A DNA stretch of 64,000 bases. It comes from Chitinophagaceae bacterium (lineage in GTDB: Bacteria; Bacteroidota; Bacteroidia; Chitinophagales; UBA10324). The stretch spans positions 132,870-196,869 of the forward strand of contig CANIPU010000003.1 in assembly GCA_947469485.1 (NCBI GenBank), in the 5' to 3' direction. This document shows positions 1 through 64,000 of this stretch, piece by piece (position 1 is the stretch's first letter; each line of letters starts with the position of its first letter). The position numbers were made by a program, and so were the translations under genes. The notes beneath the pieces are model-generated. The model did no database searches, was not told where the DNA came from, and was given only the letters and a program-made list of their open reading frames with translations.

Positions 1-1388
1 GTTTTTTTCAGAAGAAGATAAGTAGCAAAGCATTGCGATATTAATACGGTAGTATATGCATCAGATTTAAAAAACAGACACTTTCTTACAACTGTGCCAC
101 CGGAAAAAAACACGCCTCCGGTCCAATAACATTCTTGCCCGGAATCAATTTTGTTTTGCAATAAATATCCGATAGCCGATTCAATCATTTTTATTGTTTT
201 GTATTCATTAAACTTTCCGGCATTTAACAATGCGGATAATGCAAAGGCAGTTGATTGAATTTTGTCTTTTCGATTAATAATTTTTTTACTTTCAAAAGAC
301 CCATCAAGTTGTTGTTTGTTTTTTAAATCAACAATTAATGAATCTACACAAGGCCTAAGCTTAATTGCACCTGATTTGTACGCATTGGTAACAGCATAAT
401 GTAAATGATACCTGTTCGGATAATAAATCGCAGCGCTATTAAATTTCTTTCTTTTTATTTTATGATTGATAAATGAAATGGCATGTATATAATTTGCTGA
501 ATCTTTAAGTTCATTATTCTCACCCAGGAAAGAAAGAATATTTGCGTTGACTATCGCATCAACATCGTTTGTTCCATATGGCATGTATGGCTCATACGCT
601 TTAGGGAAGCATTCGCTTATTGGTAAAAAGAAAATGCAGTTCTGTAAAAAGGTGGTGACTATTGATTTAGGCCATAGTCGGTGTTCTTTTCCAATCCATG
701 TTAGATAGGCACCGGAATTTTTTTTATCAGCACGGTTGTGATTATACCAATGAAAGTTTTTTCTGTCTGCATCGCGATAATTATTTACAATTGGAAGTAA
801 GGCAAGCGTATCAGCTGAGTAAATTATTTTATTGTGAAGCAATAGCGCCATGAAACCTTCAGCGGTATCATCTGCATCATCCATCACATTTGCAGCCTTT
901 TTTATATATCTGTTTTTAAGATTAAATGTTGTGGGCCTACGAACAGGTGGTCGAATTCCATCTTTGTTTTTTTTAGAAAGATTGGATGGAAGCCAATGCC
1001 AGAAATTAAATGTCAAACTATCACGGAATACCATTGTTGCATTATATGCACGATTGATGGTTGGATATAAAAAAGAATATTCATTCCTGTCGGTTAAATA
1101 AATACTCGCAAGGCAATTATGTGTCGCAGCAGTTGTAAAGCAATTCTGGTCTTCGTAATCTTTTGGTTTTCCCAATAGAGGAAACGGAAGCGTTAACCCC
1201 ATTGTGCTTTTCCACTCCCCGGCGAAACGATTATTCTTCGTTTCAGTGTACTGATGATTGATAAGGTAACAGAGAGATTTGTCTATAACAGATTTAACCG
1301 AATCGATATTAATGGTTTGAGCATAACCCAAATGAAGAAAGAAAAGAAAACAGATAATGAATAAGAATATGTTTTTTCGAAAACTCAC
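1..1388 (-). CDS. Secreted hypothetical protein, possibly alpha/alpha-toroid (class II terpene cyclase / prenyltransferase-like); partial, runs off left edge
   Basis: Absent from the ORF track because no stop lies in the window. My reverse-complement translation from GTG at 1388 reads VSFRKNIFLFIICFLFFLHLGYAQTINIDS... and appears open to base 1. It has a signal-like N-terminus. It contains VMDDADDTAEG (DxDDTA, coded at 861-881) and QQLDGSFES. Confidence 0.5.
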   Translation of the reverse strand, partial: MSFRKNIFLFIICFLFFLHLGYAQTINIDSVKSVIDKSLCYLINHQYTETKNNRFAGEWKSTMGLTLPFPLLGKPKDYEDQNCFTTAATHNCLASIYLTDRNEYSFLYPTINRAYNATMVFRDSLTFNFWHWLPSNLSKKNKDGIRPPVRRPTTFNLKNRYIKKAANVMDDADDTAEGFMALLLHNKIIYSADTLALLPIVNNYRDADRKNFHWYNHNRADKKNSGAYLTWIGKEHRLWPKSIVTTFLQNCIFFLPISECFPKAYEPYMPYGTNDVDAIVNANILSFLGENNELKDSANYIHAISFINHKIKRKKFNSAAIYYPNRYHLHYAVTNAYKSGAIKLRPCVDSLIVDLKNKQQLDGSFESKKIINRKDKIQSTAFALSALLNAGKFNEYKTIKMIESAIGYLLQNKIDSGQECYWTGGVFFSGGTVVRKCLFFKSDAYTTVLISQCFATYLLLKK

Positions 1389-1439
1389 AACCGCAAAATT
1401 GAATTTGACAGGATAAAAATAACCTCTATGTTCAATGTG

Positions 1440-1928
1440 TTATTCAATTCTTCTTTCGCGATGCATCAAAGGAAGGGATTCATGATTTGCTATGCTTTCT
1501 GAAAGCAGCGCTCCTTCTTTACTGAAATTCCATGTAAACAGAGTTTTTATCGGATAGTCTTTTCGAATTTTAAATATTGCATCAAGAGCAGCTTTTTTTG
1601 CAAGCCCCTTTTTTCTGAACTCAGGCAGAACTAAAGCGGAACACAAATACAATGCATCGTATTTTATATTCAACGGAGTTTTATTCAGCAGTTCGCTTTC
1701 CGAAATTTTTTCTTCAATAAATTCATTCATTAACGAGATGTTTGTTGGAATCAGCAAAATCCAAACCACCGGGCCATCACCCTCATTGTATTCCGAAAGA
1801 GTTGCAGGATGTATCTGTTCCAATAGTTTAATTGATTCTTCTGTAACATTAAGCTGATCAGGATCATTATGAGCTGCGAATGTTTCTGAAGCAAGACTTA
1901 CCATTCTGTCAAAGTTTGACTCTTTCAT
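1440..1928 (-). CDS. GNAT-family N-acetyltransferase (probable)
   Basis: 162 aa. LPEFRKKGLAKKAALDAI matches the GNAT motif A (R/Q-x-x-G-x-A/G) acetyl-CoA loop. Confidence 0.55.
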   Translation of the reverse strand: MKESNFDRMVSLASETFAAHNDPDQLNVTEESIKLLEQIHPATLSEYNEGDGPVVWILLIPTNISLMNEFIEEKISESELLNKTPLNIKYDALYLCSALVLPEFRKKGLAKKAALDAIFKIRKDYPIKTLFTWNFSKEGALLSESIANHESLPLMHRERRIE

Positions 1929-1959
1929 TTGAGAAAAGGTGGGTTTATTGGCGGAAGGG

Positions 1960-3171
1960 TTAATTCTTAACTGAAAGCGAGTTTAAAATGTTGGTTGCTG
2001 CATAATATGCGGTGGAAAAACAGCCCTGTAATAAGTATCCACCGGTTGGCGCATCCCAATCCAGCATTTCTCCAACTATATATATTGATGGAAATTTTTT
2101 AAGAGAAAAATTATCATTCATTTCATCTAAAGCAATCCCTCCAACGGTTGAAATGGATTCTTCAATTGGCCGCAATGAAGAAATGGGAATGGATAAATTT
2201 TTTATGGAAGAAATAAATGATTCAGGCTGTATAAAAAGTCCTTTCGAAGTGAATTGTTTTATTAATGCCAATTGAACTTCATTCAGATTGAAAACTGTTT
2301 TATAATTTTTTGTCGGAACAGTTAATCCGGAAATTTTATTTTTCAACTGAACATTTGAATTGGTTGGCTTGAAATCAATGTGAATGATAGGCGCCACATT
2401 TTTCGAAATCATTTTTCTGACCTCAGCAATTATTGGATACACCGCATTTCCCTCCAACCCATAATGAGTAATTAATGCTTCACCCTTAATTGTAAAATCA
2501 TTTATTGAAATTGAAATGTTTTTAAGTGGCGCACCTGCATATTTTGATTTGAAATCTTCGGTCCATTCAATATTTACCCCACAGTTTGAGGATTGAAATG
2601 AAATTGTTTTGATTCCAATTTTTTCAAATTCAGTTCGCCACATCTCATTCGAACCTGTAATTGACCATGAGGCTCCACCTAATGCAAAAATGTAATAGTC
2701 CGCGATTGGTACTATTTCATTTTCCTGGTATTTAAAAACAGGTCGGTTTTCAGAATTGAAGGAAATAAATTCATGATCAAAATGAAACTGAACATTTTGC
2801 ATAATTAGTTTCTCTTTGATTTTTTGAAGGACCTCGATTGGCTTAATTCCTATTTCTGGAAAGACCCTTCCGCTTGAACCAATATAAGTTGGAATACCCA
2901 TTTGCAACAACCAGCTTCGCGTTGCATCGGAATCAAAAGCCGAAATTGCATTACTAAAAAATCTGGCTGGCGTAAATTTATTTATTAATGCATTACCGGT
3001 CGCGCTGTTCGTAATATTAAACCCACCATTGCCCGCAACTAAAAATTTCCGCCCGACAGTTTTTCCTTTTTCAAAAATTTCTACACTACAAAAAGGGCTT
3101 AATATATCAGCGGCCATTAAACCTGCCGCGCCACCACCAATAATGATTATTTTTTTTCGACTGATAAAAAT
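1960..3171 (-). CDS. BaiN/HI0933-like NAD(P)/FAD-dependent oxidoreductase (flavoprotein)
   Basis: The ORF-track protein (385 aa from ATG 3117) has family-typical strings (VAGNGGFNITNS, GGASWS, VGEMLDWDAPTGGYLLQ). The in-frame upstream sequence reads ISRKKIIIIGGGAAGLMAAD, which is the GxGxxG FAD-binding motif. The real start must therefore lie upstream of 3117 at a non-ATG/GTG/TTG codon (ATC 3165, ATT 3171 or 3180, or CTG). The 5' end is uncertain. Confidence 0.7.
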   Translation of the reverse strand: MFISRKKIIIIGGGAAGLMAADILSPFCSVEIFEKGKTVGRKFLVAGNGGFNITNSATGNALINKFTPARFFSNAISAFDSDATRSWLLQMGIPTYIGSSGRVFPEIGIKPIEVLQKIKEKLIMQNVQFHFDHEFISFNSENRPVFKYQENEIVPIADYYIFALGGASWSITGSNEMWRTEFEKIGIKTISFQSSNCGVNIEWTEDFKSKYAGAPLKNISISINDFTIKGEALITHYGLEGNAVYPIIAEVRKMISKNVAPIIHIDFKPTNSNVQLKNKISGLTVPTKNYKTVFNLNEVQLALIKQFTSKGLFIQPESFISSIKNLSIPISSLRPIEESISTVGGIALDEMNDNFSLKKFPSIYIVGEMLDWDAPTGGYLLQGCFSTAYYAATNILNSLSVKN

Positions 3172-3284
3172 GAATTCAATAAGGTAAACATAAAAATTAA
3201 ACAGAAAACTATTGCCCGCTTCTGTGAATTAAGTGAACAGAATGAAAGGAATTCGCTTAAATCAATTCAGTGTTATTCAGAGGC

Positions 3285-3292
3285 TATATTTG
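3285..3292 (+). promoter_or_regulatory. Bacteroidota-type -7 promoter box (TATATTTG = TAnnTTTG)
   Basis: Exact TAnnTTTG match 22 nt upstream of ATG 3314, whose product starts with a clean signal peptide. The box lies inside the longer ORF-track extension, which argues for the 3314 start. Confidence 0.4.
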
Positions 3293-3313
3293 GCGCTCAT
3301 TTTATATAGACAT

Positions 3314-5938
3314 ATGAAGGGGTTAATTACTTTTTTTTTAGTTCTGATTATTTCCATATCAGCATATGCTCAATTTCCAAAGGGGGGATTTGGCGGAAAG
3401 CAAATGAATGTGGGGCACTTCTACGGCAGAGTAATTGATGCCGCAACAAAAAAAGGAATTGAGTTTACTACAGTTCAGTTAACACAAAACAAAATTGACT
3501 CAAGTACAAACCAGCCAATTGATGTAGTAGTTGCGGGTCAACTAACTAAAACAAATGGAGATTTCAGCCTGGAAAATCTATCTGTAATGGGTGAATACAA
3601 ATTACAAGTTACAGCAATGGGATATGGTTTATATGAGAAGAAAATTTCATTCAATATAAAATTTGGCCAGGGAGGCATGCAACAAATGTTAAATGCAGTT
3701 GATAAAGACCTTGGAAATATTTCTTTAAATATAACAGCGGTTAATCTCAATGAAGTAGTTGTTACAAATGAAACAGGCGTGTTTGAGATGAAAATTGATA
3801 AAAAGGTTTACAATGTAGGAAAAGACGCTTCAAATGCCGGAGGAACAGCTGAGGATGTTTTAAAAAAAGTGCCTTCTGTTAATGTTGATATTGATGGTAA
3901 TGTTACTATGCGCAATGCCGCCCCTCAGATAATGGTTGATGGAAGGCCCTCTACTTTATCTGTGGATCAGATACCGGCTGATGCAATTGAAACAATTGAA
4001 GTCATTTCAAATCCATCAGCTAAATATGATGCAAGCGGTGGCGGCAGTGGTATTCTGAATATTGTTTTAAAAAAAAATCGTAAACCAGGCTATAACGGAA
4101 ATATTCGCGCAGGAATTGATTCGCGATTAAAATTTAATTCAGGTGGTGAGATAAACAACAGACAAGGGAAAGTCAATATGTTTTTAAGTGGAATGTTTAA
4201 TCAGCGTAAGTCTATTGTAAACAGCGAAACAGACCGCTCCTACAATTTGTTAATTCCGCAAATTGATTTATTTCAAACAGACACCTCTGTTACCAAGGGA
4301 TTTATGGGGTTTGGCCGTGGCGGTTTTGACTGGTTCATTAATAACAGAAATACATTAACTGTGTTTGGGATGTTTAACAGAGGTTCATTTAATCCAACCG
4401 GTGAATTGTTTTCAAAAACAGATACCGTTTATTCTGATTCGGTTGTAACCACCTCGTCGTATCGAAAAACTAATTCTTCTCGCGACTTTCAAAATATTGG
4501 TACCGGCATTTCTTTCAAACACATATATCCTAAAGATGGAAAATACTGGTCGGGAGACATAAATTTTAATAAAAGTAAATCAGCTAATGGCGGAGATTAT
4601 AAAACCCAATATTTTGGTTCTGATGGAAGCACTTTAGGAAATCTGGTTCAACAAAAAGTTGAAGGAGAAGGTGATGTGCAGTTTATAACTGCTCAAACTG
4701 ATTTTGTAAATCCAGTAACGGAAAAAATAAAAATTGAAACAGGATTACGAGGTGCGTTAAGACAATATAATAGTTCATCAACTAATAAAATATATAATTA
4801 TGATAGTAGTGAATATCAAATAATACCATCAGATATTAGTGATTATAAATACACAGATCAGGTTTATGCAGGCTATTTCACTTTTACCAATCAAATAAAT
4901 AAATTCGGCTATCAGATCGGGTTAAGAGCCGAAAGTTCTTTTTATACCGGGAAAATTTTAAGTAATGATTCAACTTTTACAAACTCATATCCGGTGAGTT
5001 TGTTTCCAAGCGGTTTTATGAGCTATAAAATAAATGATGACAATAGTTTTCAATTTAATTATTCAAGAAAAATTAATCGACCAACTTTTTTTCAGTTGTT
5101 GCCTTATACAGATTACACCGACTCGCTGAATCTTTCGCGAGGTAATCCTGATTTGAAGCCAGAGTTTGTTAATGCACTTGAAGCGAACTATCAAAAAATA
5201 TTTGATAGAAAAAACAACTTACTTATTTCAGTTTACTATAAAAACACAAATGGAATCATTACCAACTATCAGGTGCAGGAATTTGATTCTGTTTTAAACA
5301 GGGGCGCAATTATTTCAACTTATGCAAATGCAAGTTCAAGTTATGCATATGGTGCTGAACTAACTACTCAAAACGCTGTAACGAAATGGTTTGATCTGTC
5401 AATGAATATAAATGCTTATAATTCATATATCAACGGATCAAATCTTGTTGAAAATTTAACTAACCAGCAATTCAGCTGGTTTGCTAAAGCAAGCACGACT
5501 TTTAAAATTCCAAAGAATTTTACACTCCAGGCATCAGGCGATTACCGTTCGAAAACAGCATTGCAGGTTGGCGGAAACACGCAGAGCCGTTTTGGTGGAA
5601 GTGGAATGGGTATGGGTGGCGGAGGTGGAAATTACATGGGCGGAACAACCACCACAGCTCAAGGATATACCAAACCGAATTATGGAATTGATGCCTCAGT
5701 TAAATATGAATTTATGAAAAATAAGGCAGCATCAATTTCATTAAGCGTTTCCGATATTTTTAAAACAAGAAAAAATATAAATTATTCCTCATCTGAATTT
5801 TTTACTCAAACTGTCGATCGAAGAAAAGATGCCCGGGTTTTCAAGCTTAATTTCAATTATCGTTTTGGAAAATTTGATGTTTCATTATTCAAACGCAAGA
5901 ACATGAACATGGATATGCCTGATGTTCCAATTCAATAA
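3314..5938 (+). CDS. TonB-dependent outer-membrane receptor with N-terminal carboxypeptidase-regulatory-like domain
   Basis: Signal peptide MKGLITFFLVLIISISAYAQ. GRVIDAATKKGIEFTTVQL matches a CarboxypepD_reg-like domain. Plug region strings are DVLKKVPSVNVD...IETIEVISNPSAKYDASG. A long beta-barrel region ends in NFNYRFGKF-type C-terminal strands. Confidence 0.85.
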   Translation: MKGLITFFLVLIISISAYAQFPKGGFGGKQMNVGHFYGRVIDAATKKGIEFTTVQLTQNKIDSSTNQPIDVVVAGQLTKTNGDFSLENLSVMGEYKLQVTAMGYGLYEKKISFNIKFGQGGMQQMLNAVDKDLGNISLNITAVNLNEVVVTNETGVFEMKIDKKVYNVGKDASNAGGTAEDVLKKVPSVNVDIDGNVTMRNAAPQIMVDGRPSTLSVDQIPADAIETIEVISNPSAKYDASGGGSGILNIVLKKNRKPGYNGNIRAGIDSRLKFNSGGEINNRQGKVNMFLSGMFNQRKSIVNSETDRSYNLLIPQIDLFQTDTSVTKGFMGFGRGGFDWFINNRNTLTVFGMFNRGSFNPTGELFSKTDTVYSDSVVTTSSYRKTNSSRDFQNIGTGISFKHIYPKDGKYWSGDINFNKSKSANGGDYKTQYFGSDGSTLGNLVQQKVEGEGDVQFITAQTDFVNPVTEKIKIETGLRGALRQYNSSSTNKIYNYDSSEYQIIPSDISDYKYTDQVYAGYFTFTNQINKFGYQIGLRAESSFYTGKILSNDSTFTNSYPVSLFPSGFMSYKINDDNSFQFNYSRKINRPTFFQLLPYTDYTDSLNLSRGNPDLKPEFVNALEANYQKIFDRKNNLLISVYYKNTNGIITNYQVQEFDSVLNRGAIISTYANASSSYAYGAELTTQNAVTKWFDLSMNINAYNSYINGSNLVENLTNQQFSWFAKASTTFKIPKNFTLQASGDYRSKTALQVGGNTQSRFGGSGMGMGGGGGNYMGGTTTTAQGYTKPNYGIDASVKYEFMKNKAASISLSVSDIFKTRKNINYSSSEFFTQTVDRRKDARVFKLNFNYRFGKFDVSLFKRKNMNMDMPDVPIQ

Positions 5939-5946
5939 TTAATAGT

Positions 5947-6630
5947 TTGCATCACTTGGAAAATATCAGCACACTAAAAAAAATACTCAGTCATTTTTAT
6001 GATATTAAACTTGAACAAATAAGTTCAGCTGAAAATTCTTCCCTCGAAGTATTTCTGTCAAGAGGGCGAATTAAACTTGCAGCTCCCAACGCAGTTTATT
6101 CTTATGAAGATCTTTACACTTCATTTCGATCAGCTTTTACAGCGCTTAAAATTGAAAACAGAAAAATCAATAATGTGCTTGTGCTTGGATTCGGACTTGG
6201 CTCCATTCCGATTCTTATCGATAAGTTTTATATAAAAGAGGTCAACTATACCGGAATCGAGATAGACGAAAGCATTATTTCATTGGCCTACAAATACAAT
6301 CCCATTTTAAATAACATAAAAAACAAAGTGCTAAAAGCGGATGCAATCGACTATGTTAAAAATTGTAATGAAAAATTTGATTTGATTGCAGTTGATTTAT
6401 TTATAGATAACAAAGTTCCCGAAAAATTTGAAACCCATGAATTTTGTCAAGGGTTAAAAACTATGCTTGCCCCTTCCGGTTTATTGTTGTTCAGTCAACT
6501 TTCTTCAACCGCCGAGTCAGAGCAGCACGCAAAAAAATTTATAAATGAAATTTTCAAATCAGTATTTCCCGATTCTGATTTCATTCAAACCACAGGAAAT
6601 TTAATAGTGCACAATCAAAATAAAGTATAA
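5947..6630 (+). CDS. Spermidine-synthase-like / class I SAM-dependent methyltransferase-fold protein
   Basis: VLVLGFGLGSIP (glycine-rich loop), YTGIEIDESII and DLIAVDLF are motifs typical of the spermidine synthase-like fold. TTG start as in the ORF track. Confidence 0.5.
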   Translation: MHHLENISTLKKILSHFYDIKLEQISSAENSSLEVFLSRGRIKLAAPNAVYSYEDLYTSFRSAFTALKIENRKINNVLVLGFGLGSIPILIDKFYIKEVNYTGIEIDESIISLAYKYNPILNNIKNKVLKADAIDYVKNCNEKFDLIAVDLFIDNKVPEKFETHEFCQGLKTMLAPSGLLLFSQLSSTAESEQHAKKFINEIFKSVFPDSDFIQTTGNLIVHNQNKV

Positions 6631-6725
6631 TTAATAAAACAGCCGGTAGTTTTTTATCAAAATATTTCAGTTCCTTTTAAATAGATAATTACAGAACCTT
6701 CAGTGCTTTAAGCGTTATTTGTTTT

Positions 6726-7955
6726 ATGAAGTTAAAATTATTTTTAATAGCTACATTGTTTTTATGCAAGGTTTCTATTGCTCAGGATACTTTGCATTTT
6801 ATGAGTTACAATTTGCTGAATTATTATGGCAGTGCACAGGATTCGGCAACCCGCAACCCGTATTTCCGAACTTCAATGGCGGCAACTCATCCTGATATTG
6901 TTGCAACCGTGGAAATTGCTACAGAAAGCAGTTCACTGGGATTTTTAAATGGTGTTTTAAAAAAAGTAGATACAGCTTATCACATCGCCCCATTTTTACC
7001 GGGACCCGATACAAACAGCTCCCTTTATTTTTTATCGAACAAGTACAGCTGCAACAGTAATTCTGCCATTCATACAGCGCTCCGAGATATCAATCATTAC
7101 ACCGTTGTGCAGTTACAAACCAACGACACGGTTCATGTTTTTGTGGTGCACCTGAAAGCAAGTTCAGGAACAGCGGAAGAAGCAAACCGTTTAGCCGAAG
7201 TGAACGAACTTCGATTGGTAACAGATGCATTACCAGTCGGCTCTTCGTTTATTATTTGCGGAGATTTTAATTTTTATAGTTCAACCGAATCAGGGTATGA
7301 AAGATTGAAGGAAAACACCGGAACAAATGAAGGATATGTTATTGACCCGATTGTTATGAACGGAACATGGAACAATTCCGGCTTTGCACAATACCACACT
7401 CAATCACCACGCACGCGAAGTTTTGGAGGTGGAATTACCGGCGGATTAGATGATCGTTTTGATTTGATTTTGTTTTCGAGCAGCATTAATACGAATGGCC
7501 CGTTACGCTATGTTCCGAACAGCACTATTGCTTATGGTAACGATGGTAATCATTTTAACGATTCAATCAACCACCAACCGAACACCGCCGTTTCATTTGC
7601 GGTTGCTAATGCGCTGCATTATGGTGCCGACCATTTGCCGGTGACTGCAAAATTTGTGTTTGTAAATGGATGGGCAACTGGAGCGGGGAATGAATTTGAT
7701 AATTCAGACCAGCGATTTAAGATTTACCCAAATCCTGCGAGAATGCAGTTTATAGTTTACAGAAGTCAGCTGTCAGAATGTTGCTCGTTAACAGAATCTA
7801 CAATTATGATTTATGATTTGGTCGGGAGAGAAATTTTAACCGAACAATTCATAGAGAAAAAAACCATTTCACTTAAAAATATTTCTGCCGGTATTTATTT
7901 CATGCAGGTTAGTGATGGAGAAAAAACTCAAACTGAAAAATTAGTGGTGGAATAA
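6726..7955 (+). CDS. Endonuclease/exonuclease/phosphatase (EEP) family protein with T9SS C-terminal sorting domain
   Basis: Signal peptide. EEP motifs are FMSYNLLNY, VHLKAS, IICGDFNF and ADHLPV. The C-terminus KIYPNPA...GIYFMQV...KLVVE is a type-A T9SS CTD. Confidence 0.75.
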   Translation: MKLKLFLIATLFLCKVSIAQDTLHFMSYNLLNYYGSAQDSATRNPYFRTSMAATHPDIVATVEIATESSSLGFLNGVLKKVDTAYHIAPFLPGPDTNSSLYFLSNKYSCNSNSAIHTALRDINHYTVVQLQTNDTVHVFVVHLKASSGTAEEANRLAEVNELRLVTDALPVGSSFIICGDFNFYSSTESGYERLKENTGTNEGYVIDPIVMNGTWNNSGFAQYHTQSPRTRSFGGGITGGLDDRFDLILFSSSINTNGPLRYVPNSTIAYGNDGNHFNDSINHQPNTAVSFAVANALHYGADHLPVTAKFVFVNGWATGAGNEFDNSDQRFKIYPNPARMQFIVYRSQLSECCSLTESTIMIYDLVGREILTEQFIEKKTISLKNISAGIYFMQVSDGEKTQTEKLVVE

Positions 7956-8012
7956 TAATTTCCGTTCAAAATAAATTTCGTTTTTAATCGTCGTACTAAT
8001 AAAGCGGAATTA

Positions 8013-8456
8013 ATGAAACGGATAATTCTTTTAATGCTTTTAACAGCGCCTTTATTTCTGTTTGCCAACAACAATCAATCTGCAACAGGAAGATTAAAAA
8101 TTGTGGTTTCGGGGTTTAATTCTGATGAGGGTTTAGCGAGAGCTGGAATTTATTTTAATAAAGCCGGAAAGAAAATTAGCCAGGAGTTGCCTGCAGGTTA
8201 CAATATGGTTGCTGAGATTCAAAACCACACCGCTTTATTTGTGTTGAACCAACTGCATCAAGGGAAATATGCAATTTCGGTTATGCATGATTCAAACAAC
8301 AATCGCAATTTGGATTTTAACTGGATGGGATTATCCAACAGAACAACTTGGATCTCAAACAATCCAACCATTTTATTTGGTTCGCCGGTATTTGAAGAGT
8401 GTCAGGTTAGTGTGAAAGAAGGCGAAGAAACCGTTGTAAATATTTCATTGAAGTAA
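8013..8456 (+). CDS. DUF2141-like secreted protein
   Basis: Signal peptide plus HDSNNNRNLDFNWMGLSNRTTWISNN, resembling the DUF2141 HDxNxNxKLDxNxxGxPxExxGFSNN signature. Confidence 0.55.
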   Translation: MKRIILLMLLTAPLFLFANNNQSATGRLKIVVSGFNSDEGLARAGIYFNKAGKKISQELPAGYNMVAEIQNHTALFVLNQLHQGKYAISVMHDSNNNRNLDFNWMGLSNRTTWISNNPTILFGSPVFEECQVSVKEGEETVVNISLK

Positions 8457-8497
8457 TACCGACTCTAAAAGTACTTATTAAATGTAAGAGTGAATTA

Positions 8498-9586
8498 TTA
8501 AAATCTTCTCCGGATAATTTTTTCCAGAAACCACATCACCAAAAAATATACAATCACAATTACAGGGTAAAAAATAAAATTCAGAAACACATAACCATGA
8601 TACCGTCCCGCCTCGGCGCCAATTTGGCTATCAATTATTCCAAATGAATTCATATAGAAAAGAAGTGTAAGAAAAGGAATAATCAAACTGCCTACAATCA
8701 GTGTCCACGATAATTTTCTATGTAAATTATTTTTTCTGAATTTATAAATGAAAAACAAGTGAACCAGTCCAATCAGAAAAATAAAAGTATATGCAAGGTT
8801 ATCCGGACCAATCTGAATTAAATTATTTGCCAATGAACTGACTTCGGGTACAAAATTGATTTGAAAATAATTTGCCGGAATATTTTCAAAGCTCCATGTG
8901 GCAACAGAATCAAGTTTGCCTGATGATGGTTGATTGAAATTGGTGGTAATTGATTGTTGAAAATGCGATGCATCAACCACCACTTCCAATGAACCAAACG
9001 ACTTCCAGAATTTTGCTGGCGATAACGAGTAACGAAAACCATATTCCTTTATCCAGCCAGAAACATCAGTCCAAACAGTTGCTTCATACTCTACTCTTAT
9101 AGTGTGTTTGCCTTTTGACAGATGGGATTCAAAATATTTTAAGTTGTTGAGCTGATAAACGAACCCTTGATTTTCGCTCCAGTAAATAGTTACTGTTTCT
9201 GATTGTTCGTATTGAGATGGTGGAGAAAATATATTTGTGAAATTAGAAAACGGTGAATTTGCAGCTGCGAGATATTGCGCGGGTATATCGGAAACAATTA
9301 CTTCGCTATCATCCACCCAAACTTTAAAATCTCCTTTGTAGTCCATTGCAAAAAACAATAACGGAATCTGATTGCCTTCAGATTCTGTATTAATAAAATA
9401 TTCAATTTTATAAAATGCTGTTTTAAAACTCCTGTCAATTGTTACATGAATTTTTTCTTTCAGAATATCAATATCTTTGCTTGAAAATGCTGAGCTCGAA
9501 AAGGTTCCCTGAGAAACAGGAGAAGCCATATTTGCAAAACATAAATTTGTAATCAATAACTGCCCGCATAGCAATAACCGTTTCAT
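8498..9586 (-). CDS. Hypothetical membrane protein (signal peptide, large extracytoplasmic domain, C-terminal multi-TM region)
   Basis: Long ORF. The likely start is MKRLLLCGQ at 9586. There are three or more hydrophobic helices in the last ~110 aa. No family was recognised. Confidence 0.5.
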   Translation of the reverse strand: MKRLLLCGQLLITNLCFANMASPVSQGTFSSSAFSSKDIDILKEKIHVTIDRSFKTAFYKIEYFINTESEGNQIPLLFFAMDYKGDFKVWVDDSEVIVSDIPAQYLAAANSPFSNFTNIFSPPSQYEQSETVTIYWSENQGFVYQLNNLKYFESHLSKGKHTIRVEYEATVWTDVSGWIKEYGFRYSLSPAKFWKSFGSLEVVVDASHFQQSITTNFNQPSSGKLDSVATWSFENIPANYFQINFVPEVSSLANNLIQIGPDNLAYTFIFLIGLVHLFFIYKFRKNNLHRKLSWTLIVGSLIIPFLTLLFYMNSFGIIDSQIGAEAGRYHGYVFLNFIFYPVIVIVYFLVMWFLEKIIRRRF

Positions 9587-9667
9587 TTTAATTTCTGAAG
9601 ACATTCAAGATAAAATGAGAATTAAGAAAACAGCGGAAAGAAAAGTCAGTTCGTGATACACGATAAT

Positions 9668-10051
9668 TTATTGTTTGATATTATCTTTTTTAAAAAATCT
9701 GATGACAAAGAAAACGCCAATTACAATAAACGGTAGTGTGGAAGAAACCATTTTCAGATTAATGCTTAATGCTCCGGCCAATGCAATCATAAATACAAGC
9801 GCGCTCAACATTAAAAGACCGGTTAGTATAATTTTAGCAGAAGGCTTCTTTTGAAAAACTGAAATGATTAATAATAACTGACCAATAAACGGAAGAAGAA
9901 TTAACGGATGCTTAAATGATTCTGAAATGTTTTCAGTAGAAAAGAAAAATAAATACTCCATCTGAAAAATAAAATAATGCCTGCCTGTTCCCCACTCTAA
10001 ATAGCAGAGCAAAGAGGTGAGCAATATTCCGACACTAAACCAGCGCATCAT
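9668..10051 (-). CDS. Small integral membrane protein (about 4 TM)
   Basis: 127 aa, almost entirely hydrophobic helices. Same strand as the neighbouring genes. Confidence 0.45.
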   Translation of the reverse strand: MMRWFSVGILLTSLLCYLEWGTGRHYFIFQMEYLFFFSTENISESFKHPLILLPFIGQLLLIISVFQKKPSAKIILTGLLMLSALVFMIALAGALSINLKMVSSTLPFIVIGVFFVIRFFKKDNIKQ

Positions 10052-10086
10052 GCTTTCAAATGATTTTTTTCAGTTTTTAATTCCAT

Positions 10087-10923
10087 TTAAGGCAATTCAA
10101 TGTTCATTCCTTCGGCAGCAAGTTCGTATTTAAAAGAATAATTGAATCTGGATTCTAATTCGGTAAATAATTCATTGAGTTTATTATCTGTATGTTTCGG
10201 GTCATGATGAGCAAGTAGAAGATGTTTCACTCCCGCAATCTCTGCAAACCTTGTTGCATCATCCATACTGCTATGACCCCATCCTGGTTTTTTTATATAA
10301 TCAGTTGCTGTATACTGTGCATCGTGTAATAGCAGGTCTGAATTAAATGCAAGATCATAACCTGAAAGCCATTTTTTATCTGTTTGAAATTCTAAAGAGC
10401 CTAGAAAAGGTTCGTGATCAGGAATAAAAGTAAAAACAGAATTTTTTCCGGAAACCCGATAACCGACAGTTGGTCCCGGATGAATTACATAGCGAGAATC
10501 AATTTTAAAAGGACCAATTTCAAACCCGCTGTTTTCAACTTCATGCATTATCAGTTTACACTGTAAATCTCGAAAACTAACAGGAAATAGTGGTGGAGAG
10601 AAGTACCTGCTAAGTCGTGATTGCAGTGTTCCCGTATTGCTCTTTGGCCCCCAAATATGAACTTCAATATCCGTGTCAAAAAACGGATTAAAGAACCCCA
10701 ACCCCTGTATATGATCTAAATGAAGATGGGTTAATAGAATATCAACTCTTTTTATCGGAGTGTTTTCTAGAAGATTAAATTGTTGCAGACCAGAGCCTCC
10801 GTCCAATATCAGCATCCAATCACTTTCTGTAACAACAACACATGTTGTGTTTCCTCCATGCTGTTCATAATCAGAACCGGAAACCGGAATAGAACCTCGA
10901 ACACCTCTGATTGAAATTTTCAT
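10087..10923 (-). CDS. MBL-fold metallo-hydrolase
   Basis: HLHLDHIQG (HxHxDH zinc motif). 278 aa. Its start overlaps the stop of the upstream PAS gene by 4 nt. Confidence 0.8.
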   Translation of the reverse strand: MKISIRGVRGSIPVSGSDYEQHGGNTTCVVVTESDWMLILDGGSGLQQFNLLENTPIKRVDILLTHLHLDHIQGLGFFNPFFDTDIEVHIWGPKSNTGTLQSRLSRYFSPPLFPVSFRDLQCKLIMHEVENSGFEIGPFKIDSRYVIHPGPTVGYRVSGKNSVFTFIPDHEPFLGSLEFQTDKKWLSGYDLAFNSDLLLHDAQYTATDYIKKPGWGHSSMDDATRFAEIAGVKHLLLAHHDPKHTDNKLNELFTELESRFNYSFKYELAAEGMNIELP

Positions 10924-11315
10924 AAGTCTCTTGCTTCCCAGAATATTGCAACTGCACCTACAAAATCTCCCGACCGTCCGATAATTGGATAAGATGTAAC
11001 AGAAATTCTTTCTGATTTTCCGTTCATGCTTTCAATCCAGAAAGTTTTATGATATGGATATTTATCGCGAAGCGTTCTTACAAGTGGAAGACTTTCGGGA
11101 GGTAATAAGTTTCCATCATCGTCTTTCTGTTTAAAAATTGTACCCCATGTTTCCACTTTCATTTCACCGGTTTCTTCATATCGGGTACCTAGAATATTTT
11201 CAGCTGGACCATTGTAAAATATCAGATTACCAACTGTATCAGTAATAAACACAGGAACCGAAAGGCAGTCGGCCAATTGTCGGTTGAGAATAATCTCTAT
11301 TCCATATGAAGGCAT
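10920..11315 (-). CDS. Stand-alone PAS-domain protein
   Basis: 131 aa. VPVFITDTVGNLIFYNGPAENILG...ISVTSYPIIG...GAVAIFWE is a PAS-fold pattern. 4-nt overlap with the downstream MBL gene. Confidence 0.6.
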   Translation of the reverse strand: MPSYGIEIILNRQLADCLSVPVFITDTVGNLIFYNGPAENILGTRYEETGEMKVETWGTIFKQKDDDGNLLPPESLPLVRTLRDKYPYHKTFWIESMNGKSERISVTSYPIIGRSGDFVGAVAIFWEARDL

Positions 11316-11447
11316 GTGAGTGAATTTACTTGTGAATATTTCTGCTTAAAAATAAAAAGAATTATAAATGAAAGGAGAATTCTTTATATAAAAACGCCCA
11401 TAAAATTTTCAGGTATGGCAAAAAAATAAATAGTCATTCAGTAAATT

Positions 11448-12257
11448 TTAAAATATAAAATTTCTTTCACCTATAATTTTAATTTCATTTCCTACTTCAA
11501 TCATTTTTCCTGCTTCAGTTTCCGGTATATAGCAATTAACTGTTAGAAAATAATGATGACCATATTCATTTAACCTTGACCATTCCGGAAGACTGGCGTT
11601 TCGGTGTTTAGAAAAAAATTTGGGAAATGCATGAGTAACAATGCCGGTTTCGGGATTTCTTGTTGGAACCACACACCTTTCCCGAGGACTCACTCCAATT
11701 ATTGTTACATCACCTGCTTTGAATTCAATTCCGCGACCTTCTCTTGAGAACAAACGATCTTCCCAAAACGATGGAACACCAGTAATTTCCAGTGTTGCTC
11801 TAAATCGTTTTCTGACTTCATCCAGGTTCATGGCTTCATACCATTCTGATACTGACTCTAGGCTTGCAGTAGAAAGAACTGTTACCCCTGCTATATCCGG
11901 AATGTCTATGAAGCGGCCGGTTTTATTTTGATGAAGTAAAGTTGGAACACCGAAATAATCAGACAAGAAGGATTGTATTTCTGATTTTTCTTTTCGAAGA
12001 TGAAATTCATTCCAGCTTTCTTCATCTTGTTGTCGAAATGAAACGATTTCATTTTCTAAATCAAATGAAGTTCGAAGCCTGTGAACAAGCGGATTTGATT
12101 TTCCAACAATAAAATTTCCCATTTCATCACTGATCACATATTCCCGATCATGTAATAGACAGCTACCTTTAGAAACAGTTGCTTTTTCTAAATCTATTCC
12201 GTCCAATGATTTTATAGGATAAATTGTAATTCGATTTAGAACTGGTTTAGACTCCAT
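11448..12257 (-). CDS. MOSC domain-containing protein (N-terminal beta-barrel plus MOSC)
   Basis: ITIYPIKSLDG at the N-terminus and PRERCVVPTRNPETG (conserved MOSC cysteine) at the C-terminus. Confidence 0.8.
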   Translation of the reverse strand: MESKPVLNRITIYPIKSLDGIDLEKATVSKGSCLLHDREYVISDEMGNFIVGKSNPLVHRLRTSFDLENEIVSFRQQDEESWNEFHLRKEKSEIQSFLSDYFGVPTLLHQNKTGRFIDIPDIAGVTVLSTASLESVSEWYEAMNLDEVRKRFRATLEITGVPSFWEDRLFSREGRGIEFKAGDVTIIGVSPRERCVVPTRNPETGIVTHAFPKFFSKHRNASLPEWSRLNEYGHHYFLTVNCYIPETEAGKMIEVGNEIKIIGERNFIF

Positions 12258-12384
12258 AAATCATTTTACTTTCATATTGATATTATTCTTTGAAACCGAC
12301 TCTTAAAAAAGCAACAGAAGATTTAATTCAAATGTAACAGTTGCAACATTCTGTTTACATGTTTGAACACTTCAGTTAAATAAA

Positions 12385-12741
12385 TCACGAATGATAAACC
12401 CGTGAAGCAATGATCTTTCCGCTACTGAAAATAAGCACCTCCCCCACCCTTAAATCGTCTTCACCGGGAGTGCGGCGTATGTATTCCATAAAAACATGAT
12501 TGCCTTCTGCTGTGAGCTGTAATACCTGATAGTTTAATTGCGGCAATCGTTTAAATGCATCAACCCACCAATCTCGCAGGGCTGTTTTTCCTTTTATTAA
12601 TCCATTTGTTTCAGGCCGAAGTACTTTCAATTTAGGGCTGTAGTGTTCAGCGTTATCATCATATAAATTTATCAAGGCATTAATATCATGCGCATTAAAG
12701 GCATCGAACCATTGATTTGCTATTTTTTTTAATTCGTTCAT
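12385..12741 (-). CDS. NTF2-like / SnoaL-like (ketosteroid isomerase-like) protein
   Basis: 118 aa. WFDAFNAHDINALINLYDDNAEHYSP is the typical SnoaL-like N-terminal helix pattern. Confidence 0.65.
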   Translation of the reverse strand: MNELKKIANQWFDAFNAHDINALINLYDDNAEHYSPKLKVLRPETNGLIKGKTALRDWWVDAFKRLPQLNYQVLQLTAEGNHVFMEYIRRTPGEDDLRVGEVLIFSSGKIIASRVYHS

Positions 12742-12878
12742 TCTTGATTCAGGGTCAATTTAATTGAGTTTAACATCTATTTATAAATGTTCTTTAAGCA
12801 ATAACAGATATATAAGACGGCAACTAAAATTGGGTTACTTCAATAATCGAGTTAACAAAAAGGTATTTAAGCATTAAA

Positions 12879-13709
12879 TTAAAACAAATTCAACTGCACC
12901 ATTTCCTTCTTCACGGCAAGCGGAATGATTTCGCTTTTTGTGTGATGCGCAATTTCAAACACCGGAGATTCTTCATCGCGTGAAGCCACAATAATTTTTA
13001 CTTCGCCTGCATATTGATTAAAAAGTTGTTGCACAATATCAGGATGGTTATTGTTTTTCGAGAGATGCGATAACAACAAGTGACTCATGTACTTTGGCTT
13101 GTGTTTCACAAAAAGTTCGAGCGCCTGCGTATTGGATATGTGTCCGCTGCCTCCGCTGATTCTTTGTTTCAGTCTAAGTGGGTATGGACCTTCATGTAAA
13201 AGCTGCTCATCGTAATTGCTTTCGAGAAAACAAGCATGACATTGTTTAAAATAGTGAATCACCCTCTTACATGCAATGCCGATATCCGTAATCACTCCAG
13301 CCTTAATGCCTTGATGTTCAACCACAAAACTCACTGGATCTTGCGCATCATGATGTTTATCAAAAGGTGTAATAGTCAGATTTCCGATTTTTATTTTTTC
13401 GTTTACATTGAAATTGTGCACGAATGCTCTGTCGAGGTGTATGCCCGCATGTTTGTAGGTGCGTGGTTTTATGTAAACCGGTAAAAAATATTTCTTACTT
13501 ATTTGTGCTGCTCCTCGAATGTGATCTACATGTTCATGCGAAATAAAAATAGCTTTCACCTTTTCAATAGGCAGTTGAAGGCGACGCATGCGCGCCTCTA
13601 TTTCCTTGCACGAAATGCCAACATCAATTAATACTGCCTCGCTCTCGTTGCCGACATAGTAGCAATTTCCATTGCTGCCCGAATTGATAGAGGTTATGAA
13701 GAGCGACAT
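12879..13709 (-). CDS. MBL-fold metallo-hydrolase (YycJ-like)
   Basis: SGSNGNCYYV...ISHEHVDHIRG...HD...SHLS motif series. 276 aa. Confidence 0.8.
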   Translation of the reverse strand: MSLFITSINSGSNGNCYYVGNESEAVLIDVGISCKEIEARMRRLQLPIEKVKAIFISHEHVDHIRGAAQISKKYFLPVYIKPRTYKHAGIHLDRAFVHNFNVNEKIKIGNLTITPFDKHHDAQDPVSFVVEHQGIKAGVITDIGIACKRVIHYFKQCHACFLESNYDEQLLHEGPYPLRLKQRISGGSGHISNTQALELFVKHKPKYMSHLLLSHLSKNNNHPDIVQQLFNQYAGEVKIIVASRDEESPVFEIAHHTKSEIIPLAVKKEMVQLNLF

Positions 13710-13756
13710 AACACAAAGGAGTTAAAATATTTTCTGATTTTTATATTTATTTCTGA

Positions 13757-13791
13757 AATAAAAAGAGACCATCTTTTTGAGACGGTCTCTT
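13757..13791 (-). terminator. Rho-independent terminator of the 1039-aa surface protein gene
   Basis: Minus-strand RNA is AAGAGACCGUCUCAAAAAGAUGGUCUCUU followed by UUUAUUU. The stem is 8-11 bp (13763-13773 / 13781-13791) and lies 24 nt after the stop at 13815. Confidence 0.7.
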
Positions 13792-13814
13792 AAAAGTATA
13801 AATGCTTTTAAAAA

Positions 13815-16800
13815 TTATTTCGCTACTACTACTTTTTGTTTTGTGATGCCGTATTTATTCTGACCTACAATCACAAAAATTCCGTTGCTTAAATTATTAA
13901 TCACTTGAGTGAAATTATTTTCAGCAGACAATTTGAATGACATAACCAAATGTGCAGCTTCATCCATAACATAATATTCACCCGCCTTCTCTCCTTTAAC
14001 GGTGAAACTGCCGGTATTCGGATTTGGATAAACCGATAACATTATTGTTTTAGGAATTGAACTGCTTACTGTTCCATTTTCTTCCGGGTTAAATGCTGAG
14101 GCGCCATGTGCTCCAATTACAAGTGTATAATCCTCCACTTCACCGTAAGTAGATGTTCCGCATGAGGTTGTATTAACACCTGTATTTGAATCTGTCAAAC
14201 GAATTCTCATTCTCACTGAACCTGAAACCGCAGATGCGGGAGGCGTGATAGAAGTTGTAAACGGACCTGAACCTACCGGAGAAGTATAAACAGTTTCTCC
14301 TGCATCGGTAAATACTCCGTTGTTATTCCAGTCGCAGAAGACAACAAAAATGTTAGTGCTATAAGAGCTTCCTGTTCTAAGAGTAATTGAAGTGGCAACA
14401 CCAACCGTTACATTGGTTGATAATGAAGTATAATTTGAATAAGTTGTTGCTCCGGTAGTATTTGCTATGCTGCCCATTGTAACTTTTCTGATATATTGGT
14501 GGGTGGTGTTTGTAGAACCGGCAGTACAGAAGGTTATTGCACCAGTTACCGTCATTGTAATTGAATTGCTGGTTGCGGCAACAGGATTGGCACATGGTGC
14601 ATTAGAAGTCAAAATACAGGAAACAACATTTCCGTTAACAAGCGATGTGGTTGTATAGGTTGCAGAGTTGGTTCCAATATTTGTGGCTCCAATTTTCCAT
14701 TGATAGGATGGAGTGGTTCCGCCATTGTTTGGTGTAGCTGTAAATGTCACTGATGCACCAGCGGCAGTTGGGTTGGTGCCAGATGTTATGGCAATAGATA
14801 CTGAAGGTGCAACCGATGCTGATATCTGAATGGTAATACTGTTACTTGTTGCACTTATAGGGCTTGCGCATGAAAGGCTTGAAGTCATAACACAACCGAC
14901 AACCTGTGAATTAGTAAGTGAAGAGGATGAATAAGTTGCTGTAGTAACACCCGTGCTAATTCCATCTACTCGCCAATCATAAGAAGGAGTTGTTCCTCCG
15001 TTTGTTGGAGTAGCAGTAAATGTTTTTGAATCACTTGCACAAGAAGGATTACTGCCTGTTGTAAGCGCAATGGAAACCAAAGGCGCAACTGCAGAGTTAA
15101 TGGTCATTGTAATAGAATTTGAGGTAGCAGGATTTCCTGTTACACCTGATAGGTTAGATGTCATTATACATGTAACCGCTTGTCCATTGGTTATGCTTGA
15201 AGTAGTAAAGGTTGATGAATTTGTTCCTGCATTCACTCCCGCTACCTGCCATTGATAAACAGGAGTTGTTCCACCGTTTGTTGGCGTGGCTGTAAATGTT
15301 ACAGATGACCCTGTGCATGTTGGATTGGTACCTGCAGTTTGTGAAATTGAAACACCCGCAACCAGCGAGCAGCCAGGAATCTGATAAGAAAAAATTCGTG
15401 TGCGCGAAGCGCTTGAACCGGTTGAACCACCCATGTATTCACTCGTGCTCCAGAATGTAACACCATCAGGATCGAGAGTGGTTTGTGAATAATCTCCCAC
15501 GCGATTAATTCCTGTTTGAGATCCCGTACCGGCAATTACCAATGTTTCTGTAACAGGTAAGGTACCAAGTGGATCACAGCTTCTTCTGCCGGTGTAATAC
15601 AATCCAGGATAAAGTGAAGTTGCATTCGATTTGATATAACTGATACCAATTGAACCATTGTTATCCATTGCCATTGTACCCATCCATCTTGTATCAGCAT
15701 CGGGTGCATAAATGCCTTCCTGATACATGCTCCACACACCGCTTGATTGATTCTGCCGAAGCTCACACCATTTAATGCTGCGTGTGGTCGTGTTAATTTT
15801 TACTGCCCAGTTTAATACCATTGTATTGTATCCGCTCCACGATTTCCATTGCGCACGATACATACACACACCACCAATTCCATCTAACTTCTGAGTGGTT
15901 CCAGGTTGTGGGCAATCGTTCCAGCTTGAATTATAAGATGCATCAAATGCAGTGGTTGCAATATTTGTAGCTAAAGTAATTGAGCCTGTTGGTGTTGCAC
16001 CCCAGGTTACTGCCATGTTGTAAATGTTTACTGCATCAGAATAACCAGTCCCCCATCCATTATCAGAATAAGAAACAATCGGACAAGGAGCGCCAACTGC
16101 TGGTAAAGTACCATCAGCAGCATCGCCCGGAAGCGGAACAAAAAATCCTGCTTTTGGTGGAGAATAATTTACATAGATAGAACGCGCCCCGGGAGTACCT
16201 GCAAGCATGGCAGCTCTTTCAAAACAAAAAACTTTTTGTGTGCTTTGATTTGAAGTCATGTAATATCCATCAGCCCAAACACTGAATTTCAGATAATCGG
16301 GAAATTGTGATGAAACATATGTGTAAGTATAATATGAACCGGTCGGGTCGTTTGTAGTAGATACCGCGATATAAATTTTCTTGTCCTGACTTGTTCCGAA
16401 TTGTGCAAGAAACCAACGGTCGGCTGCTTTATCATACATAACAATAGGGTCTCCTGAATTTCCTACGGCAGGACTCCATAAATTTCCCAATGTAGCAGTG
16501 AGCACAACCGCCATTGTTGATTTAGTGTAAACTTTAAATGTGGTTGAGTTAATCATTTGAATGTAATGATTAGGTCCAACGGCTCCTGACGGATCAAACG
16601 GACGGAAGCCAGATGCAGTTTGCCCTGCAACATTTGCTTTGGTTCCATCGCTTGTAACATCACCCATTGTTTTCTGAATATTTCCAAGGTCGTTACCATA
16701 CTGTGGACCATCGTTTACTGTGAAAGGAAACTTTGCAGCAACACGATTGTCGCGGTCACGCGATTCTTTCTCGCTGTAAATTTTGTTTTCATCTACTGGA

Positions 16801-16934
16801 TTCTCTGCGAATATTTCACGCAGGGGTCTGGTAACATGAAATTCAGAAGCAGTAATAACTCCGGTTGTATTGTTCTGTGCGAACAATTGACTGAACGAAG
16901 CCAACATTAAAAAGGAGAGAAAAATTTTCTTCAT
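13815..16934 (-). CDS. Large T9SS-secreted multidomain surface protein (unknown ~500-aa N-domain, 3 tandem Ig-like repeats, GEVED domain, T9SS CTD)
   Basis: Signal peptide MKKIFLSFLMLASFSQLFAQ. Three ~92-aa repeats share TFTATPxNGGTTPxYxW...SNSITM. YGEVEDYTLVI is the GEVED signature. C-terminal VYPNPNTGSFTV...GIFVIV...KVVVAK is a T9SS CTD. Confidence 0.8.
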   Translation of the reverse strand: MKKIFLSFLMLASFSQLFAQNNTTGVITASEFHVTRPLREIFAENPVDENKIYSEKESRDRDNRVAAKFPFTVNDGPQYGNDLGNIQKTMGDVTSDGTKANVAGQTASGFRPFDPSGAVGPNHYIQMINSTTFKVYTKSTMAVVLTATLGNLWSPAVGNSGDPIVMYDKAADRWFLAQFGTSQDKKIYIAVSTTNDPTGSYYTYTYVSSQFPDYLKFSVWADGYYMTSNQSTQKVFCFERAAMLAGTPGARSIYVNYSPPKAGFFVPLPGDAADGTLPAVGAPCPIVSYSDNGWGTGYSDAVNIYNMAVTWGATPTGSITLATNIATTAFDASYNSSWNDCPQPGTTQKLDGIGGVCMYRAQWKSWSGYNTMVLNWAVKINTTTRSIKWCELRQNQSSGVWSMYQEGIYAPDADTRWMGTMAMDNNGSIGISYIKSNATSLYPGLYYTGRRSCDPLGTLPVTETLVIAGTGSQTGINRVGDYSQTTLDPDGVTFWSTSEYMGGSTGSSASRTRIFSYQIPGCSLVAGVSISQTAGTNPTCTGSSVTFTATPTNGGTTPVYQWQVAGVNAGTNSSTFTTSSITNGQAVTCIMTSNLSGVTGNPATSNSITMTINSAVAPLVSIALTTGSNPSCASDSKTFTATPTNGGTTPSYDWRVDGISTGVTTATYSSSSLTNSQVVGCVMTSSLSCASPISATSNSITIQISASVAPSVSIAITSGTNPTAAGASVTFTATPNNGGTTPSYQWKIGATNIGTNSATYTTTSLVNGNVVSCILTSNAPCANPVAATSNSITMTVTGAITFCTAGSTNTTHQYIRKVTMGSIANTTGATTYSNYTSLSTNVTVGVATSITLRTGSSYSTNIFVVFCDWNNNGVFTDAGETVYTSPVGSGPFTTSITPPASAVSGSVRMRIRLTDSNTGVNTTSCGTSTYGEVEDYTLVIGAHGASAFNPEENGTVSSSIPKTIMLSVYPNPNTGSFTVKGEKAGEYYVMDEAAHLVMSFKLSAENNFTQVINNLSNGIFVIVGQNKYGITKQKVVVAK
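14540..15375 (-). repeat. Three tandem ~276-bp coding repeats (Ig-like domains) inside the surface protein gene
   Basis: Protein-level repeats are VSISQTAGTNPTCTGSSVTFTATPTNGGTTPVYQWQV..., LVSIALTTGSNPSCASDSKTFTATPTNGGTTPSYDWRV... and SVSIAITSGTNPTAAGASVTFTATPNNGGTTPSYQWKI.... Boundaries are approximate. Confidence 0.7.
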
Positions 16935-17098
16935 GATTAAGTATGATTAGTTAATTGTTTGAGAGAAATGATTTTTACTAATAGTAATATTAGAATTTAT
17001 TTTGGAATGCCTGCATCAACAAAATAAATATTTTATAAAGGGTATCAATGTTGTAATGTAGTATGAACTAAACTGTTTAAGGTAATGAACTATTAAAA

Positions 17099-18727
17099 TT
17101 AAACGCCACGCTCGCTGCAAATTTTGTTCAGCCATTTTACGATCAGAAAAATAATAAATGCTGTAGTGAGTGCCAGACAAAAATTTACGAGAAAGAAATT
17201 GTACTTGTGCTCATATCCATCCCACATGGATGCAAGCACTCCACTGAATTTTACTCCCAGTGAAATAGACAAAAACCATCCACCCATCATGAGCGCGGTT
17301 AATCGCGGTGGACTCAGTTTCGATACCAACGATAATGCCATCGGGCTTAAACACAATTCGCCGAATGTAATAACACAGTAACTTCCGATGAGCCACAGCA
17401 TGGAACTTTTTTCCATTCCGTTGTTTGAATAAATTGCGGCAGCAATCATCACTACCATTGATAAAGCGGTGATGAATAAACCAAAAAATATTTTCCAGGG
17501 AGTGGTTGGTTCTTTTTTTCTTCTTCTTAAAAATGAAAAGAATGCAATAACAACTGGTGTGAGTATGACCACAAAAAACGGATTAACCGATTGAAATATT
17601 TCGGTGGAAATAAGCTTAGCTGTTTCTCCTTCAGAAGGTTTTTCTGTTGCAGGCATGTTTTTAAAGTAAGCCGGATAATCAAGTGTTTTTATAATTTTTC
17701 CGCTATCATCTTTCTGCACCCTGAATTGTTCGTCGGTCAGGTTTACCGAATCCATTTTCATTTCAACGGTTTGCACCATGCCCAATGTTTTTGCTGGTGC
17801 TTCAAATTGTTCGCTGATATTTCTGTTCGTATAATTCTCGGCCCAAATGGTCATGGCCGTTCCGTTTTGTTTAAACACGGCCCAGAAAATTATGGATACT
17901 GCAAACACCGCCAACAATGCCGCCAAGGGTTTGCGGTCTTCAGTATTAGAACGGATTAACAGAGAAGCATAAAATGCAACAACAGGTATAGCTCCGAAAA
18001 TAAACGCGTCGGTTGAATCGCTTCCGAAAATATTGCCCGGAAGAATCCACCCGATGTAACCGACTATCAGCGCTGGCAGTAATACAATGCCGAAAATTTT
18101 TCCGAGCGACAGGTCTTCGGGCTTCGCAGGTTTTATAACATCGGCATGGGCATAGTGTTTATTTCCCAACCAAAAAATTGCAACACCAACAAACATTCCG
18201 ATTCCCGCTGCGGCGAATGCATGACCCCATGAAAAATTATTGCGCAGATAGGCAGCAAAAAAATTGCAGATGAATGCGCCGATGTTAATGCCCATGTAAA
18301 AAATATTGTAGCCGGTATCTTTCAGCGCCTTGTATTTTTCATCGTTGTAAACATTACCAAGAATGGTGGAAATGTTTGGTTTGAAAAATCCGTTTCCGAT
18401 AATGATTAACAAAAGTGAAATGTAAAAAGCCGAAAGCCCGGGTAGCGCCAAACCGCAATAACCGCAACCCATTAATATGCCGCCGATGGTTATTGATAAA
18501 CGATAACCCATAATTCTATCGGCAAGCAATCCGCCAATGAACGGAGTGAGATAAACAAGAGCAATGAAAGTTCCGAAAACATCGGATGCTTCTTTCCGCT
18601 CGAAACCCATTCCGCCTTTTTCAGAATCGTTCATGTACAAAAAGAAAATTCCGAGCATTAAATAAAATCCGAATCGTTCCCACATTTCAGACAAGAACAG
18701 GAAGGGCAGTGCTTTTGGATGTTTCAT
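17099..18727 (-). CDS. Proton-dependent oligopeptide transporter (POT/PTR2 family di-/tripeptide permease)
   Basis: FLSEMWERFGFYLMLGIFFLYM (ExxERFxYY PTR2 signature), GGLLADR, FKPNISTILG. 542 aa, multi-TM. Confidence 0.9.
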   Translation of the reverse strand: MKHPKALPFLFLSEMWERFGFYLMLGIFFLYMNDSEKGGMGFERKEASDVFGTFIALVYLTPFIGGLLADRIMGYRLSITIGGILMGCGYCGLALPGLSAFYISLLLIIIGNGFFKPNISTILGNVYNDEKYKALKDTGYNIFYMGINIGAFICNFFAAYLRNNFSWGHAFAAAGIGMFVGVAIFWLGNKHYAHADVIKPAKPEDLSLGKIFGIVLLPALIVGYIGWILPGNIFGSDSTDAFIFGAIPVVAFYASLLIRSNTEDRKPLAALLAVFAVSIIFWAVFKQNGTAMTIWAENYTNRNISEQFEAPAKTLGMVQTVEMKMDSVNLTDEQFRVQKDDSGKIIKTLDYPAYFKNMPATEKPSEGETAKLISTEIFQSVNPFFVVILTPVVIAFFSFLRRRKKEPTTPWKIFFGLFITALSMVVMIAAAIYSNNGMEKSSMLWLIGSYCVITFGELCLSPMALSLVSKLSPPRLTALMMGGWFLSISLGVKFSGVLASMWDGYEHKYNFFLVNFCLALTTAFIIFLIVKWLNKICSERGV

Positions 18728-18919
18728 TTAATCTATGATTTATATTTCAGAATTGAATATTAAAATTAATTGACAAAAAATGTTTAAAATTTCTTAACAA
18801 TTTTTTAGTTGCGTGAAAAATCAGTTTGATTTAAAAATATTCTGATCTGATGAAACCGATAACACGAGTAACTTTAAATATGCGTGGAAACAGAAACCCC
18901 AAAAATTATTTCATCAGGT

Positions 18920-18927
18920 TAAGTTTG
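18920..18927 (+). promoter_or_regulatory. Bacteroidota-type -7 promoter box (TAAGTTTG)
   Basis: Exact TAnnTTTG match 27 nt upstream of ATG 18954. Confidence 0.35.
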
Positions 18928-18953
18928 CAATTAATAAAAAAACAACTCAACAC

Positions 18954-19367
18954 ATGTGGTGGATATTCGCTTTGCTCTCTGCTCTTTTTGCCGCACTCAC
19001 TGCGGTGTTTGCCAAGGTCGGAATTAAAAATGTAAATACTGATCTGGCTATTGCCATCCGCACTTCGGTTATTATAGTAATGGTATGGGCCATTGCTTAC
19101 TTCCGCGGCGGCACCAATACTTTTCATCTGCTCACGCGCAATAATTTATTTTTTCTCACGCTGTCGGGTATTACAACCGGACTATCGTGGGTATTTTATT
19201 TCAAGGCACTGCAATTAGGAAATGTATCGCAGGTGGCACCGGTAGATAAACTGAGTCTTGCGCTGGTAATTATTTTCTCCGTTGTTTTTTTAGGTGAGAC
19301 GCTCACACTCAAAACCGCAATTGGAGCTGCGTGTGTAATTGCAGGCACTTTGGTGCTGGTGTTATAA
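18954..19367 (+). CDS. Small EamA/DMT-superfamily transporter (single EamA domain, 4-5 TM)
   Basis: 137 aa. MWWIFALLSALFAALTAVFAKVGIK...LSWVFYFKALQLGNVSQVAPVDKLSL is the EamA-like pattern. Confidence 0.7.
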   Translation: MWWIFALLSALFAALTAVFAKVGIKNVNTDLAIAIRTSVIIVMVWAIAYFRGGTNTFHLLTRNNLFFLTLSGITTGLSWVFYFKALQLGNVSQVAPVDKLSLALVIIFSVVFLGETLTLKTAIGAACVIAGTLVLVL

Positions 19368-19381
19368 TTGCGATAAGCAAT

Positions 19382-19427
19382 AAAAGGAAGTAGAATAAAC
19401 CGGCTCTGATTTTTATCACTTCCTTTT
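19382..19427 (+). terminator. Hairpin downstream of the EamA gene (possible terminator)
   Basis: AAAAGGAAGT (19382-19391) pairs with ACTTCCTTTT (19418-19427): a 10-bp stem with a 26-nt loop. The U-tract is only partial, inside the 3' arm. Confidence 0.35.
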
Positions 19428-19490
19428 GCCGAATTAAAAACTTAAATTGCATTGACACGGAGATATTTATTCAACTTAAAAAACAAGTCA

Positions 19491-20297
19491 ATGAACTATT
19501 TAAAATCAATACTCAAAATAATTTTCCTGCTAAGTTCTTTTCAGCTTAGTGCCGGCGCGCAGAGTCTGGTGCTTTGTGAAAAGTACGACGACTATGGCAG
19601 CCCAACCGGAGTTTATAGTAAGTGGGATATTGACAAAAGCGGAGGTAGTATTTACATCCTTTACAGGGAGCCTGCAGCCTTATCAAGCAATTCCTCGTGG
19701 TATTTATACATTGATAAAGACTGGAATAACTCCGATGTTTATACAACTTATGGTACATTAAAAATATATCCTCAAGAAGGCAAAAGCTGGGTAGCTTATG
19801 ATTACAGGTTTACTGAAGGCGGAAAATTTAAAGTATCAATTCAAAAAGACGGACAATCTCAGGCATCCACCTATTTTGAAATTAGTATAGCCGAAGCGCC
19901 AAGTCCGGTTACTGCAACCGACAAACCTGCAGGCGATGTGCCGGATACTTATTACTACGAGAATTCAAAAGTGTTTTTATGCAGTTCGCTTGATGAAAAC
20001 AAACAACCGGTTGATGTTAAGACTGTGTTTTCTATTAATGGAGGCAGGAGTATAAGTCTTACCGTTTACATAACCAATAATGGAATACCGTTTAAAACCA
20101 ATCAGCTTTTTGCAGTAATATATGACGATGCCGAGGGGAAACACGAATATGATAGCTTCAAATTTGATGTTGAACCTCAATGGGATTTTTTCCACTTTCC
20201 TCAGGAGTTTATCCTGCCCGGCAGCTACCTTATTGATATTTACAACGAAAATGAAACCTACATCAACTCATCTTCTTTAATAACAATTATAGAATAA
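19491..20297 (+). CDS. Hypothetical secreted protein
   Basis: Start chosen at MNYLKSILKIIFLLSSFQLSAGAQ (signal peptide). No family was recognised. Confidence 0.5.
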   Translation: MNYLKSILKIIFLLSSFQLSAGAQSLVLCEKYDDYGSPTGVYSKWDIDKSGGSIYILYREPAALSSNSSWYLYIDKDWNNSDVYTTYGTLKIYPQEGKSWVAYDYRFTEGGKFKVSIQKDGQSQASTYFEISIAEAPSPVTATDKPAGDVPDTYYYENSKVFLCSSLDENKQPVDVKTVFSINGGRSISLTVYITNNGIPFKTNQLFAVIYDDAEGKHEYDSFKFDVEPQWDFFHFPQEFILPGSYLIDIYNENETYINSSSLITIIE

Positions 20298-20344
20298 TTT
20301 TATAACAGATATTAATCGGACAAGTAATTCTTAAAAAGAAAATA

Positions 20345-21739
20345 TCACTCCACAACAATTTTCTTTCTAAGAATATTATTCTGCTCATCTCTGAGTTCGC
20401 AGAAATAAACTCCGCTTTTTACAGGAAGTGTAACAGTTGTTGAGGCATCAGTAATTTCTGTTTCATAAATTTTCTCTCCCAGTAAATTATAAATCTCAAT
20501 CATCTGGTTGGCGTTGGTTTCAACTGTGAAATTTCCATTTGAAGGATTCGGATAAATATTTAAGTAGGTAGAATTTACTTCCACCACTCCTGCTGCATTA
20601 TGTGTGATTTCAAATTCAGAGGAGCAGGTATCACCATTGTAAACAGCGCGGAAAGTATAAATGCCATCTGTCGTAGGCAGCACTTTTGAATAAGCCCATA
20701 AGCCCACCAGGGTGCTTGCATTGCTGGTGTAAGTCCAATTGAGATAAGTTGACCCGTTCGGATTCAGAATACTTATATCGGCAATCAGTCCGCTCACTTC
20801 ATTGCGAAGGAAAATATAAAACTTCGCATAGCCGGGAGCTAAGCTTGGACCCTGAAACGGAATCTGATAAGTGGTGCTTTCATTCGGAGTTTCAGTAGCG
20901 GGGCATGCCGGAAAAACCGCATCAGTAATATTTACCGATACTTTTATTACCGCTGTTTCTAAATAGGATTTCTGAGCAGCCCACCACGATGAAGCGTTTA
21001 ACAAATTGCAAGTACCTGAGAAAGGGTCAACTCTTGTTGCCGCTGTGTTGCCGCTCCATATTTCAAAATGCAGGTGTGGTCCCGATGAGCTTCCTGAACT
21101 TCCAACCACTCCGATATGATCTCCCGTTGCAACCGGCTGACCAATGGCCACCGAAGTAATCGAATTCTTTTTCATGTGCCAGTACAAAACAGTTGAACCA
21201 TCTGCGTGCTGAACTATGACATAATTAGCTGTTAATCCGCTGCCAACTCCAACACAATTTTTGTCGAACTCGCCATCGTGTTTATCAATAATAATTCCTG
21301 GCGCGGCCGCAACTACTTCTACTAAATCATTGTCCATCTTTACAAAAGGATAGGGCCATATAGCAATATCGGTTCCGCCATGACCATCGTAAGCAATTGT
21401 TCCGCAGTTATAATCCTGAAAGGCGCCACTGGCTGTATTCTGGTCAACATGTGCTGAAATAAAGTAGTAACTGCAATCGTGCAAATTCACTGATGGCTTC
21501 AGTGGCCACTGCAACAGAGTAACAGCGCGGCCTCCGCTCGCGAATGAACTGCTGTCAATGTGCAGTGCTTTCATATTGTCACTTATTCGTTTTTCAATCA
21601 GTGTATATTCCAGTGCAGAAATACAAGGGTTGCTTGCATCAGTTTCTGTAACCGTATTTATTTCAGAAAGATTTTGCGCCTGGGTTTTAATAGTAAACAC
21701 GGCACACAAAACAACGAGTGTAAAAATTCTTTTCATCAT
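20345..21739 (-). CDS. M23 family metallopeptidase with T9SS C-terminal sorting domain
   Basis: HxxxD/HxH series: GHGGTDIA...GDHIGVVGSSGSSSGPHLHFEIW. C-terminal IYPNPSNGNFTVE...GVYFCEL...KIVVE. Confidence 0.85.
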   Translation of the reverse strand: MMKRIFTLVVLCAVFTIKTQAQNLSEINTVTETDASNPCISALEYTLIEKRISDNMKALHIDSSSFASGGRAVTLLQWPLKPSVNLHDCSYYFISAHVDQNTASGAFQDYNCGTIAYDGHGGTDIAIWPYPFVKMDNDLVEVVAAAPGIIIDKHDGEFDKNCVGVGSGLTANYVIVQHADGSTVLYWHMKKNSITSVAIGQPVATGDHIGVVGSSGSSSGPHLHFEIWSGNTAATRVDPFSGTCNLLNASSWWAAQKSYLETAVIKVSVNITDAVFPACPATETPNESTTYQIPFQGPSLAPGYAKFYIFLRNEVSGLIADISILNPNGSTYLNWTYTSNASTLVGLWAYSKVLPTTDGIYTFRAVYNGDTCSSEFEITHNAAGVVEVNSTYLNIYPNPSNGNFTVETNANQMIEIYNLLGEKIYETEITDASTTVTLPVKSGVYFCELRDEQNNILRKKIVVE

Positions 21740-21846
21740 GGAAAGATTTATACGCAAGTTACCGAATTTCTATTCGTGCCCATGCCCTCCGATATACAAG
21801 TGGCGGTGTTAACTGTACAGTCGGGAGAAGTTTTTAACTCACTGCT

Positions 21847-22470
21847 TTATTGCTTTATCAATTTCGTGCGGCTTATAACAGCACCACCTGAAACCAGTTC
21901 AATAAAATATATTCCTGTTGACAGCGATTGAATATTCAAAACTTCTGTGTTTTTCATTGCCCGGGTCTGATGCAATATTCTTCCCGACAAATCAATAACC
22001 TGAATGGTGTTGCCCGCAAGACGGTTGCTGTGAACAGTTACACGGTCGGCAGCAGGATTTGGATAAACGCGCACATCAGTGTGATAAAATAAATTTTGCA
22101 CTCCCGTTGATGTATCGGCAATGGTAATGGGGAAACTGCATCCCAATGAATCATAGAACATGTAGTAAAGATTCAGGTAGCCGGAGAACGGAAGCACGAG
22201 TGGAGCCATCACCACCATTTCGTGCAGCTGTGGTCCGCCGCCAATGCCGAAGTAGGTCACATTTTCCTTTGCAATGGTATCCATGTTGGAATCAAACAAT
22301 ATAAAGCCGGGATAACCAAACAGCTCCGTTGTTGTATTCGATGCATTGAGTGAAATGGTATCGTTGCCGAGCGTACAGCAATCAATAACCAGCGAATCGC
22401 ACTGCGGAAGATTCTGTGCATGAATAAAAAACGGAACAGAAAAAAAGAATGCGAGAATGTATTTTTTCAT
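21847..22470 (-). CDS. T9SS C-terminal-domain secreted protein, function unknown
   Basis: Signal peptide MKKYILAFFFSVPFFIHAQ. C-terminal VYPNPAADRVTV...GIYFIEL...KLIKQ. Confidence 0.6.
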   Translation of the reverse strand: MKKYILAFFFSVPFFIHAQNLPQCDSLVIDCCTLGNDTISLNASNTTTELFGYPGFILFDSNMDTIAKENVTYFGIGGGPQLHEMVVMAPLVLPFSGYLNLYYMFYDSLGCSFPITIADTSTGVQNLFYHTDVRVYPNPAADRVTVHSNRLAGNTIQVIDLSGRILHQTRAMKNTEVLNIQSLSTGIYFIELVSGGAVISRTKLIKQ

Positions 22471-22551
22471 TGAAGTGGGTTTATTGCAACGCAAGTTAAG
22501 AAAAACAAACCGGCCTGTTTAGTTTTCTCATCACTTGCTATTCCTGTATTT

Positions 22552-22881
22552 TCAACGCGCTGAATACATCACCAGCGTATTTTCTTCATTGCGCAATTTT
22601 TTATCGGTGATAAAAGTTCCGAACGGAATGAGCGAAGCACCAACTCCCACAGCAACACGAAATACCGGCCATCGCTTTGCGCGCCACACATACAGCAGTG
22701 CAGTTATGTATAAGATAAATAATGCGCCATGAATCCATCCGGTTATTAGAACAGCCTCCGGAATATCTGCCAGGTATTTCAGGGGCATGGCAATCAATAA
22801 CAGAAACAGAAAAGAAATTCCTTCAGCAATTCCCGCAATGCGCAATCGACCGATTGCCGTGTTTGAAAATTTAAGACTCAT
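22552..22881 (-). CDS. DUF3817-family membrane protein
   Basis: LRIAGIAEGISFLFLLLIAMPLKY...GWIHGALFILY matches the DUF3817 pattern. 109 aa. Confidence 0.7.
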   Translation of the reverse strand: MSLKFSNTAIGRLRIAGIAEGISFLFLLLIAMPLKYLADIPEAVLITGWIHGALFILYITALLYVWRAKRWPVFRVAVGVGASLIPFGTFITDKKLRNEENTLVMYSAR

Positions 22882-22946
22882 TGTGCAATAATATCATTCA
22901 ATTGCAAATTCATTTTTAGTTTTTGTAATGATACTTGCACTTATTT

Positions 22947-22975
22947 AGTACTTGTATAGACTAAGTACTTTTTTT
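22947..22975. terminator. Terminator-like hairpin at the 3' end of island gene A
   Basis: AGTACTT (22947-22953), a 9-nt loop and AAGTACT (22963-22969), followed by T6 on the + strand. The A-run precedes it on the - strand, so it is canonical only in the + orientation although the adjacent gene is on -. Confidence 0.35.
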
Positions 22976-23565
22976 CATTGCAACGACCATGGAGGTAGTC
23001 CCTTTTTTTTATTTGCACTACTCACCTTTTCATAAACATCCTTTTTTGCTGCTGCAAAAAGTAATCTCATTCGTTGCGCTCCCTCCAGGTAATGTGCTTT
23101 CATTTTTCCGGGTGTGGTTATTTCATACTGAAGATATATTGATGCCGGATTATCTTCTTCTTCCTTTTCAAAATGGTAATCACCTGTGTATTTCAATCCG
23201 AAATTACTTGCAGCTTTTGCAACCGCGCGCTCAAGTTTATCAGGATGAATCCGGATGAACGAATCTTCACTCAGGTAAAGGAGAAACTGAAGTTCAAGAA
23301 AGAACTTTTTATTGGTTCGCTTAATAATCAGCAGGGGATCAGTTTTCAGTAAATCCGGACATTCAACCAGGCACTCACATTTTTTTGGATATAGCTGTTC
23401 ATCAAAATCAAGGAATTCAAAAAATCTTTTTTTTGAAAGTCCTGTCATAGTAATCTCATTCACAAAAAGTTCAGATCGCATACAGTACTTTTTTGCTCGC
23501 CGAAAGAAAACATTAATGGCTGCTTGTTCCTTTGCAGAAACAGACATGTTTCTGAAGAGTGTCAT
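22975..23565 (-). CDS. Hypothetical protein, island paralogue A (unknown family)
   Basis: 196 aa. Alignable with the 192-aa ORF at 23763-24341 through GLSKKRFFEFLDFDEQLYP / GLSKENFYSFLDFDASLYP, ECPDLLK / ECSAPHLK, AKAASNFGL / AKAAKQYGL and EGAQRMRLLF / EGLNRLSQLF. Confidence 0.55.
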   Translation of the reverse strand: MTLFRNMSVSAKEQAAINVFFRRAKKYCMRSELFVNEITMTGLSKKRFFEFLDFDEQLYPKKCECLVECPDLLKTDPLLIIKRTNKKFFLELQFLLYLSEDSFIRIHPDKLERAVAKAASNFGLKYTGDYHFEKEEEDNPASIYLQYEITTPGKMKAHYLEGAQRMRLLFAAAKKDVYEKVSSANKKKGLPPWSLQ

Positions 23566-23669
23566 TCCGAAGAAATTTTATGAATGTAATTATAAATTAA
23601 ATAGGCTGCTTTTAATTTCCTGCCATAGAAAAATCTTTTCATCATTGAAAGAAGAGAAAGTTTCACGCA

Positions 23670-23786
23670 ATGGCTGAAGTCCACTCCACTCAAACCCGCA
23701 GCTACAACATGAACCGCATTAAGAGCAAGAACACCAAACCCGAAATGCTGGTGCGGAAATTTCTATTTCACTTTCTTTTTTCTTAG
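23670..23786 (+). pseudogene. vsr: vsr 5' fragment 1 (very-short-patch repair endonuclease, N-terminal 33 codons only)
   Basis: Below the ORF-track size cut-off. It translates MAEVHSTQTRSYNMNRIKSKNTKPEMLVRKFLF, then the unrelated HFLFS*. RSxNMSxIKxKNTKPEmxVRKxLf is the conserved Vsr N-terminus. The catalytic part is absent. Confidence 0.7.
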
Positions 23787-24341
23787 CGCAATTTCTTTTT
23801 CCATTGCCTCATAATATTTTTCCTCTGCATCGGAAAACAACTGCGACAATCTATTCAATCCTTCTTTGAAATGTTCGGCCATATTACCCTTTGGTGCAAC
23901 ATGGTAATTAATATAGAACTCCAGATTAGTATCAAAGTCTTCCATATCATCCGGGTCCACATATAAGCCATATTGCTTTGCTGCCTTAGCTGCATTCATG
24001 TAAACTTTAACGAGATTGATATTTACTCTGGTGAGTTCCTCTTCAACAATGCAACAAAAATATTTCAATGCTATTTTTTCACCCGGTCTTTCAATATTAA
24101 ATACCGGGTTAATTTTTTTCAAATGTGGGGCTGAACATTCAATTAACATTCTCAGATCATGCGGATAAAGCGATGCATCAAAATCAAGAAACGAATAAAA
24201 ATTTTCTTTCGACAATCCGAAGCATTCAATCGTATTCAGGCAGAAGTCTGCCGACCGCGATAATTTTTCTGCCTTGTTATACAAAGCATCTGCAAGCCGG
24301 CTGTCTTCTTCGCTTTTAAATTCGCTGTCGTTCCTTTTCAT
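23763..24341 (-). CDS. Hypothetical protein, island paralogue B (unknown family)
   Basis: 192 aa, paralogue of 22975-23565. Its stop codon (TAG, 23763-23765) is the complement of Leu codon 32 of vsr fragment 1. Confidence 0.6.
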   Translation of the reverse strand: MKRNDSEFKSEEDSRLADALYNKAEKLSRSADFCLNTIECFGLSKENFYSFLDFDASLYPHDLRMLIECSAPHLKKINPVFNIERPGEKIALKYFCCIVEEELTRVNINLVKVYMNAAKAAKQYGLYVDPDDMEDFDTNLEFYINYHVAPKGNMAEHFKEGLNRLSQLFSDAEEKYYEAMEKEIALRKKKVK

Positions 24342-24401
24342 AATTTTAAAACTTGATTATTAAAAACGAAACTAATTTTAATTTATTATTTATCATGTGT
24401 T

Positions 24402-24518
24402 ATGGCTGATGTGCACAATAGGAAAACCCGCTCTTACAACATGAGCCGCATTAAGGGCAAGAACACAAAGCCCGAAATGCTGGTGCGGAAATTTCTTTTT
24501 GCGCACGGAGAATTATAA
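24402..24518 (+). pseudogene. vsr: vsr 5' fragment 2 (N-terminal 36 codons only)
   Basis: It translates MADVHNRKTRSYNMSRIKGKNTKPEMLVRKFLFAHG, then EL**. It stops where an intact Vsr would continue with the F/Y-R-Y-R motif. Confidence 0.75.
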
Positions 24519-24566
24519 TGATTGCAGGATAAAAATTTATTATTTACAATTGAGTAATATTCATTT

Positions 24567-24971
24567 ATGATTGAGGTTACTTGTGCAATTATTCTGAAAG
24601 AAAATAAAATCTTAGTAACTCAAAGAAGTGAAAAGATGAAACTGCCTTTGAAGTGGGAGTTTCCCGGAGGAAAGATTGAAAAAAATGAAACAGAAGAAAA
24701 CTGTTTATTAAGAGAGATAAAAGAAGAACTCAATTTAGAAATTGAAATCATAGAAAAATTAGAATCAAAAAGTTTTGATTATGAAACTTTCTCAATAAAT
24801 CTCATTCCGTTTGTTGCAAAGTATTTGAAAGGTGAAATTGTTTTAAGTGAGCATAAAGATTTCAAGTGGTTAACGAAAGAAGAGTTAAAATTTTTGGATT
24901 GGGCTGCTGCTGATATTCCTGTATTAGATGAATATTTAAAATTGAATTATGATGAATCAAGGGCTCTATGA
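24567..24971 (+). CDS. NUDIX hydrolase, MutT/NudG-like (deoxy)nucleoside triphosphate pyrophosphohydrolase
   Basis: Nudix box GGKIEKNETEENCLLREIKEELNL (Gx5Ex7REUxEExGU, with N at the last G). WEFPGGK and the AIILKENKILVTQR N-terminus are typical of the MutT/NudG subgroup. The last 23 nt overlap the downstream gene. Confidence 0.85.
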   Translation: MIEVTCAIILKENKILVTQRSEKMKLPLKWEFPGGKIEKNETEENCLLREIKEELNLEIEIIEKLESKSFDYETFSINLIPFVAKYLKGEIVLSEHKDFKWLTKEELKFLDWAAADIPVLDEYLKLNYDESRAL

Positions 24972-27900
24972 GCAACTCATAAACAAAATGATTTTGTCCA
25001 AGCTAAATGAATTGGACAGAAATAAATTTCACATAAAGGAAAGTGAGATTGACAAGAGTGAAGCCGCAAGAATTCTATCCCAATATTTAGGGGAAGTAAT
25101 TCAATTTGGTCTTAATTCAATTTCAGGTGATGATAGTATTGAAAAGCAAATTGAACTATCGAACAAAATAATTTCCCTTCTGAGAACGGAGTTGAAAGAC
25201 GAAGAGTTTGATGAGGATTTGATTGCTACAGAAGCAAAAATTCTTTCAGCAATATTTAAAAAGCTTGATGCAAAGTTTTCTGACTTTGAAAAACATCTCA
25301 AAGAAATAACTCCTTATACAAGATTATCACAAAGCGAATTGTTCACTGGAAACAATGCGGGCATTTCTCTTGAAAGCGAAATCAAAAAAGAAATTCTTTC
25401 ATCTGATAAAATCAATTTCCTTGTTTCATTTATAAAGTGGACTGGAATAAGAATATTTGAAAAGGAATTATTTGAATTCACAGAAAGAGGCGGACTATTA
25501 AAAGTGATTACTACTTCATACATGGGTGCTACTGATTTGAAGGCAGTAGAATATTTATCAAGTTTGAAGAATACAGAAATCAAAGTTTCATATAACACAG
25601 ACAATGAAAGGTTACACGCAAAAGCATATTTGTTTTTGCGAGATACAGGATTTCATACTGGCTACATAGGTTCATCAAATATTTCTCGTTCTGCACTTAC
25701 AAATGGTTTAGAGTGGAATCTTAAAGTGACAACAAAAGAGGTTGGACATATCATTGATAAATTCCAAAAGACATTTGAAACTTATTGGTTGGATAAGGAA
25801 TTTGAATTGTTTGACAAAACAATTCATACAGAGAAGTTAAGGATTGCTTTAAAGACAGAGAGAATACATGAACGAAATAATCCTGCTGCTTACTTTGATA
25901 TAAAACCATTTCCTTTTCAAGAAGAGATTCTTGAAAAGTTAGAGACAGAAAGAATTGTCCACAACCGCTTTAGAAATTTAATTATTGCTGCAACAGGAAC
26001 GGGCAAAACAGTTATTTCTGCATTTGATTTCAAGAACTTTAAGAAGAAAAATCCATCAGCAAAACTTTTGTTTGTCGCACACCGAAAAGAAATATTGCAA
26101 CAAGCACAAGCAACATTTCAAGGAATTTTGAAAGACAACAATTTTGGAGAGTTGTGGGTTGACGGACTTGAACCTGAAAAATATGATTGTGTTTTTGCTT
26201 CTGTTCAAACACTAAATAATAGGATTGCCACACTGAATCTTTCAGAATCATTTTATGATTTCATTATTGTAGATGAGGTTCATCACATTGCAGCTTCAAG
26301 TTATCGTCCGATTTTAAATCGGTTCAAACCCAAAATTCTTTTGGGATTAACTGCAACTCCTGAGAGAATGGATGGAGAAGATATTCTAAAAGATTTCTGT
26401 GATACGATTGCTGCTGAAATCAGATTGCCGGAAGCATTAAACAGAAAATTGCTGTGTCCATTTCAGTATTTCGGTATTACAGATAGTGTTGACTTGTCAA
26501 ATGCCACATGGCAAAATGGAAAATACTTGCCAAGTGAACTCACAAGAATTTATACTCAAAATGATAAACGAATTGGAGAAATAATTTCTAACCTCAATAA
26601 ATATCTTAGAGATATTAATGATGTAAGAGCACTTTGCTTTTGTGTCACTCAAGAACATGCTCAGTTCATGGCAGAGAAATTTTCACTTGCTGGATTGAAA
26701 GCTGATTATTTAGTAAGTTCAAGAAATGAATTGAGAGAAGAGTTAAGACGAAAATTTTTAAGCAAGGAAATCAATTACCTTTTTGTAGTTGACATATTTA
26801 ATGAGGGAGTTGATATACCAGACATTGATACAATTTTATTTCTCAGACCAACAGAAAGCTTAACTGTATTTCTCCAACAACTTGGAAGAGGATTGAGATT
26901 AGCTGAGGGCAAGGAGTGTTTGACCGTTTTAGATTTCGTTGGCAACTCACGACCCGAATATGATTTTGAAAACAAGTTCAGGGCACTGGTAGGAAAAACA
27001 AATACAGCAATTCAAAAAGAGATTGAAGATGATTTTCCGCATTTGCCTTTAGGATGCACAATTGTATTGGAGAAAAAAGCAAAAAAGTTTATTCTACAGA
27101 ATATTTATAATGCAACTCTTCATAACAGAAATCAATTGCTTACTAAAATTCGAAACTACAAGCATCAAACAACACTACCTCTTTCTCTAAAAAACTTTTC
27201 AAATTTTTATCATATTCCTCTGCAATACATTTATAAGAGAGGGAACTGGAAAAGACTGTGTGCTGACGCTGAACAAATTGAAAACTATCCAACAACAAAT
27301 GAAAATGAAATTAAAAGAGCCATCAGTAACAAGTGGCTTTCATGCAATTCAAATTCTTACTTCCAATTTATTTTATCATTAGCAAAAAAGAATTTCAATA
27401 TCAATTTAAACAATCTTAATGATGAAGAAAAGTCAATGTACTTAATGCTTCATTATGATATTTGGCAAGATGAGGGTGGTTTCGATTCTCTAGAAGAAAG
27501 TATCAAATCGATTGGGAAGAATAAAGCATTGACAGAAGAAATAATTGAAGTCCTTGAAATACTAATTGACAAAATTGATTTTCTTGAAAGAGAAATTAAG
27601 CTTTCATATTCTCAACCACTTAAACTTCATAGTAGATATACGCGCGAACAAATATTAGCCGCATTTGAATTTCACACCTTCAATAAAAAATCATCAAATC
27701 GAGAAGGAGTTGCTGAGAATAAAAAAACAAAGACTGAATTACTTTTTGTTGAACTAATAAAATCTGAAAAAGATTTTTCTCCATCTACTCTTTATAAAGA
27801 TTATGCTGTAAGTGAGAAAATATTTCATTGGCAATCTCAAAATTCTGCAATGCCAGAAAGTGGCAAAGGACTCTCTTATATCACTCACAAAGTAGATGAC

Positions 27901-28089
27901 AAAACTGTTTTACTTTTTGTAAGAGAGAGAAATGCAGATGAGTTTGGAATAACTATGTCCTATGTTTTTTTAGGCGAGGTTACCTATAAGGATCATTATG
28001 GAAGAAAGCCAATGAGTATTAATTGGGAATTAAAAGAACCTATTCCACCATATTTATTAAAGGATTCTGTTAAGATGGCGGTAGGATAA
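24949..28089 (+). CDS. SauUSI-like PLD-nuclease / SF2 helicase / DUF3427 protein (candidate type IV modification-dependent restriction enzyme)
   Basis: 1046 aa. PLD motif is ERLHAKAYLF...YIGSSNISRSAL (His codon near 25615). Walker A is AATGTGKT (about 25987-26010) and the DEAH box is VDEVHH (about 26272-26286). Helicase C strings are VDIFNEGVDIPDIDTILFLRPTES...QQLGRGLR. The C-terminal ~250 aa (PLKLHSRYTREQILAAFEF...HWQSQNS) resembles DUF3427. Confidence 0.8.
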   Translation: MMNQGLYEQLINKMILSKLNELDRNKFHIKESEIDKSEAARILSQYLGEVIQFGLNSISGDDSIEKQIELSNKIISLLRTELKDEEFDEDLIATEAKILSAIFKKLDAKFSDFEKHLKEITPYTRLSQSELFTGNNAGISLESEIKKEILSSDKINFLVSFIKWTGIRIFEKELFEFTERGGLLKVITTSYMGATDLKAVEYLSSLKNTEIKVSYNTDNERLHAKAYLFLRDTGFHTGYIGSSNISRSALTNGLEWNLKVTTKEVGHIIDKFQKTFETYWLDKEFELFDKTIHTEKLRIALKTERIHERNNPAAYFDIKPFPFQEEILEKLETERIVHNRFRNLIIAATGTGKTVISAFDFKNFKKKNPSAKLLFVAHRKEILQQAQATFQGILKDNNFGELWVDGLEPEKYDCVFASVQTLNNRIATLNLSESFYDFIIVDEVHHIAASSYRPILNRFKPKILLGLTATPERMDGEDILKDFCDTIAAEIRLPEALNRKLLCPFQYFGITDSVDLSNATWQNGKYLPSELTRIYTQNDKRIGEIISNLNKYLRDINDVRALCFCVTQEHAQFMAEKFSLAGLKADYLVSSRNELREELRRKFLSKEINYLFVVDIFNEGVDIPDIDTILFLRPTESLTVFLQQLGRGLRLAEGKECLTVLDFVGNSRPEYDFENKFRALVGKTNTAIQKEIEDDFPHLPLGCTIVLEKKAKKFILQNIYNATLHNRNQLLTKIRNYKHQTTLPLSLKNFSNFYHIPLQYIYKRGNWKRLCADAEQIENYPTTNENEIKRAISNKWLSCNSNSYFQFILSLAKKNFNINLNNLNDEEKSMYLMLHYDIWQDEGGFDSLEESIKSIGKNKALTEEIIEVLEILIDKIDFLEREIKLSYSQPLKLHSRYTREQILAAFEFHTFNKKSSNREGVAENKKTKTELLFVELIKSEKDFSPSTLYKDYAVSEKIFHWQSQNSAMPESGKGLSYITHKVDDKTVLLFVRERNADEFGITMSYVFLGEVTYKDHYGRKPMSINWELKEPIPPYLLKDSVKMAVG

Positions 28090-28476
28090 TTCTATCTTGC
28101 TTGCAAACTCATCGAATATCTTTTTTGCTTTTTCCAAATCTTTTTCATTGGCAATTTCATTTGGCAAATAAATTTCAGTCCATGAGTAAATTCTGTTTTT
28201 ATTAAGCGGAAATCTTTCACGCACATTAAAACCTTTCCGCTCTGCGATTGACCTTATTTTTTTGGGAATTAGTCCTTCACACATAATACACCAACATGGT
28301 TTAAGACCATTAAATTTTTCAGAGAAATGAGAATGAAATCCAGAACTACTTGTTAGAATTCTAAATTTATTTAAAACGCCAACTGCCTTATAGACTGGTG
28401 TTTCAATATATGCGTCAACATCAGGATTATATATTTCTGTAAATCCTTCTTGATTAATTCTTTCCTGCAATTTCAT
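28057..28476 (-). CDS. Hypothetical protein (139 aa), convergent with and overlapping the SauUSI-like gene by 33 bp
   Basis: ORF-track ORF; no family was recognised. Contains a CWCIMCEG cysteine cluster. Its 3' end overlaps 28057-28089. Confidence 0.45.
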   Translation of the reverse strand: MKLQERINQEGFTEIYNPDVDAYIETPVYKAVGVLNKFRILTSSSGFHSHFSEKFNGLKPCWCIMCEGLIPKKIRSIAERKGFNVRERFPLNKNRIYSWTEIYLPNEIANEKDLEKAKKIFDEFASKIELSYRHLNRIL

Positions 28477-28527
28477 TTCATAAAAAAAGTAAAAAGGGTT
28501 TTTCCATCCAACGGACTATACGCACCA

Positions 28528-28698
28528 TCACAATTTCCTTTTCTCCAATCTTACAGCACGCTCGCCGGTACGGTACCACTGATTGTTTTTGCGCACCCAA
28601 AAAGTTTTTGAAAGAAAATAGTACTTACCCTCCTCCCCTATCTGCCATTTCAGTAACAGTAGCTGTAACAGCAAAGAGGAAGATAAATTAAATTTCAT
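28528..28698 (-). CDS. Possible small ORF (56 aa)
   Basis: Below the ORF-track cut-off. My translation is MKFNLSSSLLLQLLLLKWQIGEEGKYYFLSKTFWVRKNNQWYRTGERAVRLEKRKL. It has protein-like composition, is on the same strand as both neighbours and ends 51 nt upstream of the 139-aa ORF. Confidence 0.25.
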   Translation of the reverse strand: MKFNLSSSLLLQLLLLKWQIGEEGKYYFLSKTFWVRKNNQWYRTGERAVRLEKRKL

Positions 28699-28789
28699 TT
28701 TTTCTGCAGTGGATATAAATAGCCGGAGCGCTTTTAAAAATTGAATGGTAATTAAAACCCACAGCCCGCGGTTTGCATTGATAAGCCGT

Positions 28790-29248
28790 TTATATTTTTT
28801 CTTTCTCTATTTTTTTATGAAAGTCAAGATACATGGGTAATGCAGCTGAGCCATACCATCTGATCAATTCAACAGCAAATACTTTTTGTTGAATGGCAGG
28901 ATCGGTTTGTAATAGCGCCTGTGCTTCTTCAGTTGTTTGTACATTCAGAATAAAGAGCCCGCGGTATTCTTTATCATTTTTTCCAAACGGACCTGCAACA
29001 AGCAGCTTGCCTGCATCAGCTAAACGATTAATGTTTGCAATATGCCCCCTGAATAAACTATCAGACAAGGCCTTGTCTTCTATTTTATTGGCCCCTGTTT
29101 TCAGAATTACGAATATGTAACTATTCATTCCGTATTCATCGGCTCCCAACGAATCGGCAAGCGTTTTATCATATAGTGGATTACCGGTCTGGCATACTGC
29201 AGCCATACTGTAACTGAGAGAGAGAAAAAGAATTAGAAGGTATTTCAT
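28790..29248 (-). CDS. YciI-family protein with signal peptide
   Basis: IFVILKTG...HIANINRLADAGKLLVAGPFG...GLFILNV.TTEEAQALLQTDPAI matches the YCII-related domain pattern. The N-terminus MKYLLILFLSLSYSMAAVCQ is a signal peptide. Confidence 0.7.
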   Translation of the reverse strand: MKYLLILFLSLSYSMAAVCQTGNPLYDKTLADSLGADEYGMNSYIFVILKTGANKIEDKALSDSLFRGHIANINRLADAGKLLVAGPFGKNDKEYRGLFILNVQTTEEAQALLQTDPAIQQKVFAVELIRWYGSAALPMYLDFHKKIEKEKI

Positions 29249-29408
29249 TTTTTAAATTTTAGTTCTTCAGGAGTATAAAATTAGTTTGTGCTCTGAAGAA
29301 ACAAAGAACCGTTTCAAATAGACTACCTTTGAAAATCATATACAGAGGCGGAGCATTGCTGCGTATATTAAGTCAGCATTTTTACACCTGTTTTAAATTT
29401 TAAAAGAA

Positions 29409-29663
29409 ATGGCACGCGAACTAAAACGGAACTCATTAAAGAACGGATTTTACATTGAGGTTTGCTCCATGGGCTCAAGGCAGGGAATAAAAATTGCTTC
29501 TGAAACCCTTCAGGAAATGCTGAAGCAGCAGGATGCCTACAAGGCAAACAAGTATGTAATTGTATGGGGCGAACACAAGGATGGAAAATGGCTGCATGAA
29601 AAAAAGATGCCTGCCGAACCCACTGTACCTAAAGCACCTAAGCTGAAGAAAGCTTTGATATAA
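29409..29663 (+). CDS. Hypothetical small basic protein (84 aa)
   Basis: Only an ORF-track ORF with a lysine-rich C-terminus. No family was recognised, and an antisense ORF of similar size also exists. Confidence 0.3.
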   Translation: MARELKRNSLKNGFYIEVCSMGSRQGIKIASETLQEMLKQQDAYKANKYVIVWGEHKDGKWLHEKKMPAEPTVPKAPKLKKALI

Positions 29664-29780
29664 ATTTTTGTTATTAGGAGCTTGCCGGGCATTTTGTTTT
29701 CTGTTCAATATTCCGGGCCATTGTCAGTAAAATATTTTTTATGCGATTCTCAGCGCCTTCGTTTTTAACTTTAAATCGGT

Positions 29781-30053
29781 AGTTGTATTTATTGTCGGCT
29801 GCAGTTTGCCTGTTTTATTAAGCAGTTTGTTTATTACCAAACTGAGTTTGCTAATTGTTAAATGCAGTTTAATAACTGTAAAATTTAAATCCAAAGTTGT
29901 AGGGCGTGCTTTGTTAATAATAATTCCCGGCTTGTTAATGATTGCATGCTGATTGTTAATTGCTTTTTTCATTTTCATAATTAGCAAAGTGACTTTGTCT
30001 GCTATCAAAATAGGTTTGTTAATGAACAAAGCTGTATTCACAGCTATCAAAAA
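29781..30053. repeat. Array of about 12-13 degenerate tandem repeats on an exact 21-bp grid (core TTGTTAAT)
   Basis: A TTG core falls at 29806, 29827, 29848, 29911, 29932, 29953, 29995 and 30016, all congruent modulo 21. The exact octamer TTGTTAAT occurs at 29911, 29932, 29953 and 30016. 7/8 variants are TTGTTTAT at 29827 and TTGCTAAT at 29848. Degenerate units fill the remaining grid positions. Confidence 0.75.
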
Positions 30054-30338
30054 GTGCCTGAAGCGTTTATTTGGAATTTTATGGCAATAGCCTGTAGTGG
30101 CACACAAGCCGCATATGTGCCAAAAGAAGTTGTAGAATGAAGCAAAAACACCCTCTTGAAACCGGCTAAAAAATAAATTTTTTTGCCCTGAAAAAATCTG
30201 CTTCCTGTAAATAATTGGCTTATTGTTACTTTTAAAAAACGCTGTTTTTTTAATAATTTAAGCGAAAATTTCAGTATAATATATTTATGTAATATATCCA
30301 AATTTATTTTTATTTCAATTCGGCGTGCCAAAAAAAAA

Positions 30339-30371
30339 TTTGCAAATGGCTGAGCAGCAATTATATGTTTG
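30339..30371 (+). promoter_or_regulatory. Candidate Bacteroidota promoter (-33 TTTG, -7 TATGTTTG) for the FN3 gene
   Basis: TTTG at 30339-30342 and TATGTTTG (TAnnTTTG) at 30364-30371, with a 21-nt spacer, 41 nt upstream of ATG 30413. An A9 tract lies immediately upstream of the -33 element. Confidence 0.35.
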
Positions 30372-30412
30372 GGGTGCGAATAATTTTTTTTAACAAACTA
30401 AAAATTAAAATC

Positions 30413-31036
30413 ATGACAAAGAGATTGATTCCTCGGCTCGGGCTTTCAAAGTTGAATTCCCTGGCATTTGCGCAGTTTGTTGCTTACATCATTACTGCGT
30501 TAACCGGCAATGCGGCTTTTCCGGCCCCATCGCCCACGCTTGTTGCGCTTCAGGCGAAATTAACTGAACTGAAAAATGCCATTACCGATGTAAGTGCTCG
30601 GGTGGCCGGCGCCATTGAACTGCGCAACCAGATCAGGAACGAACTGGTTATAATGCTCACCGAGCTTGCCAACTACTGTGTGGTGGCAGCTGCAGGTGAT
30701 GCAGCGGTTTTTAAAACCAGTGGTTTTGAGTTGCGGAGAACACCTCAACCCGCACCCGACCCGCTGGACCCTGTAAAAAATACGCGACTGGTGCTAACCG
30801 GCGACGAAACTGAACTTCGTTTACTATTTGACCCTGTACGCTATGCCAAGAGCTACGAAATATACATGAGCCTTGATGATGATCAGCATTTTACTTTTTA
30901 CTCTACCACATCTGGCCAGCGTTTTTTGCTGCGAAACCTCTTACCGGGGAAGAGGTACTTTGTAAAAGTGAAGCCGGTTGGCCCAAAGGGCATTAAAGGT
31001 GGTTTTGGTGAAATTGCAAGCCGAATAGCCGCTTAA
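30413..31036 (+). CDS. Hypothetical protein with C-terminal fibronectin type III-like domain
   Basis: Start moved to MTKRLIPRLG because the ORF-track start lies inside the -7 box. The C-terminus LRLLFDPVRYAKSYEIYMS...LLPGKRYFVKVKPVGPKGIKGGFGEIA is FN3-like. It is visibly GC-richer than the flanks. Confidence 0.6.
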   Translation: MTKRLIPRLGLSKLNSLAFAQFVAYIITALTGNAAFPAPSPTLVALQAKLTELKNAITDVSARVAGAIELRNQIRNELVIMLTELANYCVVAAAGDAAVFKTSGFELRRTPQPAPDPLDPVKNTRLVLTGDETELRLLFDPVRYAKSYEIYMSLDDDQHFTFYSTTSGQRFLLRNLLPGKRYFVKVKPVGPKGIKGGFGEIASRIAA

Positions 31037-31259
31037 ATTAAATTGTTGATTTTTTTCATAGGTGTTTTTTTTGATGAAAGCGCTTTCAGCTGTAAAAGGC
31101 CGGGGCGCTTTTTTTATTCTTTTGCCCTGAATAATTAACCTAAATAAAAAGTTAATCGGGCGAAAACTGAGTTTCAACGAATATTAACATACACTTAACA
31201 GATTGTTGATTTTTATAAAATACATATAGACGAGGTTTGCATTACAAATACAAATAGCC

Positions 31260-31361
31260 ATGTCGAGTTTAATTCTTGCCTGTTCCATTTTCTTCGTTCT
31301 GTTCTGCTACATCGCTGTCAGCGTTGCTGCTTATAACAGAAAGAAATCAAAGGGACACTAA
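31260..31361 (+). CDS. Possible 33-aa single-TM peptide
   Basis: It translates MSSLILACSIFFVLFCYIAVSVAAYNRKKSKGH*: a hydrophobic helix followed by a basic tail. The only support is the ORF and its composition. Confidence 0.2.
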   Translation: MSSLILACSIFFVLFCYIAVSVAAYNRKKSKGH

Positions 31362-31504
31362 TATCTAAGGGGGTTAATATAATGAGGTTTTATACCCCTC
31401 TCCCATCCCTGTTTTATCGGTAGGGGAGAAGTATGTTTCACGGGAAACAATGCAATTATTGTTTTGCATATCAATCAATTAGCACAAAAAAAACAGTTGA
31501 AATA

Positions 31505-31927
31505 TTACCTGTTGTTCAGAAGATTCAGGTAGAAATCTTCTTTAGCGCGCATTGCCTTTTGGTGAGCAGGTTTTTTGTCTTTATAACCACAAAGGTGAAG
31601 CACCCCGTGAAATAAAACCCGGTTCAATTCTGTTTGGAACGGTTGCTTAAAAGTTTCGGCATTTTCCTTCACACGATCAATTGAAATAAAAACATCGCCT
31701 GATACTTCGTCGTGCGCGGTATAATCGAAAGTTATAATATCGGTAAGGGTATCGTGATTCAGGTATTGTTTGTTCAGCTCAAGCAGGTATTTATCGGAGC
31801 AGAAAATATAATTGAGTTCGCCGATTTCATGTTCCTCGGTAAAGGCAATGAGGTGAATAAATTCAGAAAGCTTTTTGGAATTCTTTAATTTGAAAGAGGG
31901 CAATAGAGAGTGAAAATCAATGGGCAT
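31505..31927 (-). CDS. ybeY: rRNA maturation endoribonuclease YbeY
   Basis: HGVLHLCGYKD (HGxLHLxGYDH zinc motif). 140 aa. Confidence 0.9.
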   Translation of the reverse strand: MPIDFHSLLPSFKLKNSKKLSEFIHLIAFTEEHEIGELNYIFCSDKYLLELNKQYLNHDTLTDIITFDYTAHDEVSGDVFISIDRVKENAETFKQPFQTELNRVLFHGVLHLCGYKDKKPAHQKAMRAKEDFYLNLLNNR

Positions 31928-31954
31928 ACAAATGTTTCCCGTGAAACATACTGA

Positions 31955-32374
31955 TTAAATGGTAAAGTGAATAGCTACTTTACTGCCGTTGTCGCTGAAT
32001 TCAACTGAATCAGACAGTGCTTTCATCAGAAATATTCCTCGGCCGGTAATTTTTTCAATATTGGCAGGGTCCGTTGGGTCGGCCACATTATTAAAATCAA
32101 AACCTGCGCCCTGATCTTTAATAGTAAATACAACTTCTTTATCTTTTTTATCAACGCGCAGAAGCACCGATTTTGAAGCATCATTTTTATTACCCAGTTC
32201 AATGGCATTTTTCACAGCTTCACCCACAGCCACAAGCATATTGTTTCTGATATCTTCCCCCAAACCAAGAGTAGAACCGATATCGTCAATCATTGCTTCC
32301 ACTCTGTGCATACTGTCTATGCGTGAGGGTAATTCTATTTCGGCGTGTTTCATTTCCGTAATCATAGGGAACAA
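31955..32374 (-). CDS. HATPase_c-type anti-sigma regulatory factor-like ATP-binding protein (RsbW/SpoIIAB-like)
   Basis: N-box VGEAVKNAIELG, G1 IKDQGAGFD and G2 TGRGIFLMKALSD. 139 aa. Confidence 0.75.
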   Translation of the reverse strand: MFPMITEMKHAEIELPSRIDSMHRVEAMIDDIGSTLGLGEDIRNNMLVAVGEAVKNAIELGNKNDASKSVLLRVDKKDKEVVFTIKDQGAGFDFNNVADPTDPANIEKITGRGIFLMKALSDSVEFSDNGSKVAIHFTI

Positions 32375-32381
32375 ATGTAAT

Positions 32382-35300
32382 TTACTTAGATAATGTTTTA
32401 AAGTAGTCTTCCACTAAACTTTTGTAAAAAGGCTGAAGGTCGGGCGAAACGGTTTTATACAGTTCCAGTTCAGCTTGTTTCTTTTTAAGGTATTCTTCCA
32501 GAGAAGGAGGGATGGGCCTCGACATTTCATTACCGCTTTGCGATTCGCGCTTGTTATCCTGATCGCGCTCGCGCTGTGCATTTTCGGCATCAAGCAATTT
32601 GTTCAGAATTTCCTGCTGTCGCATAAGTGTTTCTGGAGTCAATTGTTTGTTCAAAAGTTCTTTTTCCGTTTGCTCCATTTGTTCCTGCAACTCACCCAGG
32701 TTTCCCAATGAACCTTTACCGTCTTTATTCATCTGGTCATTTAACTGGCGAAGCATTTCGCGAATGGCGCCCTGCTGTTGCGCTAATTTAGCAGCATCTT
32801 CACTTGGAATTCCGCCTGAACCATCCCCGGGTTTCTGACCGGGCTTTTGTCCGGGTTTATCGCCTGGCTTTTTACCATCCTTCATTTTCTCGCCCAACTC
32901 ATTCATTTTATCATTGAGTTGTTTTTGCATTTGCCCCATTGAACCCGGCTTTGGCTTGGAACCTCCCGGCTTTTTGCACATGGCGCTACCTGGCTTTGCA
33001 TTGGCCATTTGCTGCTGCATCTGCTGCATTACCTCATCAAACATGAGGGCAAGATTGTTTACAGCAGTCATTATAAATTGCTGATTAACAGCAGCCACAT
33101 TGGGTTGCCGCGCCTCCAGATTTGATATGGATAATTCGGCATTCTTTTTTATATCGGCAATTTGATCGTTGGCAAACTGTTTAATCTGGAAAACCTTTTT
33201 GCTCAGTTCCTGAATGCTGTCTTCCACCATTTTAAAATCAGCCTCAAGGTCTTTCTGGTCCTTCATTATCTGAAGGTATTTTGGATTGTAAATATTTGTT
33301 GCCTTGGTCTGGTCAATAAGGTCTTCCTGTTCAAATGATATTTTAATAAGGTTATCAAGTATCTGTCGGATTGCCTGCATGTCCAGTTCCATCTGTTCGG
33401 ATTCTGCACTTTCCATTGCAGCATCCATTTTATCAGCAAGCTGTTTCATTTTATCAGCAGCGCTCTTCTGACTTTTTGATGCCTTGCTGTTGCTTTTCTT
33501 CTGTAACTCGCTGCCAGCTTGCTTTTGGTCGCTGTCAATGGATTCTTCTTCCGGCTGGGTTTCAGGCATTTCAACAGGTTCGTCAAGCTCTTTATTCAGT
33601 GAATCAAGTTTGTCGAGATCTTTTTGAACATCATCAAATTTCTTATTCAGTTCATCCTGTTTTTTTGTAAGTTCCTCAGGAGAATCTTTTTTATTTTCAG
33701 TATCCTTACTCAAATCATCCTGCTCTTTTGATAATTCTTTCAGTTTATCAGAAGTGGCTTCCATCTTCTGCTCAAATTCCATTTTCTTAAACAGCGATAG
33801 CATTCGGTCCAGCTCCTTTTGCAGGTCTTCGTTATTTGCTTTCTGGTCCTTGAGTTTGTCCATTGCATCCTCCTTGTCCATTTTCTCCATCATCTCTTTG
33901 AGCTTCTCCATCATGTCTTTCATTTCAGGAGTAAGCACCTGATTGGCAAGCTCTTGCAATTGTTTTTGTTTTTCTTTCAGTTCGGGCGAAAAGTTTTGAA
34001 ACTGATTTTGTTGTGCTGCATTTTCATTCATTTTCTGCTGCACATTTTCCACATCCTTCATTACCTTTTTTTGCTTTTCCAGCAAATCATCCATTTTCTT
34101 TTTGTCCTCCCAGTTCAGATCTTTCTTCTGCATTAATTCATCACTGAGTTTCTGTAGTTCTTCGGTAATTTTTTGTGCGGCAGTTAGTGATGACTGAAGT
34201 TTTTCTTTAATGTTATCGTTGTTTTTCTCTGTTTGATTTTCCAGTTCTTTCAATGAAGGCATTTGATAAACCATGGCCTGCGAGCGCGATGATTTGCTTC
34301 CGCTCACTTCATCGTTGTCCCATACTTCAAAAAAATAATCAACACGATCACCCGGTTTTAACTGAATGCCGGTTAAATCCCACACATAGGAGAAATGATC
34401 GTTTTTGTCTTTTGAAATCTGAATAGGAATTGATTGCAGATTTGTTTTACCGGAATCTTCGTGTTGTATCTGAAACTGTAACTGCAACTTTTTCAGTCCG
34501 TAATCATCTGTGGCATCACCTGCGAAATACATTATGGAGTGTTCAGTGCTGTCCTGCATTTGTGCAACAGAAATCTGCGGATACATATCGGGCACAACCG
34601 TAATGGTATATTTAACTGAGTCAGCATTGTTCAATTGATTACCTGAAAGCAGCAGTGTGTAAGGAAAATCTTTCATCATCCTGCGCTGAAACAAGAACGA
34701 ACCGCTTCCTTCATTGCGGGCAGAGGAAGTGGAGTCAGCTAAACGAAAAGAAATAGTTGAAGTGTTCTTTGAAAAAAACCGCCACTTGATTCGTGTACCC
34801 TGCGGAACAACAAGATCGCCGATGTTTTGCATTGATTCATTTTTCCGGCCTGTATAAGATGGATATTCCAATGCAGTTTCAAATTTGAGAATCACCGGCT
34901 TTGGCAAAACTTCAATTTTATAATCTTTGGAATTAAATCCGCCGGCACTTAAATTAAAATCAACTGATGCTTGTAACCTCGAAAATTTATAGACGAAAGT
35001 GTTCTTGTTTTTCTTTTCAAGCTTGTATGGATAACCTTCGTATTGAACAAACACTTCGTCAGGAAGCGCGCTGCCATTGACTTTCACCTCTAATTCATAA
35101 TCTTCATACTGAATGGCTGTCAGGTTTTTATTTTGAATTACGAACTGAAAAGGGGCCAGTTTTTCAAATGCGGTTTGGTTGTGAATGAGTCGCGCCGCGC
35201 TTTCGCGTAAAACATTAGGTGCGGCAAATAAGATGAAGACAAACACGAGTAGGGGAGGAACCAGAAATCGTAAATATTTTCGGTTGCTGCTGTATTGTAC

Positions 35301-35744
35301 AGCAGCTGTAAACGGAACGGGCTTCAGCTGAGCTGCTTTTTGATTAATACTTGCCTCAATCAACGAAGAATCCTGAGCTGAAACAGATTGTTCGCGCAGT
35401 TGTAAAATATTGAGTAAGCGGTCCTGCACTTCGCTGAAATGATTACCTACAATTTTTGCAGCTTCCTCGTGAGAAATGATTTTACCAAGACGGAAATAAT
35501 GAATTAAAGGAAGAATAACAAGCCGCAACAACACAACAAATGCAGTTAACAGTAAACTCCAGAAAAGAATGGTGCGTACAGTTGTTCCGAAATAAAAATA
35601 ATATTCTGACACTGCTGTTACCAGAAAGGCTCCGATTAACAAACCACCCGAAAGTATAATACCACGAACCAAGCGGTTCATATAATACTTGCGAATAAAA
35701 GCATCGAGTTTGAGGAGGAGTAAACTATAGGCGCTTTCGTTCAT
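32382..35744 (-). CDS. Large membrane-anchored coiled-coil protein, DUF4175-like
   Basis: The N-terminus has 2-3 TM helices (GIILSGGLLIGAFLVTAV..., TILFWSLLLTAFVVLL...). A central beta-rich region is followed by ~450 aa of K/E/D/Q-rich heptad-like sequence and a KPGDKPGQKPGQKPGDGSGG low-complexity tract. The family name is recalled from memory. Confidence 0.65.
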   Translation of the reverse strand: MNESAYSLLLLKLDAFIRKYYMNRLVRGIILSGGLLIGAFLVTAVSEYYFYFGTTVRTILFWSLLLTAFVVLLRLVILPLIHYFRLGKIISHEEAAKIVGNHFSEVQDRLLNILQLREQSVSAQDSSLIEASINQKAAQLKPVPFTAAVQYSSNRKYLRFLVPPLLVFVFILFAAPNVLRESAARLIHNQTAFEKLAPFQFVIQNKNLTAIQYEDYELEVKVNGSALPDEVFVQYEGYPYKLEKKNKNTFVYKFSRLQASVDFNLSAGGFNSKDYKIEVLPKPVILKFETALEYPSYTGRKNESMQNIGDLVVPQGTRIKWRFFSKNTSTISFRLADSTSSARNEGSGSFLFQRRMMKDFPYTLLLSGNQLNNADSVKYTITVVPDMYPQISVAQMQDSTEHSIMYFAGDATDDYGLKKLQLQFQIQHEDSGKTNLQSIPIQISKDKNDHFSYVWDLTGIQLKPGDRVDYFFEVWDNDEVSGSKSSRSQAMVYQMPSLKELENQTEKNNDNIKEKLQSSLTAAQKITEELQKLSDELMQKKDLNWEDKKKMDDLLEKQKKVMKDVENVQQKMNENAAQQNQFQNFSPELKEKQKQLQELANQVLTPEMKDMMEKLKEMMEKMDKEDAMDKLKDQKANNEDLQKELDRMLSLFKKMEFEQKMEATSDKLKELSKEQDDLSKDTENKKDSPEELTKKQDELNKKFDDVQKDLDKLDSLNKELDEPVEMPETQPEEESIDSDQKQAGSELQKKSNSKASKSQKSAADKMKQLADKMDAAMESAESEQMELDMQAIRQILDNLIKISFEQEDLIDQTKATNIYNPKYLQIMKDQKDLEADFKMVEDSIQELSKKVFQIKQFANDQIADIKKNAELSISNLEARQPNVAAVNQQFIMTAVNNLALMFDEVMQQMQQQMANAKPGSAMCKKPGGSKPKPGSMGQMQKQLNDKMNELGEKMKDGKKPGDKPGQKPGQKPGDGSGGIPSEDAAKLAQQQGAIREMLRQLNDQMNKDGKGSLGNLGELQEQMEQTEKELLNKQLTPETLMRQQEILNKLLDAENAQRERDQDNKRESQSGNEMSRPIPPSLEEYLKKKQAELELYKTVSPDLQPFYKSLVEDYFKTLSK

Positions 35745-35931
35745 GATGTAAATGTAGTGTACTGTACAAACAAAAATTGTGCAGGGTTATTGTTCAGACT
35801 AACACAAGAATAAAAATAGTGGTTCAACACAGTTTACCAAAACTAATTTCAGTCGGCTATACATAGATGTTAATGAATTGTATTTTCCACAAAACACAAC
35901 TGCTTTCTTCATTCTATTTTTGCCCCTGCAC

Positions 35932-36630
35932 ATGAACAATAAATACAAACACATTTTCTTCGATCTCGATCACACTCTTTGGGATTTTGAAAGCAACTCG
36001 CATGAAACATTGCTTGATATGTTTGAAGAGTTTTCGGTATTAAAAACAGGGGTAAACGATAAGCATCATTTTATTAAGCGCTACTATCATCACAATGAAA
36101 TTTACTGGGAGCAATTCAGAAAAGGGGAACTGAGCCGGGAAGAACTGAGGCATATCAGATTCAGAACAACATTGAATGAATTTGATATTGACGATGAAGA
36201 GTTGGTGAAGCAATTAGCAGTTTCATATCTCGAAATACTTCCAACCAAAACAAATTTGTTTCATGATACTATTGAAGTACTCGATTACCTGACTACAAAA
36301 TATTCAATGCACATTATTACGAATGGTTTTGAAGAGGTTCAGTTAAAAAAAATAGTGAATACAGGCATCGGAAAATATTTCAAATACATTATTACCTCAG
36401 AAGCAGCAGGCAGCCAGAAACCAGAACCGGCAATATTCCGTTTTGCAATGCAACTGACCAATGCCGAAATTAAAAACAGCATGTTCGTTGGCGATAGTAT
36501 TGAAGCAGATATCAATGGCGCAAAAGCGGTAGGAATGGATTATGTTTTTTACAACCCCAAAAAAACACCCCACAAAGAAAAAGTGATGTATGAGATTTCA
36601 GCTCTGAGTGAATTGAAAAAGATATTATAG
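35932..36630 (+). CDS. HAD-superfamily hydrolase, YjjG-like noncanonical pyrimidine nucleotidase
   Basis: IFFDLDHTLWDF (DxDxT motif I), ITNG (motif II) and VGDSIEADINGA (motif IV). Start chosen at MNNKYKH. Confidence 0.8.
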   Translation: MNNKYKHIFFDLDHTLWDFESNSHETLLDMFEEFSVLKTGVNDKHHFIKRYYHHNEIYWEQFRKGELSREELRHIRFRTTLNEFDIDDEELVKQLAVSYLEILPTKTNLFHDTIEVLDYLTTKYSMHIITNGFEEVQLKKIVNTGIGKYFKYIITSEAAGSQKPEPAIFRFAMQLTNAEIKNSMFVGDSIEADINGAKAVGMDYVFYNPKKTPHKEKVMYEISALSELKKIL

Positions 36631-36677
36631 TTGGGTAAAAACAAGAGGGTGATTTTGTAAGATTATTGAAAATAAAA

Positions 36678-36703
36678 AAGCCCGCATCTGATGATGCGGG
36701 CTT
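36678..36703. terminator. Bidirectional rho-independent terminator between convergent genes
   Basis: AAGCCCGCATC, a tgat loop, then GATGCGGGCTT: a perfect 11-bp stem. An A-run lies upstream and a T-run (TACTTTTTT) downstream. Confidence 0.85.
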
Positions 36704-36724
36704 TACTTTTTTAATAATTTGCAA

Positions 36725-37405
36725 TTAGTTCCTGCGATTCAGAAAACTCAGATAGTAAAGCAATGTTGCAATTGAAGCCAAAGCTGCAATTACATAAGTA
36801 GAAGCTGCCCATTTCAATCCGTTTCTTGCCTTATCGTGCGCTTCTCTGCTCATGATATTTGTTGTATCAAGCCATATTAAAGCACGGCGACTTGCATCGA
36901 ACTCAACAGGTAAGGTGATGATGCTGAAAATGGTGGTCATGCCAAACATGATAACTCCTACAACTAACAACATCGGGAATGCATTAATCATTAATACCCC
37001 GGCAAACAAAATCCACTGAACCCACTGAGAAGAAAAACTTACAATTGGCACCAAAGTGCTTCGCAAGCCTAACCATACATAAGCCTGAGCATGCTGAACA
37101 GCGTGGCCACATTCATGTGCCGCAATTGCAGCAGCAGCAACACTTCTGCCATTATATACATCAGGAGATAGATTGACTGTTTTGTTCTGCGGATTGTAAT
37201 GATCGGTTAAATGCCCTTCAACGCAGGTAATTGTAACATCGTCAATTCCGCTATCACGCAACATTTTTGCAGCTATTTCTCTTCCGCTAAGCCCACTCTC
37301 TATTGGTATCTGAGAATATTCAGCCATTCTGCGCTTGAGCAAACCGCCGACAATTAATCCGATAACTAAAAAAACGAGAGAAAGTAAAATAATTGAACCT
37401 GACAT
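36725..37405 (-). CDS. Zinc metallopeptidase (putative neutral zinc metallopeptidase family, membrane-associated)
   Basis: HECGHAVQH (HExxH) with flanking TM helices. 226 aa. Confidence 0.85.
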   Translation of the reverse strand: MSGSIILLSLVFLVIGLIVGGLLKRRMAEYSQIPIESGLSGREIAAKMLRDSGIDDVTITCVEGHLTDHYNPQNKTVNLSPDVYNGRSVAAAAIAAHECGHAVQHAQAYVWLGLRSTLVPIVSFSSQWVQWILFAGVLMINAFPMLLVVGVIMFGMTTIFSIITLPVEFDASRRALIWLDTTNIMSREAHDKARNGLKWAASTYVIAALASIATLLYYLSFLNRRN

Positions 37406-37484
37406 GCTTTTAAAATTGTTTTTTGTTTAATAACACAAATGTAATGCCTTTGTTTAATGACGAGCAAAACCTGACTTTATTGCA

Positions 37485-38588
37485 CTACAATTTTTTGTCT
37501 TTGTAATAAAAACTATAAGAGTTAAATCCGGTTTTCACCTGTAGCACATCATAATCCAAACGAATACCCTCATACGATTGTGCGGGCAACTCAATCATTT
37601 TTCCGAATGAATAAAAACGAATTTCATTAGACTTGGTGAAGTAATAAATGGAATTTTCTCCCAATTCTATTTTCGATGGAATAAAATTTTCAAGTCGGCT
37701 AATTTGCCCCTGATAAAAAACAGAAATGCCTCCGGTGCCATCTTCAAAAACAATTAAATTGTCTTTTACCCGAAGCGTTTGCGGATTCATGACTCCTGTT
37801 TCAATTATTTTTCCTTCATAGAATATTTTTAATTCACCGGTTGCATCAGTATAAGCGGCCATATCATTTCCCACCAGAGCGGAAGACATTTTTTTCTTTC
37901 CATCACCAGCAGGAACCTGACCAAGATCAAAAGTTTCTCCTTTATAAAATGCTTTTAAGTCGTTGTAATAATCTCTGTAAATAACAATATTTCTTCCGGC
38001 GCCTATCATTTGCGGCGCCTGGCTTTCCTGCTCGAAAATATCGCCATCATAAAAAATATTGAACTGATCATACTGAGTAACCCATGCAAAAACATTGCTT
38101 CCTGCAGCGCTCATTGTTACGGGATTTCCTAAGCTATTTTCTTCAAGACGAACAATTTTTCCCTTCCAGTAAAGATTGTATACATATTGGCGGTCATCAA
38201 AATATCCGACTACGCTATCACTATACGCAAAGCTGGTATTGTAGTCTGCAAGCTTGGTAATTTTTCCATTATCGAACACACAAAGTGTTGCCTGGTTTTT
38301 AAAAACCACAATGTTATTTGTTACATAAAAATCAGTAGTGTACCCTTCGTTTATCTGCTGTGTTTTTCCGTTATAATAAACTTTGAAGTTTTTTGTGTTG
38401 TCAATGAAAGGAATACAGGTTCTTCCAACTAAATAATATTTGGGTTCCAGATAATCGGCTTGCTGAATCAGAAAATTATCGAAGACAAAAAATCGCCCAT
38501 CCTGATTTACATAAGCGGAAAGAGGCTGAGTCTTTCCGACATTAAAAAACAACAATAAAAGAATTACTGAAAGACTTGCCTTTTTCAT
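37485..38588 (-). CDS. Secreted repeat protein (possible beta-propeller), function unknown
   Basis: Signal peptide MKKASLSVILLLLFFNVGKTQ. A motif recurs roughly every 40-50 aa: FKVYYNGK, YNLYWKGKI, FNIFYDGDI, LKAFYKGET, LKIFYEGKI, ISVFYQGQI. Confidence 0.5.
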   Translation of the reverse strand: MKKASLSVILLLLFFNVGKTQPLSAYVNQDGRFFVFDNFLIQQADYLEPKYYLVGRTCIPFIDNTKNFKVYYNGKTQQINEGYTTDFYVTNNIVVFKNQATLCVFDNGKITKLADYNTSFAYSDSVVGYFDDRQYVYNLYWKGKIVRLEENSLGNPVTMSAAGSNVFAWVTQYDQFNIFYDGDIFEQESQAPQMIGAGRNIVIYRDYYNDLKAFYKGETFDLGQVPAGDGKKKMSSALVGNDMAAYTDATGELKIFYEGKIIETGVMNPQTLRVKDNLIVFEDGTGGISVFYQGQISRLENFIPSKIELGENSIYYFTKSNEIRFYSFGKMIELPAQSYEGIRLDYDVLQVKTGFNSYSFYYKDKKL

Positions 38589-38700
38589 CGTGGTAAAACT
38601 AAACATTCAACTTATTACTTTAAGAATGATAAATTCAATGAAGCATTTTTGAGGGAAAGGATGCTGAAATATTTTTATGTTCGCTCTCTGAAGAAGTAAA

Positions 38701-39492
38701 ATGATAAAGCAATTTTTTTTCGGTACCAGTGATTCTCCTTTATACATGTTTCACCATGCCCTTGGCAGTGTGCTGATTTTAATTATTTCCTTTTTATTAA
38801 TTGCAGTTATTATTAATTGGTTTTTTAATAGAAAAAAAATAAAAACAGAATATTCAACCCAAAAAAATGTTCATCAGGATAAACCAGTTGAAAATTCAGA
38901 AATACTTATTCAAGAAAAGCCAGTTGAGAAAACCCAGGAATTAATTACAGATCTTAAAGAAGAAAAATTGGTTCCTTCATTGGAAATAGATTCTGTTGTA
39001 TCTCTTGTTACTGAAACAAAGCAAGCAGAAATCGAAGAAAATTTTGATATCACTGTTTTTGAAGAATCAGCTTGTAATTTAAAAGAACACCTTTTTCAGT
39101 TTACTGAAATATTGCTCAATAAAAAACTTTCAGAACAGGATTGGGATAAGCGAATCCCAGAATCGGGTTTGCTTGACCACCGTAGTTATCATCAATTGAT
39201 ATTTTTATTGATAAATCTGAATGAAGAGATTGTTCAAACTACTTCGCGTTTTAAATTGGTATTAGAAACTTCAATGGAAGTTGCAATCAATCATCAGATT
39301 TATTTCCGCAACTGGATGATGTCGAATGAAATGCTTGCATCCTTTAAATCAGAAAACGAAAACAGTTCAGGTAAAAAGGAAATTTTTATTGCTGCAAAAA
39401 TTGCGGAGAAAAAAAACTGGAAGTTGCAAGCCTCATCTTCTGAACAAGGAACCATGATAAATTTATTGATGAAACTTAGTTTGCCTGTATAA
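38701..39492 (+). CDS. Hypothetical membrane-anchored protein
   Basis: One N-terminal TM helix (LGSVLILIISFLLIAVIINWFF), then an acidic region. No family was recognised. Confidence 0.4.
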   Translation: MIKQFFFGTSDSPLYMFHHALGSVLILIISFLLIAVIINWFFNRKKIKTEYSTQKNVHQDKPVENSEILIQEKPVEKTQELITDLKEEKLVPSLEIDSVVSLVTETKQAEIEENFDITVFEESACNLKEHLFQFTEILLNKKLSEQDWDKRIPESGLLDHRSYHQLIFLLINLNEEIVQTTSRFKLVLETSMEVAINHQIYFRNWMMSNEMLASFKSENENSSGKKEIFIAAKIAEKKNWKLQASSSEQGTMINLLMKLSLPV

Positions 39493-39501
39493 TATTTTTA
39501 T

Positions 39502-40719
39502 ATGACATCAACCACCCACAAAATCCTGAATATTTCTGTTATCGTTGCGGCCCTTGGGTATTTCGTTGACATTTATGATCTCATATTATTTTCAATTGTT
39601 CGGGTTCCCAGCCTGACCAGCCTTGGTGTTCAGGAAAATCAAATCAGAGAAATTGGAATTCAATTGATAAATATTCAAATGATTGGTATGCTCTTGGGAG
39701 GAATTGTTTTTGGAATCCTGGGGGACAAAAAAGGAAGAATGTCTGCATTGTTTTTAACCATATTAATTTATTCAATTGCAAACATTGCCAATGGTTTTGT
39801 TCAAACGATAGATCAATATTATTGGTTGCGGTTTATTGCTGGATTTGGATTGGCCGGTGAATTGGGGCTAGGAATAACTTTGGTGTCTGAGGTAATGTCT
39901 AAAGAAAAAAGAGGAATGGGTGCAGCAATTGTTTCAGGAGTTGGAATTGCAGGAGCGGCTCTGGCATTTTTAGTTTCGCAATGGGGATGGCGCGAAGCTT
40001 ACTGGTTTGGAGGAGTTATCGGGCTAGCGCTTTTAGGTCTACGCATTTATTTGCATGAATCAGGCATGTATCAAAATATAAAGACACAAACGGTTAAACG
40101 CGGCGATTTTCTTGGAATATTCAAAGCAAAAAAAAGTTTTGTGAAATTTGTTCTTTGCATTTGTGTAGGGCTGCCTGTATGGTTTGTGATCGGAATTCTT
40201 ATAACTTTTTCAAAAGAATTTGGAGAGTATTTATCAATTAGCGAACCCATTAATCCCGGTAAGTCTGTAATGTTTCATTACATCGGGGCTTCAATAGGAA
40301 GTTTGCTGACTGGTTTGTTGAGTCAATGGCTTCATTCACGAAAAAAAGCGTTGAACATTGCATTAATTGCATTACTTACTTTTTGCATTGGTTATTTCAG
40401 TTGTTTTAATGTGAGTGCTGATGTTTTTTACTTTGTTGTTTTTGTGCTTGGAATTTCAATGGGTTATTGGGCAATATTTATTACCGTTGCCTCAGAACAA
40501 TTTGGCACCAATATCCGCTCAACCGTAACCACCACGGTTCCGAATTTTGTAAGAGGTTCTACAGTTATTATGACTCTGTGTTGGAATGCAATGGCTGTTT
40601 CATTAGGTATCTGGAGTTCTGCAATAATTGTTGGATCTGTCGTAATTTTGCTCGCTCTTATTTCTACCTACTTAATGGAAGAAACTTTTGGAAAAGATTT
40701 AGATTATGTTGAACAATAA
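39502..40719 (+). CDS. MFS transporter
   Basis: 12-TM pattern. GILGDKKGRM is the MFS loop 2-3 motif (GxxxDrxGRr-like). Confidence 0.85.
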   Translation: MTSTTHKILNISVIVAALGYFVDIYDLILFSIVRVPSLTSLGVQENQIREIGIQLINIQMIGMLLGGIVFGILGDKKGRMSALFLTILIYSIANIANGFVQTIDQYYWLRFIAGFGLAGELGLGITLVSEVMSKEKRGMGAAIVSGVGIAGAALAFLVSQWGWREAYWFGGVIGLALLGLRIYLHESGMYQNIKTQTVKRGDFLGIFKAKKSFVKFVLCICVGLPVWFVIGILITFSKEFGEYLSISEPINPGKSVMFHYIGASIGSLLTGLLSQWLHSRKKALNIALIALLTFCIGYFSCFNVSADVFYFVVFVLGISMGYWAIFITVASEQFGTNIRSTVTTTVPNFVRGSTVIMTLCWNAMAVSLGIWSSAIIVGSVVILLALISTYLMEETFGKDLDYVEQ

Positions 40720-40738
40720 AGTAATCAAAACAAACATC

Positions 40739-41857
40739 ATGAACATCAAATATTTTTTAGCAGTAGTTATTTCCATTCTTCAGTTTTCTGCAAAAGCTCA
40801 GTACAAGCCCGAAGATCTTGTTCGGCCACCAATTTTATCTGAAAGCATTATTTATGAAGACAACGACACAACCAAGCAGGCCATCTATTACAGATATTTC
40901 TTTGATAATGCTACCGAAACCGGCCCTATGCTTAACGGAAAACGCATAGGTGACTGGTTCTTTTTTGATCCTAAAGGAAATCTTATGTTCAGAGGGCATT
41001 ATAAAGAGGGATTAAAAACGGGTAAATGGGAGTATTTTAATTCCGATGGATTATTAAGATGCGAAATTTATTTTAAAGAAGGATTGGCGGATAGTACATG
41101 GACCGGGTATTCCTTATATAAATTTCCAATTTATATAGCAAAATATAAATATGGAGGTATAGTCGATACACTTAAAACTTACCATGAGGCCGGAGTTAAT
41201 TATTTAAAAATGTTTTACAAAAATGGTTCGCCTTATTCTGTTATCGGACAATGGGACCTATATGGAAATCCGCTAGAAAGCGGAAACTTTAAATACGGCA
41301 CCGGAACTTTAATGAAATATTATCCTTATGGACAACTGTTTTCTATAGAACAATATTCAGGTGGGAGTTTATCAGGAGAAGCGAAATACCTGAATACAAG
41401 TGGTGTTAAAAAGGCATATGGAGTAAATATCGACAATCAAAAAAAAGAAACCTGGACTTATTTGAATTACGATGGAGCAGAAGTGCCATTTGCAACTTAT
41501 GGAAAAACCACAGCTCCGTTTGATATGAATATGAGCTACGATTCTACCAATAAATCTATGTATTCACCCGCTCAATATCCAGGAGGAACTAAAATGTATC
41601 AGGATTATTTATCAAAAAATCTCATTTACCCTGAAAGTGCGCGTCAAATAAAAATCCAGGGAACTGTTTGGCTCAATTTTGAAGTAGATGAACTTGGTCA
41701 TATTTATGATGTAAAAGTCTACAGTCAAATTGGTGAAGGTTGCGATGAAGAGGCAGAATTTCTGATTAAAAATATGCCCAACTGGCGACCTGCCATGCAA
41801 ATGGGAATTCCGGTTAAGTCAAGAGTTTATTTGCCGGTTGAATTTAAAATGGAATAA
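40739..41857 (+). CDS. MORN-variant (YwqK-like) repeat protein with C-terminal TonB_C domain
   Basis: Signal peptide MNIKYFLAVVISILQFSAKAQ. Repeats are GDWFFFDPKGNLMFRGHYKEGLKTGKWEYFNSDG. The C-terminus YPESARQIKIQGTVWLNFEVDELGHIYDVKV is TonB C-terminal-like. Confidence 0.7.
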   Translation: MNIKYFLAVVISILQFSAKAQYKPEDLVRPPILSESIIYEDNDTTKQAIYYRYFFDNATETGPMLNGKRIGDWFFFDPKGNLMFRGHYKEGLKTGKWEYFNSDGLLRCEIYFKEGLADSTWTGYSLYKFPIYIAKYKYGGIVDTLKTYHEAGVNYLKMFYKNGSPYSVIGQWDLYGNPLESGNFKYGTGTLMKYYPYGQLFSIEQYSGGSLSGEAKYLNTSGVKKAYGVNIDNQKKETWTYLNYDGAEVPFATYGKTTAPFDMNMSYDSTNKSMYSPAQYPGGTKMYQDYLSKNLIYPESARQIKIQGTVWLNFEVDELGHIYDVKVYSQIGEGCDEEAEFLIKNMPNWRPAMQMGIPVKSRVYLPVEFKME

Positions 41858-41904
41858 ATAGAACCTTAAGTTAGTGAGTTATACTTTCTTTGCGGCCCCA
41901 AATT

Positions 41905-44757
41905 ATGAGCGAAGTATTAAATGAAGTTGATTTTGATGTGGAAGCGCTGAATGTATATGGCGCCCGCGTTCATAACCTTAAGAATATTGACATAAGTATT
42001 CCGCGAAATAAACTGGTGGTTATTACTGGAATTAGTGGCAGTGGAAAATCATCGCTTGCATTCGATACTATATATGCCGAAGGGCAGCGGCGCTACATGG
42101 AAAGTTTTTCGGCTTACGCGCGTCAGTTCATCGGCGATATGGAGCGACCCGATGTAGATAAAATTACAGGGCTCAGCCCGGTAATTTCAATAGAACAAAA
42201 AACCACGAGTAAAAATCCGCGCTCAACTGTTGGAACAGTTACTGAAGTTTATGATTTCCTGCGTTTATTATTTGCGCGTGCTTCTGAAGCATTTTCTTTT
42301 TCAAGCGGGGAAAAAATGCAGCGCTTCAGCGAAGAACAAATAATTGAACAGGTAAAAAAGAATTTTGCAGACCAAAAAATAATAATACTCGCACCATTGG
42401 TGCGTGGCCGCAAAGGGCACTACCGCGAACTTTTTGAGCAAGTACGCAAACAAGGTTATATAAAAGTTCGTGTGGATGGCGAGCTGCTTGATCTGAAAGA
42501 TAAAATGCAGGTCGACCGCTATAAGGTTCACGACATTGAATTAGTGATTGATAGAATCAACATGGACGATGAATCTGCCGAGCGATTAAAAAAATCAATT
42601 GAGCTTGCATTAAAGCTGGGGAAAGAATTAATCATGATTCTTGAACACGAAACCAATCGCGTTCATTTTTTCAGTTGCGCGTTCATGGACCCCACTACAG
42701 GAGTTAGCTATGAAGACCCTTCGCCAAATTCTTTTTCATTCAACTCACCCTACGGCGCTTGTCAGCAATGCAAGGGACTCGGATTTATTTACCAGGTAAA
42801 CTGGAAAGAAGTTATTCCCGACGAAACAAAAAGCATAAATCAGGGAGCCATAAAACCAATGGGAGAGGTGCGGGAAAATTTTATGTTCGACCAATTGCGG
42901 GCGCTGGCACAGAAGTATAAATTTTCTTTTTCCACCCCCGTAAATGAAATTCCAAAACAGGCACTCAATACTATTTTGTATGGATCCGAAGAAGAAAAGG
43001 TAGAGGTGAATCTGAACTTCGACGATGTGCAATCATGGAATTACAATACCGGGTTTGAAGGTGTGATAAACATGATCAAACGATTATTTCGAGATACCTC
43101 TTCGGATACATTACGAAAGTGGGCTGAGGAATTTATGGAAACAACTTCATGCCCTGATTGCAATGGCGCACGACTAAAAAAAGAAGCGCTCTTCTTTCGT
43201 ATAGATGAAAAAAACATTGCGCAGTTATCTGCAATGGATATTGGCGCACTTCGAAAATGGATGGATGGATTGGAAGACCGCATCAGCGAAAAACAAAAAA
43301 TTATTGCTCGCGATGTGCTGAAAGAAATTAGGGAGCGATTAACATTTTTATTGGATGTTGGATTGGATTATCTCTCACTCGACCGCCCGGCTCGAAGCAT
43401 GAGTGGCGGCGAATCTCAACGCATTCGTTTAGCCACACAAATTGGCTCACAACTCAGCGGGATTACTTACATTTTAGATGAACCAAGTATTGGCCTGCAT
43501 CAACGCGATAATGAAAGGCTTATTAACGCTTTAAAACATTTATCGCAACTAGATAATACAGTGATTGTTGTTGAACACGATAAGGACATTATGCTGGCAG
43601 CTGATCACATTATAGATATTGGTCCGCGTGCAGGTGTTCATGGCGGAAAAATTGTAGCACAAGGCTCAGTTAAAGAATTTTTAAAGCAAGGTTCGGAGAC
43701 AGCAGATTTTTTAAGCGGAAAAAAAACAATCGCAGCTCCGAAAGAAAGAAGAAAAGGAAACGGAAAATTTATTTCTCTTAACGGTGTTACCGGAAATAAT
43801 CTGAAAAATATTTCAGTAAAATTTCCATTGGGTAAATTAATTGGTGTGACAGGAGTTAGCGGAAGCGGCAAGAGCACGCTCATAAACGAAACCCTTTATC
43901 CGATTCTCAGCAATTACTCTTATCACTCGCACATGAAGCCACTGCCTTATGCAAAAGTGGAAGGACTGAAAGAGATTGATAAAGTAATTGAGATTGACCA
44001 GTCTCCAATCGGAAGAACACCACGGAGCAATCCTGCAACCTACATTTCTGTGTTCAGCGATATTCGTGATTTGTTTACGATGCTGCCCGAAGCAAAAATC
44101 CGAGGATACAAACCCGGACGATTTTCTTTCAATGTAAAAGGCGGAAGATGTGAAGTGTGCGAAGGCGCTGGAATGCGAACCATAGAAATGAATTTTTTAC
44201 CTGATGTATATGTGAAATGTGAAAAATGTTTAGGTAAGCGATACAACCGCGAAACACTTGAAGTTCGCTACAGGGGAAAATCAATCAGCGATATTTTAGA
44301 AATGACAGTTGATGAAGCTGTAGCATTTTTTGAAAACATGCCAAGGATACATCGCAAAATAAAAACCATGCAGGATGTTGGCCTCGGATATATTCACCTC
44401 GGGCAACAAGCAACAACATTAAGTGGAGGCGAAGCACAACGGGTAAAACTCAGCACCGAACTTTCGCGAAAAGACACCGGCAATACATTTTATATTTTAG
44501 ATGAACCAACCACAGGTCTGCATTTTGAAGATGTGCGTGTGTTGATGGATGTGTTGAATAAACTCACAGATAAAGGCAATACAGTTTTAGTGATTGAGCA
44601 TAACATGGATGTTATAAAATTGGCTGATCACATTATTGATCTCGGCCCCGAAGGCGGACATCGTGGTGGTACCATTATTTGCGAAGGTTCACCTGAAGAA
44701 GTTGCAAAAAATACTAAAAGCTTTACCGGAAAATTTTTAAAGAAAGAACTGGCTTAA
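41905..44757 (+). CDS. uvrA: Excinuclease ABC subunit UvrA
   Basis: [46 protein letters not shown]. There are two ABC modules ([32 protein letters not shown]) and zinc-finger cysteines. Confidence 0.97.
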
Positions 44758-44778
44758 ATAATTCTTATTCCATAGTTT

Positions 44779-45927
44779 TTATTTATTCCCAAACACATCA
44801 AAATTTCCTTTCGTTTTATTCAATTCAGTTTTCAGAAAAGTTGAGTCAGAATATTGATTCAGGTAAGTATCTGATCTTAATAATTCAAGATATAGTTTCA
44901 GAAAAGATTTTTCGCTTCCATGAACAGCATCTACCATTTCGAATGTGTTGCTTCCATAATTTTCAGGATTTGAAAAATCATATACATGAAACCCATAATC
45001 TCTAAAAATTGGAAACAACTGATTGTATAGATTAAAGAAATGAGGAAAATGAGCAGGTTGTTTTTTAAGCTCACTCCAAACAAGAACATCTATTGGAGGT
45101 AAAAATCCGGTTATTGCTATCTTATGTTTTTTACAAAATCGCAATAAAATTCGAAGTTCGTTTAAAGAATTTTTATCAATAGAGTTTGTCCATTGAAAAA
45201 TTCCTGAATTACTTTTTGCACTATCAATAGCACTTGCAATTCTGCTTTTAATGGTAGTTCCCTCTGAAATAATATTTCCATAAGCACGACTGCCATCTTT
45301 TCTATATCCAAATCCACTCATTCTGGCGCTAATTCCAAAGTATTCAACATCAGAATAATTATTAGCCCATATTTTTTTCAGTTCAATTTTTCCATGCCAC
45401 AAATCAGAATAAAATTTTTGCCAATATTCAATTCCGCTCCAATTATCAATCCATGAATACTTATTATAAATTAAATCATTCTTTATTTTAATCATAGAAT
45501 CGTACTGAGCGTTAAACCACCATTGATCTAAACCAAGAATGATTGACTGAGGCAAACTCTCTTCAGGCAGAGATTCAAGAAAAACACGAAGTTGTTCTAA
45601 TCGCTTAAAAACTCCACCGGTAGTATAAAATGAAATGGAGTCTTTAAAAAACGCGGAGCGAAACTGAAGTACTCTTGATGATCCAAGAGCAATAATTTTT
45701 GGCGAACTTATTTCCATAGCTACCAATCTGAAATTATTTGGCAGGTTAGAATAAGCAGCTCCATATATAAAATTCCTTCGTTCAATTGATTGAGCTGTAA
45801 TTGTTTTTTTGAACCAGAAAATTTCTCCGCTTTTATAAAACACTAAAACAGTAAAAACAGATATAAGAACATATGGAAAAATAAACCATACAAGTCTCGG
45901 AGTAAATTTTTTGAGTTCTTTATTCAT
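44779..45927 (-). CDS. Putative MBOAT partner protein (DltD/AlgX/AlgJ-like, N-terminal membrane anchor)
   Basis: It has one N-terminal TM helix. Its ATG shares one base with the MBOAT stop (TGATG at 45925-29). The family assignment rests mainly on context and is weak. Confidence 0.45.
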   Translation of the reverse strand: MNKELKKFTPRLVWFIFPYVLISVFTVLVFYKSGEIFWFKKTITAQSIERRNFIYGAAYSNLPNNFRLVAMEISSPKIIALGSSRVLQFRSAFFKDSISFYTTGGVFKRLEQLRVFLESLPEESLPQSIILGLDQWWFNAQYDSMIKIKNDLIYNKYSWIDNWSGIEYWQKFYSDLWHGKIELKKIWANNYSDVEYFGISARMSGFGYRKDGSRAYGNIISEGTTIKSRIASAIDSAKSNSGIFQWTNSIDKNSLNELRILLRFCKKHKIAITGFLPPIDVLVWSELKKQPAHFPHFFNLYNQLFPIFRDYGFHVYDFSNPENYGSNTFEMVDAVHGSEKSFLKLYLELLRSDTYLNQYSDSTFLKTELNKTKGNFDVFGNK

Positions 45928-47351
45928 CAGAATTGAAAGTAGATAAATGATGAATTATTAAAAACCCCAAATGCCAGAATGGAAATAATCAGCAGATGAT
46001 AAGCAGTGATCCGAATCCAGCGCGGATGACTCATCAGTAAACTGAAAAACTCCTTTTCTTTCATTAACGATTGAACAATTTCCAGAATAATTATTCCTGA
46101 AAAACAATAGTATAAAATTCCTGGAGCCGGAAGATTTGTTGAATGAAAACTAAAATGCAGCGCTGAAGAAATTAAAGTGAACGCATCGCTGACCGTATTT
46201 GCACGAAAAAAAATCCATGCAAAGCACACCAGAAAAAAAGTGAAAAGCTGTCTTGGAATTTTATAATAAAAATTGCTAGTGGAATTTTCAGTTGAACTTT
46301 TATCTGTTGCAATTCCGAAAAACCGTTCGGCAATTACATACAGAGCATGCAAACTTCCCCAAACAATAAAAGTCCAGTTTGCACCATGCCATAATCCGCT
46401 TATCACAAAAACAATGGCGAGATTTAAATATATTTTTTTAACAGCCACTCTGCTTCCTCCAAGCGGAATAAATAAATAATCTTTGAACCACGACGATAGC
46501 GAAATATGCCATCGCCGCCAGAACTCTGTTACACTTTGTGATGAATACGGATTGTCGAAATTTTTCATAAGCCGGAATCCCATCACGCGTGCAGCTCCAA
46601 TAGCAATGTCACTGTATCCACTGAAGTCGCAATAAATCTGATAGGCAAAAAATATTGTAGCAAGTATGACAGGCGCTCCTTCATATTTTCCAGGGTGATT
46701 GTAAACTTCATTTACATAAATAGCAAGGCGATCGGCAATCACCAGCTTCTTAAAAAACCCCCACGCCATTTGCTTCAGTCCTTCGGTTACATTCTGATAA
46801 TTAAAATCATGCGCTTCATAAAACTGGTGAATCAAATTTTGAGGACGCTCTATAGGACCCGCTACTAACTGAGGATAAAACATCACATACAATGAATAAA
46901 TAACGAAGTTTTTTTCTGCCTTCTGATTGCCACGATATACTTCAATCACATAAGCCATGCTTTGAAAAGTGTGAAACGAAAGTCCGATTGGCAGAATGAT
47001 ATTATATACATATGCCGGTACCTGATAACTAAAAAGCTGCGCAACTGAAGAAAAAGTATCGTTGAAAAAATTGAAATACTTAAACACAAACAAAATAAGC
47101 GCGGTAGAAACAATACTTACTACAAGCAATAGTTTTCTTTTCGAACCGGTTTGCCGTTCCATTAAAATTGCCGCAACATAATCCACCAGAATGGTGAGCG
47201 CCAGAATAAAAATATAAACCGGAATAAATGCCATATAAAAAAAGCAACTGGCAGCTAATAACCATAGCCAGCGAAAACGAAAAGGCAACAGAAAATAAGC
47301 TATGGTTACAATTGGAAAAAATAATAAAAACGAAAACGAATTAAAAAGCAT
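45927..47351 (-). CDS. MBOAT-family O-acyltransferase (AlgI/DltB-like)
   Basis: Multi-TM. WRRWHISLSSWFKDYLFIPLGG and ISGLWHGANW contain the conserved MBOAT histidine. Confidence 0.9.
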   Translation of the reverse strand: MLFNSFSFLLFFPIVTIAYFLLPFRFRWLWLLAASCFFYMAFIPVYIFILALTILVDYVAAILMERQTGSKRKLLLVVSIVSTALILFVFKYFNFFNDTFSSVAQLFSYQVPAYVYNIILPIGLSFHTFQSMAYVIEVYRGNQKAEKNFVIYSLYVMFYPQLVAGPIERPQNLIHQFYEAHDFNYQNVTEGLKQMAWGFFKKLVIADRLAIYVNEVYNHPGKYEGAPVILATIFFAYQIYCDFSGYSDIAIGAARVMGFRLMKNFDNPYSSQSVTEFWRRWHISLSSWFKDYLFIPLGGSRVAVKKIYLNLAIVFVISGLWHGANWTFIVWGSLHALYVIAERFFGIATDKSSTENSTSNFYYKIPRQLFTFFLVCFAWIFFRANTVSDAFTLISSALHFSFHSTNLPAPGILYYCFSGIIILEIVQSLMKEKEFFSLLMSHPRWIRITAYHLLIISILAFGVFNNSSFIYFQF

Positions 47352-47411
47352 TCAATGTGTTTCGGGATAAAAATAACAAGAATATAAAAGCAGAAGCTTT
47401 ACAAAAACCTA

Positions 47412-48152
47412 TCACTTACTCAGTACAAAACAATAAGTATAATAACCTGCTAGTTCGGGCTTACGATTAAGGGTTAAATTGTCTATAAAAGAAACTATAG
47501 GCAATAAAAATTTCCAGGCTGGTAATTTGTTCCAAAGCGACATACCCCTGGCAGGTACACGCATAACAGGAAAAGCTGAAATGGTTTTTAACTCAGCTTT
47601 TTCTATTAAAGAAAGATAATGTTTGGGTGAACGGAACATGTGTTTTGCTGACTCAGCAGATTCGTTTTTTATTTGTTCAAACAAAAAAATTTTTCCATTT
47701 GACTTAATAACTCGTTTTAATTCAAACAACCATTGTAGCGAATCCTCATCATTTATATGTTGAAATACCCAATGAGAAAAAGCTTTGTCGAAATAATCAT
47801 CCTTCGATTCTACCGTTATTTTCGTTAGTGTTTGGTACCGAACTTTATTATTTAAGCTGAATTTTTCTTTTGCAATCGTAATCATCACTGAATTTGTATC
47901 AACGCCAACAACCTCAAAGGATTTTTCAGCAATTAATTTTGAAACACGACCAACCCCACAGCCGAAATCGAGAATTATTTCGTTTGATTTTAATTGAAGG
48001 TTTTGTAAAATATAGTTAGCAGTAAAATAATTCCTGTAAATATTTGAATGCTCCTGCCCCTCAGTAACATCAAGCACCGCATTTTCATTCGGATGTAAAA
48101 TTGCGGCTTTACTGAAAAAATCATTAACTTGGTCTTTGTCTAATTCACTCAT
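47412..48152 (-). CDS. Class I SAM-dependent methyltransferase
   Basis: ILDFGCGVGRV (motif I). Start set at MSELDK, which forms an ATGA overlap with the upstream stop (48149-48152). Confidence 0.8.
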   Translation of the reverse strand: MSELDKDQVNDFFSKAAILHPNENAVLDVTEGQEHSNIYRNYFTANYILQNLQLKSNEIILDFGCGVGRVSKLIAEKSFEVVGVDTNSVMITIAKEKFSLNNKVRYQTLTKITVESKDDYFDKAFSHWVFQHINDEDSLQWLFELKRVIKSNGKIFLFEQIKNESAESAKHMFRSPKHYLSLIEKAELKTISAFPVMRVPARGMSLWNKLPAWKFLLPIVSFIDNLTLNRKPELAGYYTYCFVLSK

Positions 48153-49186
48153 TTTCGGATAATTATTTTTTGAAGCAATTTCCAAATTTTTAATTTCATT
48201 GGATGTAAAGCATACCCTTTATGAAATGTTGGAATTTGATCTGCGCCAAAACGCAATTTGAATTTTGTAATTCCTTCGGTAAACCTCAGATTAGCTTCAT
48301 TTTTTTTAAAAGAAGTTTCACCTAAAAAATAAGATTGATAACCCTTGTCTTTCAAACGCTTAATTATTTCCCAATGCAATAATTGTCCGGCGCCTAAATT
48401 GTTTTTTATAGTTCCTGCAAAATTGTATATCGAAATTTTTCCGAAATTATATAATAGAGCACCACATAAATACTTTCCTTCATGGCTTGCGAAAACTAAT
48501 TGTGCAGAATTATTTGATTTAAGGATTTCATATTCATACCGAATAAATTTTTTATTTGGCACATGACCCTTTTGATTTTTATAAGTTTCATCCATTAGAG
48601 TAAAAAACAAATCTATTTCGTCACTCCAAACAATGGCCACTTTATTTTTTTCTGCTTTGATCACCTTGCCCCTATGGGTTTGATCAACCGCACTCCAAAG
48701 ACTTTTAATACTTTTTGTTAGATCAATTTTTGCAATTCCAATATTACTTTCCCAAATTTTTTTCTCTTGTCCCAAAGAAATCAATTTTTCTGTTTCCCCA
48801 AAAAAACTGTATTCAAAAAACGAAGTCATCTTTTTTTCTTCTAACCATTTTTTAATTTTTTCATATAGAAGAGCATTAAATATTTCAAAGAACTCATTTT
48901 TGCCTCGATCAAATAAAAACTCACTTCCTTGGGTTGCTCGTTTGCTGATGGAACGCAATATTGCTGGCAACTTCTTAGACTCATAAAAATAAATTTTTAC
49001 TCCGCCAATTAATTCTTCACCATTGTAACATTCAAAATACCAAGCGTGATTATTGAAAAACAATTGAACCTCATCATAAAATGTTGCCTGCCATATATTG
49101 CCGCATTTTTCTGCTAGTTTATTCCAAAGTATAATATTACTAGGAGAATTTTCGGAGACAGTAATTTTAAAATCTTGGCTTGTCAT
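48149..49186 (-). CDS. FemAB-like / GNAT-fold acyl(aminoacyl)transferase family protein
   Basis: 345 aa. LVFASHEGKYLCGALLYNFGKISIYNFAGT...GAGQLLHWEIIKRLKDKGYQSYFLG resembles the second GNAT lobe of FemA/FemX-type transferases. 20-nt overlap with the upstream gene. Confidence 0.55.
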   Translation of the reverse strand: MTSQDFKITVSENSPSNIILWNKLAEKCGNIWQATFYDEVQLFFNNHAWYFECYNGEELIGGVKIYFYESKKLPAILRSISKRATQGSEFLFDRGKNEFFEIFNALLYEKIKKWLEEKKMTSFFEYSFFGETEKLISLGQEKKIWESNIGIAKIDLTKSIKSLWSAVDQTHRGKVIKAEKNKVAIVWSDEIDLFFTLMDETYKNQKGHVPNKKFIRYEYEILKSNNSAQLVFASHEGKYLCGALLYNFGKISIYNFAGTIKNNLGAGQLLHWEIIKRLKDKGYQSYFLGETSFKKNEANLRFTEGITKFKLRFGADQIPTFHKGYALHPMKLKIWKLLQKIIIRK

Positions 49187-52100
49187 ATAATTCTTCAGTT
49201 AAATCACTATAAAGCCTAAGTAATTTATGCTGTTCGTTCCCCCAATTTAATAATGTTTTTGAATTAATGACATTGTTTTTATATGTCGCCATGTTTTTTT
49301 CAAGTTCAAGAAAACCATTGTAATAAGCATCGGGGTCATCAGCATTTACGCACACACCAATATTATATTTTTCAATTATTTCGCGATGCTCAGGTTGCGC
49401 CGATGCAAGAATTGGCAACTCTGCCATTACATAGTGAAAAAGTTTATTCTCTAACCCGTACCAATAACTTAAATATCTTTTATTCCATGTGCTCAATAAC
49501 CCATAATCAGCGCCAGCAATTGTATTAACTATTTCTTCGGGCTGAATTGCAGAATGAAAATAAATATTTTTATAATCCGATTCCTTTACCCATTCTATTA
49601 TTTCGTTTTTATTACCACCCTCTCCGCAAATAAAAACAAGGGCAATACCCGGCTTGTTTGCAAATTGTTTAATTACAGTTTCAATGTTTCTTGATTTCCA
49701 ATAAATATATAATGAAAAATTTAATAAGATTTTCATAGCATCGGGTATATTCAAATCTTTTCGCAAGGTGCTTTTGTTTGAATCTGAATCTTCAATTTCT
49801 GCCATATTCCGAACAATAACAGAAGGATATTTAAGTTTTAAATATTTATTCAAATCTTTTCCAATGGAATTAGAAACAGTTATAAGTCTGTCAATTTTAT
49901 AGGCAGCTCTTTTTTCACGACGGACTTCAAACATTCTTACTATATCAGTTTTTAATTTCACCCAAAAGAACGAGCGATTCGAATAGTTAGTTGGCCATGA
50001 ATGAAATAATTCATGCGAATCATAAATTAGAACCGCTTCAGGTCTTTGTTTCTTTATTCTTGATCCAATATACAACATTAGCTGGTCGTGGCAATGAAGT
50101 ATATCAAAATTTTCATTCGCCAATGAATCTATTATATCCAAACGAGCTGCAATATTCTTAGGATCAAAAATATCTGCGTCAAATATCCGGTGAATTACAA
50201 TTCCATCCTTAATTTCTCTTTCTGGTAAATCGAATTTTTTTACAGCATAAATTGTAAGCGGATAACCAGCAGACACCAAAGTTTTAGCTTCACGATAAAC
50301 TCGGCTATCCATTGTAAATGAGTTGTCGAGCAACATAGCTATTCTTGGCAAGTTTAATTGGCTATAATTTGTTTCAATAGACAATTTTGTTTCGAGAAGA
50401 GGTTTATATAATTGAATTAATTTTTCCTTTTCATTTTCCCAGTTTAAAATAGTTTTTGCATTTTTTAGATTCCCGGAATATTGGGAATAGTTGCTAATAA
50501 TATTTTGCCACCCCTCGTAAAAAGCACCAGATTTTTCTGGATTTATACAAATTCCAATTTGGTATTTTTCAACAATTTCTAAATATTCAGGTTGAGCCGT
50601 ACAAAGAATCGGTATTTCAGCCATCATATAGGCAAACATTTTATTATCCAAAGCATACCAATAGCTTAAGTCTTTTTTATTCCAGGTAGAAATTATTCCA
50701 ACATCGCACCCCGACAAATACTCTGAAATAAGTTTATAAGAAATAAAATCATGGAAATAAATATTCTGGAGACCATTTTCTGAAACATAATTTTCTACTT
50801 CTTTTCTATGAACATTGTCAGAACTAATAATTATAAAAACTACATCTGGTTTGTTTCCGAATTCATCAAGTACCTGTGCAATGTTTCTTGATTTTAGGTA
50901 AATATTTGCACCAATGAAAACAAGAATTTTTTTATTTTCAGGGACATTGAATTTTTCCCGTAATATATTTTTTCTTTCTTTTAATTCCTGAAAACCAGTA
51001 ATATTTCTAACCACAAGTGGTTTGTTCTTTAATAAAAAATATCTGGTGAGGATGTTGGCTATTGATTGTGTAACTGTAATTAGAAAATCAATGTTTTTAC
51101 TAAATTTTCTTTCTCTTCTTATTTGAATTTTTCGTACAAAAATGGTTTTTAGAATTATCCATAATTTTTTTGAAGTAAAATTAATTGGCCATGAATGAAA
51201 CATTTCGTGAGAATCATATATTAGAACTGTGTCGGGATTGATTTTTTTTATCATGCCCCCTAAATTCAACATTAAATGATCATGGCAATGAATAACAGAA
51301 AACTTGTATGAAGCAATGTGTTTTGCAATAAATTTTAATTTCCAATAAGAATTAAGCCTAAAAATTTCTGCGGGAATAATTCGCTCAATCTTTACACCGT
51401 TTTTTATTTCACGAAAAGGTAAGCCTTCATGACACATACAAAAAATTGTGAGATCGTAATATTTTGCTAATGTTGTTGCCTCCTGAATTACGCGATTATC
51501 ATTTAAATAAGGATTGTCAAGTAACATTGCTACTCTTCCCCCTTTTTTAACTTTTGCAGATGGGGTTGAAATTCTTCTTCTTCTAAATATCCTCTTGTAA
51601 AACTTGCTTAAAGGCCTTAACTTCTTAAAAACAGTTAGAATAGAAGGATATTCGGTGTGTCGTTTTTCAGGCAATGACATTAGGCGCTTGAATTCTTCAT
51701 TATTCAATCCCAATTTTTTTAAAACAAAGTCTTTGTCTTGATTTAATTGATCAAGAGTAATACTTGGTTTTTTTATTTCTATTAACGCACTTTCTCTTGT
51801 TATTTGTTCCGAACAAATTAAAGTAGACAGATGAGATACTCTCTTGTCAATTTTAAATTTTATGGGCAATATATATGCTTGATAAAATCTGGTGATAATT
51901 GATTCAAAGTGTTTACCTCCATAATCCCGCCAGTTTAATTTTAAGCTTATTATTTTTTTTGCTTCATTTTTGTCATAATTAATATAATCAAGAAAGCGGA
52001 GGTATTTAATCCGTTTAATTTTTTCAAAATATAACAACTTTAAAAAACCAAGTTTTGGGAAGGTCTTTAATTTTTTTGTACCAAATAGATTATTTATTCC

Positions 52101-52718
52101 CTCAATATTTATTAAGTCATTTTTAAAGTGCACCCAATGTGATGGCAATAAACCTTCTGTGGCAGTGCTTTCACCGCTTAATATATATTTTACACCAAAT
52201 TTATTAGCAACCTTGTATAATGATGCAAATATGGCATGATCTGAAGTTGCTTCTATATCTATTACTGATGCCTTTAAATAAGCTAATTGCAGACTCTTAA
52301 ATTCCTCCCAATTTATTACTACAGTGTATAAATCAATATTTAATTTATTAAGAATCTCTGAAATATTGCTAACTGCTAATTCGGAATTCCATCCGTTGTC
52401 ACAATGAACAGCGAGCGGACGAAGCCCCAATTGCTTTATTTGATAAGCCACATAAGTACTATCTATGCCACCGCTTATCCCGATTATACAATCATATTTT
52501 TTGCCTCGACCTTTTCTTTTTATTTCATTGACGAGTTTTATTAAAGTTTCTTCACGCTCTGGAGATTTCAGAATTCTTTCTGAAATAATTTTATCATAAA
52601 GGTGACAATGATTGCACATTCCATTTTCATCAAAGAAAATAGCAGGACCATCGTTCGTTGACAATATGCATCTAGTGCAAATCTGGTAAGGTCTGTTTGA
52701 TTGCATAATAAGCCACAA
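49167..52718 (-). CDS. Fusion protein: N-acetyl sugar amidotransferase (WbuX/WbpG/PseA-type PP-loop) plus two tandem GT4-like glycosyltransferase modules
   Basis: The N-terminus PYQICTRCILSTNDGPAIFFDENGMCNHCHLY plus GISGGIDSTY (PP-loop) is the WbuX family pattern (aa 1 to about 390). Two ~395-aa modules follow, starting RVAMLLDN (about 51536) and RIAMLLDN (about 50351). They share HCHDxLML, YDSHE(M/L)FHSWP, LITV(T/S)(Q/N)SI, SYWY(A/G)L(D/E)NK, MAE(I/L)PIL and AQPE(Y/H). Confidence 0.8.
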   Translation of the reverse strand: MWLIMQSNRPYQICTRCILSTNDGPAIFFDENGMCNHCHLYDKIISERILKSPEREETLIKLVNEIKRKGRGKKYDCIIGISGGIDSTYVAYQIKQLGLRPLAVHCDNGWNSELAVSNISEILNKLNIDLYTVVINWEEFKSLQLAYLKASVIDIEATSDHAIFASLYKVANKFGVKYILSGESTATEGLLPSHWVHFKNDLINIEGINNLFGTKKLKTFPKLGFLKLLYFEKIKRIKYLRFLDYINYDKNEAKKIISLKLNWRDYGGKHFESIITRFYQAYILPIKFKIDKRVSHLSTLICSEQITRESALIEIKKPSITLDQLNQDKDFVLKKLGLNNEEFKRLMSLPEKRHTEYPSILTVFKKLRPLSKFYKRIFRRRRISTPSAKVKKGGRVAMLLDNPYLNDNRVIQEATTLAKYYDLTIFCMCHEGLPFREIKNGVKIERIIPAEIFRLNSYWKLKFIAKHIASYKFSVIHCHDHLMLNLGGMIKKINPDTVLIYDSHEMFHSWPINFTSKKLWIILKTIFVRKIQIRRERKFSKNIDFLITVTQSIANILTRYFLLKNKPLVVRNITGFQELKERKNILREKFNVPENKKILVFIGANIYLKSRNIAQVLDEFGNKPDVVFIIISSDNVHRKEVENYVSENGLQNIYFHDFISYKLISEYLSGCDVGIISTWNKKDLSYWYALDNKMFAYMMAEIPILCTAQPEYLEIVEKYQIGICINPEKSGAFYEGWQNIISNYSQYSGNLKNAKTILNWENEKEKLIQLYKPLLETKLSIETNYSQLNLPRIAMLLDNSFTMDSRVYREAKTLVSAGYPLTIYAVKKFDLPEREIKDGIVIHRIFDADIFDPKNIAARLDIIDSLANENFDILHCHDQLMLYIGSRIKKQRPEAVLIYDSHELFHSWPTNYSNRSFFWVKLKTDIVRMFEVRREKRAAYKIDRLITVSNSIGKDLNKYLKLKYPSVIVRNMAEIEDSDSNKSTLRKDLNIPDAMKILLNFSLYIYWKSRNIETVIKQFANKPGIALVFICGEGGNKNEIIEWVKESDYKNIYFHSAIQPEEIVNTIAGADYGLLSTWNKRYLSYWYGLENKLFHYVMAELPILASAQPEHREIIEKYNIGVCVNADDPDAYYNGFLELEKNMATYKNNVINSKTLLNWGNEQHKLLRLYSDLTEELYDKPRF

Positions 52719-52724
52719 ACATAA

Positions 52725-53474
52725 CTACCATTTCAATTCAGAAGAAGAAGGAAAAGAAATCATTACTGCTTTATGCTTTCCTGTAAATACAAACATGCTG
52801 CCAGCCGCGACAGCTGATGCCCCAGCCTTAACTGCCTTGTGCAAGTCAATGATTGATGCCGCACCACCACAAGCAATGAATGGTACAGATACGAAATCGG
52901 AAATTTCGCTTATAAGTTTCAGATCGTATCCCATTCCGGTTCCATCTCGATGAACAGCTTGCAATAAAATTTCACCGGCCCCGGATTCCTGTATATGCTT
53001 AATATAATCTATAGTGCCATATTTGTTTTTTTTACCTGAAGCAGAATACAAAACATACTTTCCAAAAAAATTTTGTGTAACATCAACTGAAGCTACAATT
53101 GTTGAGCTTGCAAATTGTTCGACCGCTTCTGAAATGAATTTTGGATTTTCAAAAGAAACTGAATTAATTATCACCTTCTCTACCCCTGATTTTATTAATT
53201 GTTCAATATCGCTTAAAGTTTTTACTCCACCACCGTATGCAAGAGGCATAAAACATTCGCTTGCCAGATCACGGACAAGATTATAGTTGATAGGTTGATT
53301 TTTTTTTGATGCGTCAATATCAAGCACAACAATTTCATCTACTTCTTTTTCATTAAATATTTTAATCGCATTAATCGGGTCGCCAACATATCTAGGCGAA
53401 GAAAATTTTTCGGTCTTCACCAAGGCGCCTTGTTGAATTAATAAAACAGGAATAATACGGGAGCGGTAACTCAT
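52725..53474 (-). CDS. hisF: HisF-like cyclase subunit (WbuZ / AglZ-HisF2-type, glycan amidation-associated)
   Basis: RIIPVLLIQQGALVKT...DEIVVLDI...GGGV...VASVD...GAGEILLQAVHRDGTGMGYD...IACGGA is a HisF TIM-barrel pattern. It sits in a glycan cluster, not a histidine operon. Confidence 0.85.
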   Translation of the reverse strand: MSYRSRIIPVLLIQQGALVKTEKFSSPRYVGDPINAIKIFNEKEVDEIVVLDIDASKKNQPINYNLVRDLASECFMPLAYGGGVKTLSDIEQLIKSGVEKVIINSVSFENPKFISEAVEQFASSTIVASVDVTQNFFGKYVLYSASGKKNKYGTIDYIKHIQESGAGEILLQAVHRDGTGMGYDLKLISEISDFVSVPFIACGGAASIIDLHKAVKAGASAVAAGSMFVFTGKHKAVMISFPSSSELKW

Positions 53475-54085
53475 TTCAATGCAGCAAAATTTTTATACAA
53501 TTCCATTCCATATTTATGACTTTTTTCTGGGTGAAACTGAACACCATAAATATTTTCTTTCTGAATACCTGAAATAAAATTATATCCATAATGAGTTTGT
53601 AACCATTTGTTTTCTTCCGGAACATTATCTAAATGAAAAGCATGAACAAAGTAAAAACGATGCTCTTCATGCAATTTTAATAGCGCGACATCTCTCAATT
53701 GTTTAACCGAATTCCAGCCCATGTGTGGGACCCGGATTGGTTCTGTTGCTTTCTCGGGTTTGAAACGAATTACATCAGCATCAATCCATCCGAGACCTTT
53801 TAATTGACCTTCTTCACTTTGTTTACACATTAATTGAACTCCCAAACAAACTCCAAGTACCGATATTTTGTCTTTCAGTACTTTATAGTTCAGCATTTCA
53901 ATCCAACCTCTGTCTTTCAGCAATTTCATTCCTGTATCGAACGAACCAACTCCTGGAAGAATAATTTTTTTTGCTTCAGCTATTTCTGCTGGAATGGAGG
54001 TGATAATAGAATCAGCACCTATTTTTTTCAGCATGTTTTTTATGCTTGAAATATTTCCTGCTCCGTAATCAATTATATAAACCAT
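53471..54085 (-). CDS. hisH: HisH-like glutamine amidotransferase subunit (WbuY-type)
   Basis: IIDYGAGNISSIKNML...LPGVGSF...GVCLGVQL (catalytic Cys)...GVQFHPEKS. ATGA overlap with the hisF-like gene. Confidence 0.9.
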   Translation of the reverse strand: MVYIIDYGAGNISSIKNMLKKIGADSIITSIPAEIAEAKKIILPGVGSFDTGMKLLKDRGWIEMLNYKVLKDKISVLGVCLGVQLMCKQSEEGQLKGLGWIDADVIRFKPEKATEPIRVPHMGWNSVKQLRDVALLKLHEEHRFYFVHAFHLDNVPEENKWLQTHYGYNFISGIQKENIYGVQFHPEKSHKYGMELYKNFAALK

Positions 54086-54106
54086 AATCTAAAAAGAATA
54101 TAATTA

Positions 54107-55264
54107 TTAAAGAATTTGTTGATATAATTCAAGCAGTTTTATTTGTTCATTTTCCCAACACAAAACCTTTTTAGCTTTTTGTAAAAAGTCAAGATAGTTT
54201 TCTTGTTGTGATAATATAAGTTTTAATCCATTTGCGTACGAACCTGGAATATCTGGGTCAACACAAATTCCAACTCCAAAACCCTCAACAATTTTTTTAT
54301 ATTCAGGTTGTGCACTTGCAAGAATTGGAATTTCAGCCATAATGTAACTGAATATTTTATTATCCAATGCAAGCCAATAGGAAAGATCTTTTTTATTCCA
54401 AGCAGAAACAATACCCACATCACACCCGCTTAAAACACTTGTGATTTGATCAATTGGAATGAGGGGATGAAAAAAAACATTTCCCCATTTGTTTTCGTTT
54501 ATCCAATTTCTGAACCAATCAGAATGAGAATCCTTTCCGGTAATAATAACAATTGAAATATTTTTCATTGGAGCTATTTCTTCAATAGCTTGTTCCATTC
54601 GTTTAGTGTGGCGATATAAATGAGCTCCGATATAAACAAGAATTTTATTTGAAACTGGAATAGAAAAGTTTTCTCTTATATAATAACTTTTAACTATATT
54701 TATTTCTAACCTTGGAATGTTTCGAGTGATGATAGGCGGGGTTTTAATTTGAAAATAATTGCTAAGTATATTTGCAAGTGATTGATTAACGGTAATTAAG
54801 TAGTCAATTTTTTTTCCGTCTTTCTTCTCTTGAATAATCTCCAGCTTTCTAACGATCCACGATTTAAACCAGATAAAAAATCCTGTCCGGGAAACATGAA
54901 GTGGCCACTCGTGAAATAATTCATGTGATTCGTAAATCAATTTTGTATTAGGGAATTTTTCACAAATCATGGTTCCTAAACGAAGCATAATTCGATCGTG
55001 ACAGTGAAGTATTTTAAAATTAAATGCGCCGATTTTTTGTATAAAAATTTGCAGAATTTTTTTATTTCGAAATAAAAAAATGTCAGAAGAAAAACACCTA
55101 TGGATAAAGAGATTGTTTCGAATTTCTTCTTGAGGAAAACCATCTTCTTTCATACAAAAAAGATGAACCTCAATATCTAGACTGCATAAACTTTCAATTT
55201 CTAATTTAGATCGACGATCAATTGTTAATGTGTTGTCTAATAAAACAGCAATTTTTTCTTTCAT
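54107..55264 (-). CDS. GT4-like glycosyltransferase module, stand-alone paralogue of the two modules fused in 49167-52718
   Basis: KIAVLLDN, HCHDRIML, YESHELFHEWP, LITVNQSLAN, SYWLALDNKIF, MAEIPILASAQPEY and LCWENE mirror the fused modules. Start moved to MKEKIAV (55264), 4 nt after the PIG-L stop. Confidence 0.7.
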   Translation of the reverse strand: MKEKIAVLLDNTLTIDRRSKLEIESLCSLDIEVHLFCMKEDGFPQEEIRNNLFIHRCFSSDIFLFRNKKILQIFIQKIGAFNFKILHCHDRIMLRLGTMICEKFPNTKLIYESHELFHEWPLHVSRTGFFIWFKSWIVRKLEIIQEKKDGKKIDYLITVNQSLANILSNYFQIKTPPIITRNIPRLEINIVKSYYIRENFSIPVSNKILVYIGAHLYRHTKRMEQAIEEIAPMKNISIVIITGKDSHSDWFRNWINENKWGNVFFHPLIPIDQITSVLSGCDVGIVSAWNKKDLSYWLALDNKIFSYIMAEIPILASAQPEYKKIVEGFGVGICVDPDIPGSYANGLKLILSQQENYLDFLQKAKKVLCWENEQIKLLELYQQIL

Positions 55265-55268
55265 TCCA

Positions 55269-55901
55269 TTAATAAATAAACTTAAGTACTTCAAAGGCCT
55301 CTGCAAATTCTGAATTTACCTGAACCCCTCTTGAAATTGCTAATCCACGAATAAAATTTTCATTTAAATATGATCTGTGAAGTTGTGATTTATATTCTTT
55401 TAGTGCCTTTGCTTTTTTTAGGATGTGTACTTCTTTGAGTTTAATAAAACAACTGGTTTGGAAATTAAGATTGTTCCATGGTAATTCATAGCCAAGAATT
55501 GAAATATCTCTGAATGAGCGGAGTCCTTCATTATGAATAACTTGATGATCTTGGTGCAAATCTGTTGAGCAAGGGAGAAAAATTAAATCAGGATTTAATT
55601 CTTTTTTTAACTTTACCATATCTTCTAATATGTTTTGTCTATAAGAATTAAAATTTCTAACATTATAATCAAACAACCTAAGATTTTCAGGAGGAATACC
55701 AAGAATTTTTGTGGCATTATTTAATTCCTTTTCTAATGTATCAGGGGACAATCCTTCTTCAAGGGAGTTGCGACAAATAGAAAATGCAGCATAATAAATT
55801 TCTTTTCCTTCATCTACAAAACGCGCAATGCTACCACCCAACCCCAATTCGCCATCGTCGGTATGTGGCGCTAAAACGAGAATTCTTTTTTTATTGATCA
55901 T
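55269..55901 (-). CDS. PIG-L family deacetylase
   Basis: ILVLAPHTDDGELGLGG (PIG-L/LmbE motif) and HQDH. 210 aa. Confidence 0.85.
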   Translation of the reverse strand: MINKKRILVLAPHTDDGELGLGGSIARFVDEGKEIYYAAFSICRNSLEEGLSPDTLEKELNNATKILGIPPENLRLFDYNVRNFNSYRQNILEDMVKLKKELNPDLIFLPCSTDLHQDHQVIHNEGLRSFRDISILGYELPWNNLNFQTSCFIKLKEVHILKKAKALKEYKSQLHRSYLNENFIRGLAISRGVQVNSEFAEAFEVLKFIY

Positions 55902-55951
55902 GATTTTTATTCAGCGGCTCAAATATAAGCCTTGACATTGTTGAATATTTT

Positions 55952-57199
55952 CTACTTTGGAATCAGCACTTTAACAATTGAATTTATCTCTTCATTATTC
56001 TTCAACACAACGATGTAGCAACCTGAAGGTAAATTCGAATTGATGAATTGCACACTTTTGTTTTTATTAATTGCCTGCTCAAAAACTTTTCGCCCCAACA
56101 CATCATAAAACACTAACGAATTTGAAATTTCTGATTGAATATGAATTCGACCATCAGAATAAAATATTTTTTCATCAGAGTGAATGTCCGATTCCATAAT
56201 TCCGGAAGGAAGAACTGTTATTGTTTGTGTTGATGTATCATTCAAACAATGACCAGTTACAATTTGTGAAACAGTATAAGTTCCGGGGGCATAATTGTGA
56301 GAAGGATTTTGTTGTGTTGATGAACTTCCGTCTCCCAAATCCCACTGAAACTGAGTGCCATTCAAATCAGTTGATTGAAATGTAACAGTGGTTCCAGTGG
56401 CAGAAAAATCAAATCCGGCAAATGGAATATTCCCGCTTTCAAACCATAGCGATAAACTGTCAAATACTATTGCTTCAGCTGTTTGTTGTAAAAGCAATGC
56501 AATAGTATCGGGAATAGTTGAATAATAGGTTGCACCAACAGGGGATTTCTGATAAATAACTGAATAGAAAACACAGGCTGTTAAGTAGGTTCCGTAAACT
56601 GAAGGGTGGCTTTGGTCCGTCTGATATAAATCAAAAGACAAACTATCAGCAATAATTTTTTTCCACGCCATGCCTACCGGGACAACAGTAGCGTCATTCA
56701 TTTGCCCCATTGCCAGATAGCTTTCGCGTAACCCTTGTTGCATACCTTCATATGTACAAATTGGAGGGTAGCTGGAACAATTTGAGGCATCGCCGTTTTT
56801 TCTTCCCCAGGTCATGTAAAAAACTGTTTCAGTACAGGAATCATTTTCATGAATCAAGCTATCTAAAGTAGTTGCAAATGGATATACTTCTGTTTGAACC
56901 TGAGATTGCGGAAAAGCAGGCATCTGACTTTGCTCCTGCAACACCACATAATTCCACTGTTGTTGCGAAATTTTTGCGAGCGTTGTTGTGTTAGTTGTGT
57001 GTTGCTGAAAAGTATAGCCACCCGGTGCACTTACATCAGTAAATAGGGTGTCTCCTTTTGATAAGGCAAGCAGCTGAACAGTGGCAGGCAAATTATTGAC
57101 AGAAGTATAACTGTTGCCTATAAAGAGCACGGATGTTGCCTGAGCTGAAATTCTTTGCGCCAGAATCAGTAATAATAGAAATGCAATTATTTTTTTCAT
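55952..57199 (-). CDS. Secreted SGNH/DUF4886-like hydrolase-fold protein with PKD domain and T9SS CTD
   Basis: Signal peptide. SVLFIGNSYT is an SGNH-like block I. FQWDLGDGSSSTQQNPSHNYAPGTYTVSQIV is a PKD domain. The C-terminus ...GCYIVVLK...VKVLIPK is T9SS CTD-like. Confidence 0.65.
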   Translation of the reverse strand: MKKIIAFLLLLILAQRISAQATSVLFIGNSYTSVNNLPATVQLLALSKGDTLFTDVSAPGGYTFQQHTTNTTTLAKISQQQWNYVVLQEQSQMPAFPQSQVQTEVYPFATTLDSLIHENDSCTETVFYMTWGRKNGDASNCSSYPPICTYEGMQQGLRESYLAMGQMNDATVVPVGMAWKKIIADSLSFDLYQTDQSHPSVYGTYLTACVFYSVIYQKSPVGATYYSTIPDTIALLLQQTAEAIVFDSLSLWFESGNIPFAGFDFSATGTTVTFQSTDLNGTQFQWDLGDGSSSTQQNPSHNYAPGTYTVSQIVTGHCLNDTSTQTITVLPSGIMESDIHSDEKIFYSDGRIHIQSEISNSLVFYDVLGRKVFEQAINKNKSVQFINSNLPSGCYIVVLKNNEEINSIVKVLIPK

Positions 57200-57219
57200 A
57201 AAATTTTTTAAATAGAAAA

Positions 57220-57963
57220 TTATTCGGTGGTTGAAACCCAGAAATTATTTGCGCCCATTCCGATATTGATGTTAATGAGATTGGATTGAATTAATTCAAG
57301 CATTGCGAGAAAAGTAAAGATGGCATGAATGCGGTTTTCGCAATGTTCAAAAATGCCAATAAAAGGAACATTGCTTCCGCGACGAACTACTTCCATAATT
57401 TTTTCTCGTGAACCTTCAATTGAATAAGCATATTGAATTACCTGATGAATAGGTTTGTTTTTGTCTTCTTCGTAGCGGGTCATCACTTTCTCAAATGCTT
57501 TGAGCAAACGAAAAAGTGTAAGCGAATGTAATTCTGCTTCTCCGGATAAGCTTTCAGATAATCCTTTTAATTCGCTTACTGTGTTTCCGCGCTCAAACTT
57601 ACCGGCTCTATTGTCTTCAAGCTTGCGCATTTCTTCCTGCACCTCCTTAAACCTCTTGTATTCTAAAAGCTTTGCGACCAGCTCATCTCTCGGATCAATT
57701 TCGTTTCCTGTTGCGTCAATATCTTTTCTCGGTAATAATAATTTTGCTTTAATGCGCATGAGTGTTGCTGCCACAACAATAAACTCACTCGCCAATTCAA
57801 TATTCATCAGACTTGCCTGATGCAGGTAATCCAAAAAATCTTTTGTGATCTGATAAATCGGAATATCGTTGATGTCGAGTTCATCGCGCTCAATAAAAAA
57901 AAGCAGCAGGTCAAACGGACCTTCAAACTGTGGCAGTTTTATCTCGTATGTTTTATCGTTCAT
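57220..57963 (-). CDS. scpA: Segregation and condensation protein A
   Basis: FEGPFDLLLFFIERDELDINDIPIYQIT is the ScpA N-terminal signature. Start chosen at MNDKTYE. Confidence 0.85.
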   Translation of the reverse strand: MNDKTYEIKLPQFEGPFDLLLFFIERDELDINDIPIYQITKDFLDYLHQASLMNIELASEFIVVAATLMRIKAKLLLPRKDIDATGNEIDPRDELVAKLLEYKRFKEVQEEMRKLEDNRAGKFERGNTVSELKGLSESLSGEAELHSLTLFRLLKAFEKVMTRYEEDKNKPIHQVIQYAYSIEGSREKIMEVVRRGSNVPFIGIFEHCENRIHAIFTFLAMLELIQSNLININIGMGANNFWVSTTE

Positions 57964-58107
57964 GCGCCACAAATGTATTGATTGTTGTATGCAACAGTAT
58001 GTGTTGGGTTTGCGATGTGAATAATCAATTCTGATTGTTAATTAGTCAATGAAATTTCGCACGGAGAATACAGGGAGAAATACAAAGAGGAATGGAGAGT
58101 TTTTACT

Positions 58108-58185
58108 AAAAAATTCTTTGCGTCTTTGCTCCTTATATTGCTTTGCGTAAAAAAACAGCACGCAAAGAACGCAATGGAGCAAAGC
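58108..58185 (-). terminator. Complex hairpin / terminator with alternative pairings downstream of the OM protein gene
   Basis: On the minus-strand RNA, CUUUGCUCC(58185-77) pairs with GGAGCAAAG(58132-24). UCUUUGCGU(58168-60) pairs with ACGCAAAG(58148-41). Alternatively UUCUUUGCGU(58169-60) pairs with ACGCAAAGAA(58123-14), which is followed directly by U6 (58113-08). Confidence 0.45.
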
Positions 58186-58215
58186 AAAATAAGCTGATCA
58201 GAAAATTTATTTTGC

Positions 58216-59499
58216 TTAAAAATTAAAACTGTTGTGCGAGAATCGTGGATTGACAATGTTGTTGTAAATACTTCCGAACTGATAACTCAAACCAACCGAA
58301 CCGTAATAGCGGTAGTTAGTTTGCAATTGTTTTATCTGCAATAAAATTTCTTCCTGACTGGCTCCGGATTTCGGCAATGAAATCTGATCGTGAATGATGG
58401 AAAAACTACCGTACAAATCCAACGACAATCCTTCAAACAAGCGAATGCTTGCCGAGCCGGAAACATTTAAACTGTTCTTGCTGAAATCATACAGGTAGGT
58501 AGCGCCTGACACTGTAAAATTTGTGCTTCCCCATTTTTGTTTGAATCGTATGGAACTTCTTAATCGTTGTTGCACCACCGACTGTTTTACTTTATTAAAA
58601 ATGGTTGTGTCGTTGTATTCACCGGTTTGATACTGCACTTCGTAATAGAAAGTCCAGAGTTTGCGGTTCGATTGCGAATACGGAAACACATCATACTCCA
58701 ATGCAGGTCCGGTGCTCACAGTCCATTTTATATTTTCATAAATGCTCGACGAATAATCTGCAATCAATCCGGTTGACCAATGCTTGTTTAAACTTTTCAC
58801 ATAACTCGCTCCTGCATATTTTGAGTTTGATTCATTTATAAACTCAGTTGTGTCATCAAATTTGTAAATGCTTTTGTTGTAATCAATGCTTGTGTAAAAA
58901 TTCAATTTCATTTTAGCCGTGACTTTATCTGCCGAAATATTTCCATTGTAATATGAACTGGTTGATTGCTTTTCGCCATTCCAGTTTCCGTTTCCACCAA
59001 TGGAAAAAACCCAGCTGCGCCAATGATCAACTGTATCTTTCTGAGTAACATTTGCAGTATCTTCCTGCGGAGAAGTGATTGTAATTTTTGAAGCCATTGT
59101 GGTGTGTGCCACATACCGCATTAAACCGATTGAAATAATTTGTGTTAAACCTTTTCGGGTTTCATCGGAAGTGTTTGTTGAATTTGCGGTGAAGTACAGC
59201 GTGTCGTTTTCATTCTGAAATATTTGCTGTCCGAGATAATAAAGCGTGTAATTACTTCCGCCACTCGCTGTGTATTCTTTAGTTATTAAAAGATGAACAT
59301 CGGCTTGCACGGGGTCGCGAACAAAATTCACACAGTTGATTTCGGTTCGCATAAAATCTTCGTCGCAGTATGGACAATCCAGATAAACCTTCAACGCGCC
59401 GGCAATGCAGGTTTGCTTATTGGTTTGTGCGAAGGAAAATTGAAAAGAAAGCAGCACTGTAACAGTGAGAGAAAATAGTGCGATGATTTTTTTTACCAT
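58216..59499 (-). CDS. Hypothetical outer-membrane beta-barrel-like protein
   Basis: Start chosen at MVKKIIALFSLTVTVLLSFQFSFAQ. It shows an alternating amphipathic strand pattern and a C-terminal aromatic residue (…SHNSFNF). No family was recognised. Confidence 0.5.
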   Translation of the reverse strand: MVKKIIALFSLTVTVLLSFQFSFAQTNKQTCIAGALKVYLDCPYCDEDFMRTEINCVNFVRDPVQADVHLLITKEYTASGGSNYTLYYLGQQIFQNENDTLYFTANSTNTSDETRKGLTQIISIGLMRYVAHTTMASKITITSPQEDTANVTQKDTVDHWRSWVFSIGGNGNWNGEKQSTSSYYNGNISADKVTAKMKLNFYTSIDYNKSIYKFDDTTEFINESNSKYAGASYVKSLNKHWSTGLIADYSSSIYENIKWTVSTGPALEYDVFPYSQSNRKLWTFYYEVQYQTGEYNDTTIFNKVKQSVVQQRLRSSIRFKQKWGSTNFTVSGATYLYDFSKNSLNVSGSASIRLFEGLSLDLYGSFSIIHDQISLPKSGASQEEILLQIKQLQTNYRYYGSVGLSYQFGSIYNNIVNPRFSHNSFNF

Positions 59500-59731
59500 T
59501 TCAATTTTGTTTTTGTTGGAAGAAAAAATTTCTGTGGTGAAAATACTTTTTTGAATAACGAATGGAAGTAAGAAAGAAGTATGGCTAAAATTATTTCGAT
59601 TTGAAGTATGCATAATTTTAACCTAATGAATCAAAAGTAATTTCGATTCAAAATGGATTTTGTTATTGAGAAGTTATTGGGTTGTTAATGACTTGTTAAA
59701 ATAATTTTTTAAAAAAAATGTATGCCTGAAT

Positions 59732-62698
59732 TTATTTATTCAGCGATAAATCATTTGAATTTAAAATGGCTTTATAAATCGCCTCCTGAATATTCTTGCG
59801 CACATTGAGTGAATTTATTTTACTGTTTTCGTCATCGGGAAAAGTGCGGTTCGAGAGAAAAACAAAAGTTAATTGGTATTGCGGATCAGTCCAAACACAA
59901 GTGCCTGTGAATCCCTGATGACCATAAGTGTTACATGATGCTTCAGGACAACAAGGGCTTGCTCTGTCAGGGTCAGGTTCAGGCTTATCGAAACCCAAAC
60001 CTCGACGGCAAATTTTTCCTGATTGTGTGGTAAATTTCTGAACTGTTTCGGGAGAGAAATATTTTTCGCCACCATATTCCCCATTGTCAAGTAGCATTTG
60101 CATTTCAATGGCTAAATCATTTGCGGATGAAAAAACTCCTGCGTGTCCTCCAACACCTCCGAGCATTGCCGCGCCCTGGTCGTGCACAAATCCGCGAATC
60201 AATTCGTGACGATAAAAGTTATCGTAGTTCGATGGAACAATTCTGTCCAATGAAAATTTATCTGTTGGATTGTAAGTCATGGTTGGCATTCCAAGTGGCG
60301 CATAAAAATTTTTGTCAACTAATTCATCAATTGGCATGCCTCTTATTTTTTCAGCAACTGCTTTCAGAAAATAAAAATCCAAATCGCTGTACACATAAGT
60401 TCCATGTGTATTTACAGGAGAAGAAAGAATATCCTGCCACATGGTATCAATGTATGCCGGACAGATGTAAATATCATTTGTTACACGCACGCATTTTTCT
60501 TTCGTGGAAATACTGCTGTAAAGATTTGCATCCAAACCACCACGAGCATCAAGCGTGTGTTTGTAAAAAGGAATGAACGGTTTTAAACCTGCTGTATGCG
60601 TGAGCAATTCTTTTATCAGAATGGTTGACTTGTTTGTTCCTCGTGTTTCAGGTAAATAATCTCCGAGTGATTTATTTAAATCAATTTTCCCCTCGTCATA
60701 CAACTTCATAATTTCCATATTTGTGGAAGCAATTTTTGTAATGGATGCGAGGTCGTATAAATCATCGTTGCGCACTGAATCAATTTTATCGTAAGTCAGG
60801 TAGCCAAAAGATTTCTGGTAAATAACAATTCCATCTTTCGCCACTAAAACCTGACAACCTGGAAATGCTCTGTCCAGCAAAGCATCGTCCACTATCGAAT
60901 CAATTTTCTTCAGCAAATCTTCGCGCATACCAACTTCTTCGGGTTGCGAATATTTTAATCTGATTGTTGAAGTGGTCAGCAATCCCGTTCCTGATTGTAT
61001 TGTTTTCGAAGCGCTCACCGGTAATTTCCCTTTTGCTTTTATACCGCCGAATAAGAGTTGCGCTGCCATTTTTTGTGTGATGGATTCATCGTTATAGCAC
61101 TCGAGCAACCAATTTTTGTCTTCAAAAAATTTCAGTGCATACGGGCTCCCGAAAACTGTTACAATTGTTTTTTTCTGCTGACTGATGGCATCAATAAAAG
61201 TTTCGGCGCTCTGCGTGATTCCATAAAAGTCGCTCGACTTTTTATTCATGTTGTGAATACTCACAATAACGAGATTGTAATCTTTCAGCTTAGTTGCAAG
61301 CGCAGCATAATCTTCCTTGCTTGATTGTTTATCCATTTGAAAACTTTTCACCGGCGCATATTGCTCCAGCATTTCCTGAAACTGATTTCTGCTGAATGCG
61401 CCAATGGCAACAGATGCAATTCGCAGTGTATCTAATTTCTTTAATGGAATAAAATTATTTTGATTGTGAACAAGTGTTAATGCGTTTTCAACCAATTGTT
61501 GTTTCAATAATTTTGCTTCATTGGTATTCAAATCTACATTCAGATTTTTCAGCGAAATACTTTGCCGCTTGTTTAATCCGCACCAATATTTTGCACGAAG
61601 AATTTTTTTCACACGCTCATCCACTTCCGCTCTTGTAATAAAGCCGCTGTCAATTGCCGCTTTAATTTGTTTCATTGCTTCACCAACATTTCCTGAAAAC
61701 AACAATACATCATTGCCCGCGAGCAGCGCCATTGCATCTACTTTTCCGGTAGCAGAATAATTACTTACTCCCTTCATGTTCATTGCATCAGTAAAAATCA
61801 ATCCCTGAAAACCAAGTTGCTGTTTTAAAATTCCAGTGACAATTGCAGGTGAAAGAGTTGAAGCACGATTCTTGGTTGTGTCCAGTGCAGGAATAAAAAG
61901 ATGAGCCACCATCATACTTCCCACTCCCGCATTAATCATTTCTTTGAAAGGAAATAATTCAAGAGTATCCAGTCTTTGTTTCGAAGCATTTATTACAGGA
62001 AGCGCAAGGTGCGAATCGGTATCTGTATCACCATGACCTGGAAAATGTTTTGCGCAGGCAATCACGCCGCCATCCTGCAAACCTTTCATGTAGGCAATTC
62101 CTTTTCTTGCAACATTGTATTTGTTGTCGCCGAAACTTCTGTCGCCGATAACAGGATTGAGCGCGTTGTTATTGATATCTACATCAGGTGCAAAATTTAC
62201 ATTAACTCCAATACGCTTGCACTGCCGCGCAATTTCTTTTCCCATTAAATAAATGAGTGAATCACTTTGAATGGCGCCGAGCATTTGCTGACGCGGAAAA
62301 TTCATGGTACTGTCGAGGCGCATGCTTAATCCCCACTCGCCGTCAATGGCAATCAGCAACGGAGTTTTAGAAATGCTCTGATAATAATTTGTCAATGAAA
62401 TTTGTCGCCCCGGTCCGCCCTGCATAAATATCAATCCACCAATTTTATACTTACTAATCAGTGAAGTGATCTGCTGTTTTTCTTCAGGCCCCTTGTTACT
62501 GTATGCAGCCATCATAAACAACTGCCCCAATCTTTCATCAGGAGTTAGCGTATTAAAAACAGAATCAGCCCATTGAGAACTCTCCACTAAAAAAGGCGGC
62601 ACATCACCATCAAATAATTTTATATCTCTTGGTCCGGGTGAGGCCAAAGGCAGAAAAAAAATTCCTGCGAGCACAATAAAAACAAACAACTTCTTCAT
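59732..62698 (-). CDS. Glycoside hydrolase family 3 (NagZ-like) N-terminal domain fused to serine beta-lactamase/PBP4*-like domain
   Basis: GH3 strings are DGEWGLSMR, NFAPDVDIN, RSFG, KHFPGHGDTDTDSH and MVAH. The C-terminal half has DLASITKIAST (SxxK) and a beta-lactamase-fold pattern. Signal peptide present. Confidence 0.85.
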   Translation of the reverse strand: MKKLFVFIVLAGIFFLPLASPGPRDIKLFDGDVPPFLVESSQWADSVFNTLTPDERLGQLFMMAAYSNKGPEEKQQITSLISKYKIGGLIFMQGGPGRQISLTNYYQSISKTPLLIAIDGEWGLSMRLDSTMNFPRQQMLGAIQSDSLIYLMGKEIARQCKRIGVNVNFAPDVDINNNALNPVIGDRSFGDNKYNVARKGIAYMKGLQDGGVIACAKHFPGHGDTDTDSHLALPVINASKQRLDTLELFPFKEMINAGVGSMMVAHLFIPALDTTKNRASTLSPAIVTGILKQQLGFQGLIFTDAMNMKGVSNYSATGKVDAMALLAGNDVLLFSGNVGEAMKQIKAAIDSGFITRAEVDERVKKILRAKYWCGLNKRQSISLKNLNVDLNTNEAKLLKQQLVENALTLVHNQNNFIPLKKLDTLRIASVAIGAFSRNQFQEMLEQYAPVKSFQMDKQSSKEDYAALATKLKDYNLVIVSIHNMNKKSSDFYGITQSAETFIDAISQQKKTIVTVFGSPYALKFFEDKNWLLECYNDESITQKMAAQLLFGGIKAKGKLPVSASKTIQSGTGLLTTSTIRLKYSQPEEVGMREDLLKKIDSIVDDALLDRAFPGCQVLVAKDGIVIYQKSFGYLTYDKIDSVRNDDLYDLASITKIASTNMEIMKLYDEGKIDLNKSLGDYLPETRGTNKSTILIKELLTHTAGLKPFIPFYKHTLDARGGLDANLYSSISTKEKCVRVTNDIYICPAYIDTMWQDILSSPVNTHGTYVYSDLDFYFLKAVAEKIRGMPIDELVDKNFYAPLGMPTMTYNPTDKFSLDRIVPSNYDNFYRHELIRGFVHDQGAAMLGGVGGHAGVFSSANDLAIEMQMLLDNGEYGGEKYFSPETVQKFTTQSGKICRRGLGFDKPEPDPDRASPCCPEASCNTYGHQGFTGTCVWTDPQYQLTFVFLSNRTFPDDENSKINSLNVRKNIQEAIYKAILNSNDLSLNK

Positions 62699-62845
62699 GT
62701 CTTCAAATAAAAAACAACTTAATCGGAGGAAGATTCAATCACTTATACTATTCTCCACAACGATTTGTTTGACTGTTTTATTTCGAAAGAGATAAAAACA
62801 ACAAACAGCCCTACTAAAAATTATTTTCGCACCGTTAATTTCTAC

Positions 62846-64000
62846 ATGAAGCAAAAACAAATACGAATTCAGGATTACAATTATGAACTTCCAACGGAAT
62901 TAATTGCACAGTATCCATTGCCGCAGCGGGATAAAGCGAGAGTGATTGTATATCGCAATGGTGCTATCACTGAAAAAAATTTTTCGCAGGTTGCAGATAT
63001 TATTCCTGCGGAAACATTGTTGGTGTTCAACGACACGAAAGTGATTCGTGCGCGATTGTTTTTTAAATCGGGGTCGGGATCAACCATTGAAATATTTTGC
63101 CTGGAACCCGTAACACCGTTCACTGATTTGCGGATAGCGATTTTTGCCCACGAACCAACTGTGTGGCGGTGCATGGTGGGAAATGCAAAACGGTGGAAGG
63201 GCGATTCACTTGAAAAGTTTTTTTCAGCAAAAAATTCTATTTCGAAACTGCGCGCTTCATTGGTTGAAAAAGAAGGAGAAACTTTTCTGATAAAATTTGA
63301 ATGGGATAATTATGATTTCAGTTTCGCTTCAGTGATTGAAGCGGCGGGATTAATTCCATTGCCGCCCTACATGCGAAGAGAAGCGGAACTGAAAGATTCG
63401 GATTCGTACCAAACTATTTTCGGACAACAGGATGGTTCGGTAGCGGCGCCCACTGCTGGATTGCATTTTACTGAAGCAGTTTTTGATTCGCTGAAGCAAC
63501 ACAAAATTGATATTGCATTTCTTACGCTGCATGTTGGTGCCGGAACTTTTCGACCGGTGAAAACCGAAACACTGGAGGGACACCAAATGCACGGTGAGCG
63601 CATTTATGTGAATCGCATTTTCATTGAAAAATTATTGAAACATATTTCAGATGGGAAACCGGTTGCTGCGGTTGGCACCACTTCGCTTCGTACATTGGAA
63701 AGCTTGTACTGGCTCGGAGTAAAATATTCGCTCGGAGATAAATCATTTGAACTGAATCAGTGGGAGGTGTATGAATCGCCGATGGCGGAAACTTCGATGA
63801 GTGCTGCAGAGGCATTGCAATCGCTGCTGAATTATCTGGATGCAGAAGAAAAAAATGAATTGAGTTGCGCCACTCATTTGTTATGCGCGCCCGGTTATCA
63901 GTTCAGAACAATTGATATTCTGTTCACCAATTTTCATTTGCCGCAAAGCACATTGTTGTTATTGGTTTCTGCTTTCGTGGGCGAGGACTGGAAAAAGATT
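62846..64000 (+). CDS. queA: S-adenosylmethionine:tRNA ribosyltransferase-isomerase QueA (3' partial, runs off right edge)
   Basis: Not in the ORF track because no stop lies in the window. My translation is MKQKQIRIQDYNYELPTELIAQYPLPQRDKARVIVY...YQTIFGQQDGSVAAPTAGLHFT...LHVGAGTFRPV...VGTTSLRTLES...NFHLPQSTLLLLVSAF. Confidence 0.9.
   Translation, partial: MKQKQIRIQDYNYELPTELIAQYPLPQRDKARVIVYRNGAITEKNFSQVADIIPAETLLVFNDTKVIRARLFFKSGSGSTIEIFCLEPVTPFTDLRIAIFAHEPTVWRCMVGNAKRWKGDSLEKFFSAKNSISKLRASLVEKEGETFLIKFEWDNYDFSFASVIEAAGLIPLPPYMRREAELKDSDSYQTIFGQQDGSVAAPTAGLHFTEAVFDSLKQHKIDIAFLTLHVGAGTFRPVKTETLEGHQMHGERIYVNRIFIEKLLKHISDGKPVAAVGTTSLRTLESLYWLGVKYSLGDKSFELNQWEVYESPMAETSMSAAEALQSLLNYLDAEEKNELSCATHLLCAPGYQFRTIDILFTNFHLPQSTLLLLVSAFVGEDWKKI

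Follow-up and report, generated by a model that had tools for sequence, protein, structure and literature searches.

Repeated 5' fragments of vsr at a variable defence slot of a Chitinophagaceae bacterium: a probable record of serial cassette turnover

Introduction

Why should one bacterial locus carry two stacked 5' fragments of vsr, the very-short-patch repair endonuclease gene, each paired with a divergent gene of no recognised family? An earlier note on the DNA studied here (the window, a stretch of 64 kb) proposed that two distinct functional vsr genes had each been cut at the same spot, a recombination or insertion hotspot at which cassettes accumulate. We re-examined the interval between the conserved DUF3817 and YCII-domain genes, in which the following features were recognised.

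22552–22881, minus strand: DUF3817 gene, the conserved left flank (Pfam PF12823, E 5e-27), present in all sister-strain contigs
22909–22975, plus strand: leftover of the native vsr upstream region (88% identity over 67 nt to L021)
22975–23565, minus strand: gene A, 196 aa, orphan "X" family by sequence, with an ORF intact in all strains
23566–23669: the A–stub 1 intergenic region; aligned locally, the two units have only the 99-nt vsr piece in common
23670–23768, plus strand: vsr stub 1, codons 1–33 (ORF to 23786; Pfam Vsr, 33.6 bits)
23763–24341, minus strand: gene B, 192 aa, a paralogue of A, divergent from the vsr position
24342–24401: intergenic region between B and vsr, common to all four alleles
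24402–24539, plus strand: vsr stub 2 (Pfam Vsr, 38.7 bits, and junction analysis; ORF ends at 24518)
24567–24971, plus strand: NUDIX hydrolase, partner gene of the type IV enzyme (PF00293, E 8e-19; PADLOC PDC-S07, E 5e-51)
24949–28089, plus strand: predicted SauUSI-like type IV methylcytosine-dependent restriction enzyme (Pfam PLDc_2, ResIII, Helicase_C and DUF3427; PADLOC mREase_IV)
28057–28476, minus strand: 139-aa ORF at the right end of the cassette, with no Pfam, NCBIfam or PADLOC family
28500–28650: right boundary zone of the variable slot, with homology to other alleles restarting at 28500, 28524 or 28650
28790–29248, minus strand: YCII-domain gene, the conserved right flank (PF03795), present in every allele that reaches it

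Two vsr Fragments and Their Sequences

The ORFs at 23670–23786 and 24402–24518 do encode the peptides quoted earlier, and both are the Vsr N-terminus, with matches to Pfam PF03852 (cut-off 27 bits) that score 33.6 and 38.7 bits. The match covers profile positions 1–35 of 74 in both stubs, and both also match positions 1–36 of TIGR00632 at 28–29 bits, far under its cut-off of 97.85. The catalytic residues Asp51, His64 and His69 of Vsr (GKPD...HGCFWH motifs) were invariant in all seven intact relatives, and the stubs, which end at codon 33 and about codon 46, are without this catalytic core. As the earlier note had found, the 64 kb window holds no vsr remainder, here by tblastn with the intact Vsr of a sister strain as the query. 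Judged from their sequences, stubs 1 and 2 are gene fragments and not Vsr enzymes.

The hand alignment on which the earlier note relied was reproduced: the first 99 nt of the stubs (84% identical) differ at 16 positions, and 11 codons differ, five of them synonymously, including an AGC/TCT switch. The 26-mer that is the same in both copies occurs twice in the whole window against zero occurrences expected. The proposal of two distinct functional sources stood insofar as copy 2 corresponds to the start of a vsr that sister strains carry intact, in two allelic forms at the head of HpaII-like and MspI-like R-M operons. Independent descent under protein-level selection was not upheld, as the stubs are recombined mosaics, in which a mixture of silent and amino-acid-changing differences is no clean sign of it. 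At least four vsr 5' allele types contribute to these mosaics, and the types are reshuffled via recombination and gene conversion. Two haplotypes of stub 1 are separated by six linked SNPs within 26 nt (23713–23738), and the variant block, which is identical to nt 40–69 of the MspI-type vsr allele and present in some strains, is a gene-conversion block. The stub 1 haplotype was uncorrelated with the state of the cassette. In addition, 21 of the 23 differences between the window and L004 over 1,628 nt sit within the two 99-nt stubs.

Ends of the Fragments

The break of copy 1 at the stop codon of B was confirmed, with 23763–23765 corresponding to nt 94–96 of the fragment; vsr similarity ends at nt 96–99 (codon 33). 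In copy 2 contiguous vsr similarity ends at 24508 (nt 107) and is followed by a 13-nt scrambled patch, AGAATTATAATGA, at 24509–24521, which contains TAA TGA. Beyond the patch, 24522–24539 matches vsr nt 121–138 in register at 16 of 18 bases, and none of 200,000 shuffles gave as good a match. By blastn against other alleles the copy 2 match likewise reached 24535–24539. The claim that the two breakpoints lie within 9 nt of each other was thus incorrect, copy 1 ending at codon 33 and copy 2 at about codon 46. Nor is there one shared cut site, since the ends at this locus are at nt ~99 (copy 1), ~138 (copy 2) and ~199 (in the McrBC allele, L199). Stub ends in other genomes range from codon 22 to codon 108, and the repeats vary on their left side too, with limits between 0 and about −85. 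That the stubs tend to end in the 5' third may come from selection against longer Vsr fragments or from ascertainment instead of from mechanism.

The two window junctions lie 1–2 nt from the sole GCGC (nt 100) and the sole CCGG (nt 140), respectively, within the first 200 nt of vsr. CCGG is also the predicted site of the resident restriction-modification (R-M) alleles.

An assembly error was ruled out, as the arrangement is 100% identical in L001 and L007, in which both stubs are covered, and the junction between stub 2 and the NUDIX gene is 100% identical in seven more contigs.

An Exchange Slot with Alternative Defence Cassettes

Comparison with sister strains, whose flanks are ~99.5% identical, showed that the interval from B to the YCII-domain gene is a slot with at least four alleles, which share an identical B gene and left flanks that are ~98–99.8% identical. 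An HpaII-like V-C-M-R allele with an intact vsr is present in L002–L005, L009, L010, L196–198 and L203, and an MspI-like V-M-R-C allele, also with an intact vsr, in L200–202. A McrB/McrC-like allele with a 66-codon vsr stub was found in L199, and the NUDIX and SauUSI-like allele with its vsr stub in the window, L001 and L007. Among these alleles vsr is intact only alongside a C5 methyltransferase, and stubs are found only alongside methyl-dependent nucleases. L002 and L036 share sample ERZ28593093, so that both alleles are present in one sample. The contigs of the type IV allele break within B, the intergenic region or stub 2, as is expected at an assembly-graph branch. The cassettes have a deviant composition and homologues in distant taxa.

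The idea of a vsr hotspot that accumulates cassettes survived in part. An exchange slot does have the vsr 5' region as its left edge, and stacked stubs recur elsewhere, but there is no single cut site and the ends vary both at the locus and between genomes.

The large protein of the window cassette has the SauUSI-type architecture in one polypeptide, with an N-terminal PLD nuclease (PLDc_2, residues 172–280), an SF2 helicase (ResIII, 318–473; Helicase_C, 548–651) and a C-terminal DUF3427 (783–1037). The PADLOC mREase_IV match spans residues 120–1034 (E 6e-227), and this stretch is poorer in GC (~0.32) than the flank (~0.42). The NUDIX gene overlaps the start of the helicase gene and also adjoins most of 75 helicase homologues, and the 139-aa ORF was not found beside any of the 75 examined. 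This architecture with a linked NUDIX gene has been described for SauUSI, which is toxic in Dcm+ cells (Xu et al. 2011, PMC3141236). The SauUSI-like enzyme is accordingly predicted to cut DNA bearing 5-methylcytosine (5mC), and in the window strain a cytosine-methylating system is predicted to have been replaced by a methylated-cytosine cutter; the CCGG specificity of the R-M alleles and the 5mC specificity of the helicase are both predictions from family membership.

Genes A and B

A and B, both on the minus strand, were confirmed as paralogues (31% identity, E 6e-26; 47% at the nucleotide level), and like the earlier note we could not assign them, with nothing significant in Pfam, NCBIfam, PADLOC or PHROGs. 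A profile search against PDB sequences gave a best E of 0.27, which is not significant. The AlphaFold model of the X protein is confident and matched no known fold, the best Foldseek hits to the A model having E values of 0.036 (PDB) and 0.0046 (BFVD) with TM-scores of 0.45 or less. Word-indexed homologue searches with A plus B, a 16-member alignment and a 5-member subfamily alignment returned only the queries themselves. Based on these comparisons, A and B are members of an orphan family, here called X, that is very rare. A resemblance of the A fold to type III secretion chaperone or YbjN-like folds was set aside as too weak (probability at most 0.77, TM at most 0.45), as was the PADLOC match of B to a "type II nicking endonuclease" (E 0.003), which A and the other members did not give.

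A and B may, as the earlier note suggested, have a function tied to vsr or dcm, but only one X subfamily is vsr-linked. All five members of this subfamily, from related Chitinophagaceae-like genomes, are adjacent to vsr. In the other subfamily both of the members on long enough contigs are not next to vsr, and the contigs of P0005, P0008, P0009 and P0011 are too short to inform on context. Four very divergent X genes each end 0–5 nt from a stub end, and stubs sit next to X genes that are only 26–40% identical.

The left edge of the array retains a trace of the native locus. The sequence matched by 22909–22975 in L021 is the DNA immediately 5' of an intact vsr, and the leftmost stub in L018 and L020 has the same upstream sequence. 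In the window this remnant stops ~6 nt short of the expected vsr ATG and adjoins the A stop codon. The intergenic regions of A-stub 1 and B-stub 2 had no alignable similarity in local alignment, and that between B and vsr presumably holds divergent promoters. Over 22500–24700 no intrinsic terminator was predicted, including between the B stop and stub 1, and a sigma-70 promoter scan gave chance-level matches with a model that does not fit Bacteroidota promoters.

vsr Stubs in Other Genomes

Stubs of vsr were also found 5' of other defence cargo, namely McrBC (L026), a Schlafen-like helicase (L028) and HNH (L023), and they precede SauUSI-like homologues in L047, L106 and L112. L042 and L053 have the same junction between vsr (codon 57) and NUDIX, with homology that starts inside the stub at ~nt 27 and with unrelated left flanks. 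In L155 the three stubs of an array are followed, in turn, by PIN, DUF3800 and HNH genes, and a different vsr with a C5 methyltransferase comes after these. Additional co-oriented stubs were present at 5 of 14 Chitinophagales vsr loci vs 0 of 66 others, in a set of the best 80 loci that is skewed to full-length genes and gives no unbiased breakpoint distribution. Exact 23-mer scans, which are skewed to stubs that keep nt 73–95, identified six loci in genomes and three in metagenomes. We found no description of vsr stub arrays in the literature.

An empty and an occupied state could be compared in L021 and L020, respectively. L020 has a 696-nt insert, consisting of an X gene and intergenic DNA, with a copy of the 76-nt vsr segment from −4 to +72 on each side. 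Insertion with long target duplication is known (Nobusato 2000; Furuta 2010, PMC2853133), and the definition used in Furuta 2010 calls for flanking direct repeats of >30 bp that both align to one empty-site copy, around an insert with R and M genes. Both 76-nt repeats of L020 align to the single copy in L021, and its insert is without R and M genes. For the B unit of the window the 99-nt repeats are present, and an empty-site genome was not found.

A Proposed History of the Locus

We consider that the feature is probably a scar array left by serial turnover of cassettes anchored on the 5' end of vsr. The interval between the DUF3817 and YCII-domain genes would be a defence-cassette exchange slot in this Chitinophagaceae-like bacterium, with the vsr 5' end as its left edge and a vsr-led 5-methylcytosine R-M operon as its ancestral occupant. 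Later events would have added or overwritten DNA from a point within the initial ~50 codons of the vsr then in place, each sparing a vsr 5' stub and the DNA upstream of it, an X-family gene, so that A with stub 1 and B with stub 2 would be left-hand relics of past states. In the latest event a CCGG-type vsr-(C)-M-R cassette would have given way to the NUDIX gene and the SauUSI-like enzyme, which would be incompatible with a resident methyltransferase; vsr, now without purpose, would have been reduced to a 46-codon stub.

Directly observed are the alleles and junctions, the mosaicism of the stubs and the conversion block. No donor or "before" state was found for the A or B unit, and the sequence of events is one that we infer. 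Homologous recombination is the likely route by which strains swapped alleles, the crossover on the left falling within or beside the conserved vsr 5' segment, in which case the stub would work as a portable homology arm. The first junctions may have been made by illegitimate joining, perhaps at restriction breaks.

Two observations sit less easily with parts of this scheme. A adjoins the native upstream region with no stub on its left, which is not predicted by the serial model in its simple form, and the coincidence of X-gene and stub ends (four genes, 0–5 nt) looks more orderly than random illegitimate joining would suggest.

The similarity of the two units, which are ~790 and ~732 nt long, would also be accounted for if one ancestral unit (X gene, intergenic region and vsr nt 1–99) had been tandemly duplicated, with A and B then diverging while conversion by a live vsr kept the vsr pieces alike. 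Conversion between stub 1 and vsr is indeed seen directly, and the native upstream region lies directly against the A stop as such a duplication predicts. However, the low identity of A and B (31% protein, 47% nucleotide) and their unalignable intergenic regions mean that the duplication would be very old or the divergence extreme, while the flanks are ~99% conserved between strains. The single-X loci L017, L018 and L020 have a stub on the far side of X that would need additional events, and stub arrays elsewhere carry unrelated cargo, so we regard a tandem duplication as unlikely.

We give still less credence to a site-specific hotspot at one vsr codon, used by a dedicated mobile element of which X is perhaps the recombinase or nuclease. 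B, P0010 and the L026 stub each have their end at nt 97–100, X genes stop exactly at stub ends and the 26-mer is identical in both copies, yet stub ends are spread over codons 22–108, and over nt 99, 138 and 199 at the window locus, with left limits that vary from 0 to about −85. Furthermore, the X model matches no nuclease or recombinase fold, some stub arrays have no X gene at all, and no recombinase is among the called genes within ±10 kb. The stubs might alternatively have been retained because they function, as a cassette promoter or leader, as a 3' extension of the B mRNA that regulates vsr in antisense, or as a Vsr peptide acting on MutL, the Vsr N-terminus being required for interplay with MutL. 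Both window stubs are open from the ATG, stubs persist beside X genes that are only 26–40% identical, and no terminator is predicted from the B stop to stub 1. Against such functions, stubs in L017 and L018 have frameshifting insertions, the right-hand L017 stub has an in-frame stop, stub length varies widely, and the observed gene conversion accounts for persistence; of the readings considered, we find this one the hardest to credit.

The serial-turnover reading may be extended, tentatively and with considerable doubt, to the Chitinophagales as a whole. There the first ~100 nt of vsr could act as a recombinase-free homology arm for the capture, stacking and swapping of defence cassettes by host recombination, with junctions seeded at restriction breaks and the X family as a specialised cargo. 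This portable arm would resemble integron accretion, minus the recombinase.

Relation to Known Systems

Restriction systems of differing types are reported to replace one another at a single locus, a pattern known as allelic substitution or cassette-like variation (Furuta, Abe & Kobayashi 2010, PMC2853133). The locus studied here is similar in that closely related genomes carry R-M or type IV cassettes that are unrelated to each other and lie within conserved flanks. The immigration control region of E. coli is another such case. The present locus differs in that its left boundary is inside a cassette gene, vsr, a 5' stub of which is left at each turnover so that the locus keeps a record of its own history, and in that the alternatives are specifically 5mC-writing and 5mC-cutting. 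The vsr-anchored scar array is thus a new variant of known R-M allelic substitution. It also resembles insertion with long target duplication, as L020 vs L021 involves no mobility gene and the B unit, with a 99-nt repeat, may be of the same form. In contrast to those insertions, a single gene takes the place of an R-M system in the insert, the vsr 5' end serves as the target every time, and the repeats are diverged or mosaic (84% in the window) instead of near-identical.

Methyl-specific type IV enzymes (McrBC, McrA and SauUSI) conflict with C5 methyltransferases (Ishikawa, Fukuda & Kobayashi 2010, PMC2993543; PMC3141236). Consistent with that conflict, type IV and 5mC R-M alleles are mutually exclusive at the slot, although the exclusion here takes the form of alternative alleles in a natural population, read from sequence, and not of killing on transfer.

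Tandem genomic islands at tRNA genes leave repeated partial tRNA copies. The vsr stubs are likewise co-oriented partial target copies between cargo blocks, with the functional copy, if kept, at one end; unlike those islands, they have no integrase, no fixed att core and variable repeat limits, and the target is a protein-coding gene of the cargo class itself. An integron or other site-specific cassette system was rejected, as no integrase, recombinase or transposase was found among the called genes within ±10 kb and the boundaries are at differing vsr positions. An invertible shufflon or phase-variable R-M locus was also discarded, since all vsr copies are in direct orientation and there is no invertase among those genes.

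The locus gives a natural, within-species view of writing 5mC, predicted to be at CCGG, versus destroying DNA that bears it, the switch being an allele swap at one slot. The stubs would keep the order of past states, and turnover of a defence locus would thereby be legible from sequence alone. If the vsr 5' segment is a shared recombination handle, this would explain how defence genes with no relation to each other come to occupy the same positions in the absence of genes dedicated to mobility. The X family, which has a confident fold, is extremely rare and is without known relatives, is located at the most recombinogenic point of the locus.

Identity of the vsr Fragments

The paired 5' fragments of the very-short-patch repair endonuclease gene (vsr) are a real feature that is now largely explained: they form a scar array at a slot where defence cassettes are exchanged. 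In what was probably the last event at this slot, a predicted 5mC-cutting, methyl-dependent (type IV) restriction system took the place of a 5mC-writing restriction-modification (R-M) system. The features are as follows:

22975–23565, minus strand, gene A
23670–23768, plus strand, stub 1 (copy 1), vsr 5' fragment
23763–24341, minus strand, gene B
24402–24539, plus strand, stub 2 (copy 2), vsr 5' fragment

The peptides quoted in the earlier note are the products of ORFs 23670–23786 and 24402–24518, and their assignment to the Vsr N-terminus was confirmed by Pfam Vsr scores of 33.6 and 38.7 bits (gathering score 27). The matches of both were limited to positions 1–35 of the 74 in that profile; both also matched positions 1–36 of TIGR00632, far under that model's full-length cut-off. 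As had been reported, the window holds no vsr remainder, since tblastn with the intact Vsr of a sister strain identified nothing else in the 64 kb. The count of 16 differing positions in the first 99 nt was reproduced, as were the codon changes (5 synonymous, 6 non-synonymous) and the 26-mer that is identical in both fragments and occurs nowhere else in the window.

Alleles of the Slot in Sister Strains

Many sister contigs of the same species were gathered by looking up exact matches to the A, B and NUDIX proteins. Their flanks were 98–100% identical and B was identical or nearly so, and they had four alternative contents between B and the YCII gene. The slot has at least four alleles, and its left boundary lies within vsr.

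Table. Alleles of the slot between B and the YCII gene (with Pfam assignments).
Allele; state of vsr; other genes; loci
i; intact (137 aa); HTH controller, C5 methyltransferase, R.HpaII-family nuclease, two small ORFs; L002–L005, L009, L010, L196–L198, L203
ii; intact (138 aa); C5 methyltransferase, MspI-family nuclease, HTH; L200–L202
iii; stub (67-aa ORF); McrB-like (MrcB_N) and DUF2357/PDDEXK_7 pair; L199
iv; stub; NUDIX, PLD-helicase-DUF3427 protein, 139-aa ORF; window, L001, L007

At this slot an intact vsr is therefore accompanied by a cytosine-5 methyltransferase, and the predicted methyl-dependent nucleases stand beside a vsr stub. This pairing is consistent with the reported toxicity of SauUSI in Dcm+ cells (PMC3141236) and with the general conflict of methyl-specific nucleases with methyltransferases (PMC2993543). 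Alleles i and iv were both present in one sample, and the allele iv contigs terminate within B, stub 2 or the DNA between them, in the way that a branch in the assembly graph would produce. In L004 (5345–6028) the HpaII-like cassette finishes on its right side with two small ORFs of 108 and 98 aa that are without a Pfam family; none of the three remaining alleles has them.

In allele iv, the large protein is a putative SauUSI-like type IV enzyme. It is matched by the PADLOC mREase_IV model (E 6e-227) and has the same domain order as SauUSI, with a linked NUDIX gene in both (PMC3141236). The GC content of the cassette is ~0.32 versus ~0.42 in the flank, and homologues of the helicase with 77–89% identity are scattered through Bacteroidota, some even occurring in MAGs from other phyla, which together indicate horizontal spread. 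A 139-aa ORF at 28057–28476 (minus strand) overlaps the final 33 nt of the helicase gene. This ORF had no family match and was not beside any of the 75 helicase homologues examined, and it is therefore particular to this version of the cassette.

Extent and Mosaicism of the Stubs

Stub 1 is present in all strains and ends at B's stop codon. The megablast homology of stub 2 to allele i ends at 24508 (vsr nt 107), and a 13-nt patch, AGAATTATAATGA, containing TAA TGA (24509–24521), stands where vsr nt 108–120 would be. The patch shares 4 of 13 bases with those positions, and the vsr sequence flanking it is in register. In the following segment, 24522–24539, 16 of 18 bases agree with vsr nt 121–138 without any shift in register, a match equalled in none of 200,000 shuffles, and a more sensitive blastn against alleles i–iii extended the homology to 24535–24539. 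Stub 2 is thus vsr-derived DNA to approximately codon 46, ending 27 nt before the NUDIX start. The earlier note's claim that vsr was broken twice at almost the same codon was not borne out, with copy 1 ending at nt 96–99; the stub of allele iii extends to codon 66. The region upstream of the window's NUDIX gene shared nothing with those in 15 other genomes, so the stub 2/NUDIX junction is lineage-specific. At another locus, L017 (1074–1076 region), an in-frame TGA is inserted after Gly36, in the same place as the 13-nt patch.

The stubs are mosaic. Of the 23 differences between the window and L004 in 1,628 nt, 21 fall within the two 99-nt stubs. Stub 1 has two haplotypes that are six linked SNPs apart at 23713–23738, and the variant block, which is identical to nt 40–69 of the MspI-type vsr, was seen with alleles i, ii and iii, and the window-type block with alleles i and iv. 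This SNP block represents a short tract of gene conversion involving stub 1 and a vsr copy. More widely, at least four sequence types of vsr 5' end are re-assorted among loci. Two loci, L042 and L053, have an identical vsr(codon 57)/NUDIX junction and are homologous only from ~nt 27 of the stub onward, their left flanks being unrelated.

An Empty Site and the Left Side of the Locus

The Chitinophagaceae MAG locus L021 represents an empty site, in which the upstream region leads directly into an intact vsr-C-M-R.HpaII operon without a gene of the X family (A, B and their relatives). Relative to L021, L020 has a 696-nt insert, consisting of the X-family gene P0012 and intergenic DNA, on either side of which vsr positions −4 to +72 are repeated as a 76-nt duplication. 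This one empty/occupied pair has the form described for insertion with long target duplication (PMC2853133). The same upstream region is present at 22909–22975 of the window, 88% identical to that of L021, and stops 6 nt short of the expected ATG. As it abuts A's stop, A and the intergenic region lie between the native upstream sequence and stub 1, without a duplication. The B unit comes after vsr nt 99.

Just left of the locus (20345–22494, minus strand) is a pair of genes whose products, an M23 peptidase and a protein of 215 aa, both have type IX secretion sorting tails. The gene of the latter has 94% DNA identity to a vsr-adjacent gene in L021, from which the DUF3817 gene, the conserved left flank in the window, is missing.

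The X Family

A and B were confirmed as paralogues, with 31% protein identity (E 6e-26) and only 47% nucleotide identity over aligned codons. Both ORFs are unbroken in every strain and their polymorphism is sparse. When 1.84 billion representative proteins were searched with a profile, only 14 further relatives of A and B emerged (E 2.5e-8 to 7e-4, ~185–195 aa), and no Pfam, PHROG or PADLOC family was found for any member. A, B, P0004, P0010 and P0012 form a subfamily with pairwise identities of 18–40%. All five are divergently upstream of a vsr start, and four of them (those of L017, L018/L019 and L020, and B in the window) have another vsr 5' stub directly against their stop codon. In the other subfamily, P0003 and P0014, both on long contigs, had no vsr nearby.

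The AlphaFold model of A, based on a 16-sequence alignment, was confident (pLDDT 85.9, pTM 0.82) and shows an alpha/beta protein whose C-terminal helix is long. The model had no significant structural match (best E 0.036 in PDB and 0.0046 in BFVD, TM-scores ≤0.45) and no nuclease or recombinase fold, and a PDB sequence-profile search with A gave no match. Our best guess for X, at low confidence, is cargo: a small protein with a binding or accessory role. We do not think that it is the agent of mobility.

vsr Stubs in Other Genomes

In several genomes, stubs were identified in front of other defence cargo: to codon 33 before McrBC (L026), to codon 40 before a Schlafen-type helicase (L028) and to codon 79 before an HNH gene (L023). 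SauUSI-like homologues are preceded by stubs ending at codons 22, 29 and 57, and upstream of four helicase homologues there is instead an intact vsr. Some SauUSI-like loci (L108 1985–2926, L039, L052, L102) have an intact vsr, sometimes divergent, immediately before the helicase, its direct downstream neighbour in L108 being NUDIX.

Co-oriented stub arrays also recur elsewhere. Among the 80 best vsr loci, extra co-oriented 5' stubs lie upstream at five, these being 5 of 14 in Chitinophagales versus none of the 66 others. The clearest stacked array found is that of a Chitinophagales MAG (L155, 1–5297), which has three co-oriented stubs in the order codons 1–44 and PIN, codons 1–81 and DUF3800, codons 1–99 and HNH, then a different vsr and a C5 methyltransferase. 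A Prolixibacteraceae MAG (L106, 1988–2436) has a stacked pair, ending at codons ~24 and ~35, ahead of a SauUSI-like gene; the repeated stretch there extends ~45 nt further upstream into promoter-like DNA, and an X gene is absent. Repeated segments begin between the ATG and ~85 nt upstream of it. The single recurrent cut spot proposed earlier does not exist, as stub ends range over codons 22–108, with a mode at approximately codons 33–36, in samples whose bias came from the 23-mer probe, from nearness to the helicase or from score.

Proposed Mechanism of Cassette Exchange

We propose that homologous recombination carries alleles from strain to strain and that one of its crossovers falls within or next to the conserved 5' segment of vsr. 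Stubs would accumulate because each new junction would arise inside the resident vsr, keeping everything to its left. Campbell-type or one-sided homology-anchored integration of DNA bearing a vsr 5' end would give the order stub, cargo, full vsr. Tandem duplication with conversion is a less likely origin of the stacked units, with the conversion tract in stub 1 speaking for it and the low nucleotide identity of A and B against it. Another rival, a dedicated site-specific element, is unlikely, the spread of the stub ends and the lack of a nuclease or recombinase fold in the model of A both speaking against it. A third rival, that the stubs are functional, is likewise unlikely. The two processes seen here, allelic substitution of R-M systems and insertion with long target duplication, are of known kinds. 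What is new is that vsr is consistently the boundary, that stub arrays are enriched in one lineage, and that the orphan X family is located at the vsr boundary position.

The positions of the stub ends are suggestive of a tie to CCGG and GCGC sites, a pattern found after the fact that the junctions of L199, L047, L112 and L028 do not fit. Both R-M alleles at the locus are predicted to recognise CCGG, and the chance of a CCGG coincidence is ~0.014 per junction. Stub 1 ends (23768/23769) 1–2 nt before GCGC (nt 100) and stub 2 (24539/24540) 1–2 nt before CCGG (nt 140), each the sole occurrence of its motif within the initial 200 nt of the intact vsr linked to HpaII. The right-hand stub of L017 (~1041) stops exactly at C|CGG.

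Follow-up and report, generated by a model that had tools for sequence, protein, structure and literature searches.

The segment 24567-28089 of the window, the 64,000-nucleotide stretch of Chitinophagaceae DNA analysed here, is best explained as a horizontally acquired two-gene defence cassette that combines a SauUSI-family type IV restriction enzyme with an accessory NUDIX hydrolase and that occupies a 5-methylcytosine (5mC) module slot; we give this reading a probability of about 75%. The NUDIX–SauUSI pair as such is already described, and the locus is an acquired copy of it. A preliminary description, generated from the sequence alone, had singled out this gene context as notable. It is not new: Xu et al. 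2011 reported the linkage in S. aureus and in no fewer than 60 further genomes (PMC3141236), a deletion of the S. aureus nudix gene followed in 2012 (PMC3312211), and the NUDIX family has a PADLOC model of its own, PDC-S07.

The three ORFs, the two overlaps and all the motifs quoted in that description are present. The NUDIX gene (24567-24971, plus strand, 134 aa) runs into the nuclease gene (24949-28089, plus strand, 1046 aa), which opens with two consecutive ATG codons (ATGATG). The overlap is 23 nt if translation starts at the first and 20 nt if at the second; the latter, at 24952, is the start chosen by gene callers on public contigs and yields 1045 aa. Outside the pair, a 139-aa gene on the minus strand (28057-28476) converges on the nuclease gene and overlaps it by 33 nt (28057-28089). 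All of these genes lie within a variable chromosomal segment (22470-29403) whose flanks are conserved in related Chitinophagaceae genomes, and the G+C content of the cassette is 30-33%, compared with 38-43% in the flanks. We found no repeats and no recombinase genes at the cassette borders, which counts against our preferred reading.

A predicted SauUSI-family nuclease

Sequence comparison places the large protein in the SauUSI family, in agreement with the initial proposal. A PLD nuclease domain (HAK at residue 223, GSSNISRS at 241) is followed by a central SF2 (DExH) helicase-like ATPase (AATGTGKT at 347, DEVHH at 442, QQLGRGLR at 643), a coupler and a DUF3427/SRA-like recognition domain. 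The corresponding Pfam matches are PLDc_2 (E = 2e-10), ResIII (E = 2e-39), Helicase_C (E = 5e-12) and DUF3427 (E = 4e-30, residues 783-1037). The best PADLOC model, mREase_IV, matches the protein nearly end to end (E = 6e-227), and the SauUSI structure 7CLG matches residues 135-1012 (E = 2e-81). H223, K225, N244 and E255 align with the catalytic SauUSI residues H119, K121, N139 and E150 (PMC3141236), and D951, W961 and F933 align with its pocket residues D858, W868 and F841 (PMC7913695).

Compared with SauUSI (SAUSA300_2431; PDB 7CLG), the domain architecture is the same and the catalytic and helicase motifs are conserved, but the protein is only ~32-38% identical and carries ~130 extra N-terminal residues. 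In a part of the alignment interrupted by gaps, SauUSI Met-829 falls on Val-921 and Tyr-831, the proposed methyl-group contact (PMC7913695), falls on Glu-923, suggesting that the preferred modification of this enzyme could differ from that of SauUSI. The setting differs from that of the S. aureus system as well, in that the host is a Chitinophagaceae bacterium and the cassette has vsr stubs on one side and the unrelated 139-aa gene on the other.

The NUDIX protein and its linkage to the nuclease

The 134-aa protein matches Pfam NUDIX (E = 8e-19) and NUDIX_4, as well as PADLOC PDC-S07 over its full length (E = 5e-51). Its Nudix box, G35-x5-E41-x7-R49-E50-I-K-E53-E54-L-N56-L, is canonical save for Asn in place of the last Gly, and had been aptly described as almost canonical. 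A PDB search returned 5X1X as the closest solved structure (E = 5e-31); this is the S. aureus NUDIX protein SAUSA300_2432, which is 45-46% identical to the window protein. The 5X1X sequence is identical at 122 of 122 positions to S. aureus WP_000755954.1, the gene for which has its stop codon 1 nt before the sauUSI ATG.

Assignment of the protein to the NudG subgroup held only in part. NudG outscores MutT in both NCBIfam and the PDB, and the NudG model (NF007834) is the best NCBIfam model for this protein, but its 95 bits do not reach the equivalog threshold (156); the MutT models TIGR00586 (77.6 bits against a cut-off of 97.9) and NF008044 (74 against 148) likewise fall short. E. coli NudG (Orf135; 2RRK), a pyrimidine (d)NTP pyrophosphohydrolase, has the same size and Nudix box and shares the WEF-GGK motif and the C-terminal EH...W...APADIP motif (EH...W...A-A/P-A-D-I-P). 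By contrast, it is encoded by a stand-alone housekeeping gene and is, by a by-eye estimate from the alignment, roughly a third identical. We regard the window protein as probably NudG-like, and not as a NudG orthologue. In keeping with a NudG-like character, relatives of the protein are also encoded next to Vsr and/or C5 methyltransferase genes, and next to those of other nucleases, at sites with no adjacent SauUSI-like gene (L095, L104 and L111; HSDR_N_2 in 10 loci).

Among the 75 homologous nuclease loci that we recovered, 68 Bacteroidota loci had enough upstream DNA to be scored, and 44 of these have a small, co-oriented NUDIX gene immediately before the nuclease gene; the adjacency is conserved in other genomes. 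The partners usually overlap, with a stop/start overlap of 4-23 nt in 38 of 45 cases, and the surveyed nuclease loci have no recurring neighbour besides NUDIX. When searches were seeded with NUDIX instead, an adjacent nuclease homologue was found in 22 of 70 loci, and in 40 of 78 in a Bacillota/Actinomycetota set. The pair was seen in Bacteroidota, Bacillota, Actinomycetota, Nitrospirota and Desulfobacterota. Across loci, percent identity to the window NUDIX protein tracks percent identity to the window nuclease (Spearman 0.75, n = 35), and the two genes are inherited together. The S. aureus SAUSA300_2432/2431 pair agrees with the window pair in gene order and orientation, the reading frames in both cases overlapping or almost abutting, and the two PADLOC families that the window proteins match essentially end to end also co-localise in S. 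suis, where PDC-S07 was found with a type IV RM system in 23 of 23 cases (bioRxiv 10.1101/2025.08.29.672906). Counting against our preferred reading, NUDIX is missing in 24 of the 68 loci, the closest relatives (85-86% identity) among them.

vsr stubs, the 139-aa gene and the history of the locus

The truncated vsr noted earlier directly upstream of the cassette (24402-24539, plus strand, ~46 codons) is a pseudogene with an in-frame stop at 24519-24521. It matches positions 1-35 of the 74 in Pfam Vsr (E = 8e-10); its homology to Vsr, delimited by tblastn with full-length Vsr proteins and by DNA alignment, stops 28 nt short of the NUDIX ATG. A second vsr 5' stub, missed by the preliminary description, lies further upstream (23670-23768, plus strand, 33 codons); it is 84% identical to the first at the DNA level over 99 nt, and 75% identical in amino acids to the N terminus of Vsr in locus L001. 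Neither stub has the full-length frame (~135-160 aa with the catalytic core) of a functional Vsr endonuclease. The upstream context also includes two paralogous minus-strand ORFans (22975-23565, 196 aa; 23763-24341, 192 aa), which are 31% identical to each other and are each divergent from one vsr stub; the second is also the gene on which the 33-codon stub converges. The ORFans gave no family matches and no homologues beyond each gene itself. As no terminator-like site was seen between the pseudogene and the cassette, read-through from a vsr promoter into the cassette is possible.

In blastn comparisons, the window is syntenic with locus L260 of a related genome at 22114-22470 (94%) and at 29403-29632 and 31172-36635 (73-81%). 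In place of the cassette segment, L260 has genes for Vsr, a C5 DNA methylase and RE_HpaII; this vsr is full-length, occupies the corresponding chromosomal position, and its 5' end matches the window pseudogene. Thus, the type IV cassette appears to occupy the slot of a 5mC restriction–modification module. Dcm–Vsr type II modules of this HpaII type have in common with the window the chromosomal slot, the vsr 5' end and relatives of the 139-aa gene; the window differs in having no methyltransferase or type II endonuclease and in that its vsr is represented by two non-functional stubs. The link to vsr is recurrent, a full or truncated co-oriented copy lying immediately upstream in 10 of the 68 scorable loci (11 with the window's own site), compared with one vsr match in 1.4 Mb of the control set. 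In L086, an HNH_2 gene fills the same frame between a vsr stub and the 139-aa ORF. Two loci, L015 and L004, have one vsr/NUDIX junction in common, so the window pseudogene, instead of being a scar already present at the site, may have been brought in by the cassette. Furthermore, a complete C5 methyltransferase gene lies directly downstream of a close nuclease homologue in L017, and L001 has a shorter version in that position; those enzymes must therefore tolerate at least some 5mC motifs, making a simple history of incompatibility and replacement less convincing. Takeover of a 5mC-module slot by a type IV cassette is, on this comparative evidence, partly shown.

The 139-aa protein, a member of an unannotated domain family, had no match in Pfam, PHROG, PADLOC or NCBIfam, and its AlphaFold2 model (pLDDT 95) had none in a PDB fold comparison. 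Only 5 relatives were recovered by word-indexed search and 33 by a full HMMER scan; some form domains of larger proteins (563-5569 aa), of which one carries LPD38, and distant family members sit within giant phage polyvalent proteins. The proposal that this ORF is a third subunit of the system, or that its overlap provides antisense control of the nuclease, is very improbable. The convergent overlap is real, an 86% identical homologue in L168 (90% DNA identity to the window) also overlaps the nuclease homologue, and in L086 a 57% identical homologue lies 5 nt from the end of the HNH_2 nuclease gene. However, a three-gene association does not recur across genomes, the 139-aa family being absent from 75 nuclease loci and 160 NUDIX-seeded loci (L001-L075 and L088-L248; tblastn and family HMM). 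Other close homologues accompany Vsr and C5 methylase genes (L249, L250 and L251). The last 11 codons of the ORF are antisense to the C terminus of the nuclease, YLWKDSAKMAVG followed by the stop codon, which is conserved in homologues that lack the ORF, indicating that the overlap follows from the junction and is no designed feature. The 139-aa gene thus seems to belong with a cytosine-methylation module and not with the NUDIX–nuclease pair.

Function of the pair

It is conceivable, if somewhat unlikely, that the NUDIX protein is an independent anti-phage effector, a single-gene PDC-S07 system that degrades modified or canonical dNTPs needed by phages, and that sharing an operon with the nuclease simply adds a second line of defence. 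PADLOC carries the family as a single-gene defence candidate, and phage NUDIX families match the window protein (phrog_1198, E = 3e-25). Relatives without a SauUSI-like gene occur in other nuclease and defence settings, near SLFN-type helicase, NOV_C, HSDR_N_2 and HNH_2 genes. PDC-S07 is a candidate only, inferred from defence-island context. We found no experimental validation in the literature searched, and the model is not specific to defence genes: it also matches housekeeping NUDIX genes and was detected in 99% of Enterobacter genomes (PMC12851794), a point that weighs against our preferred reading too. In addition, a gene so closely coupled in translation to that of the nuclease, and inherited along with it, suggests a shared task. 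We also consider it doubtful that the protein is an ordinary MutT/NudG-type housecleaning antimutator, fixed beside the nuclease by descent and without a role in restriction. Such a role would suit the 35% of nuclease loci without NUDIX and the roughly two thirds of nearest NUDIX relatives that have unrelated neighbours, such as pyruvate kinase or Sua5. It would also suit the S. aureus nudix deletion, which left restriction unrelieved (Monk et al. 2012, PMC3312211), indicating that NUDIX is not needed for the core activity. By contrast, the pair recurs across five phyla with overlapping frames and enters unrelated neighbourhoods intact, and no other neighbour recurs.

Equally doubtful is that the Bacteroidota nuclease clade does not target 5mC, and instead senses another modification or works with adjacent C5 methyltransferases. 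The Glu at the Tyr-831 position, the N-terminal extension without a SauUSI counterpart, the methylase genes in L001 and L017, and the frequent occurrence of DUF3427 fusion proteins beside C5 methyltransferases (PMC6765204) would all be consistent with this. However, the Asp and Trp of the base-flipping pocket are conserved, the best-matching PADLOC model is that of a type IV methyl-directed enzyme, and a methyltransferase is nearby in just 3 of the 75 loci. Moreover, SauUSI recognition is itself limited to S5mCNGS, and an enzyme of this kind should be able to coexist with other 5mC motifs.

We therefore favour the two-gene cassette. By homology to SauUSI, the DUF3427/SRA-like domain would flip out and recognise a modified cytosine of the 5mC/5hmC class, recognition would turn on the SF2 ATPase and drive translocation along DNA, and the dimeric N-terminal PLD domain would cut the DNA. 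The two vsr stubs and the 139-aa gene would be leftovers or companions of 5mC methylation modules. NUDIX would be an accessory factor, dispensable for cutting, and most likely a NudG-like (deoxy)nucleoside-triphosphate pyrophosphohydrolase that clears modified dCTP-type nucleotides; 5-methyl-dCTP is a NudG substrate according to O'Handley 2001, as cited in PMC3744803. If NUDIX does clear modified dCTPs, the host would be kept from building the target of the nuclease into its own DNA, and/or phages would be deprived of a modified precursor.

The NUDIX–nuclease pair

The preliminary description placed three ORFs exactly: a NUDIX gene (24567–24971, plus strand, 134 aa), a SauUSI-like nuclease gene (24949–28089, plus strand, 1,046 aa) and a convergent ORF of 139 aa (28057–28476, minus strand). 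The nuclease gene opens with ATGATG and gene callers on public contigs take the second ATG, which yields 1,045 aa; with two candidate start codons, the NUDIX and nuclease genes overlap by 20 or 23 nt. Pfam assigns NUDIX and NUDIX_4 to the small protein and PLDc_2, ResIII, Helicase_C and DUF3427 to the large one, in which the motifs quoted in that description are present (HAK at residue 223, GSSNISRS at 241, AATGTGKT at 347, DEVHH at 442 and QQLGRGLR at 643).

The nuclease matches the PADLOC model of a type IV methyl-directed enzyme nearly end to end (E = 6e-227) and aligns over residues 135–1012 with the crystal-structure sequence of SauUSI, the S. aureus type IV restriction enzyme (PDB 7CLG; E = 2e-81). 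Mutating any of four PLD residues, H119, K121, N139 or E150, kills SauUSI (PMC3141236), and these align with H223, K225, N244 and E255 of the window nuclease. The modelled 5mC pocket in the SRA-like recognition domain of SauUSI includes Asp-858, Trp-868 and Phe-841 (PMC7913695), which are kept as D951, W961 and F933, whereas Glu-923 stands opposite the methyl-contacting Tyr-831, in a part of the alignment with gaps. Thus, membership of the nuclease family is solid, but it does not fix the exact modification preference. By homology to SauUSI, the enzyme can with high confidence be predicted to flip a modified cytosine, to translocate with ATP and to cleave as a PLD dimer, with the exact modification uncertain.

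The NUDIX protein matches PDC-S07, a PADLOC candidate, along its entire length (E = 5e-51); among solved structures it is closest to PDB 5X1X (E = 5e-31). The 5X1X sequence is that of S. aureus WP_000755954.1 (122 of 122 residues identical), whose gene has its stop codon 1 nt before the sauUSI start. 5X1X is therefore the sauUSI-adjacent NUDIX protein, and both window genes are homologous to the S. aureus pair. We have little doubt about the family assignment of either cassette protein.

This linkage is already in the literature. Xu et al. (2011) described a conserved MutT/NUDIX gene adjoining sauUSI, and at least 60 SauUSI-like enzymes with a linked pyrophosphohydrolase of this kind (PMC3141236), and in a 2025 survey of S. 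suis PDC-S07 and type IV restriction–modification co-localised in 23 of 23 cases (bioRxiv 10.1101/2025.08.29.672906). The preliminary description thus overstated the novelty of the linkage; the cassette is a correctly read instance of a published gene pair, and the pair itself is ordinary.

Surveying 75 homologous nuclease loci in GTDB genomes, 68 of them with sufficient upstream DNA, we found the linkage to recur: a NUDIX gene lies immediately upstream on the same strand in 44 of the 68, typically with a stop/start overlap of 4, 7 or 23 nt. It was the sole recurring neighbour of the nuclease homologues across the 75 loci, and its divergence tracks that of the nuclease (Spearman 0.75, n = 35). 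When loci were seeded from the NUDIX side, a nuclease homologue was adjacent in 22 of 70 for the window protein and in 40 of 78 for 5X1X, the latter including pairs from Staphylococcus, Bacillus relatives, Clostridium, Corynebacterium, Nocardioides and Microbacterium. Conservation of the coupling across several phyla shows that the linkage is under selection, and there is little doubt that the pair is conserved and co-inherited. The NUDIX partner is dispensable, given its absence from 24 of the 68 nuclease loci, among them the closest relatives (85–86% identity). Deletion of nudix in strain Newman did not raise transformability (Monk et al. 2012; PMC3312211). A search of a plasmid collection yielded nothing beyond distant homologues of the nuclease and the S. 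aureus NUDIX.

Other nuclease genes also occurred in these surveys. HNH_2 (PF13391) endonuclease genes adjoin NUDIX and/or SauUSI-like genes in eight loci (L010, L046, L048, L070, L088, L099, L113 and L124) and on the Pseudoalteromonas plasmid NZ_CP077771.1 (L339), suggesting islands with several modification-dependent nucleases. Separately, a stand-alone HSDR_N_2 nuclease-domain gene stops around 7 nt before a NUDIX relative in ten Bacteroidales loci (L126, L134, L142, L144, L146, L151 and L157–L160), a second, likewise conserved pairing of NUDIX and nuclease genes in which no SauUSI-like gene takes part.

One slot with alternative contents

The cassette has a G+C content of 30–33% against a background of 38–43%, consistent with horizontal acquisition. 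Relatives of the site were sought through a conserved DUF4175 gene 4 kb away; a synteny search seeded from the YCII gene found nothing. This identified a Chitinophagaceae MAG contig (CANJII010000003.1; L260) that is collinear with the window to either side of the cassette, with 94% identity over window positions 22114–22470 and 73–81% over 29403–29632 and 31172–36635. In L260, the interval between these collinear stretches is occupied by a full-length vsr and by genes for a C5 DNA methylase and an endonuclease of the HpaII family, and the 5′ end of vsr is the only sequence that the two contigs have in common inside the variable segment. The site is clearly polymorphic between them: the slot in L260 writes 5mC and cuts unmethylated DNA, and that in the window holds a modified-cytosine reader beside vsr debris.

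The upstream vsr fragment noted in the preliminary description is genuine (Pfam Vsr positions 1–35 of 74), and the vsr link is stronger than was thought there. The window contains two vsr 5′ stubs (23670–23768 and 24402–24539), 84% identical over 99 nt, each divergent from one of two ORFan paralogues (22975–23565, minus strand, 196 aa; 23763–24341, minus strand, 192 aa) that are 31% identical to each other. At the DNA level the stubs are much more alike than the adjoining ORFans. Neither ORFan matched a family, and a homologue search with the 192-aa protein returned only the gene itself. In ten nuclease loci (L001, L004, L007, L009, L014, L015, L064, L068, L070 and L074) a full or truncated vsr lies directly upstream of, and co-oriented with, the nuclease or the NUDIX–nuclease pair; among 80 Bacteroidota control loci (1.4 Mb) there was one vsr match, at the window's own site. 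L015 and L004 have one common junction (vsr to around codon 58, 34 nt, then the NUDIX ATG), of which the vsr/NUDIX junction in the window looks like a further deletion. The stub, or some portion of it, may therefore travel with the cassette.

Two histories could have produced this arrangement. Either the cassette entered a resident Dcm–Vsr module by recombination, or a ready-made unit of vsr stub, NUDIX and nuclease landed in the same hotspot. No direct or inverted repeats of 10 nt or longer were found at the cassette borders, no tRNA genes in the window by tRNA scan, and no integrase or transposase among the called genes around the cassette; this favours homologous exchange, without proving it. 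That the cassette displaced a 5mC restriction–modification system is partly shown, and we put its probability at about 0.5–0.6. A caveat is that a C5 cytosine DNA methylase gene lies directly downstream of, and co-oriented with, the nuclease homologues of L001 (5195–6082) and L017 (9310–10248). These nucleases are 83–86% identical to that of the window, and the one in L001 sits between a full vsr and the methylase. Together with the report by Lutz et al. (2019) that DUF3427 proteins are often found beside C5 methyltransferases (PMC6765204), this indicates that coexistence is possible where motifs differ.

Several further rearrangements were observed. In L100, a vsr 3′ fragment (8522–8725, codons ~64–131) begins exactly where the nuclease homologue ends, at its stop codon, as if a NUDIX–nuclease pair had been inserted within a vsr gene. 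In L068 (1893–5399), five copies of a unit of around 336 bp, each with a vsr 5′ stub and the palindrome GAGAAATACGACTCCGGCCGGAGTCGCAATTTTC, form two sets with a metallophosphatase gene between them, a short distance upstream of the nuclease homologue. An integron-like array was considered for these five stubs and rejected, as they are recent tandem copies of the 336-bp unit (84–97% identical). A 223-aa protein encoded near the cassette in the window (30365–31036, plus strand) has a 29% identical homologue in L015 (1016–1702, minus strand), around 500 nt upstream of the L015 vsr stub, and is a second gene common to these two otherwise unrelated cassette neighbourhoods. The window segment 28640–29312, with the YCII gene (28790–29248), is missing from contigs L168 and L261, both of which join position ~28640 to ~29310; the variable region thus contains this segment as an indel of its own.

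A scan of 23500–28900 gave promoter-like sites at no higher frequency than shuffled sequence does, and no terminator-like site from the vsr stub through to the 3′ end of the nuclease gene. TAnnTTTG, the −7 promoter motif of Bacteroidota, did not occur upstream of the vsr stub or the NUDIX gene; it is strongly depleted in the whole 64-kb window (32 against ~92 expected from shuffles). An Rfam scan of 21000–31000 gave a single sub-threshold match, attributable to chance.

The 139-aa ORF and its family

The 139-aa ORF had been proposed as a third component or antisense regulator of the cassette. However, tblastn and a family HMM detected no member of its family in the 75 nuclease loci or in 160 NUDIX-seeded loci, so that assignment was mistaken and the ORF is, with high confidence, not a cassette component. 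Its final 11 codons are the reverse complement of the sequence encoding the nuclease C terminus, YLWKDSAKMAVG*, which is conserved in homologues without this neighbour; the 33-nt convergent overlap is thus a by-product of the junction.

Relatives are few: five in a word-indexed search of 5.8 billion proteins and 33 in a full HMMER scan. The closest stand-alone ones lie in four loci. In L250, the homologous gene is accompanied by DUF6471, a C5 DNA methylase, a Bse634I endonuclease, Vsr and HATPase_c_3; in L249, by a HATPase, two unknown genes, a C5 methylase and Vsr; and in L251 it overlaps Vsr, followed by a C5 methylase and HATPase_c_3. L086 has the same frame as the window with other cargo: a vsr 5′ stub, an HNH_2 nuclease gene and then the convergent 139-aa homologue. 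The genomic company of this gene is therefore cytosine methylation rather than the type IV enzyme. Remoter relatives are domains within proteins of 563–5,569 aa, one of them on a phage-like contig with the large-polyvalent-protein domain LPD38 (Pfam), or small genes in phage or mobile-element surroundings.

The AlphaFold2 model of the 139-aa protein is very confident (pLDDT 95). Foldseek found no fold match in the PDB (top TM-score 0.34) and, in BFVD, no more than weak matches (TM 0.4–0.5, E ≥ 2e-3) to unnamed proteins of jumbo phages; sequence searches against Pfam, PADLOC, NCBIfam, PHROGs and the PDB gave no match. A relationship to the upstream ORFans was rejected, as BLASTP shows no similarity. 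The gene thus defines a domain family outside Pfam, with a confidently predicted fold, that ties Dcm–Vsr modules to giant phage polyvalent proteins.

A role for the NUDIX protein and the meaning of the locus

Among characterised enzymes, the NUDIX protein resembles NudG of E. coli more closely than MutT (NCBIfam, 95 versus 77.6 bits; PDB, 65 bits for NudG 2RRK versus 46 bits for MutT 1MUT), and it shares the C-terminal EH...W...APADIP motif with NudG, while scoring below the curated NCBIfam equivalog cut-offs of both. NudG is active on 5-methyl-dCTP (O'Handley 2001, as cited in PMC3744803), and members of the NUDIX subfamily recur beside Vsr, Dcm and nucleases. On these grounds we tentatively propose that the NUDIX protein might hydrolyse modified dCTP-type nucleotides, either protecting host DNA or starving phage, although we consider this somewhat less likely than not.

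A more speculative joint reading, which we regard as improbable, would make the vsr 5′ stub a portable homology arm, with NUDIX–SauUSI-like cassettes travelling with it and recombining into resident dcm–vsr loci. In this way, a nuclease destroying 5mC-marked DNA would overwrite a methyltransferase with which it is incompatible, the NUDIX protein would clear 5-methyl-dCTP or 5hm-dCTP during the switch so that host DNA is not re-marked, and the 139-aa domain, found also in phage polyvalent proteins, would be a factor of methylating elements, either linked to 5mC or directed against type IV systems.

What this locus adds to the published pair is the breadth of the conserved coupling, the recognition of 5X1X as the SauUSI partner and the context of vsr stubs, an HpaII-type system occupying this site in a relative, and the 139-aa domain family, which lacks annotation. 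The conserved coupling and its recurrence near Vsr, C5 methyltransferases and other nucleases provide a concrete substrate hypothesis for the NUDIX protein, namely modified dCTP. With a 5mC-writing system in one genome, a 5mC-reading nuclease in its relative and a vsr stub common to both, this single slot is a clean illustration from nature of how methylating defences conflict with those that depend on methylation.

Follow-up and report, generated by a model that had tools for sequence, protein, structure and literature searches.

Plasmid iterons and the P1 incA repeats are direct repeats of 19 to 22 bp (22 bp in R6K gamma), spaced at about two helical turns, that titrate a sequence-specific protein, and iterons are found on replicons, together with a rep gene and an origin. 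The pSK41 parC repeats (20 bp), R1 parC, and the pSM19035 omega sites are contiguous short repeats of variable orientation that small dimeric DNA-binding proteins coat, forming an unbroken nucleoprotein structure. Tandem ARG boxes, the sites of ArgR and AhrC, are dyads with centers 21 bp apart on one face of the DNA, and a single oligomer binds them cooperatively at a promoter. In type III toxin-antitoxin systems, which often lie in defense islands, ToxI repeats with units of 34 to 45 nt are found upstream of toxN, and CRISPR arrays, which go with cas genes, alternate conserved repeats of 23 to 50 bp with unique spacers of about the same length. As outlined in PMC5859096, MerR-like helix-turn-helix (HTH) proteins of the BldC and Xis type form cooperative head-to-tail filaments on variable numbers of direct repeats.

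Here we describe an array of 21-bp units that precedes a gene for a fibronectin type III (FN3) protein in the window, the whole 64-kb stretch of Chitinophagaceae DNA that we analyzed. A literature search returned no description of this element, which is apparently undescribed so far.

RESULTS

A phased 21-bp array upstream of an FN3 gene

The array comprises 12 degenerate tandem units on an exact 21-bp grid at positions 29796 to 30048, as delimited by our array caller; the limits 29781 to 30053 are equally defensible. A 21-bp layout reproduced all eight TTG positions listed in an earlier note on this DNA (29806, 29827, 29848, 29911, 29932, 29953, 29995, and 30016), and all are in a single phase. 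The four exact octamers reported there are also present. Three consecutive TTGTTAAT cores, at 29911, 29932, and 29953, lie 21 bp apart on the plus strand (29911 to 29960), and the fourth (30016 to 30023) is held in the best-preserved unit, whose dyad TTTGTT-AATG-AACAAA occupies 30015 to 30030. The same 6-4-6 dyad layout recurs in two family loci, L044 and L024. The two 7/8 variants proved to be on-grid plus-strand cores, TTGTTTAT at 29827 and TTGCTAAT at 29848 (29827 to 29855), and units 1 to 4 have the shared start that had been described, opening with GCAGTTTG, GCAGTTTG, TGAGTTTG, and GCAGTTTA, respectively. An inverted repeat, CAGTTTG/CAAACTG, can be read at 29823 to 29844.

We compared the periodicity of 29781 to 30053 with that of 2,000 dinucleotide-preserving shuffles of the same segment. 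Identity at lag 21 was 0.488 versus 0.292 in the shuffles (z = 6.97), lags 42 and 63 followed with z values of 5.93 and 4.21, and none of the 2,000 shuffles reached the lag-21 z value at any lag from 1 to 70, so the proposed 21-bp period is significant (rounded z values of 7.0, 5.9, and 4.2). In a sliding scan over lags 5 to 60, no other periodic signal of the window was as strong as the array (0.514 at lag 21, position 29800). TRF at default stringency reported only a 1.9-copy fragment (29845 to 29884), since similarity among the units is only about 50 to 60%. The octamer TTGTTAAT matched 11 times in the window versus 8.9 expected and is not enriched; therefore, the signal lies in clustering and phasing, not in the word. 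The earlier note had also related to the array a 13-mer, ATTGTTGATTTTT, found downstream of the FN3 gene. Exact copies do lie at 31042 and 31202, but we found no relation to the array, and they form an isolated two-copy repeat, 160 bp apart.

The locus is chromosomal, and its flanking genes (YbeY, DUF4175, and YCII) are housekeeping genes that are syntenic across species. The DNA adjoining the locus differs between strains. To the left of the array is a conserved 20-nt block, AAAATATTTTTTATGCGATT (29729 to 29748, plus strand), which we also read in L095, L009, L014, and L101, and the approximately 90% similarity of the window to its relative L009 ends at this block. Farther left, an 84-aa gene with a Lys/Pro-rich tail (29409 to 29663, plus strand) keeps its synteny with the array in this clade only. 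Downstream lies the FN3-family gene (30413 to 31036, plus strand), the conserved partner of the array; its 207-aa product has an N-terminal helical domain and a C-terminal FN3 domain. A putative Bacteroidota-type promoter, recognized by consensus match, follows the array after about 290 bp, at 30339 to 30371 on the plus strand (TTTG at 30339 to 30342, 21 nt, and TATGTTTG at 30364 to 30371), and it is likely the promoter of the FN3 gene. The window has a -7-type box, TAnnTTTG, between array and gene, as do all nine of the Sphingobacterium loci listed and L007 and L012. In Bacteroidota, the promoter-like box follows the array after 100 to 300 bp; in other loci the array directly adjoins the start codon or genes lie in between. 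We rejected the array itself as a row of Bacteroidota promoters, which fits neither the TTTG spacing nor the GC-rich arrays.

Arrays accompany FN3 homologues in three phyla

Calling an array where at least 140 bp of repeat lay within the upstream 1,500 bp of FN3-homologue loci, we found one upstream of the FN3-homologue gene in 62 of 71 loci, which are not phylogenetically independent; 309 control windows taken from these loci yielded 17 calls with the same caller. The arrays are 150 to 470 bp long with a period of 21, 42, or 63 bp and contain 7 to 22 units, copy numbers that can be misassembled in the many loci from metagenome-assembled genomes. Of 77 loci, 70 had their best lag in the upstream 1,200 bp at 21, 42, or 63, and lags 21 and 42 peak in all 70 of 70 arrays. 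The loci belong to Bacteroidota, Verrucomicrobiota, and Acidobacteriota. Across these three phyla the FN3 proteins are just 25 to 35% identical, and the sole period variant produced by an indel is 22 bp. The unit sequence varies from locus to locus; what is conserved is a constant spacing close to two helical turns. Some genomes have higher-order 42- or 63-bp periods and near-perfect arrays, and L041 has a 44-bp period in 10.5 copies. L096 carries a contiguous array of TTGATAA heptamers, which prompted us to look for a general 7-bp subperiod; we discarded it (lag 7, +0.006; p = 0.5). The distance from array end to FN3 start codon varies widely. It is 17 to 140 nt in some loci (L074 and verrucomicrobial loci), short enough for the array to belong to a leader or to overlap with the promoter, and one to three genes separate the two in L055, L070, and L073.

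The FN3 protein is the only universal partner of the arrays and the sole ORF family that recurs across 83 loci. Its N-terminal helical domain carries the motif TGNxxFPxPxPxL, and the AlphaFold model consists of this helical domain and the FN3 domain. A Foldseek search with the model gave matches to the FN3 domain alone, and a profile of the N-terminal domain found nothing in PDB and Pfam and no recognizable DNA-binding fold. Scans of the FN3 protein, the 84-aa protein, and a 122-aa minus-strand ORF against Pfam, PHROGs, NCBIfam, and PADLOC likewise yielded FN3-domain matches only. An exhaustive representative search with the FN3 profile was dominated by giant multi-FN3 proteins and is uninformative on family size. 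The array and FN3 gene occur in several copies per genome, often border defense islands, and are often followed by fiber-like genes (collagen-like and Peptidase_S74).

Core and phase in close relatives

The array of the nearest relative, L095, is not alignable by blastn to that of the window, its FN3 protein being 86% identical. It contains TTGTTAA five times in one 21-bp phase. L101 carries the window core as ATTAACAA, that is, on the flipped strand (AACAA 10 times versus TTGTT once in L101; TTGTT 6 times versus AACAA once in the window), so the array is strand independent; L101 retains the 84-aa gene and the core with an FN3 protein that is only 23% identical. The window and L009 differ much more in the stretch comprising the array and FN3 gene than they do in the upstream flank. 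L099 has lost the array, and its FN3 gene carries a frameshift. A conserved core at fixed phase with a free spacer, as in operator arrays, is seen between the window and L095, and it is seen again in Sphingobacterium arrays, where conserved arms alternate with variable spacers (variable stretches of 4 to 7 nt). These comparisons suggest that core and phase are under selection while the rest of the unit drifts.

Dyad symmetry is frequent: over 71 arrays the best-palindrome score was 6.46 versus a null of 5.34 (standard deviation, 0.95). Many cores are contiguous palindromes without room for a loop, such as TTTTGTACAAAA, ATTCAAGCTTGAAT, and CCCATGGG, and some arrays (L019, L074, and L056) are without dyad symmetry. 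We set aside the palindromic cores as meaningful restriction sites, given that any 6-bp palindrome is some enzyme's site.

The minus strand is open through the array. The 122-aa ORF noted previously (29739 to 30107) exists, with a TTG start and, as had been remarked, no start context; gene callers give a 103-aa product (29739 to 30050). The earlier note favored a signal at the nucleic acid level over a translated heptad, and this is borne out by L095 and L101, which retain the TTGTTAA core and the 21-bp grid and not the ORF. One argument for it, that the exact copies all use the codons ATT-AAC-AA, carries no weight, because identical octamers necessarily share codons. We judged the ORF not to be a gene; the array is real and noncoding.

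Candidate binding proteins

No DNA-binding gene is universally linked to the arrays. The candidate binders are the product of the small gene just upstream (the 84-aa protein here; in Sphingobacterium, a protein that combines a coiled coil with HTH_17) or the N-terminal helical domain of the FN3 protein. The Sphingobacterium HTH_17 gene ends 3 to 62 bp before the array, and the C-terminal 60 residues of its product are 82 to 94% identical within motif groups and 61 to 70% identical between the TACTG and TTGTACAA groups. Between the same two groups, the FN3 N-terminal domain is 89 to 92% identical. The covariation of motif and upstream gene may reflect simple linkage or shared phylogeny. The family of the 84-aa protein is tiny (six clusters), its low-confidence AlphaFold model (pLDDT of 63) had no fold match, and L012 has a related core in an array with no 84-aa gene nearby.

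DISCUSSION

Interpretation of the array

We favor, with middling confidence, the reading that the array presents protein-binding sites in phase along one face of the DNA, as a lattice with a cis effect on the FN3 gene. The element would be a noncoding cis element with one sequence-specific protein-binding site per 21 bp, its core being TTGTTAAT in this lineage; 21 bp is two turns of B-DNA, and therefore every site is turned toward the same side of the helix. A DNA-binding protein acting as a dimer or multimer would coat the 150- to 470-bp array cooperatively, and the coating would set the transcriptional state of the downstream FN3 gene, which in Bacteroidota would have its own promoter between array and gene. 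The unit sequences are probably homogenized by unequal crossing-over, which would account for the near-perfect arrays and for the higher-order periods of 42 and 63 bp. Among the options offered in the earlier note, a cooperative repressor array comes closest to this reading, for which we infer binding, cooperativity, and a regulatory effect.

A more far-reaching possibility, which we raise tentatively and think rather unlikely, is that the array and the FN3 gene form an unrecognized two-part genetic module in which the FN3 protein, or a partner restricted to the lineage, assembles on the array that belongs to it, in DNA or RNA form. Such a module would have a wide distribution in Bacteroidota, Verrucomicrobiota, and Acidobacteriota and diversify rapidly, and it would represent a new class of repeat-and-protein system, for example a switch of the epigenetic or immunity type that serves a surface or defense function, and not an ordinary operator.

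The array could also work as RNA, transcribed in the FN3 mRNA leader or as an RNA of its own, with 21-nt units acting on a protein, for instance the FN3 protein, by binding or titration in the manner of ToxI or CsrB. It lies close upstream of a fast-evolving protein gene, at the short distances from the start codon given above in some loci, the two diversify together, and stems of 5 to 6 bp with 4-nt loops are possible in many units. Folding favors the FN3-sense strand by about 8 kcal/mol (44 loci versus 27), a weak but significant bias (p = 4e-4), and mismatches in the arms are G-T in 253 cases versus A-C in 165; this strand asymmetry and G-T excess leave room for an RNA role. However, the arm-column excess of changes away from C and A over those away from G and T holds for transversions too and is therefore not specific to G-U-preserving transitions. 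Also against an RNA role, the orientation is flipped between the window and L095 on one side and L101 on the other, folding of the window array did not differ significantly from that of shuffles (z = -1.7 for the plus strand and -1.2 for the minus strand), and a terminator stands between array and gene in just 9 of 70 loci. Loopless palindromic cores in many arrays, the lack of symmetry in others, and the promoter-like box downstream of the array in Bacteroidota point the same way. There was no Rfam match: Rfam 15 gave a sub-threshold chance match in the window and nothing on the arrays of 14 related loci. We regard the RNA reading as unlikely.

It is improbable that the array is a functionless minisatellite, an ancestral 21-bp repeat kept by slippage and unequal crossing-over and hitchhiking with the FN3 gene. 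Concerted evolution typically produces higher-order periods and near-perfect arrays, the unit sequence drifts freely, and the window array is degenerate and of constant length among strains. A functionless repeat is nevertheless hard to reconcile with an exact period kept in three phyla at such low FN3 identity with one indel variant, with a core and phase conserved where the remaining unit is randomized, with the enrichment of dyad symmetry, or with the loss of the array in L099 together with the FN3 frameshift.

We give little credence to a role in recombination, in which the array would be the edge of a swappable FN3 cassette or a length-varying expression switch. The similarity to L009 ends exactly at the array, beyond which divergence is far greater than in the upstream flank, L101 combines the 84-aa gene and core with a distant FN3 gene, extra genes lie between array and FN3 gene in L055, L070, and L073, and the adjoining DNA varies between strains. 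However, no recombinase is linked. As for a copy-number switch, the array length is invariant in seven copies from the window's species and constant in three contigs carrying P0005, and steps of 21 bp keep helical phase, so a phase-dependent contact would not be switched.

The earlier note had pointed to plasmid Rep iterons or a ParR/ParB-type centromere, and we consider an origin in an integrated plasmid-like or other mobile replicon very improbable. Runs of 7 to 22 direct repeats of 21 to 22 bp do resemble P1 incA, R6K gamma, and pSK41 parC, and the 21-bp grid is family-wide, within the 17 to 22 bp at about two helical turns that iterons show; the module is also multicopy per genome and sits beside variable, defense-rich DNA. 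However, the locus is chromosomal and its housekeeping flanks are syntenic across species, neither a rep gene nor a replicon location was found, and no partition NTPase or centromere-binding protein gene is linked. A Pfam scan of the neighbors found no rep, par, integrase, or relaxase gene in the window, and none recurs in the 83 loci. The FN3 family is missing from collections of mobile replicons: tblastn gave no match in 72,556 plasmids (PLSDB) or 50,697 phages (INPHARED), and an IMG/VR scan of 2.9 million viral contigs gave none.

Translation of the minus-strand ORF into an x-I-N-K-x-x-x heptad repeat protein has a negligible chance of being right and is already largely refuted: the frame is open for 172 codons in AT-rich DNA, gene finders call the 103-aa product, 21 is a multiple of 3, and L101 has a 236-aa ORF on the strand that reads the core as ATT-AAC-AA, but a comparable ORF is missing in L095 (no ORF of >51 aa), L009, and L099, no frame is open in 22 of 71 arrays and neither strand is preferred, the period of L041 is 44 bp, the window and L101 ORFs share the repeat only (BLASTP E = 0.11) at opposite ends of their products, all three strain single nucleotide polymorphisms inside the window array are nonsynonymous in the ORF frame (codons read by hand), and there is no Pfam match and no homologue in a search so weak that it missed even the identical 103-aa called product. 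Spurious gene calls through arrays (103 aa in the window and 184 aa in L101) contaminate protein databases.

The exact two-turn period across phyla, combined with complete sequence turnover, makes this noncoding element a clean natural case in which selection acts on DNA geometry and not on sequence. An uncharacterized FN3 family present in at least three phyla gains a conserved nucleic acid partner, and its function becomes testable. Cultured Sphingobacterium species offer arrays that are well preserved, have obvious palindromic cores, and lie next to an HTH gene.

Comparison with known systems

CRISPR arrays can be set aside, as the units here are contiguous 21-mers with variable stretches of 4 to 7 nt and the 83 loci have no cas genes. 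Like a type III toxin-antitoxin locus, the array lies directly upstream of a fast-evolving gene and has a fixed unit length with a variable unit sequence. It differs in that the protein has an FN3 fold, not that of ToxN/AbiQ, with no match in PADLOC or Pfam, the units are 21 nt, and the orientation can flip; we found neither a ToxN/AbiQ endoribonuclease nor the same-strand array with terminator, terminator-like sites being confined to the 9 of 70 loci mentioned above.

The resemblance to R6K gamma and P1 incA lies in direct repeats of about two turns, here without a rep gene or origin. Type II and Ib centromeres and omega-repressor heptad arrays share contiguous short repeats with the arrays described here, among them the TTGATAA heptamers of L096. 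Partition centromeres differ in that our loci have no ParA, ParM, or ParR, are chromosomal, and are tied to an FN3 gene and not to a partition operon.

A BldC-like arrangement is suggested by the Sphingobacterium loci, which encode an excisionase-like HTH_17 protein beside the array. BldC, as far as its description in PMC5859096 goes, is without a coiled-coil dimerization domain; the N-terminal half of the Sphingobacterium protein, by contrast, is long and helical. In addition, the HTH_17 gene is lineage specific, and the window has the unrelated 84-aa gene in that place. ARG operators have two boxes (rarely more) and a conserved sequence and regulator, whereas the arrays described here have 7 to 22 sites that vary between species and no linked ArgR-like gene; what the two have in common is dyad sites, a 21-bp spacing, and placement on one face of the DNA.

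A phased 21-bp array upstream of the FN3 gene

Written as rows of 21 bases, window positions 29781 to 30053 show a column pattern of roughly (G/T)(C/G)AGTTTGTTAAT...AAA. This 21-bp layout bears out the earlier note's claim that a TTG recurs in a single phase, at 29806, 29827, 29848, 29911, 29932, 29953, 29995, and 30016. The four exact copies of TTGTTAAT that it counted lie at 29911, 29932, 29953, and 30016, with on-grid variants matching seven of the eight bases at 29827 and 29848, and the best unit is a dyad, TTTGTT-aatg-AACAAA (30015 to 30030).

The 21-bp period is significant against a shuffled background. Identity at lag 21 was 0.488 versus 0.292 in 2000 dinucleotide-preserving shuffles (z = 6.97), z was 5.93 at lag 42 and 4.21 at lag 63, and 0/2000 shuffles scored as high at any lag from 1 to 70. 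A sliding scan at lags 5 to 60 placed the array as the top periodic signal of all 64 kb. TRF, given units that are only about half identical, reported no more than a 1.9-copy fragment; the window array is among the most degenerate of its relatives. The TTGTTAAT octamer is not overrepresented window-wide (11 observed versus 8.9 expected), and therefore the signal of the array is one of clustering and phasing.

Arrays accompany the FN3 family across phyla

The fibronectin type III (FN3) gene (30413 to 31036, plus strand) lies 360 bp downstream of the array and encodes a 207-aa product. In its AlphaFold model (pLDDT 92), a helical domain with an invariant TGNxxFPxPxPxL motif (residues 16 to 101) precedes a fibronectin type III domain at the C terminus. 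Pfam and PDB yielded no relative of the N-terminal domain. All homologues 57 to 86% identical to this protein have a gene-free upstream gap of about 690 to 1030 bp, and these gaps hold period-21 or -42 arrays with different units.

A profile scan covering one genome per species added 80 loci from Chitinophagales, Flavobacteriales, Sphingobacteriales, Verrucomicrobiota, and Acidobacteriota; we number loci with an FN3 homologue as L001 onward. At most loci the strongest periodic signal within about 10 kb is a period-21, -42, or -63 array 350 to 750 bp before the FN3 match. With a fixed caller whose thresholds are arbitrary, arrays of at least 140 bp were found in 62/71 upstream windows versus 17/309 control windows, some of the 17 being like arrays in displaced positions; nor are the loci independent of one another (nine, for example, are Sphingobacterium). 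Among 77 loci, the best lag over the 1200 bp upstream was 21 in 28, 42 in 29, and 63 in 13. Lags 21 and 42 were peaks in 70/70 arrays (mean identity 0.555 and 0.596), and no general sub-period of 7 or 10 to 11 bp appeared across them. Array size ranges from 7 to 22 units across loci, and copy numbers may be misassembled because most loci are metagenome assembled. No other ORF family recurs across the FN3 loci.

Array anatomy and position

The unit sequence is wholly different between loci, even between paralogous copies in one genome. Some loci have nearly perfect arrays (L024, 10 copies with 89% matches). Dyad symmetry is enriched: for the consensus unit, the best palindrome score averaged 6.46 versus 5.34 in shuffles (sd 0.95, n = 71). 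Examples are TTCCCA-gtct-TGGGAA (L024), TTTGCA-cgta-TGCAAA (L044), and TACTG-N4-CAGTA (four Sphingobacterium loci), and other arrays have the contiguous palindromic cores TTTTGTACAAAA, ATTCAAGCTTGAAT, and CCCATGGG. Within arrays the arms are kept and the 4- to 7-nt spacers vary, the pattern to be expected if the arms are contacted and the spacers are not. Plain direct repeats make up a minority of arrays (L019, L074, and L056).

The on-grid TTGTTAA is common to the window and L095, the nearest different relative, and the rest of the unit is not shared; core and phase are under selection. The strong array of L101 has the consensus CGCAATCATTAACAACATTGT, which is the window core on the other strand. 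AACAA outnumbers TTGTT there by 10 to 1, versus TTGTT over AACAA by 6 to 1 in the window and 8 to 1 in L095, so array orientation relative to the FN3 gene is not fixed. At a contig edge, L096 (1 to 95) carries at least 13 contiguous TTGATAA/TTGACAA heptamers about 390 bp upstream of a 58% identical FN3 homologue; these amount to a 7-bp form of the core that is not general in the family.

In Bacteroidota, a TAnnTTTG box, called by consensus match only, lies between array and gene (at 30364 in the window, with a TTTG 21 nt upstream of it), and the array is therefore upstream of the likely promoter. The box is present in 9/9 Sphingobacterium loci listed and in L007 and L012. At other loci the array ends 17 to 140 nt before the start codon. 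One to three genes separate array and FN3 in three loci: an IS200-like Y1 transposase, a defense ATPase, and a UDG-like gene in L055 (424 to 4989), a 280-aa ORF in L070 (3056 to 4938), and a membrane protein with an NlpC-like gene in L073 (3558 to 5001). Between the window array and the FN3 promoter lies an inverted repeat with a 7-bp stem (TGGCACA...TGTGCCA, 30097 to 30122), with no T-run after it on either strand.

Neighboring DNA

The DNA just upstream of the window locus is strain variable and defense related. The window (24949 to 28476) and L001 encode a 1046-aa type IV methyl-directed restriction enzyme (PLD, helicase, and DUF3427; PADLOC E = 6e-227) accompanied by a 139-aa ORF, and the corresponding place in strain L002 (345 to 4164) holds Vsr, an HTH protein, a C5 methylase, and an HpaII-type endonuclease. 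Elsewhere, defense genes often lie directly upstream of arrays, a frequency that does not by itself establish enrichment. They include HEC-05/DUF262, AriA/AbiL-like ATPases, PDC-M38A, and type I methyltransferase/specificity genes (L044, 2556 to 4292; L055, 2027 to 3856; L067, 3000 to 4142; L070, 1356 to 2927; L007, 376 to 3974).

The gene after FN3 is often fiber-like. In about 20 verrucomicrobial loci (e.g., L024, 5766 to 6221; L086, 5760 to 6155) it belongs to a family whose proteins begin MPYDPxLP and frequently have collagen triple-helix repeats and tail-fiber PHROG matches. L096 (1327 to 3345) has a 672-aa protein that combines Peptidase_S74 (endosialidase chaperone) and T9SS sorting domains, and Sphingobacterium has a DUF5675 protein. 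The window has no fiber-like partner after FN3.

The earlier note had also related the ATTGTTGATTTTT 13-mers downstream of the FN3 gene to the array. Two exact copies are indeed there (31042 to 31054 and 31202 to 31214, 160 bp apart), but they are not part of any longer repeat, and nothing was found to connect them with the array. Just after the second, in the 470-bp FN3-ybeY gap, an unannotated 33-aa ORF (31261 to 31362, plus strand; MSSLILACSIFFVLFCYIAVSVAAYNRKKSKGH) encodes one hydrophobic helix and a basic tail.

L007 (4089 to 4210) and L012 (561 to 682), paralogous FN3 loci of one Chitinophagales genome, have a 122-bp segment in common (84% identical) just upstream of differing arrays. 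About 570 bp upstream of its 44-bp array, L041 (3492 to 3700) carries another tandem repeat, unrelated to the first (52-bp period, about 4 copies, >90% identical). The Pyrinomonadaceae locus L079 has a pair of Acido-Lenti-1 RNA matches (2168 to 2353; Rfam RF01687, above gathering score), one on each strand, some 2.1 kb upstream of its array.

A proposed lattice of binding sites and its candidate binders

The best explanation, to which we give an even chance, is that the array is a lattice of protein-binding sites phased along one DNA face. A candidate binder would coat it cooperatively, and the coated array would act in cis on the FN3 gene. Unequal crossing-over would keep the arrays homogeneous and, as proposed, explain the higher-order periods of 42 and 63 bp.

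Two comparisons argue against the FN3 protein as the putative specificity determinant. L101 keeps the window core with an FN3-family protein of just 23% identity (hhalign probability 99.6%), and the Sphingobacterium FN3 N-terminal domain is 89 to 92% identical between the TACTG and TTGTACAA motif groups. Both the window and Sphingobacterium lineages have a small same-strand gene just upstream. The 84-aa protein of the window (29409 to 29663, plus strand) is 71 to 85% identical in relatives, forms a family of only six clusters, and gave no fold match (model pLDDT 63). L012 has a related core without the 84-aa gene within its available sequence. The 127-aa Sphingobacterium protein is helical in its N-terminal half and HTH_17 (excisionase-like) in its C-terminal half, and its gene ends 3 to 62 bp before the array. 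Over the last 60 residues of the protein, identity is 82 to 94% within motif groups versus 61 to 70% between the TACTG and TTGTACAA groups. This pattern fits the 84-aa and HTH_17 proteins as candidate binders and could equally reflect linkage. The HTH_17 candidate recalls the BldC and Xis filaments on direct repeats (PMC5859096).

Alternative explanations

An RNA-level repeat is unlikely. The window array folded no better than shuffles, no Rfam match was found on the arrays of the window and 14 related loci, and a terminator-like site lies between array and gene in only 9/70 loci. The FN3-sense strand did fold about 8 kcal/mol better across loci (44 versus 27, p = 4e-4). Arm mismatches were G-T in 253 cases versus A-C in 165, an excess also seen in transversions and therefore not specific to G-U-preserving changes. 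There is thus a weak orientation bias and no positive evidence for structured RNA.

A functionless minisatellite we regard as improbable. At L099, a close relative, the FN3 gene is split by a frameshift or assembly error into ORFs of 100 and 113 aa (673 to 2188), and the upstream gap has no periodicity (z = 1.1) and no TTGTTAA; this joint loss of array and intact gene fits functional coupling.

A cassette boundary or copy-number switch is slightly more improbable again.

Iterons or the centromere of a mobile replicon, the plasmid Rep or ParR/ParB reading offered in the earlier note, are very improbable: the array fails on defining features covered by our tests, and the FN3 family gave no match in plasmid, phage, or IMG/VR viral collections.

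Least credible is a translated heptad repeat, and the preference for a DNA-level signal held up: L095 keeps the on-grid TTGTTAA (five copies, all in one 21-bp phase) with no ORF of >51 aa crossing the array on either strand, and 22/71 related arrays have no open frame across them. The remaining arrays show no strand preference (plus only, 11; minus only, 15; both, 23; of 71). In the window, the minus strand is open across the array for 172 codons, 122 aa counted from a TTG (29739 to 30107), and gene finders call a 103-aa product in the same species. No Pfam domain was found in this ORF. A large protein search returned no homologue, a weak negative because it missed even the identical 103-aa product predicted on at least six contigs; its negatives for low-complexity or repeat queries should not be overread. 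The window and L095 arrays, whose downstream FN3 proteins are 86% identical, could not be aligned by blastn. L009, with flanks about 90% identical as far as window position 29748, has no ORF of at least 45 aa at the array position, and L099 has none of >60 aa. The 236-aa ORF of L101, on the strand that reads the core as ATT-AAC-AA, shares only the repeat with the window ORF (BLASTP E = 0.11) and has it at the opposite end of the product. In the L041 array (44-bp period of two 22-bp sub-units, 10.5 copies, 91% matches), every frame cycle contains stops. The strain SNPs that fall within the window array, at 29815, 29819, and 29834, are all nonsynonymous in the ORF frame, with codons read by hand. 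The heptad "protein" is a by-product of the 21-bp DNA repeat.

Comparison with known systems

The three closest matches in geometry are tandem ARG boxes, which have a 21-bp center spacing, the R6K gamma and P1 incA iteron/control arrays, and ParR or omega-type centromere/operator arrays. Compared with iterons, centromeres, type III toxin-antitoxin loci, CRISPR, and Rfam families, the array fails in each case on defining features that our tests covered. Literature searches turned up no description of the element. These arrays differ from every system compared in combining a constant period and freely varying sequence with as many as 22 sites and an obligate link, across phyla, to a single protein family.
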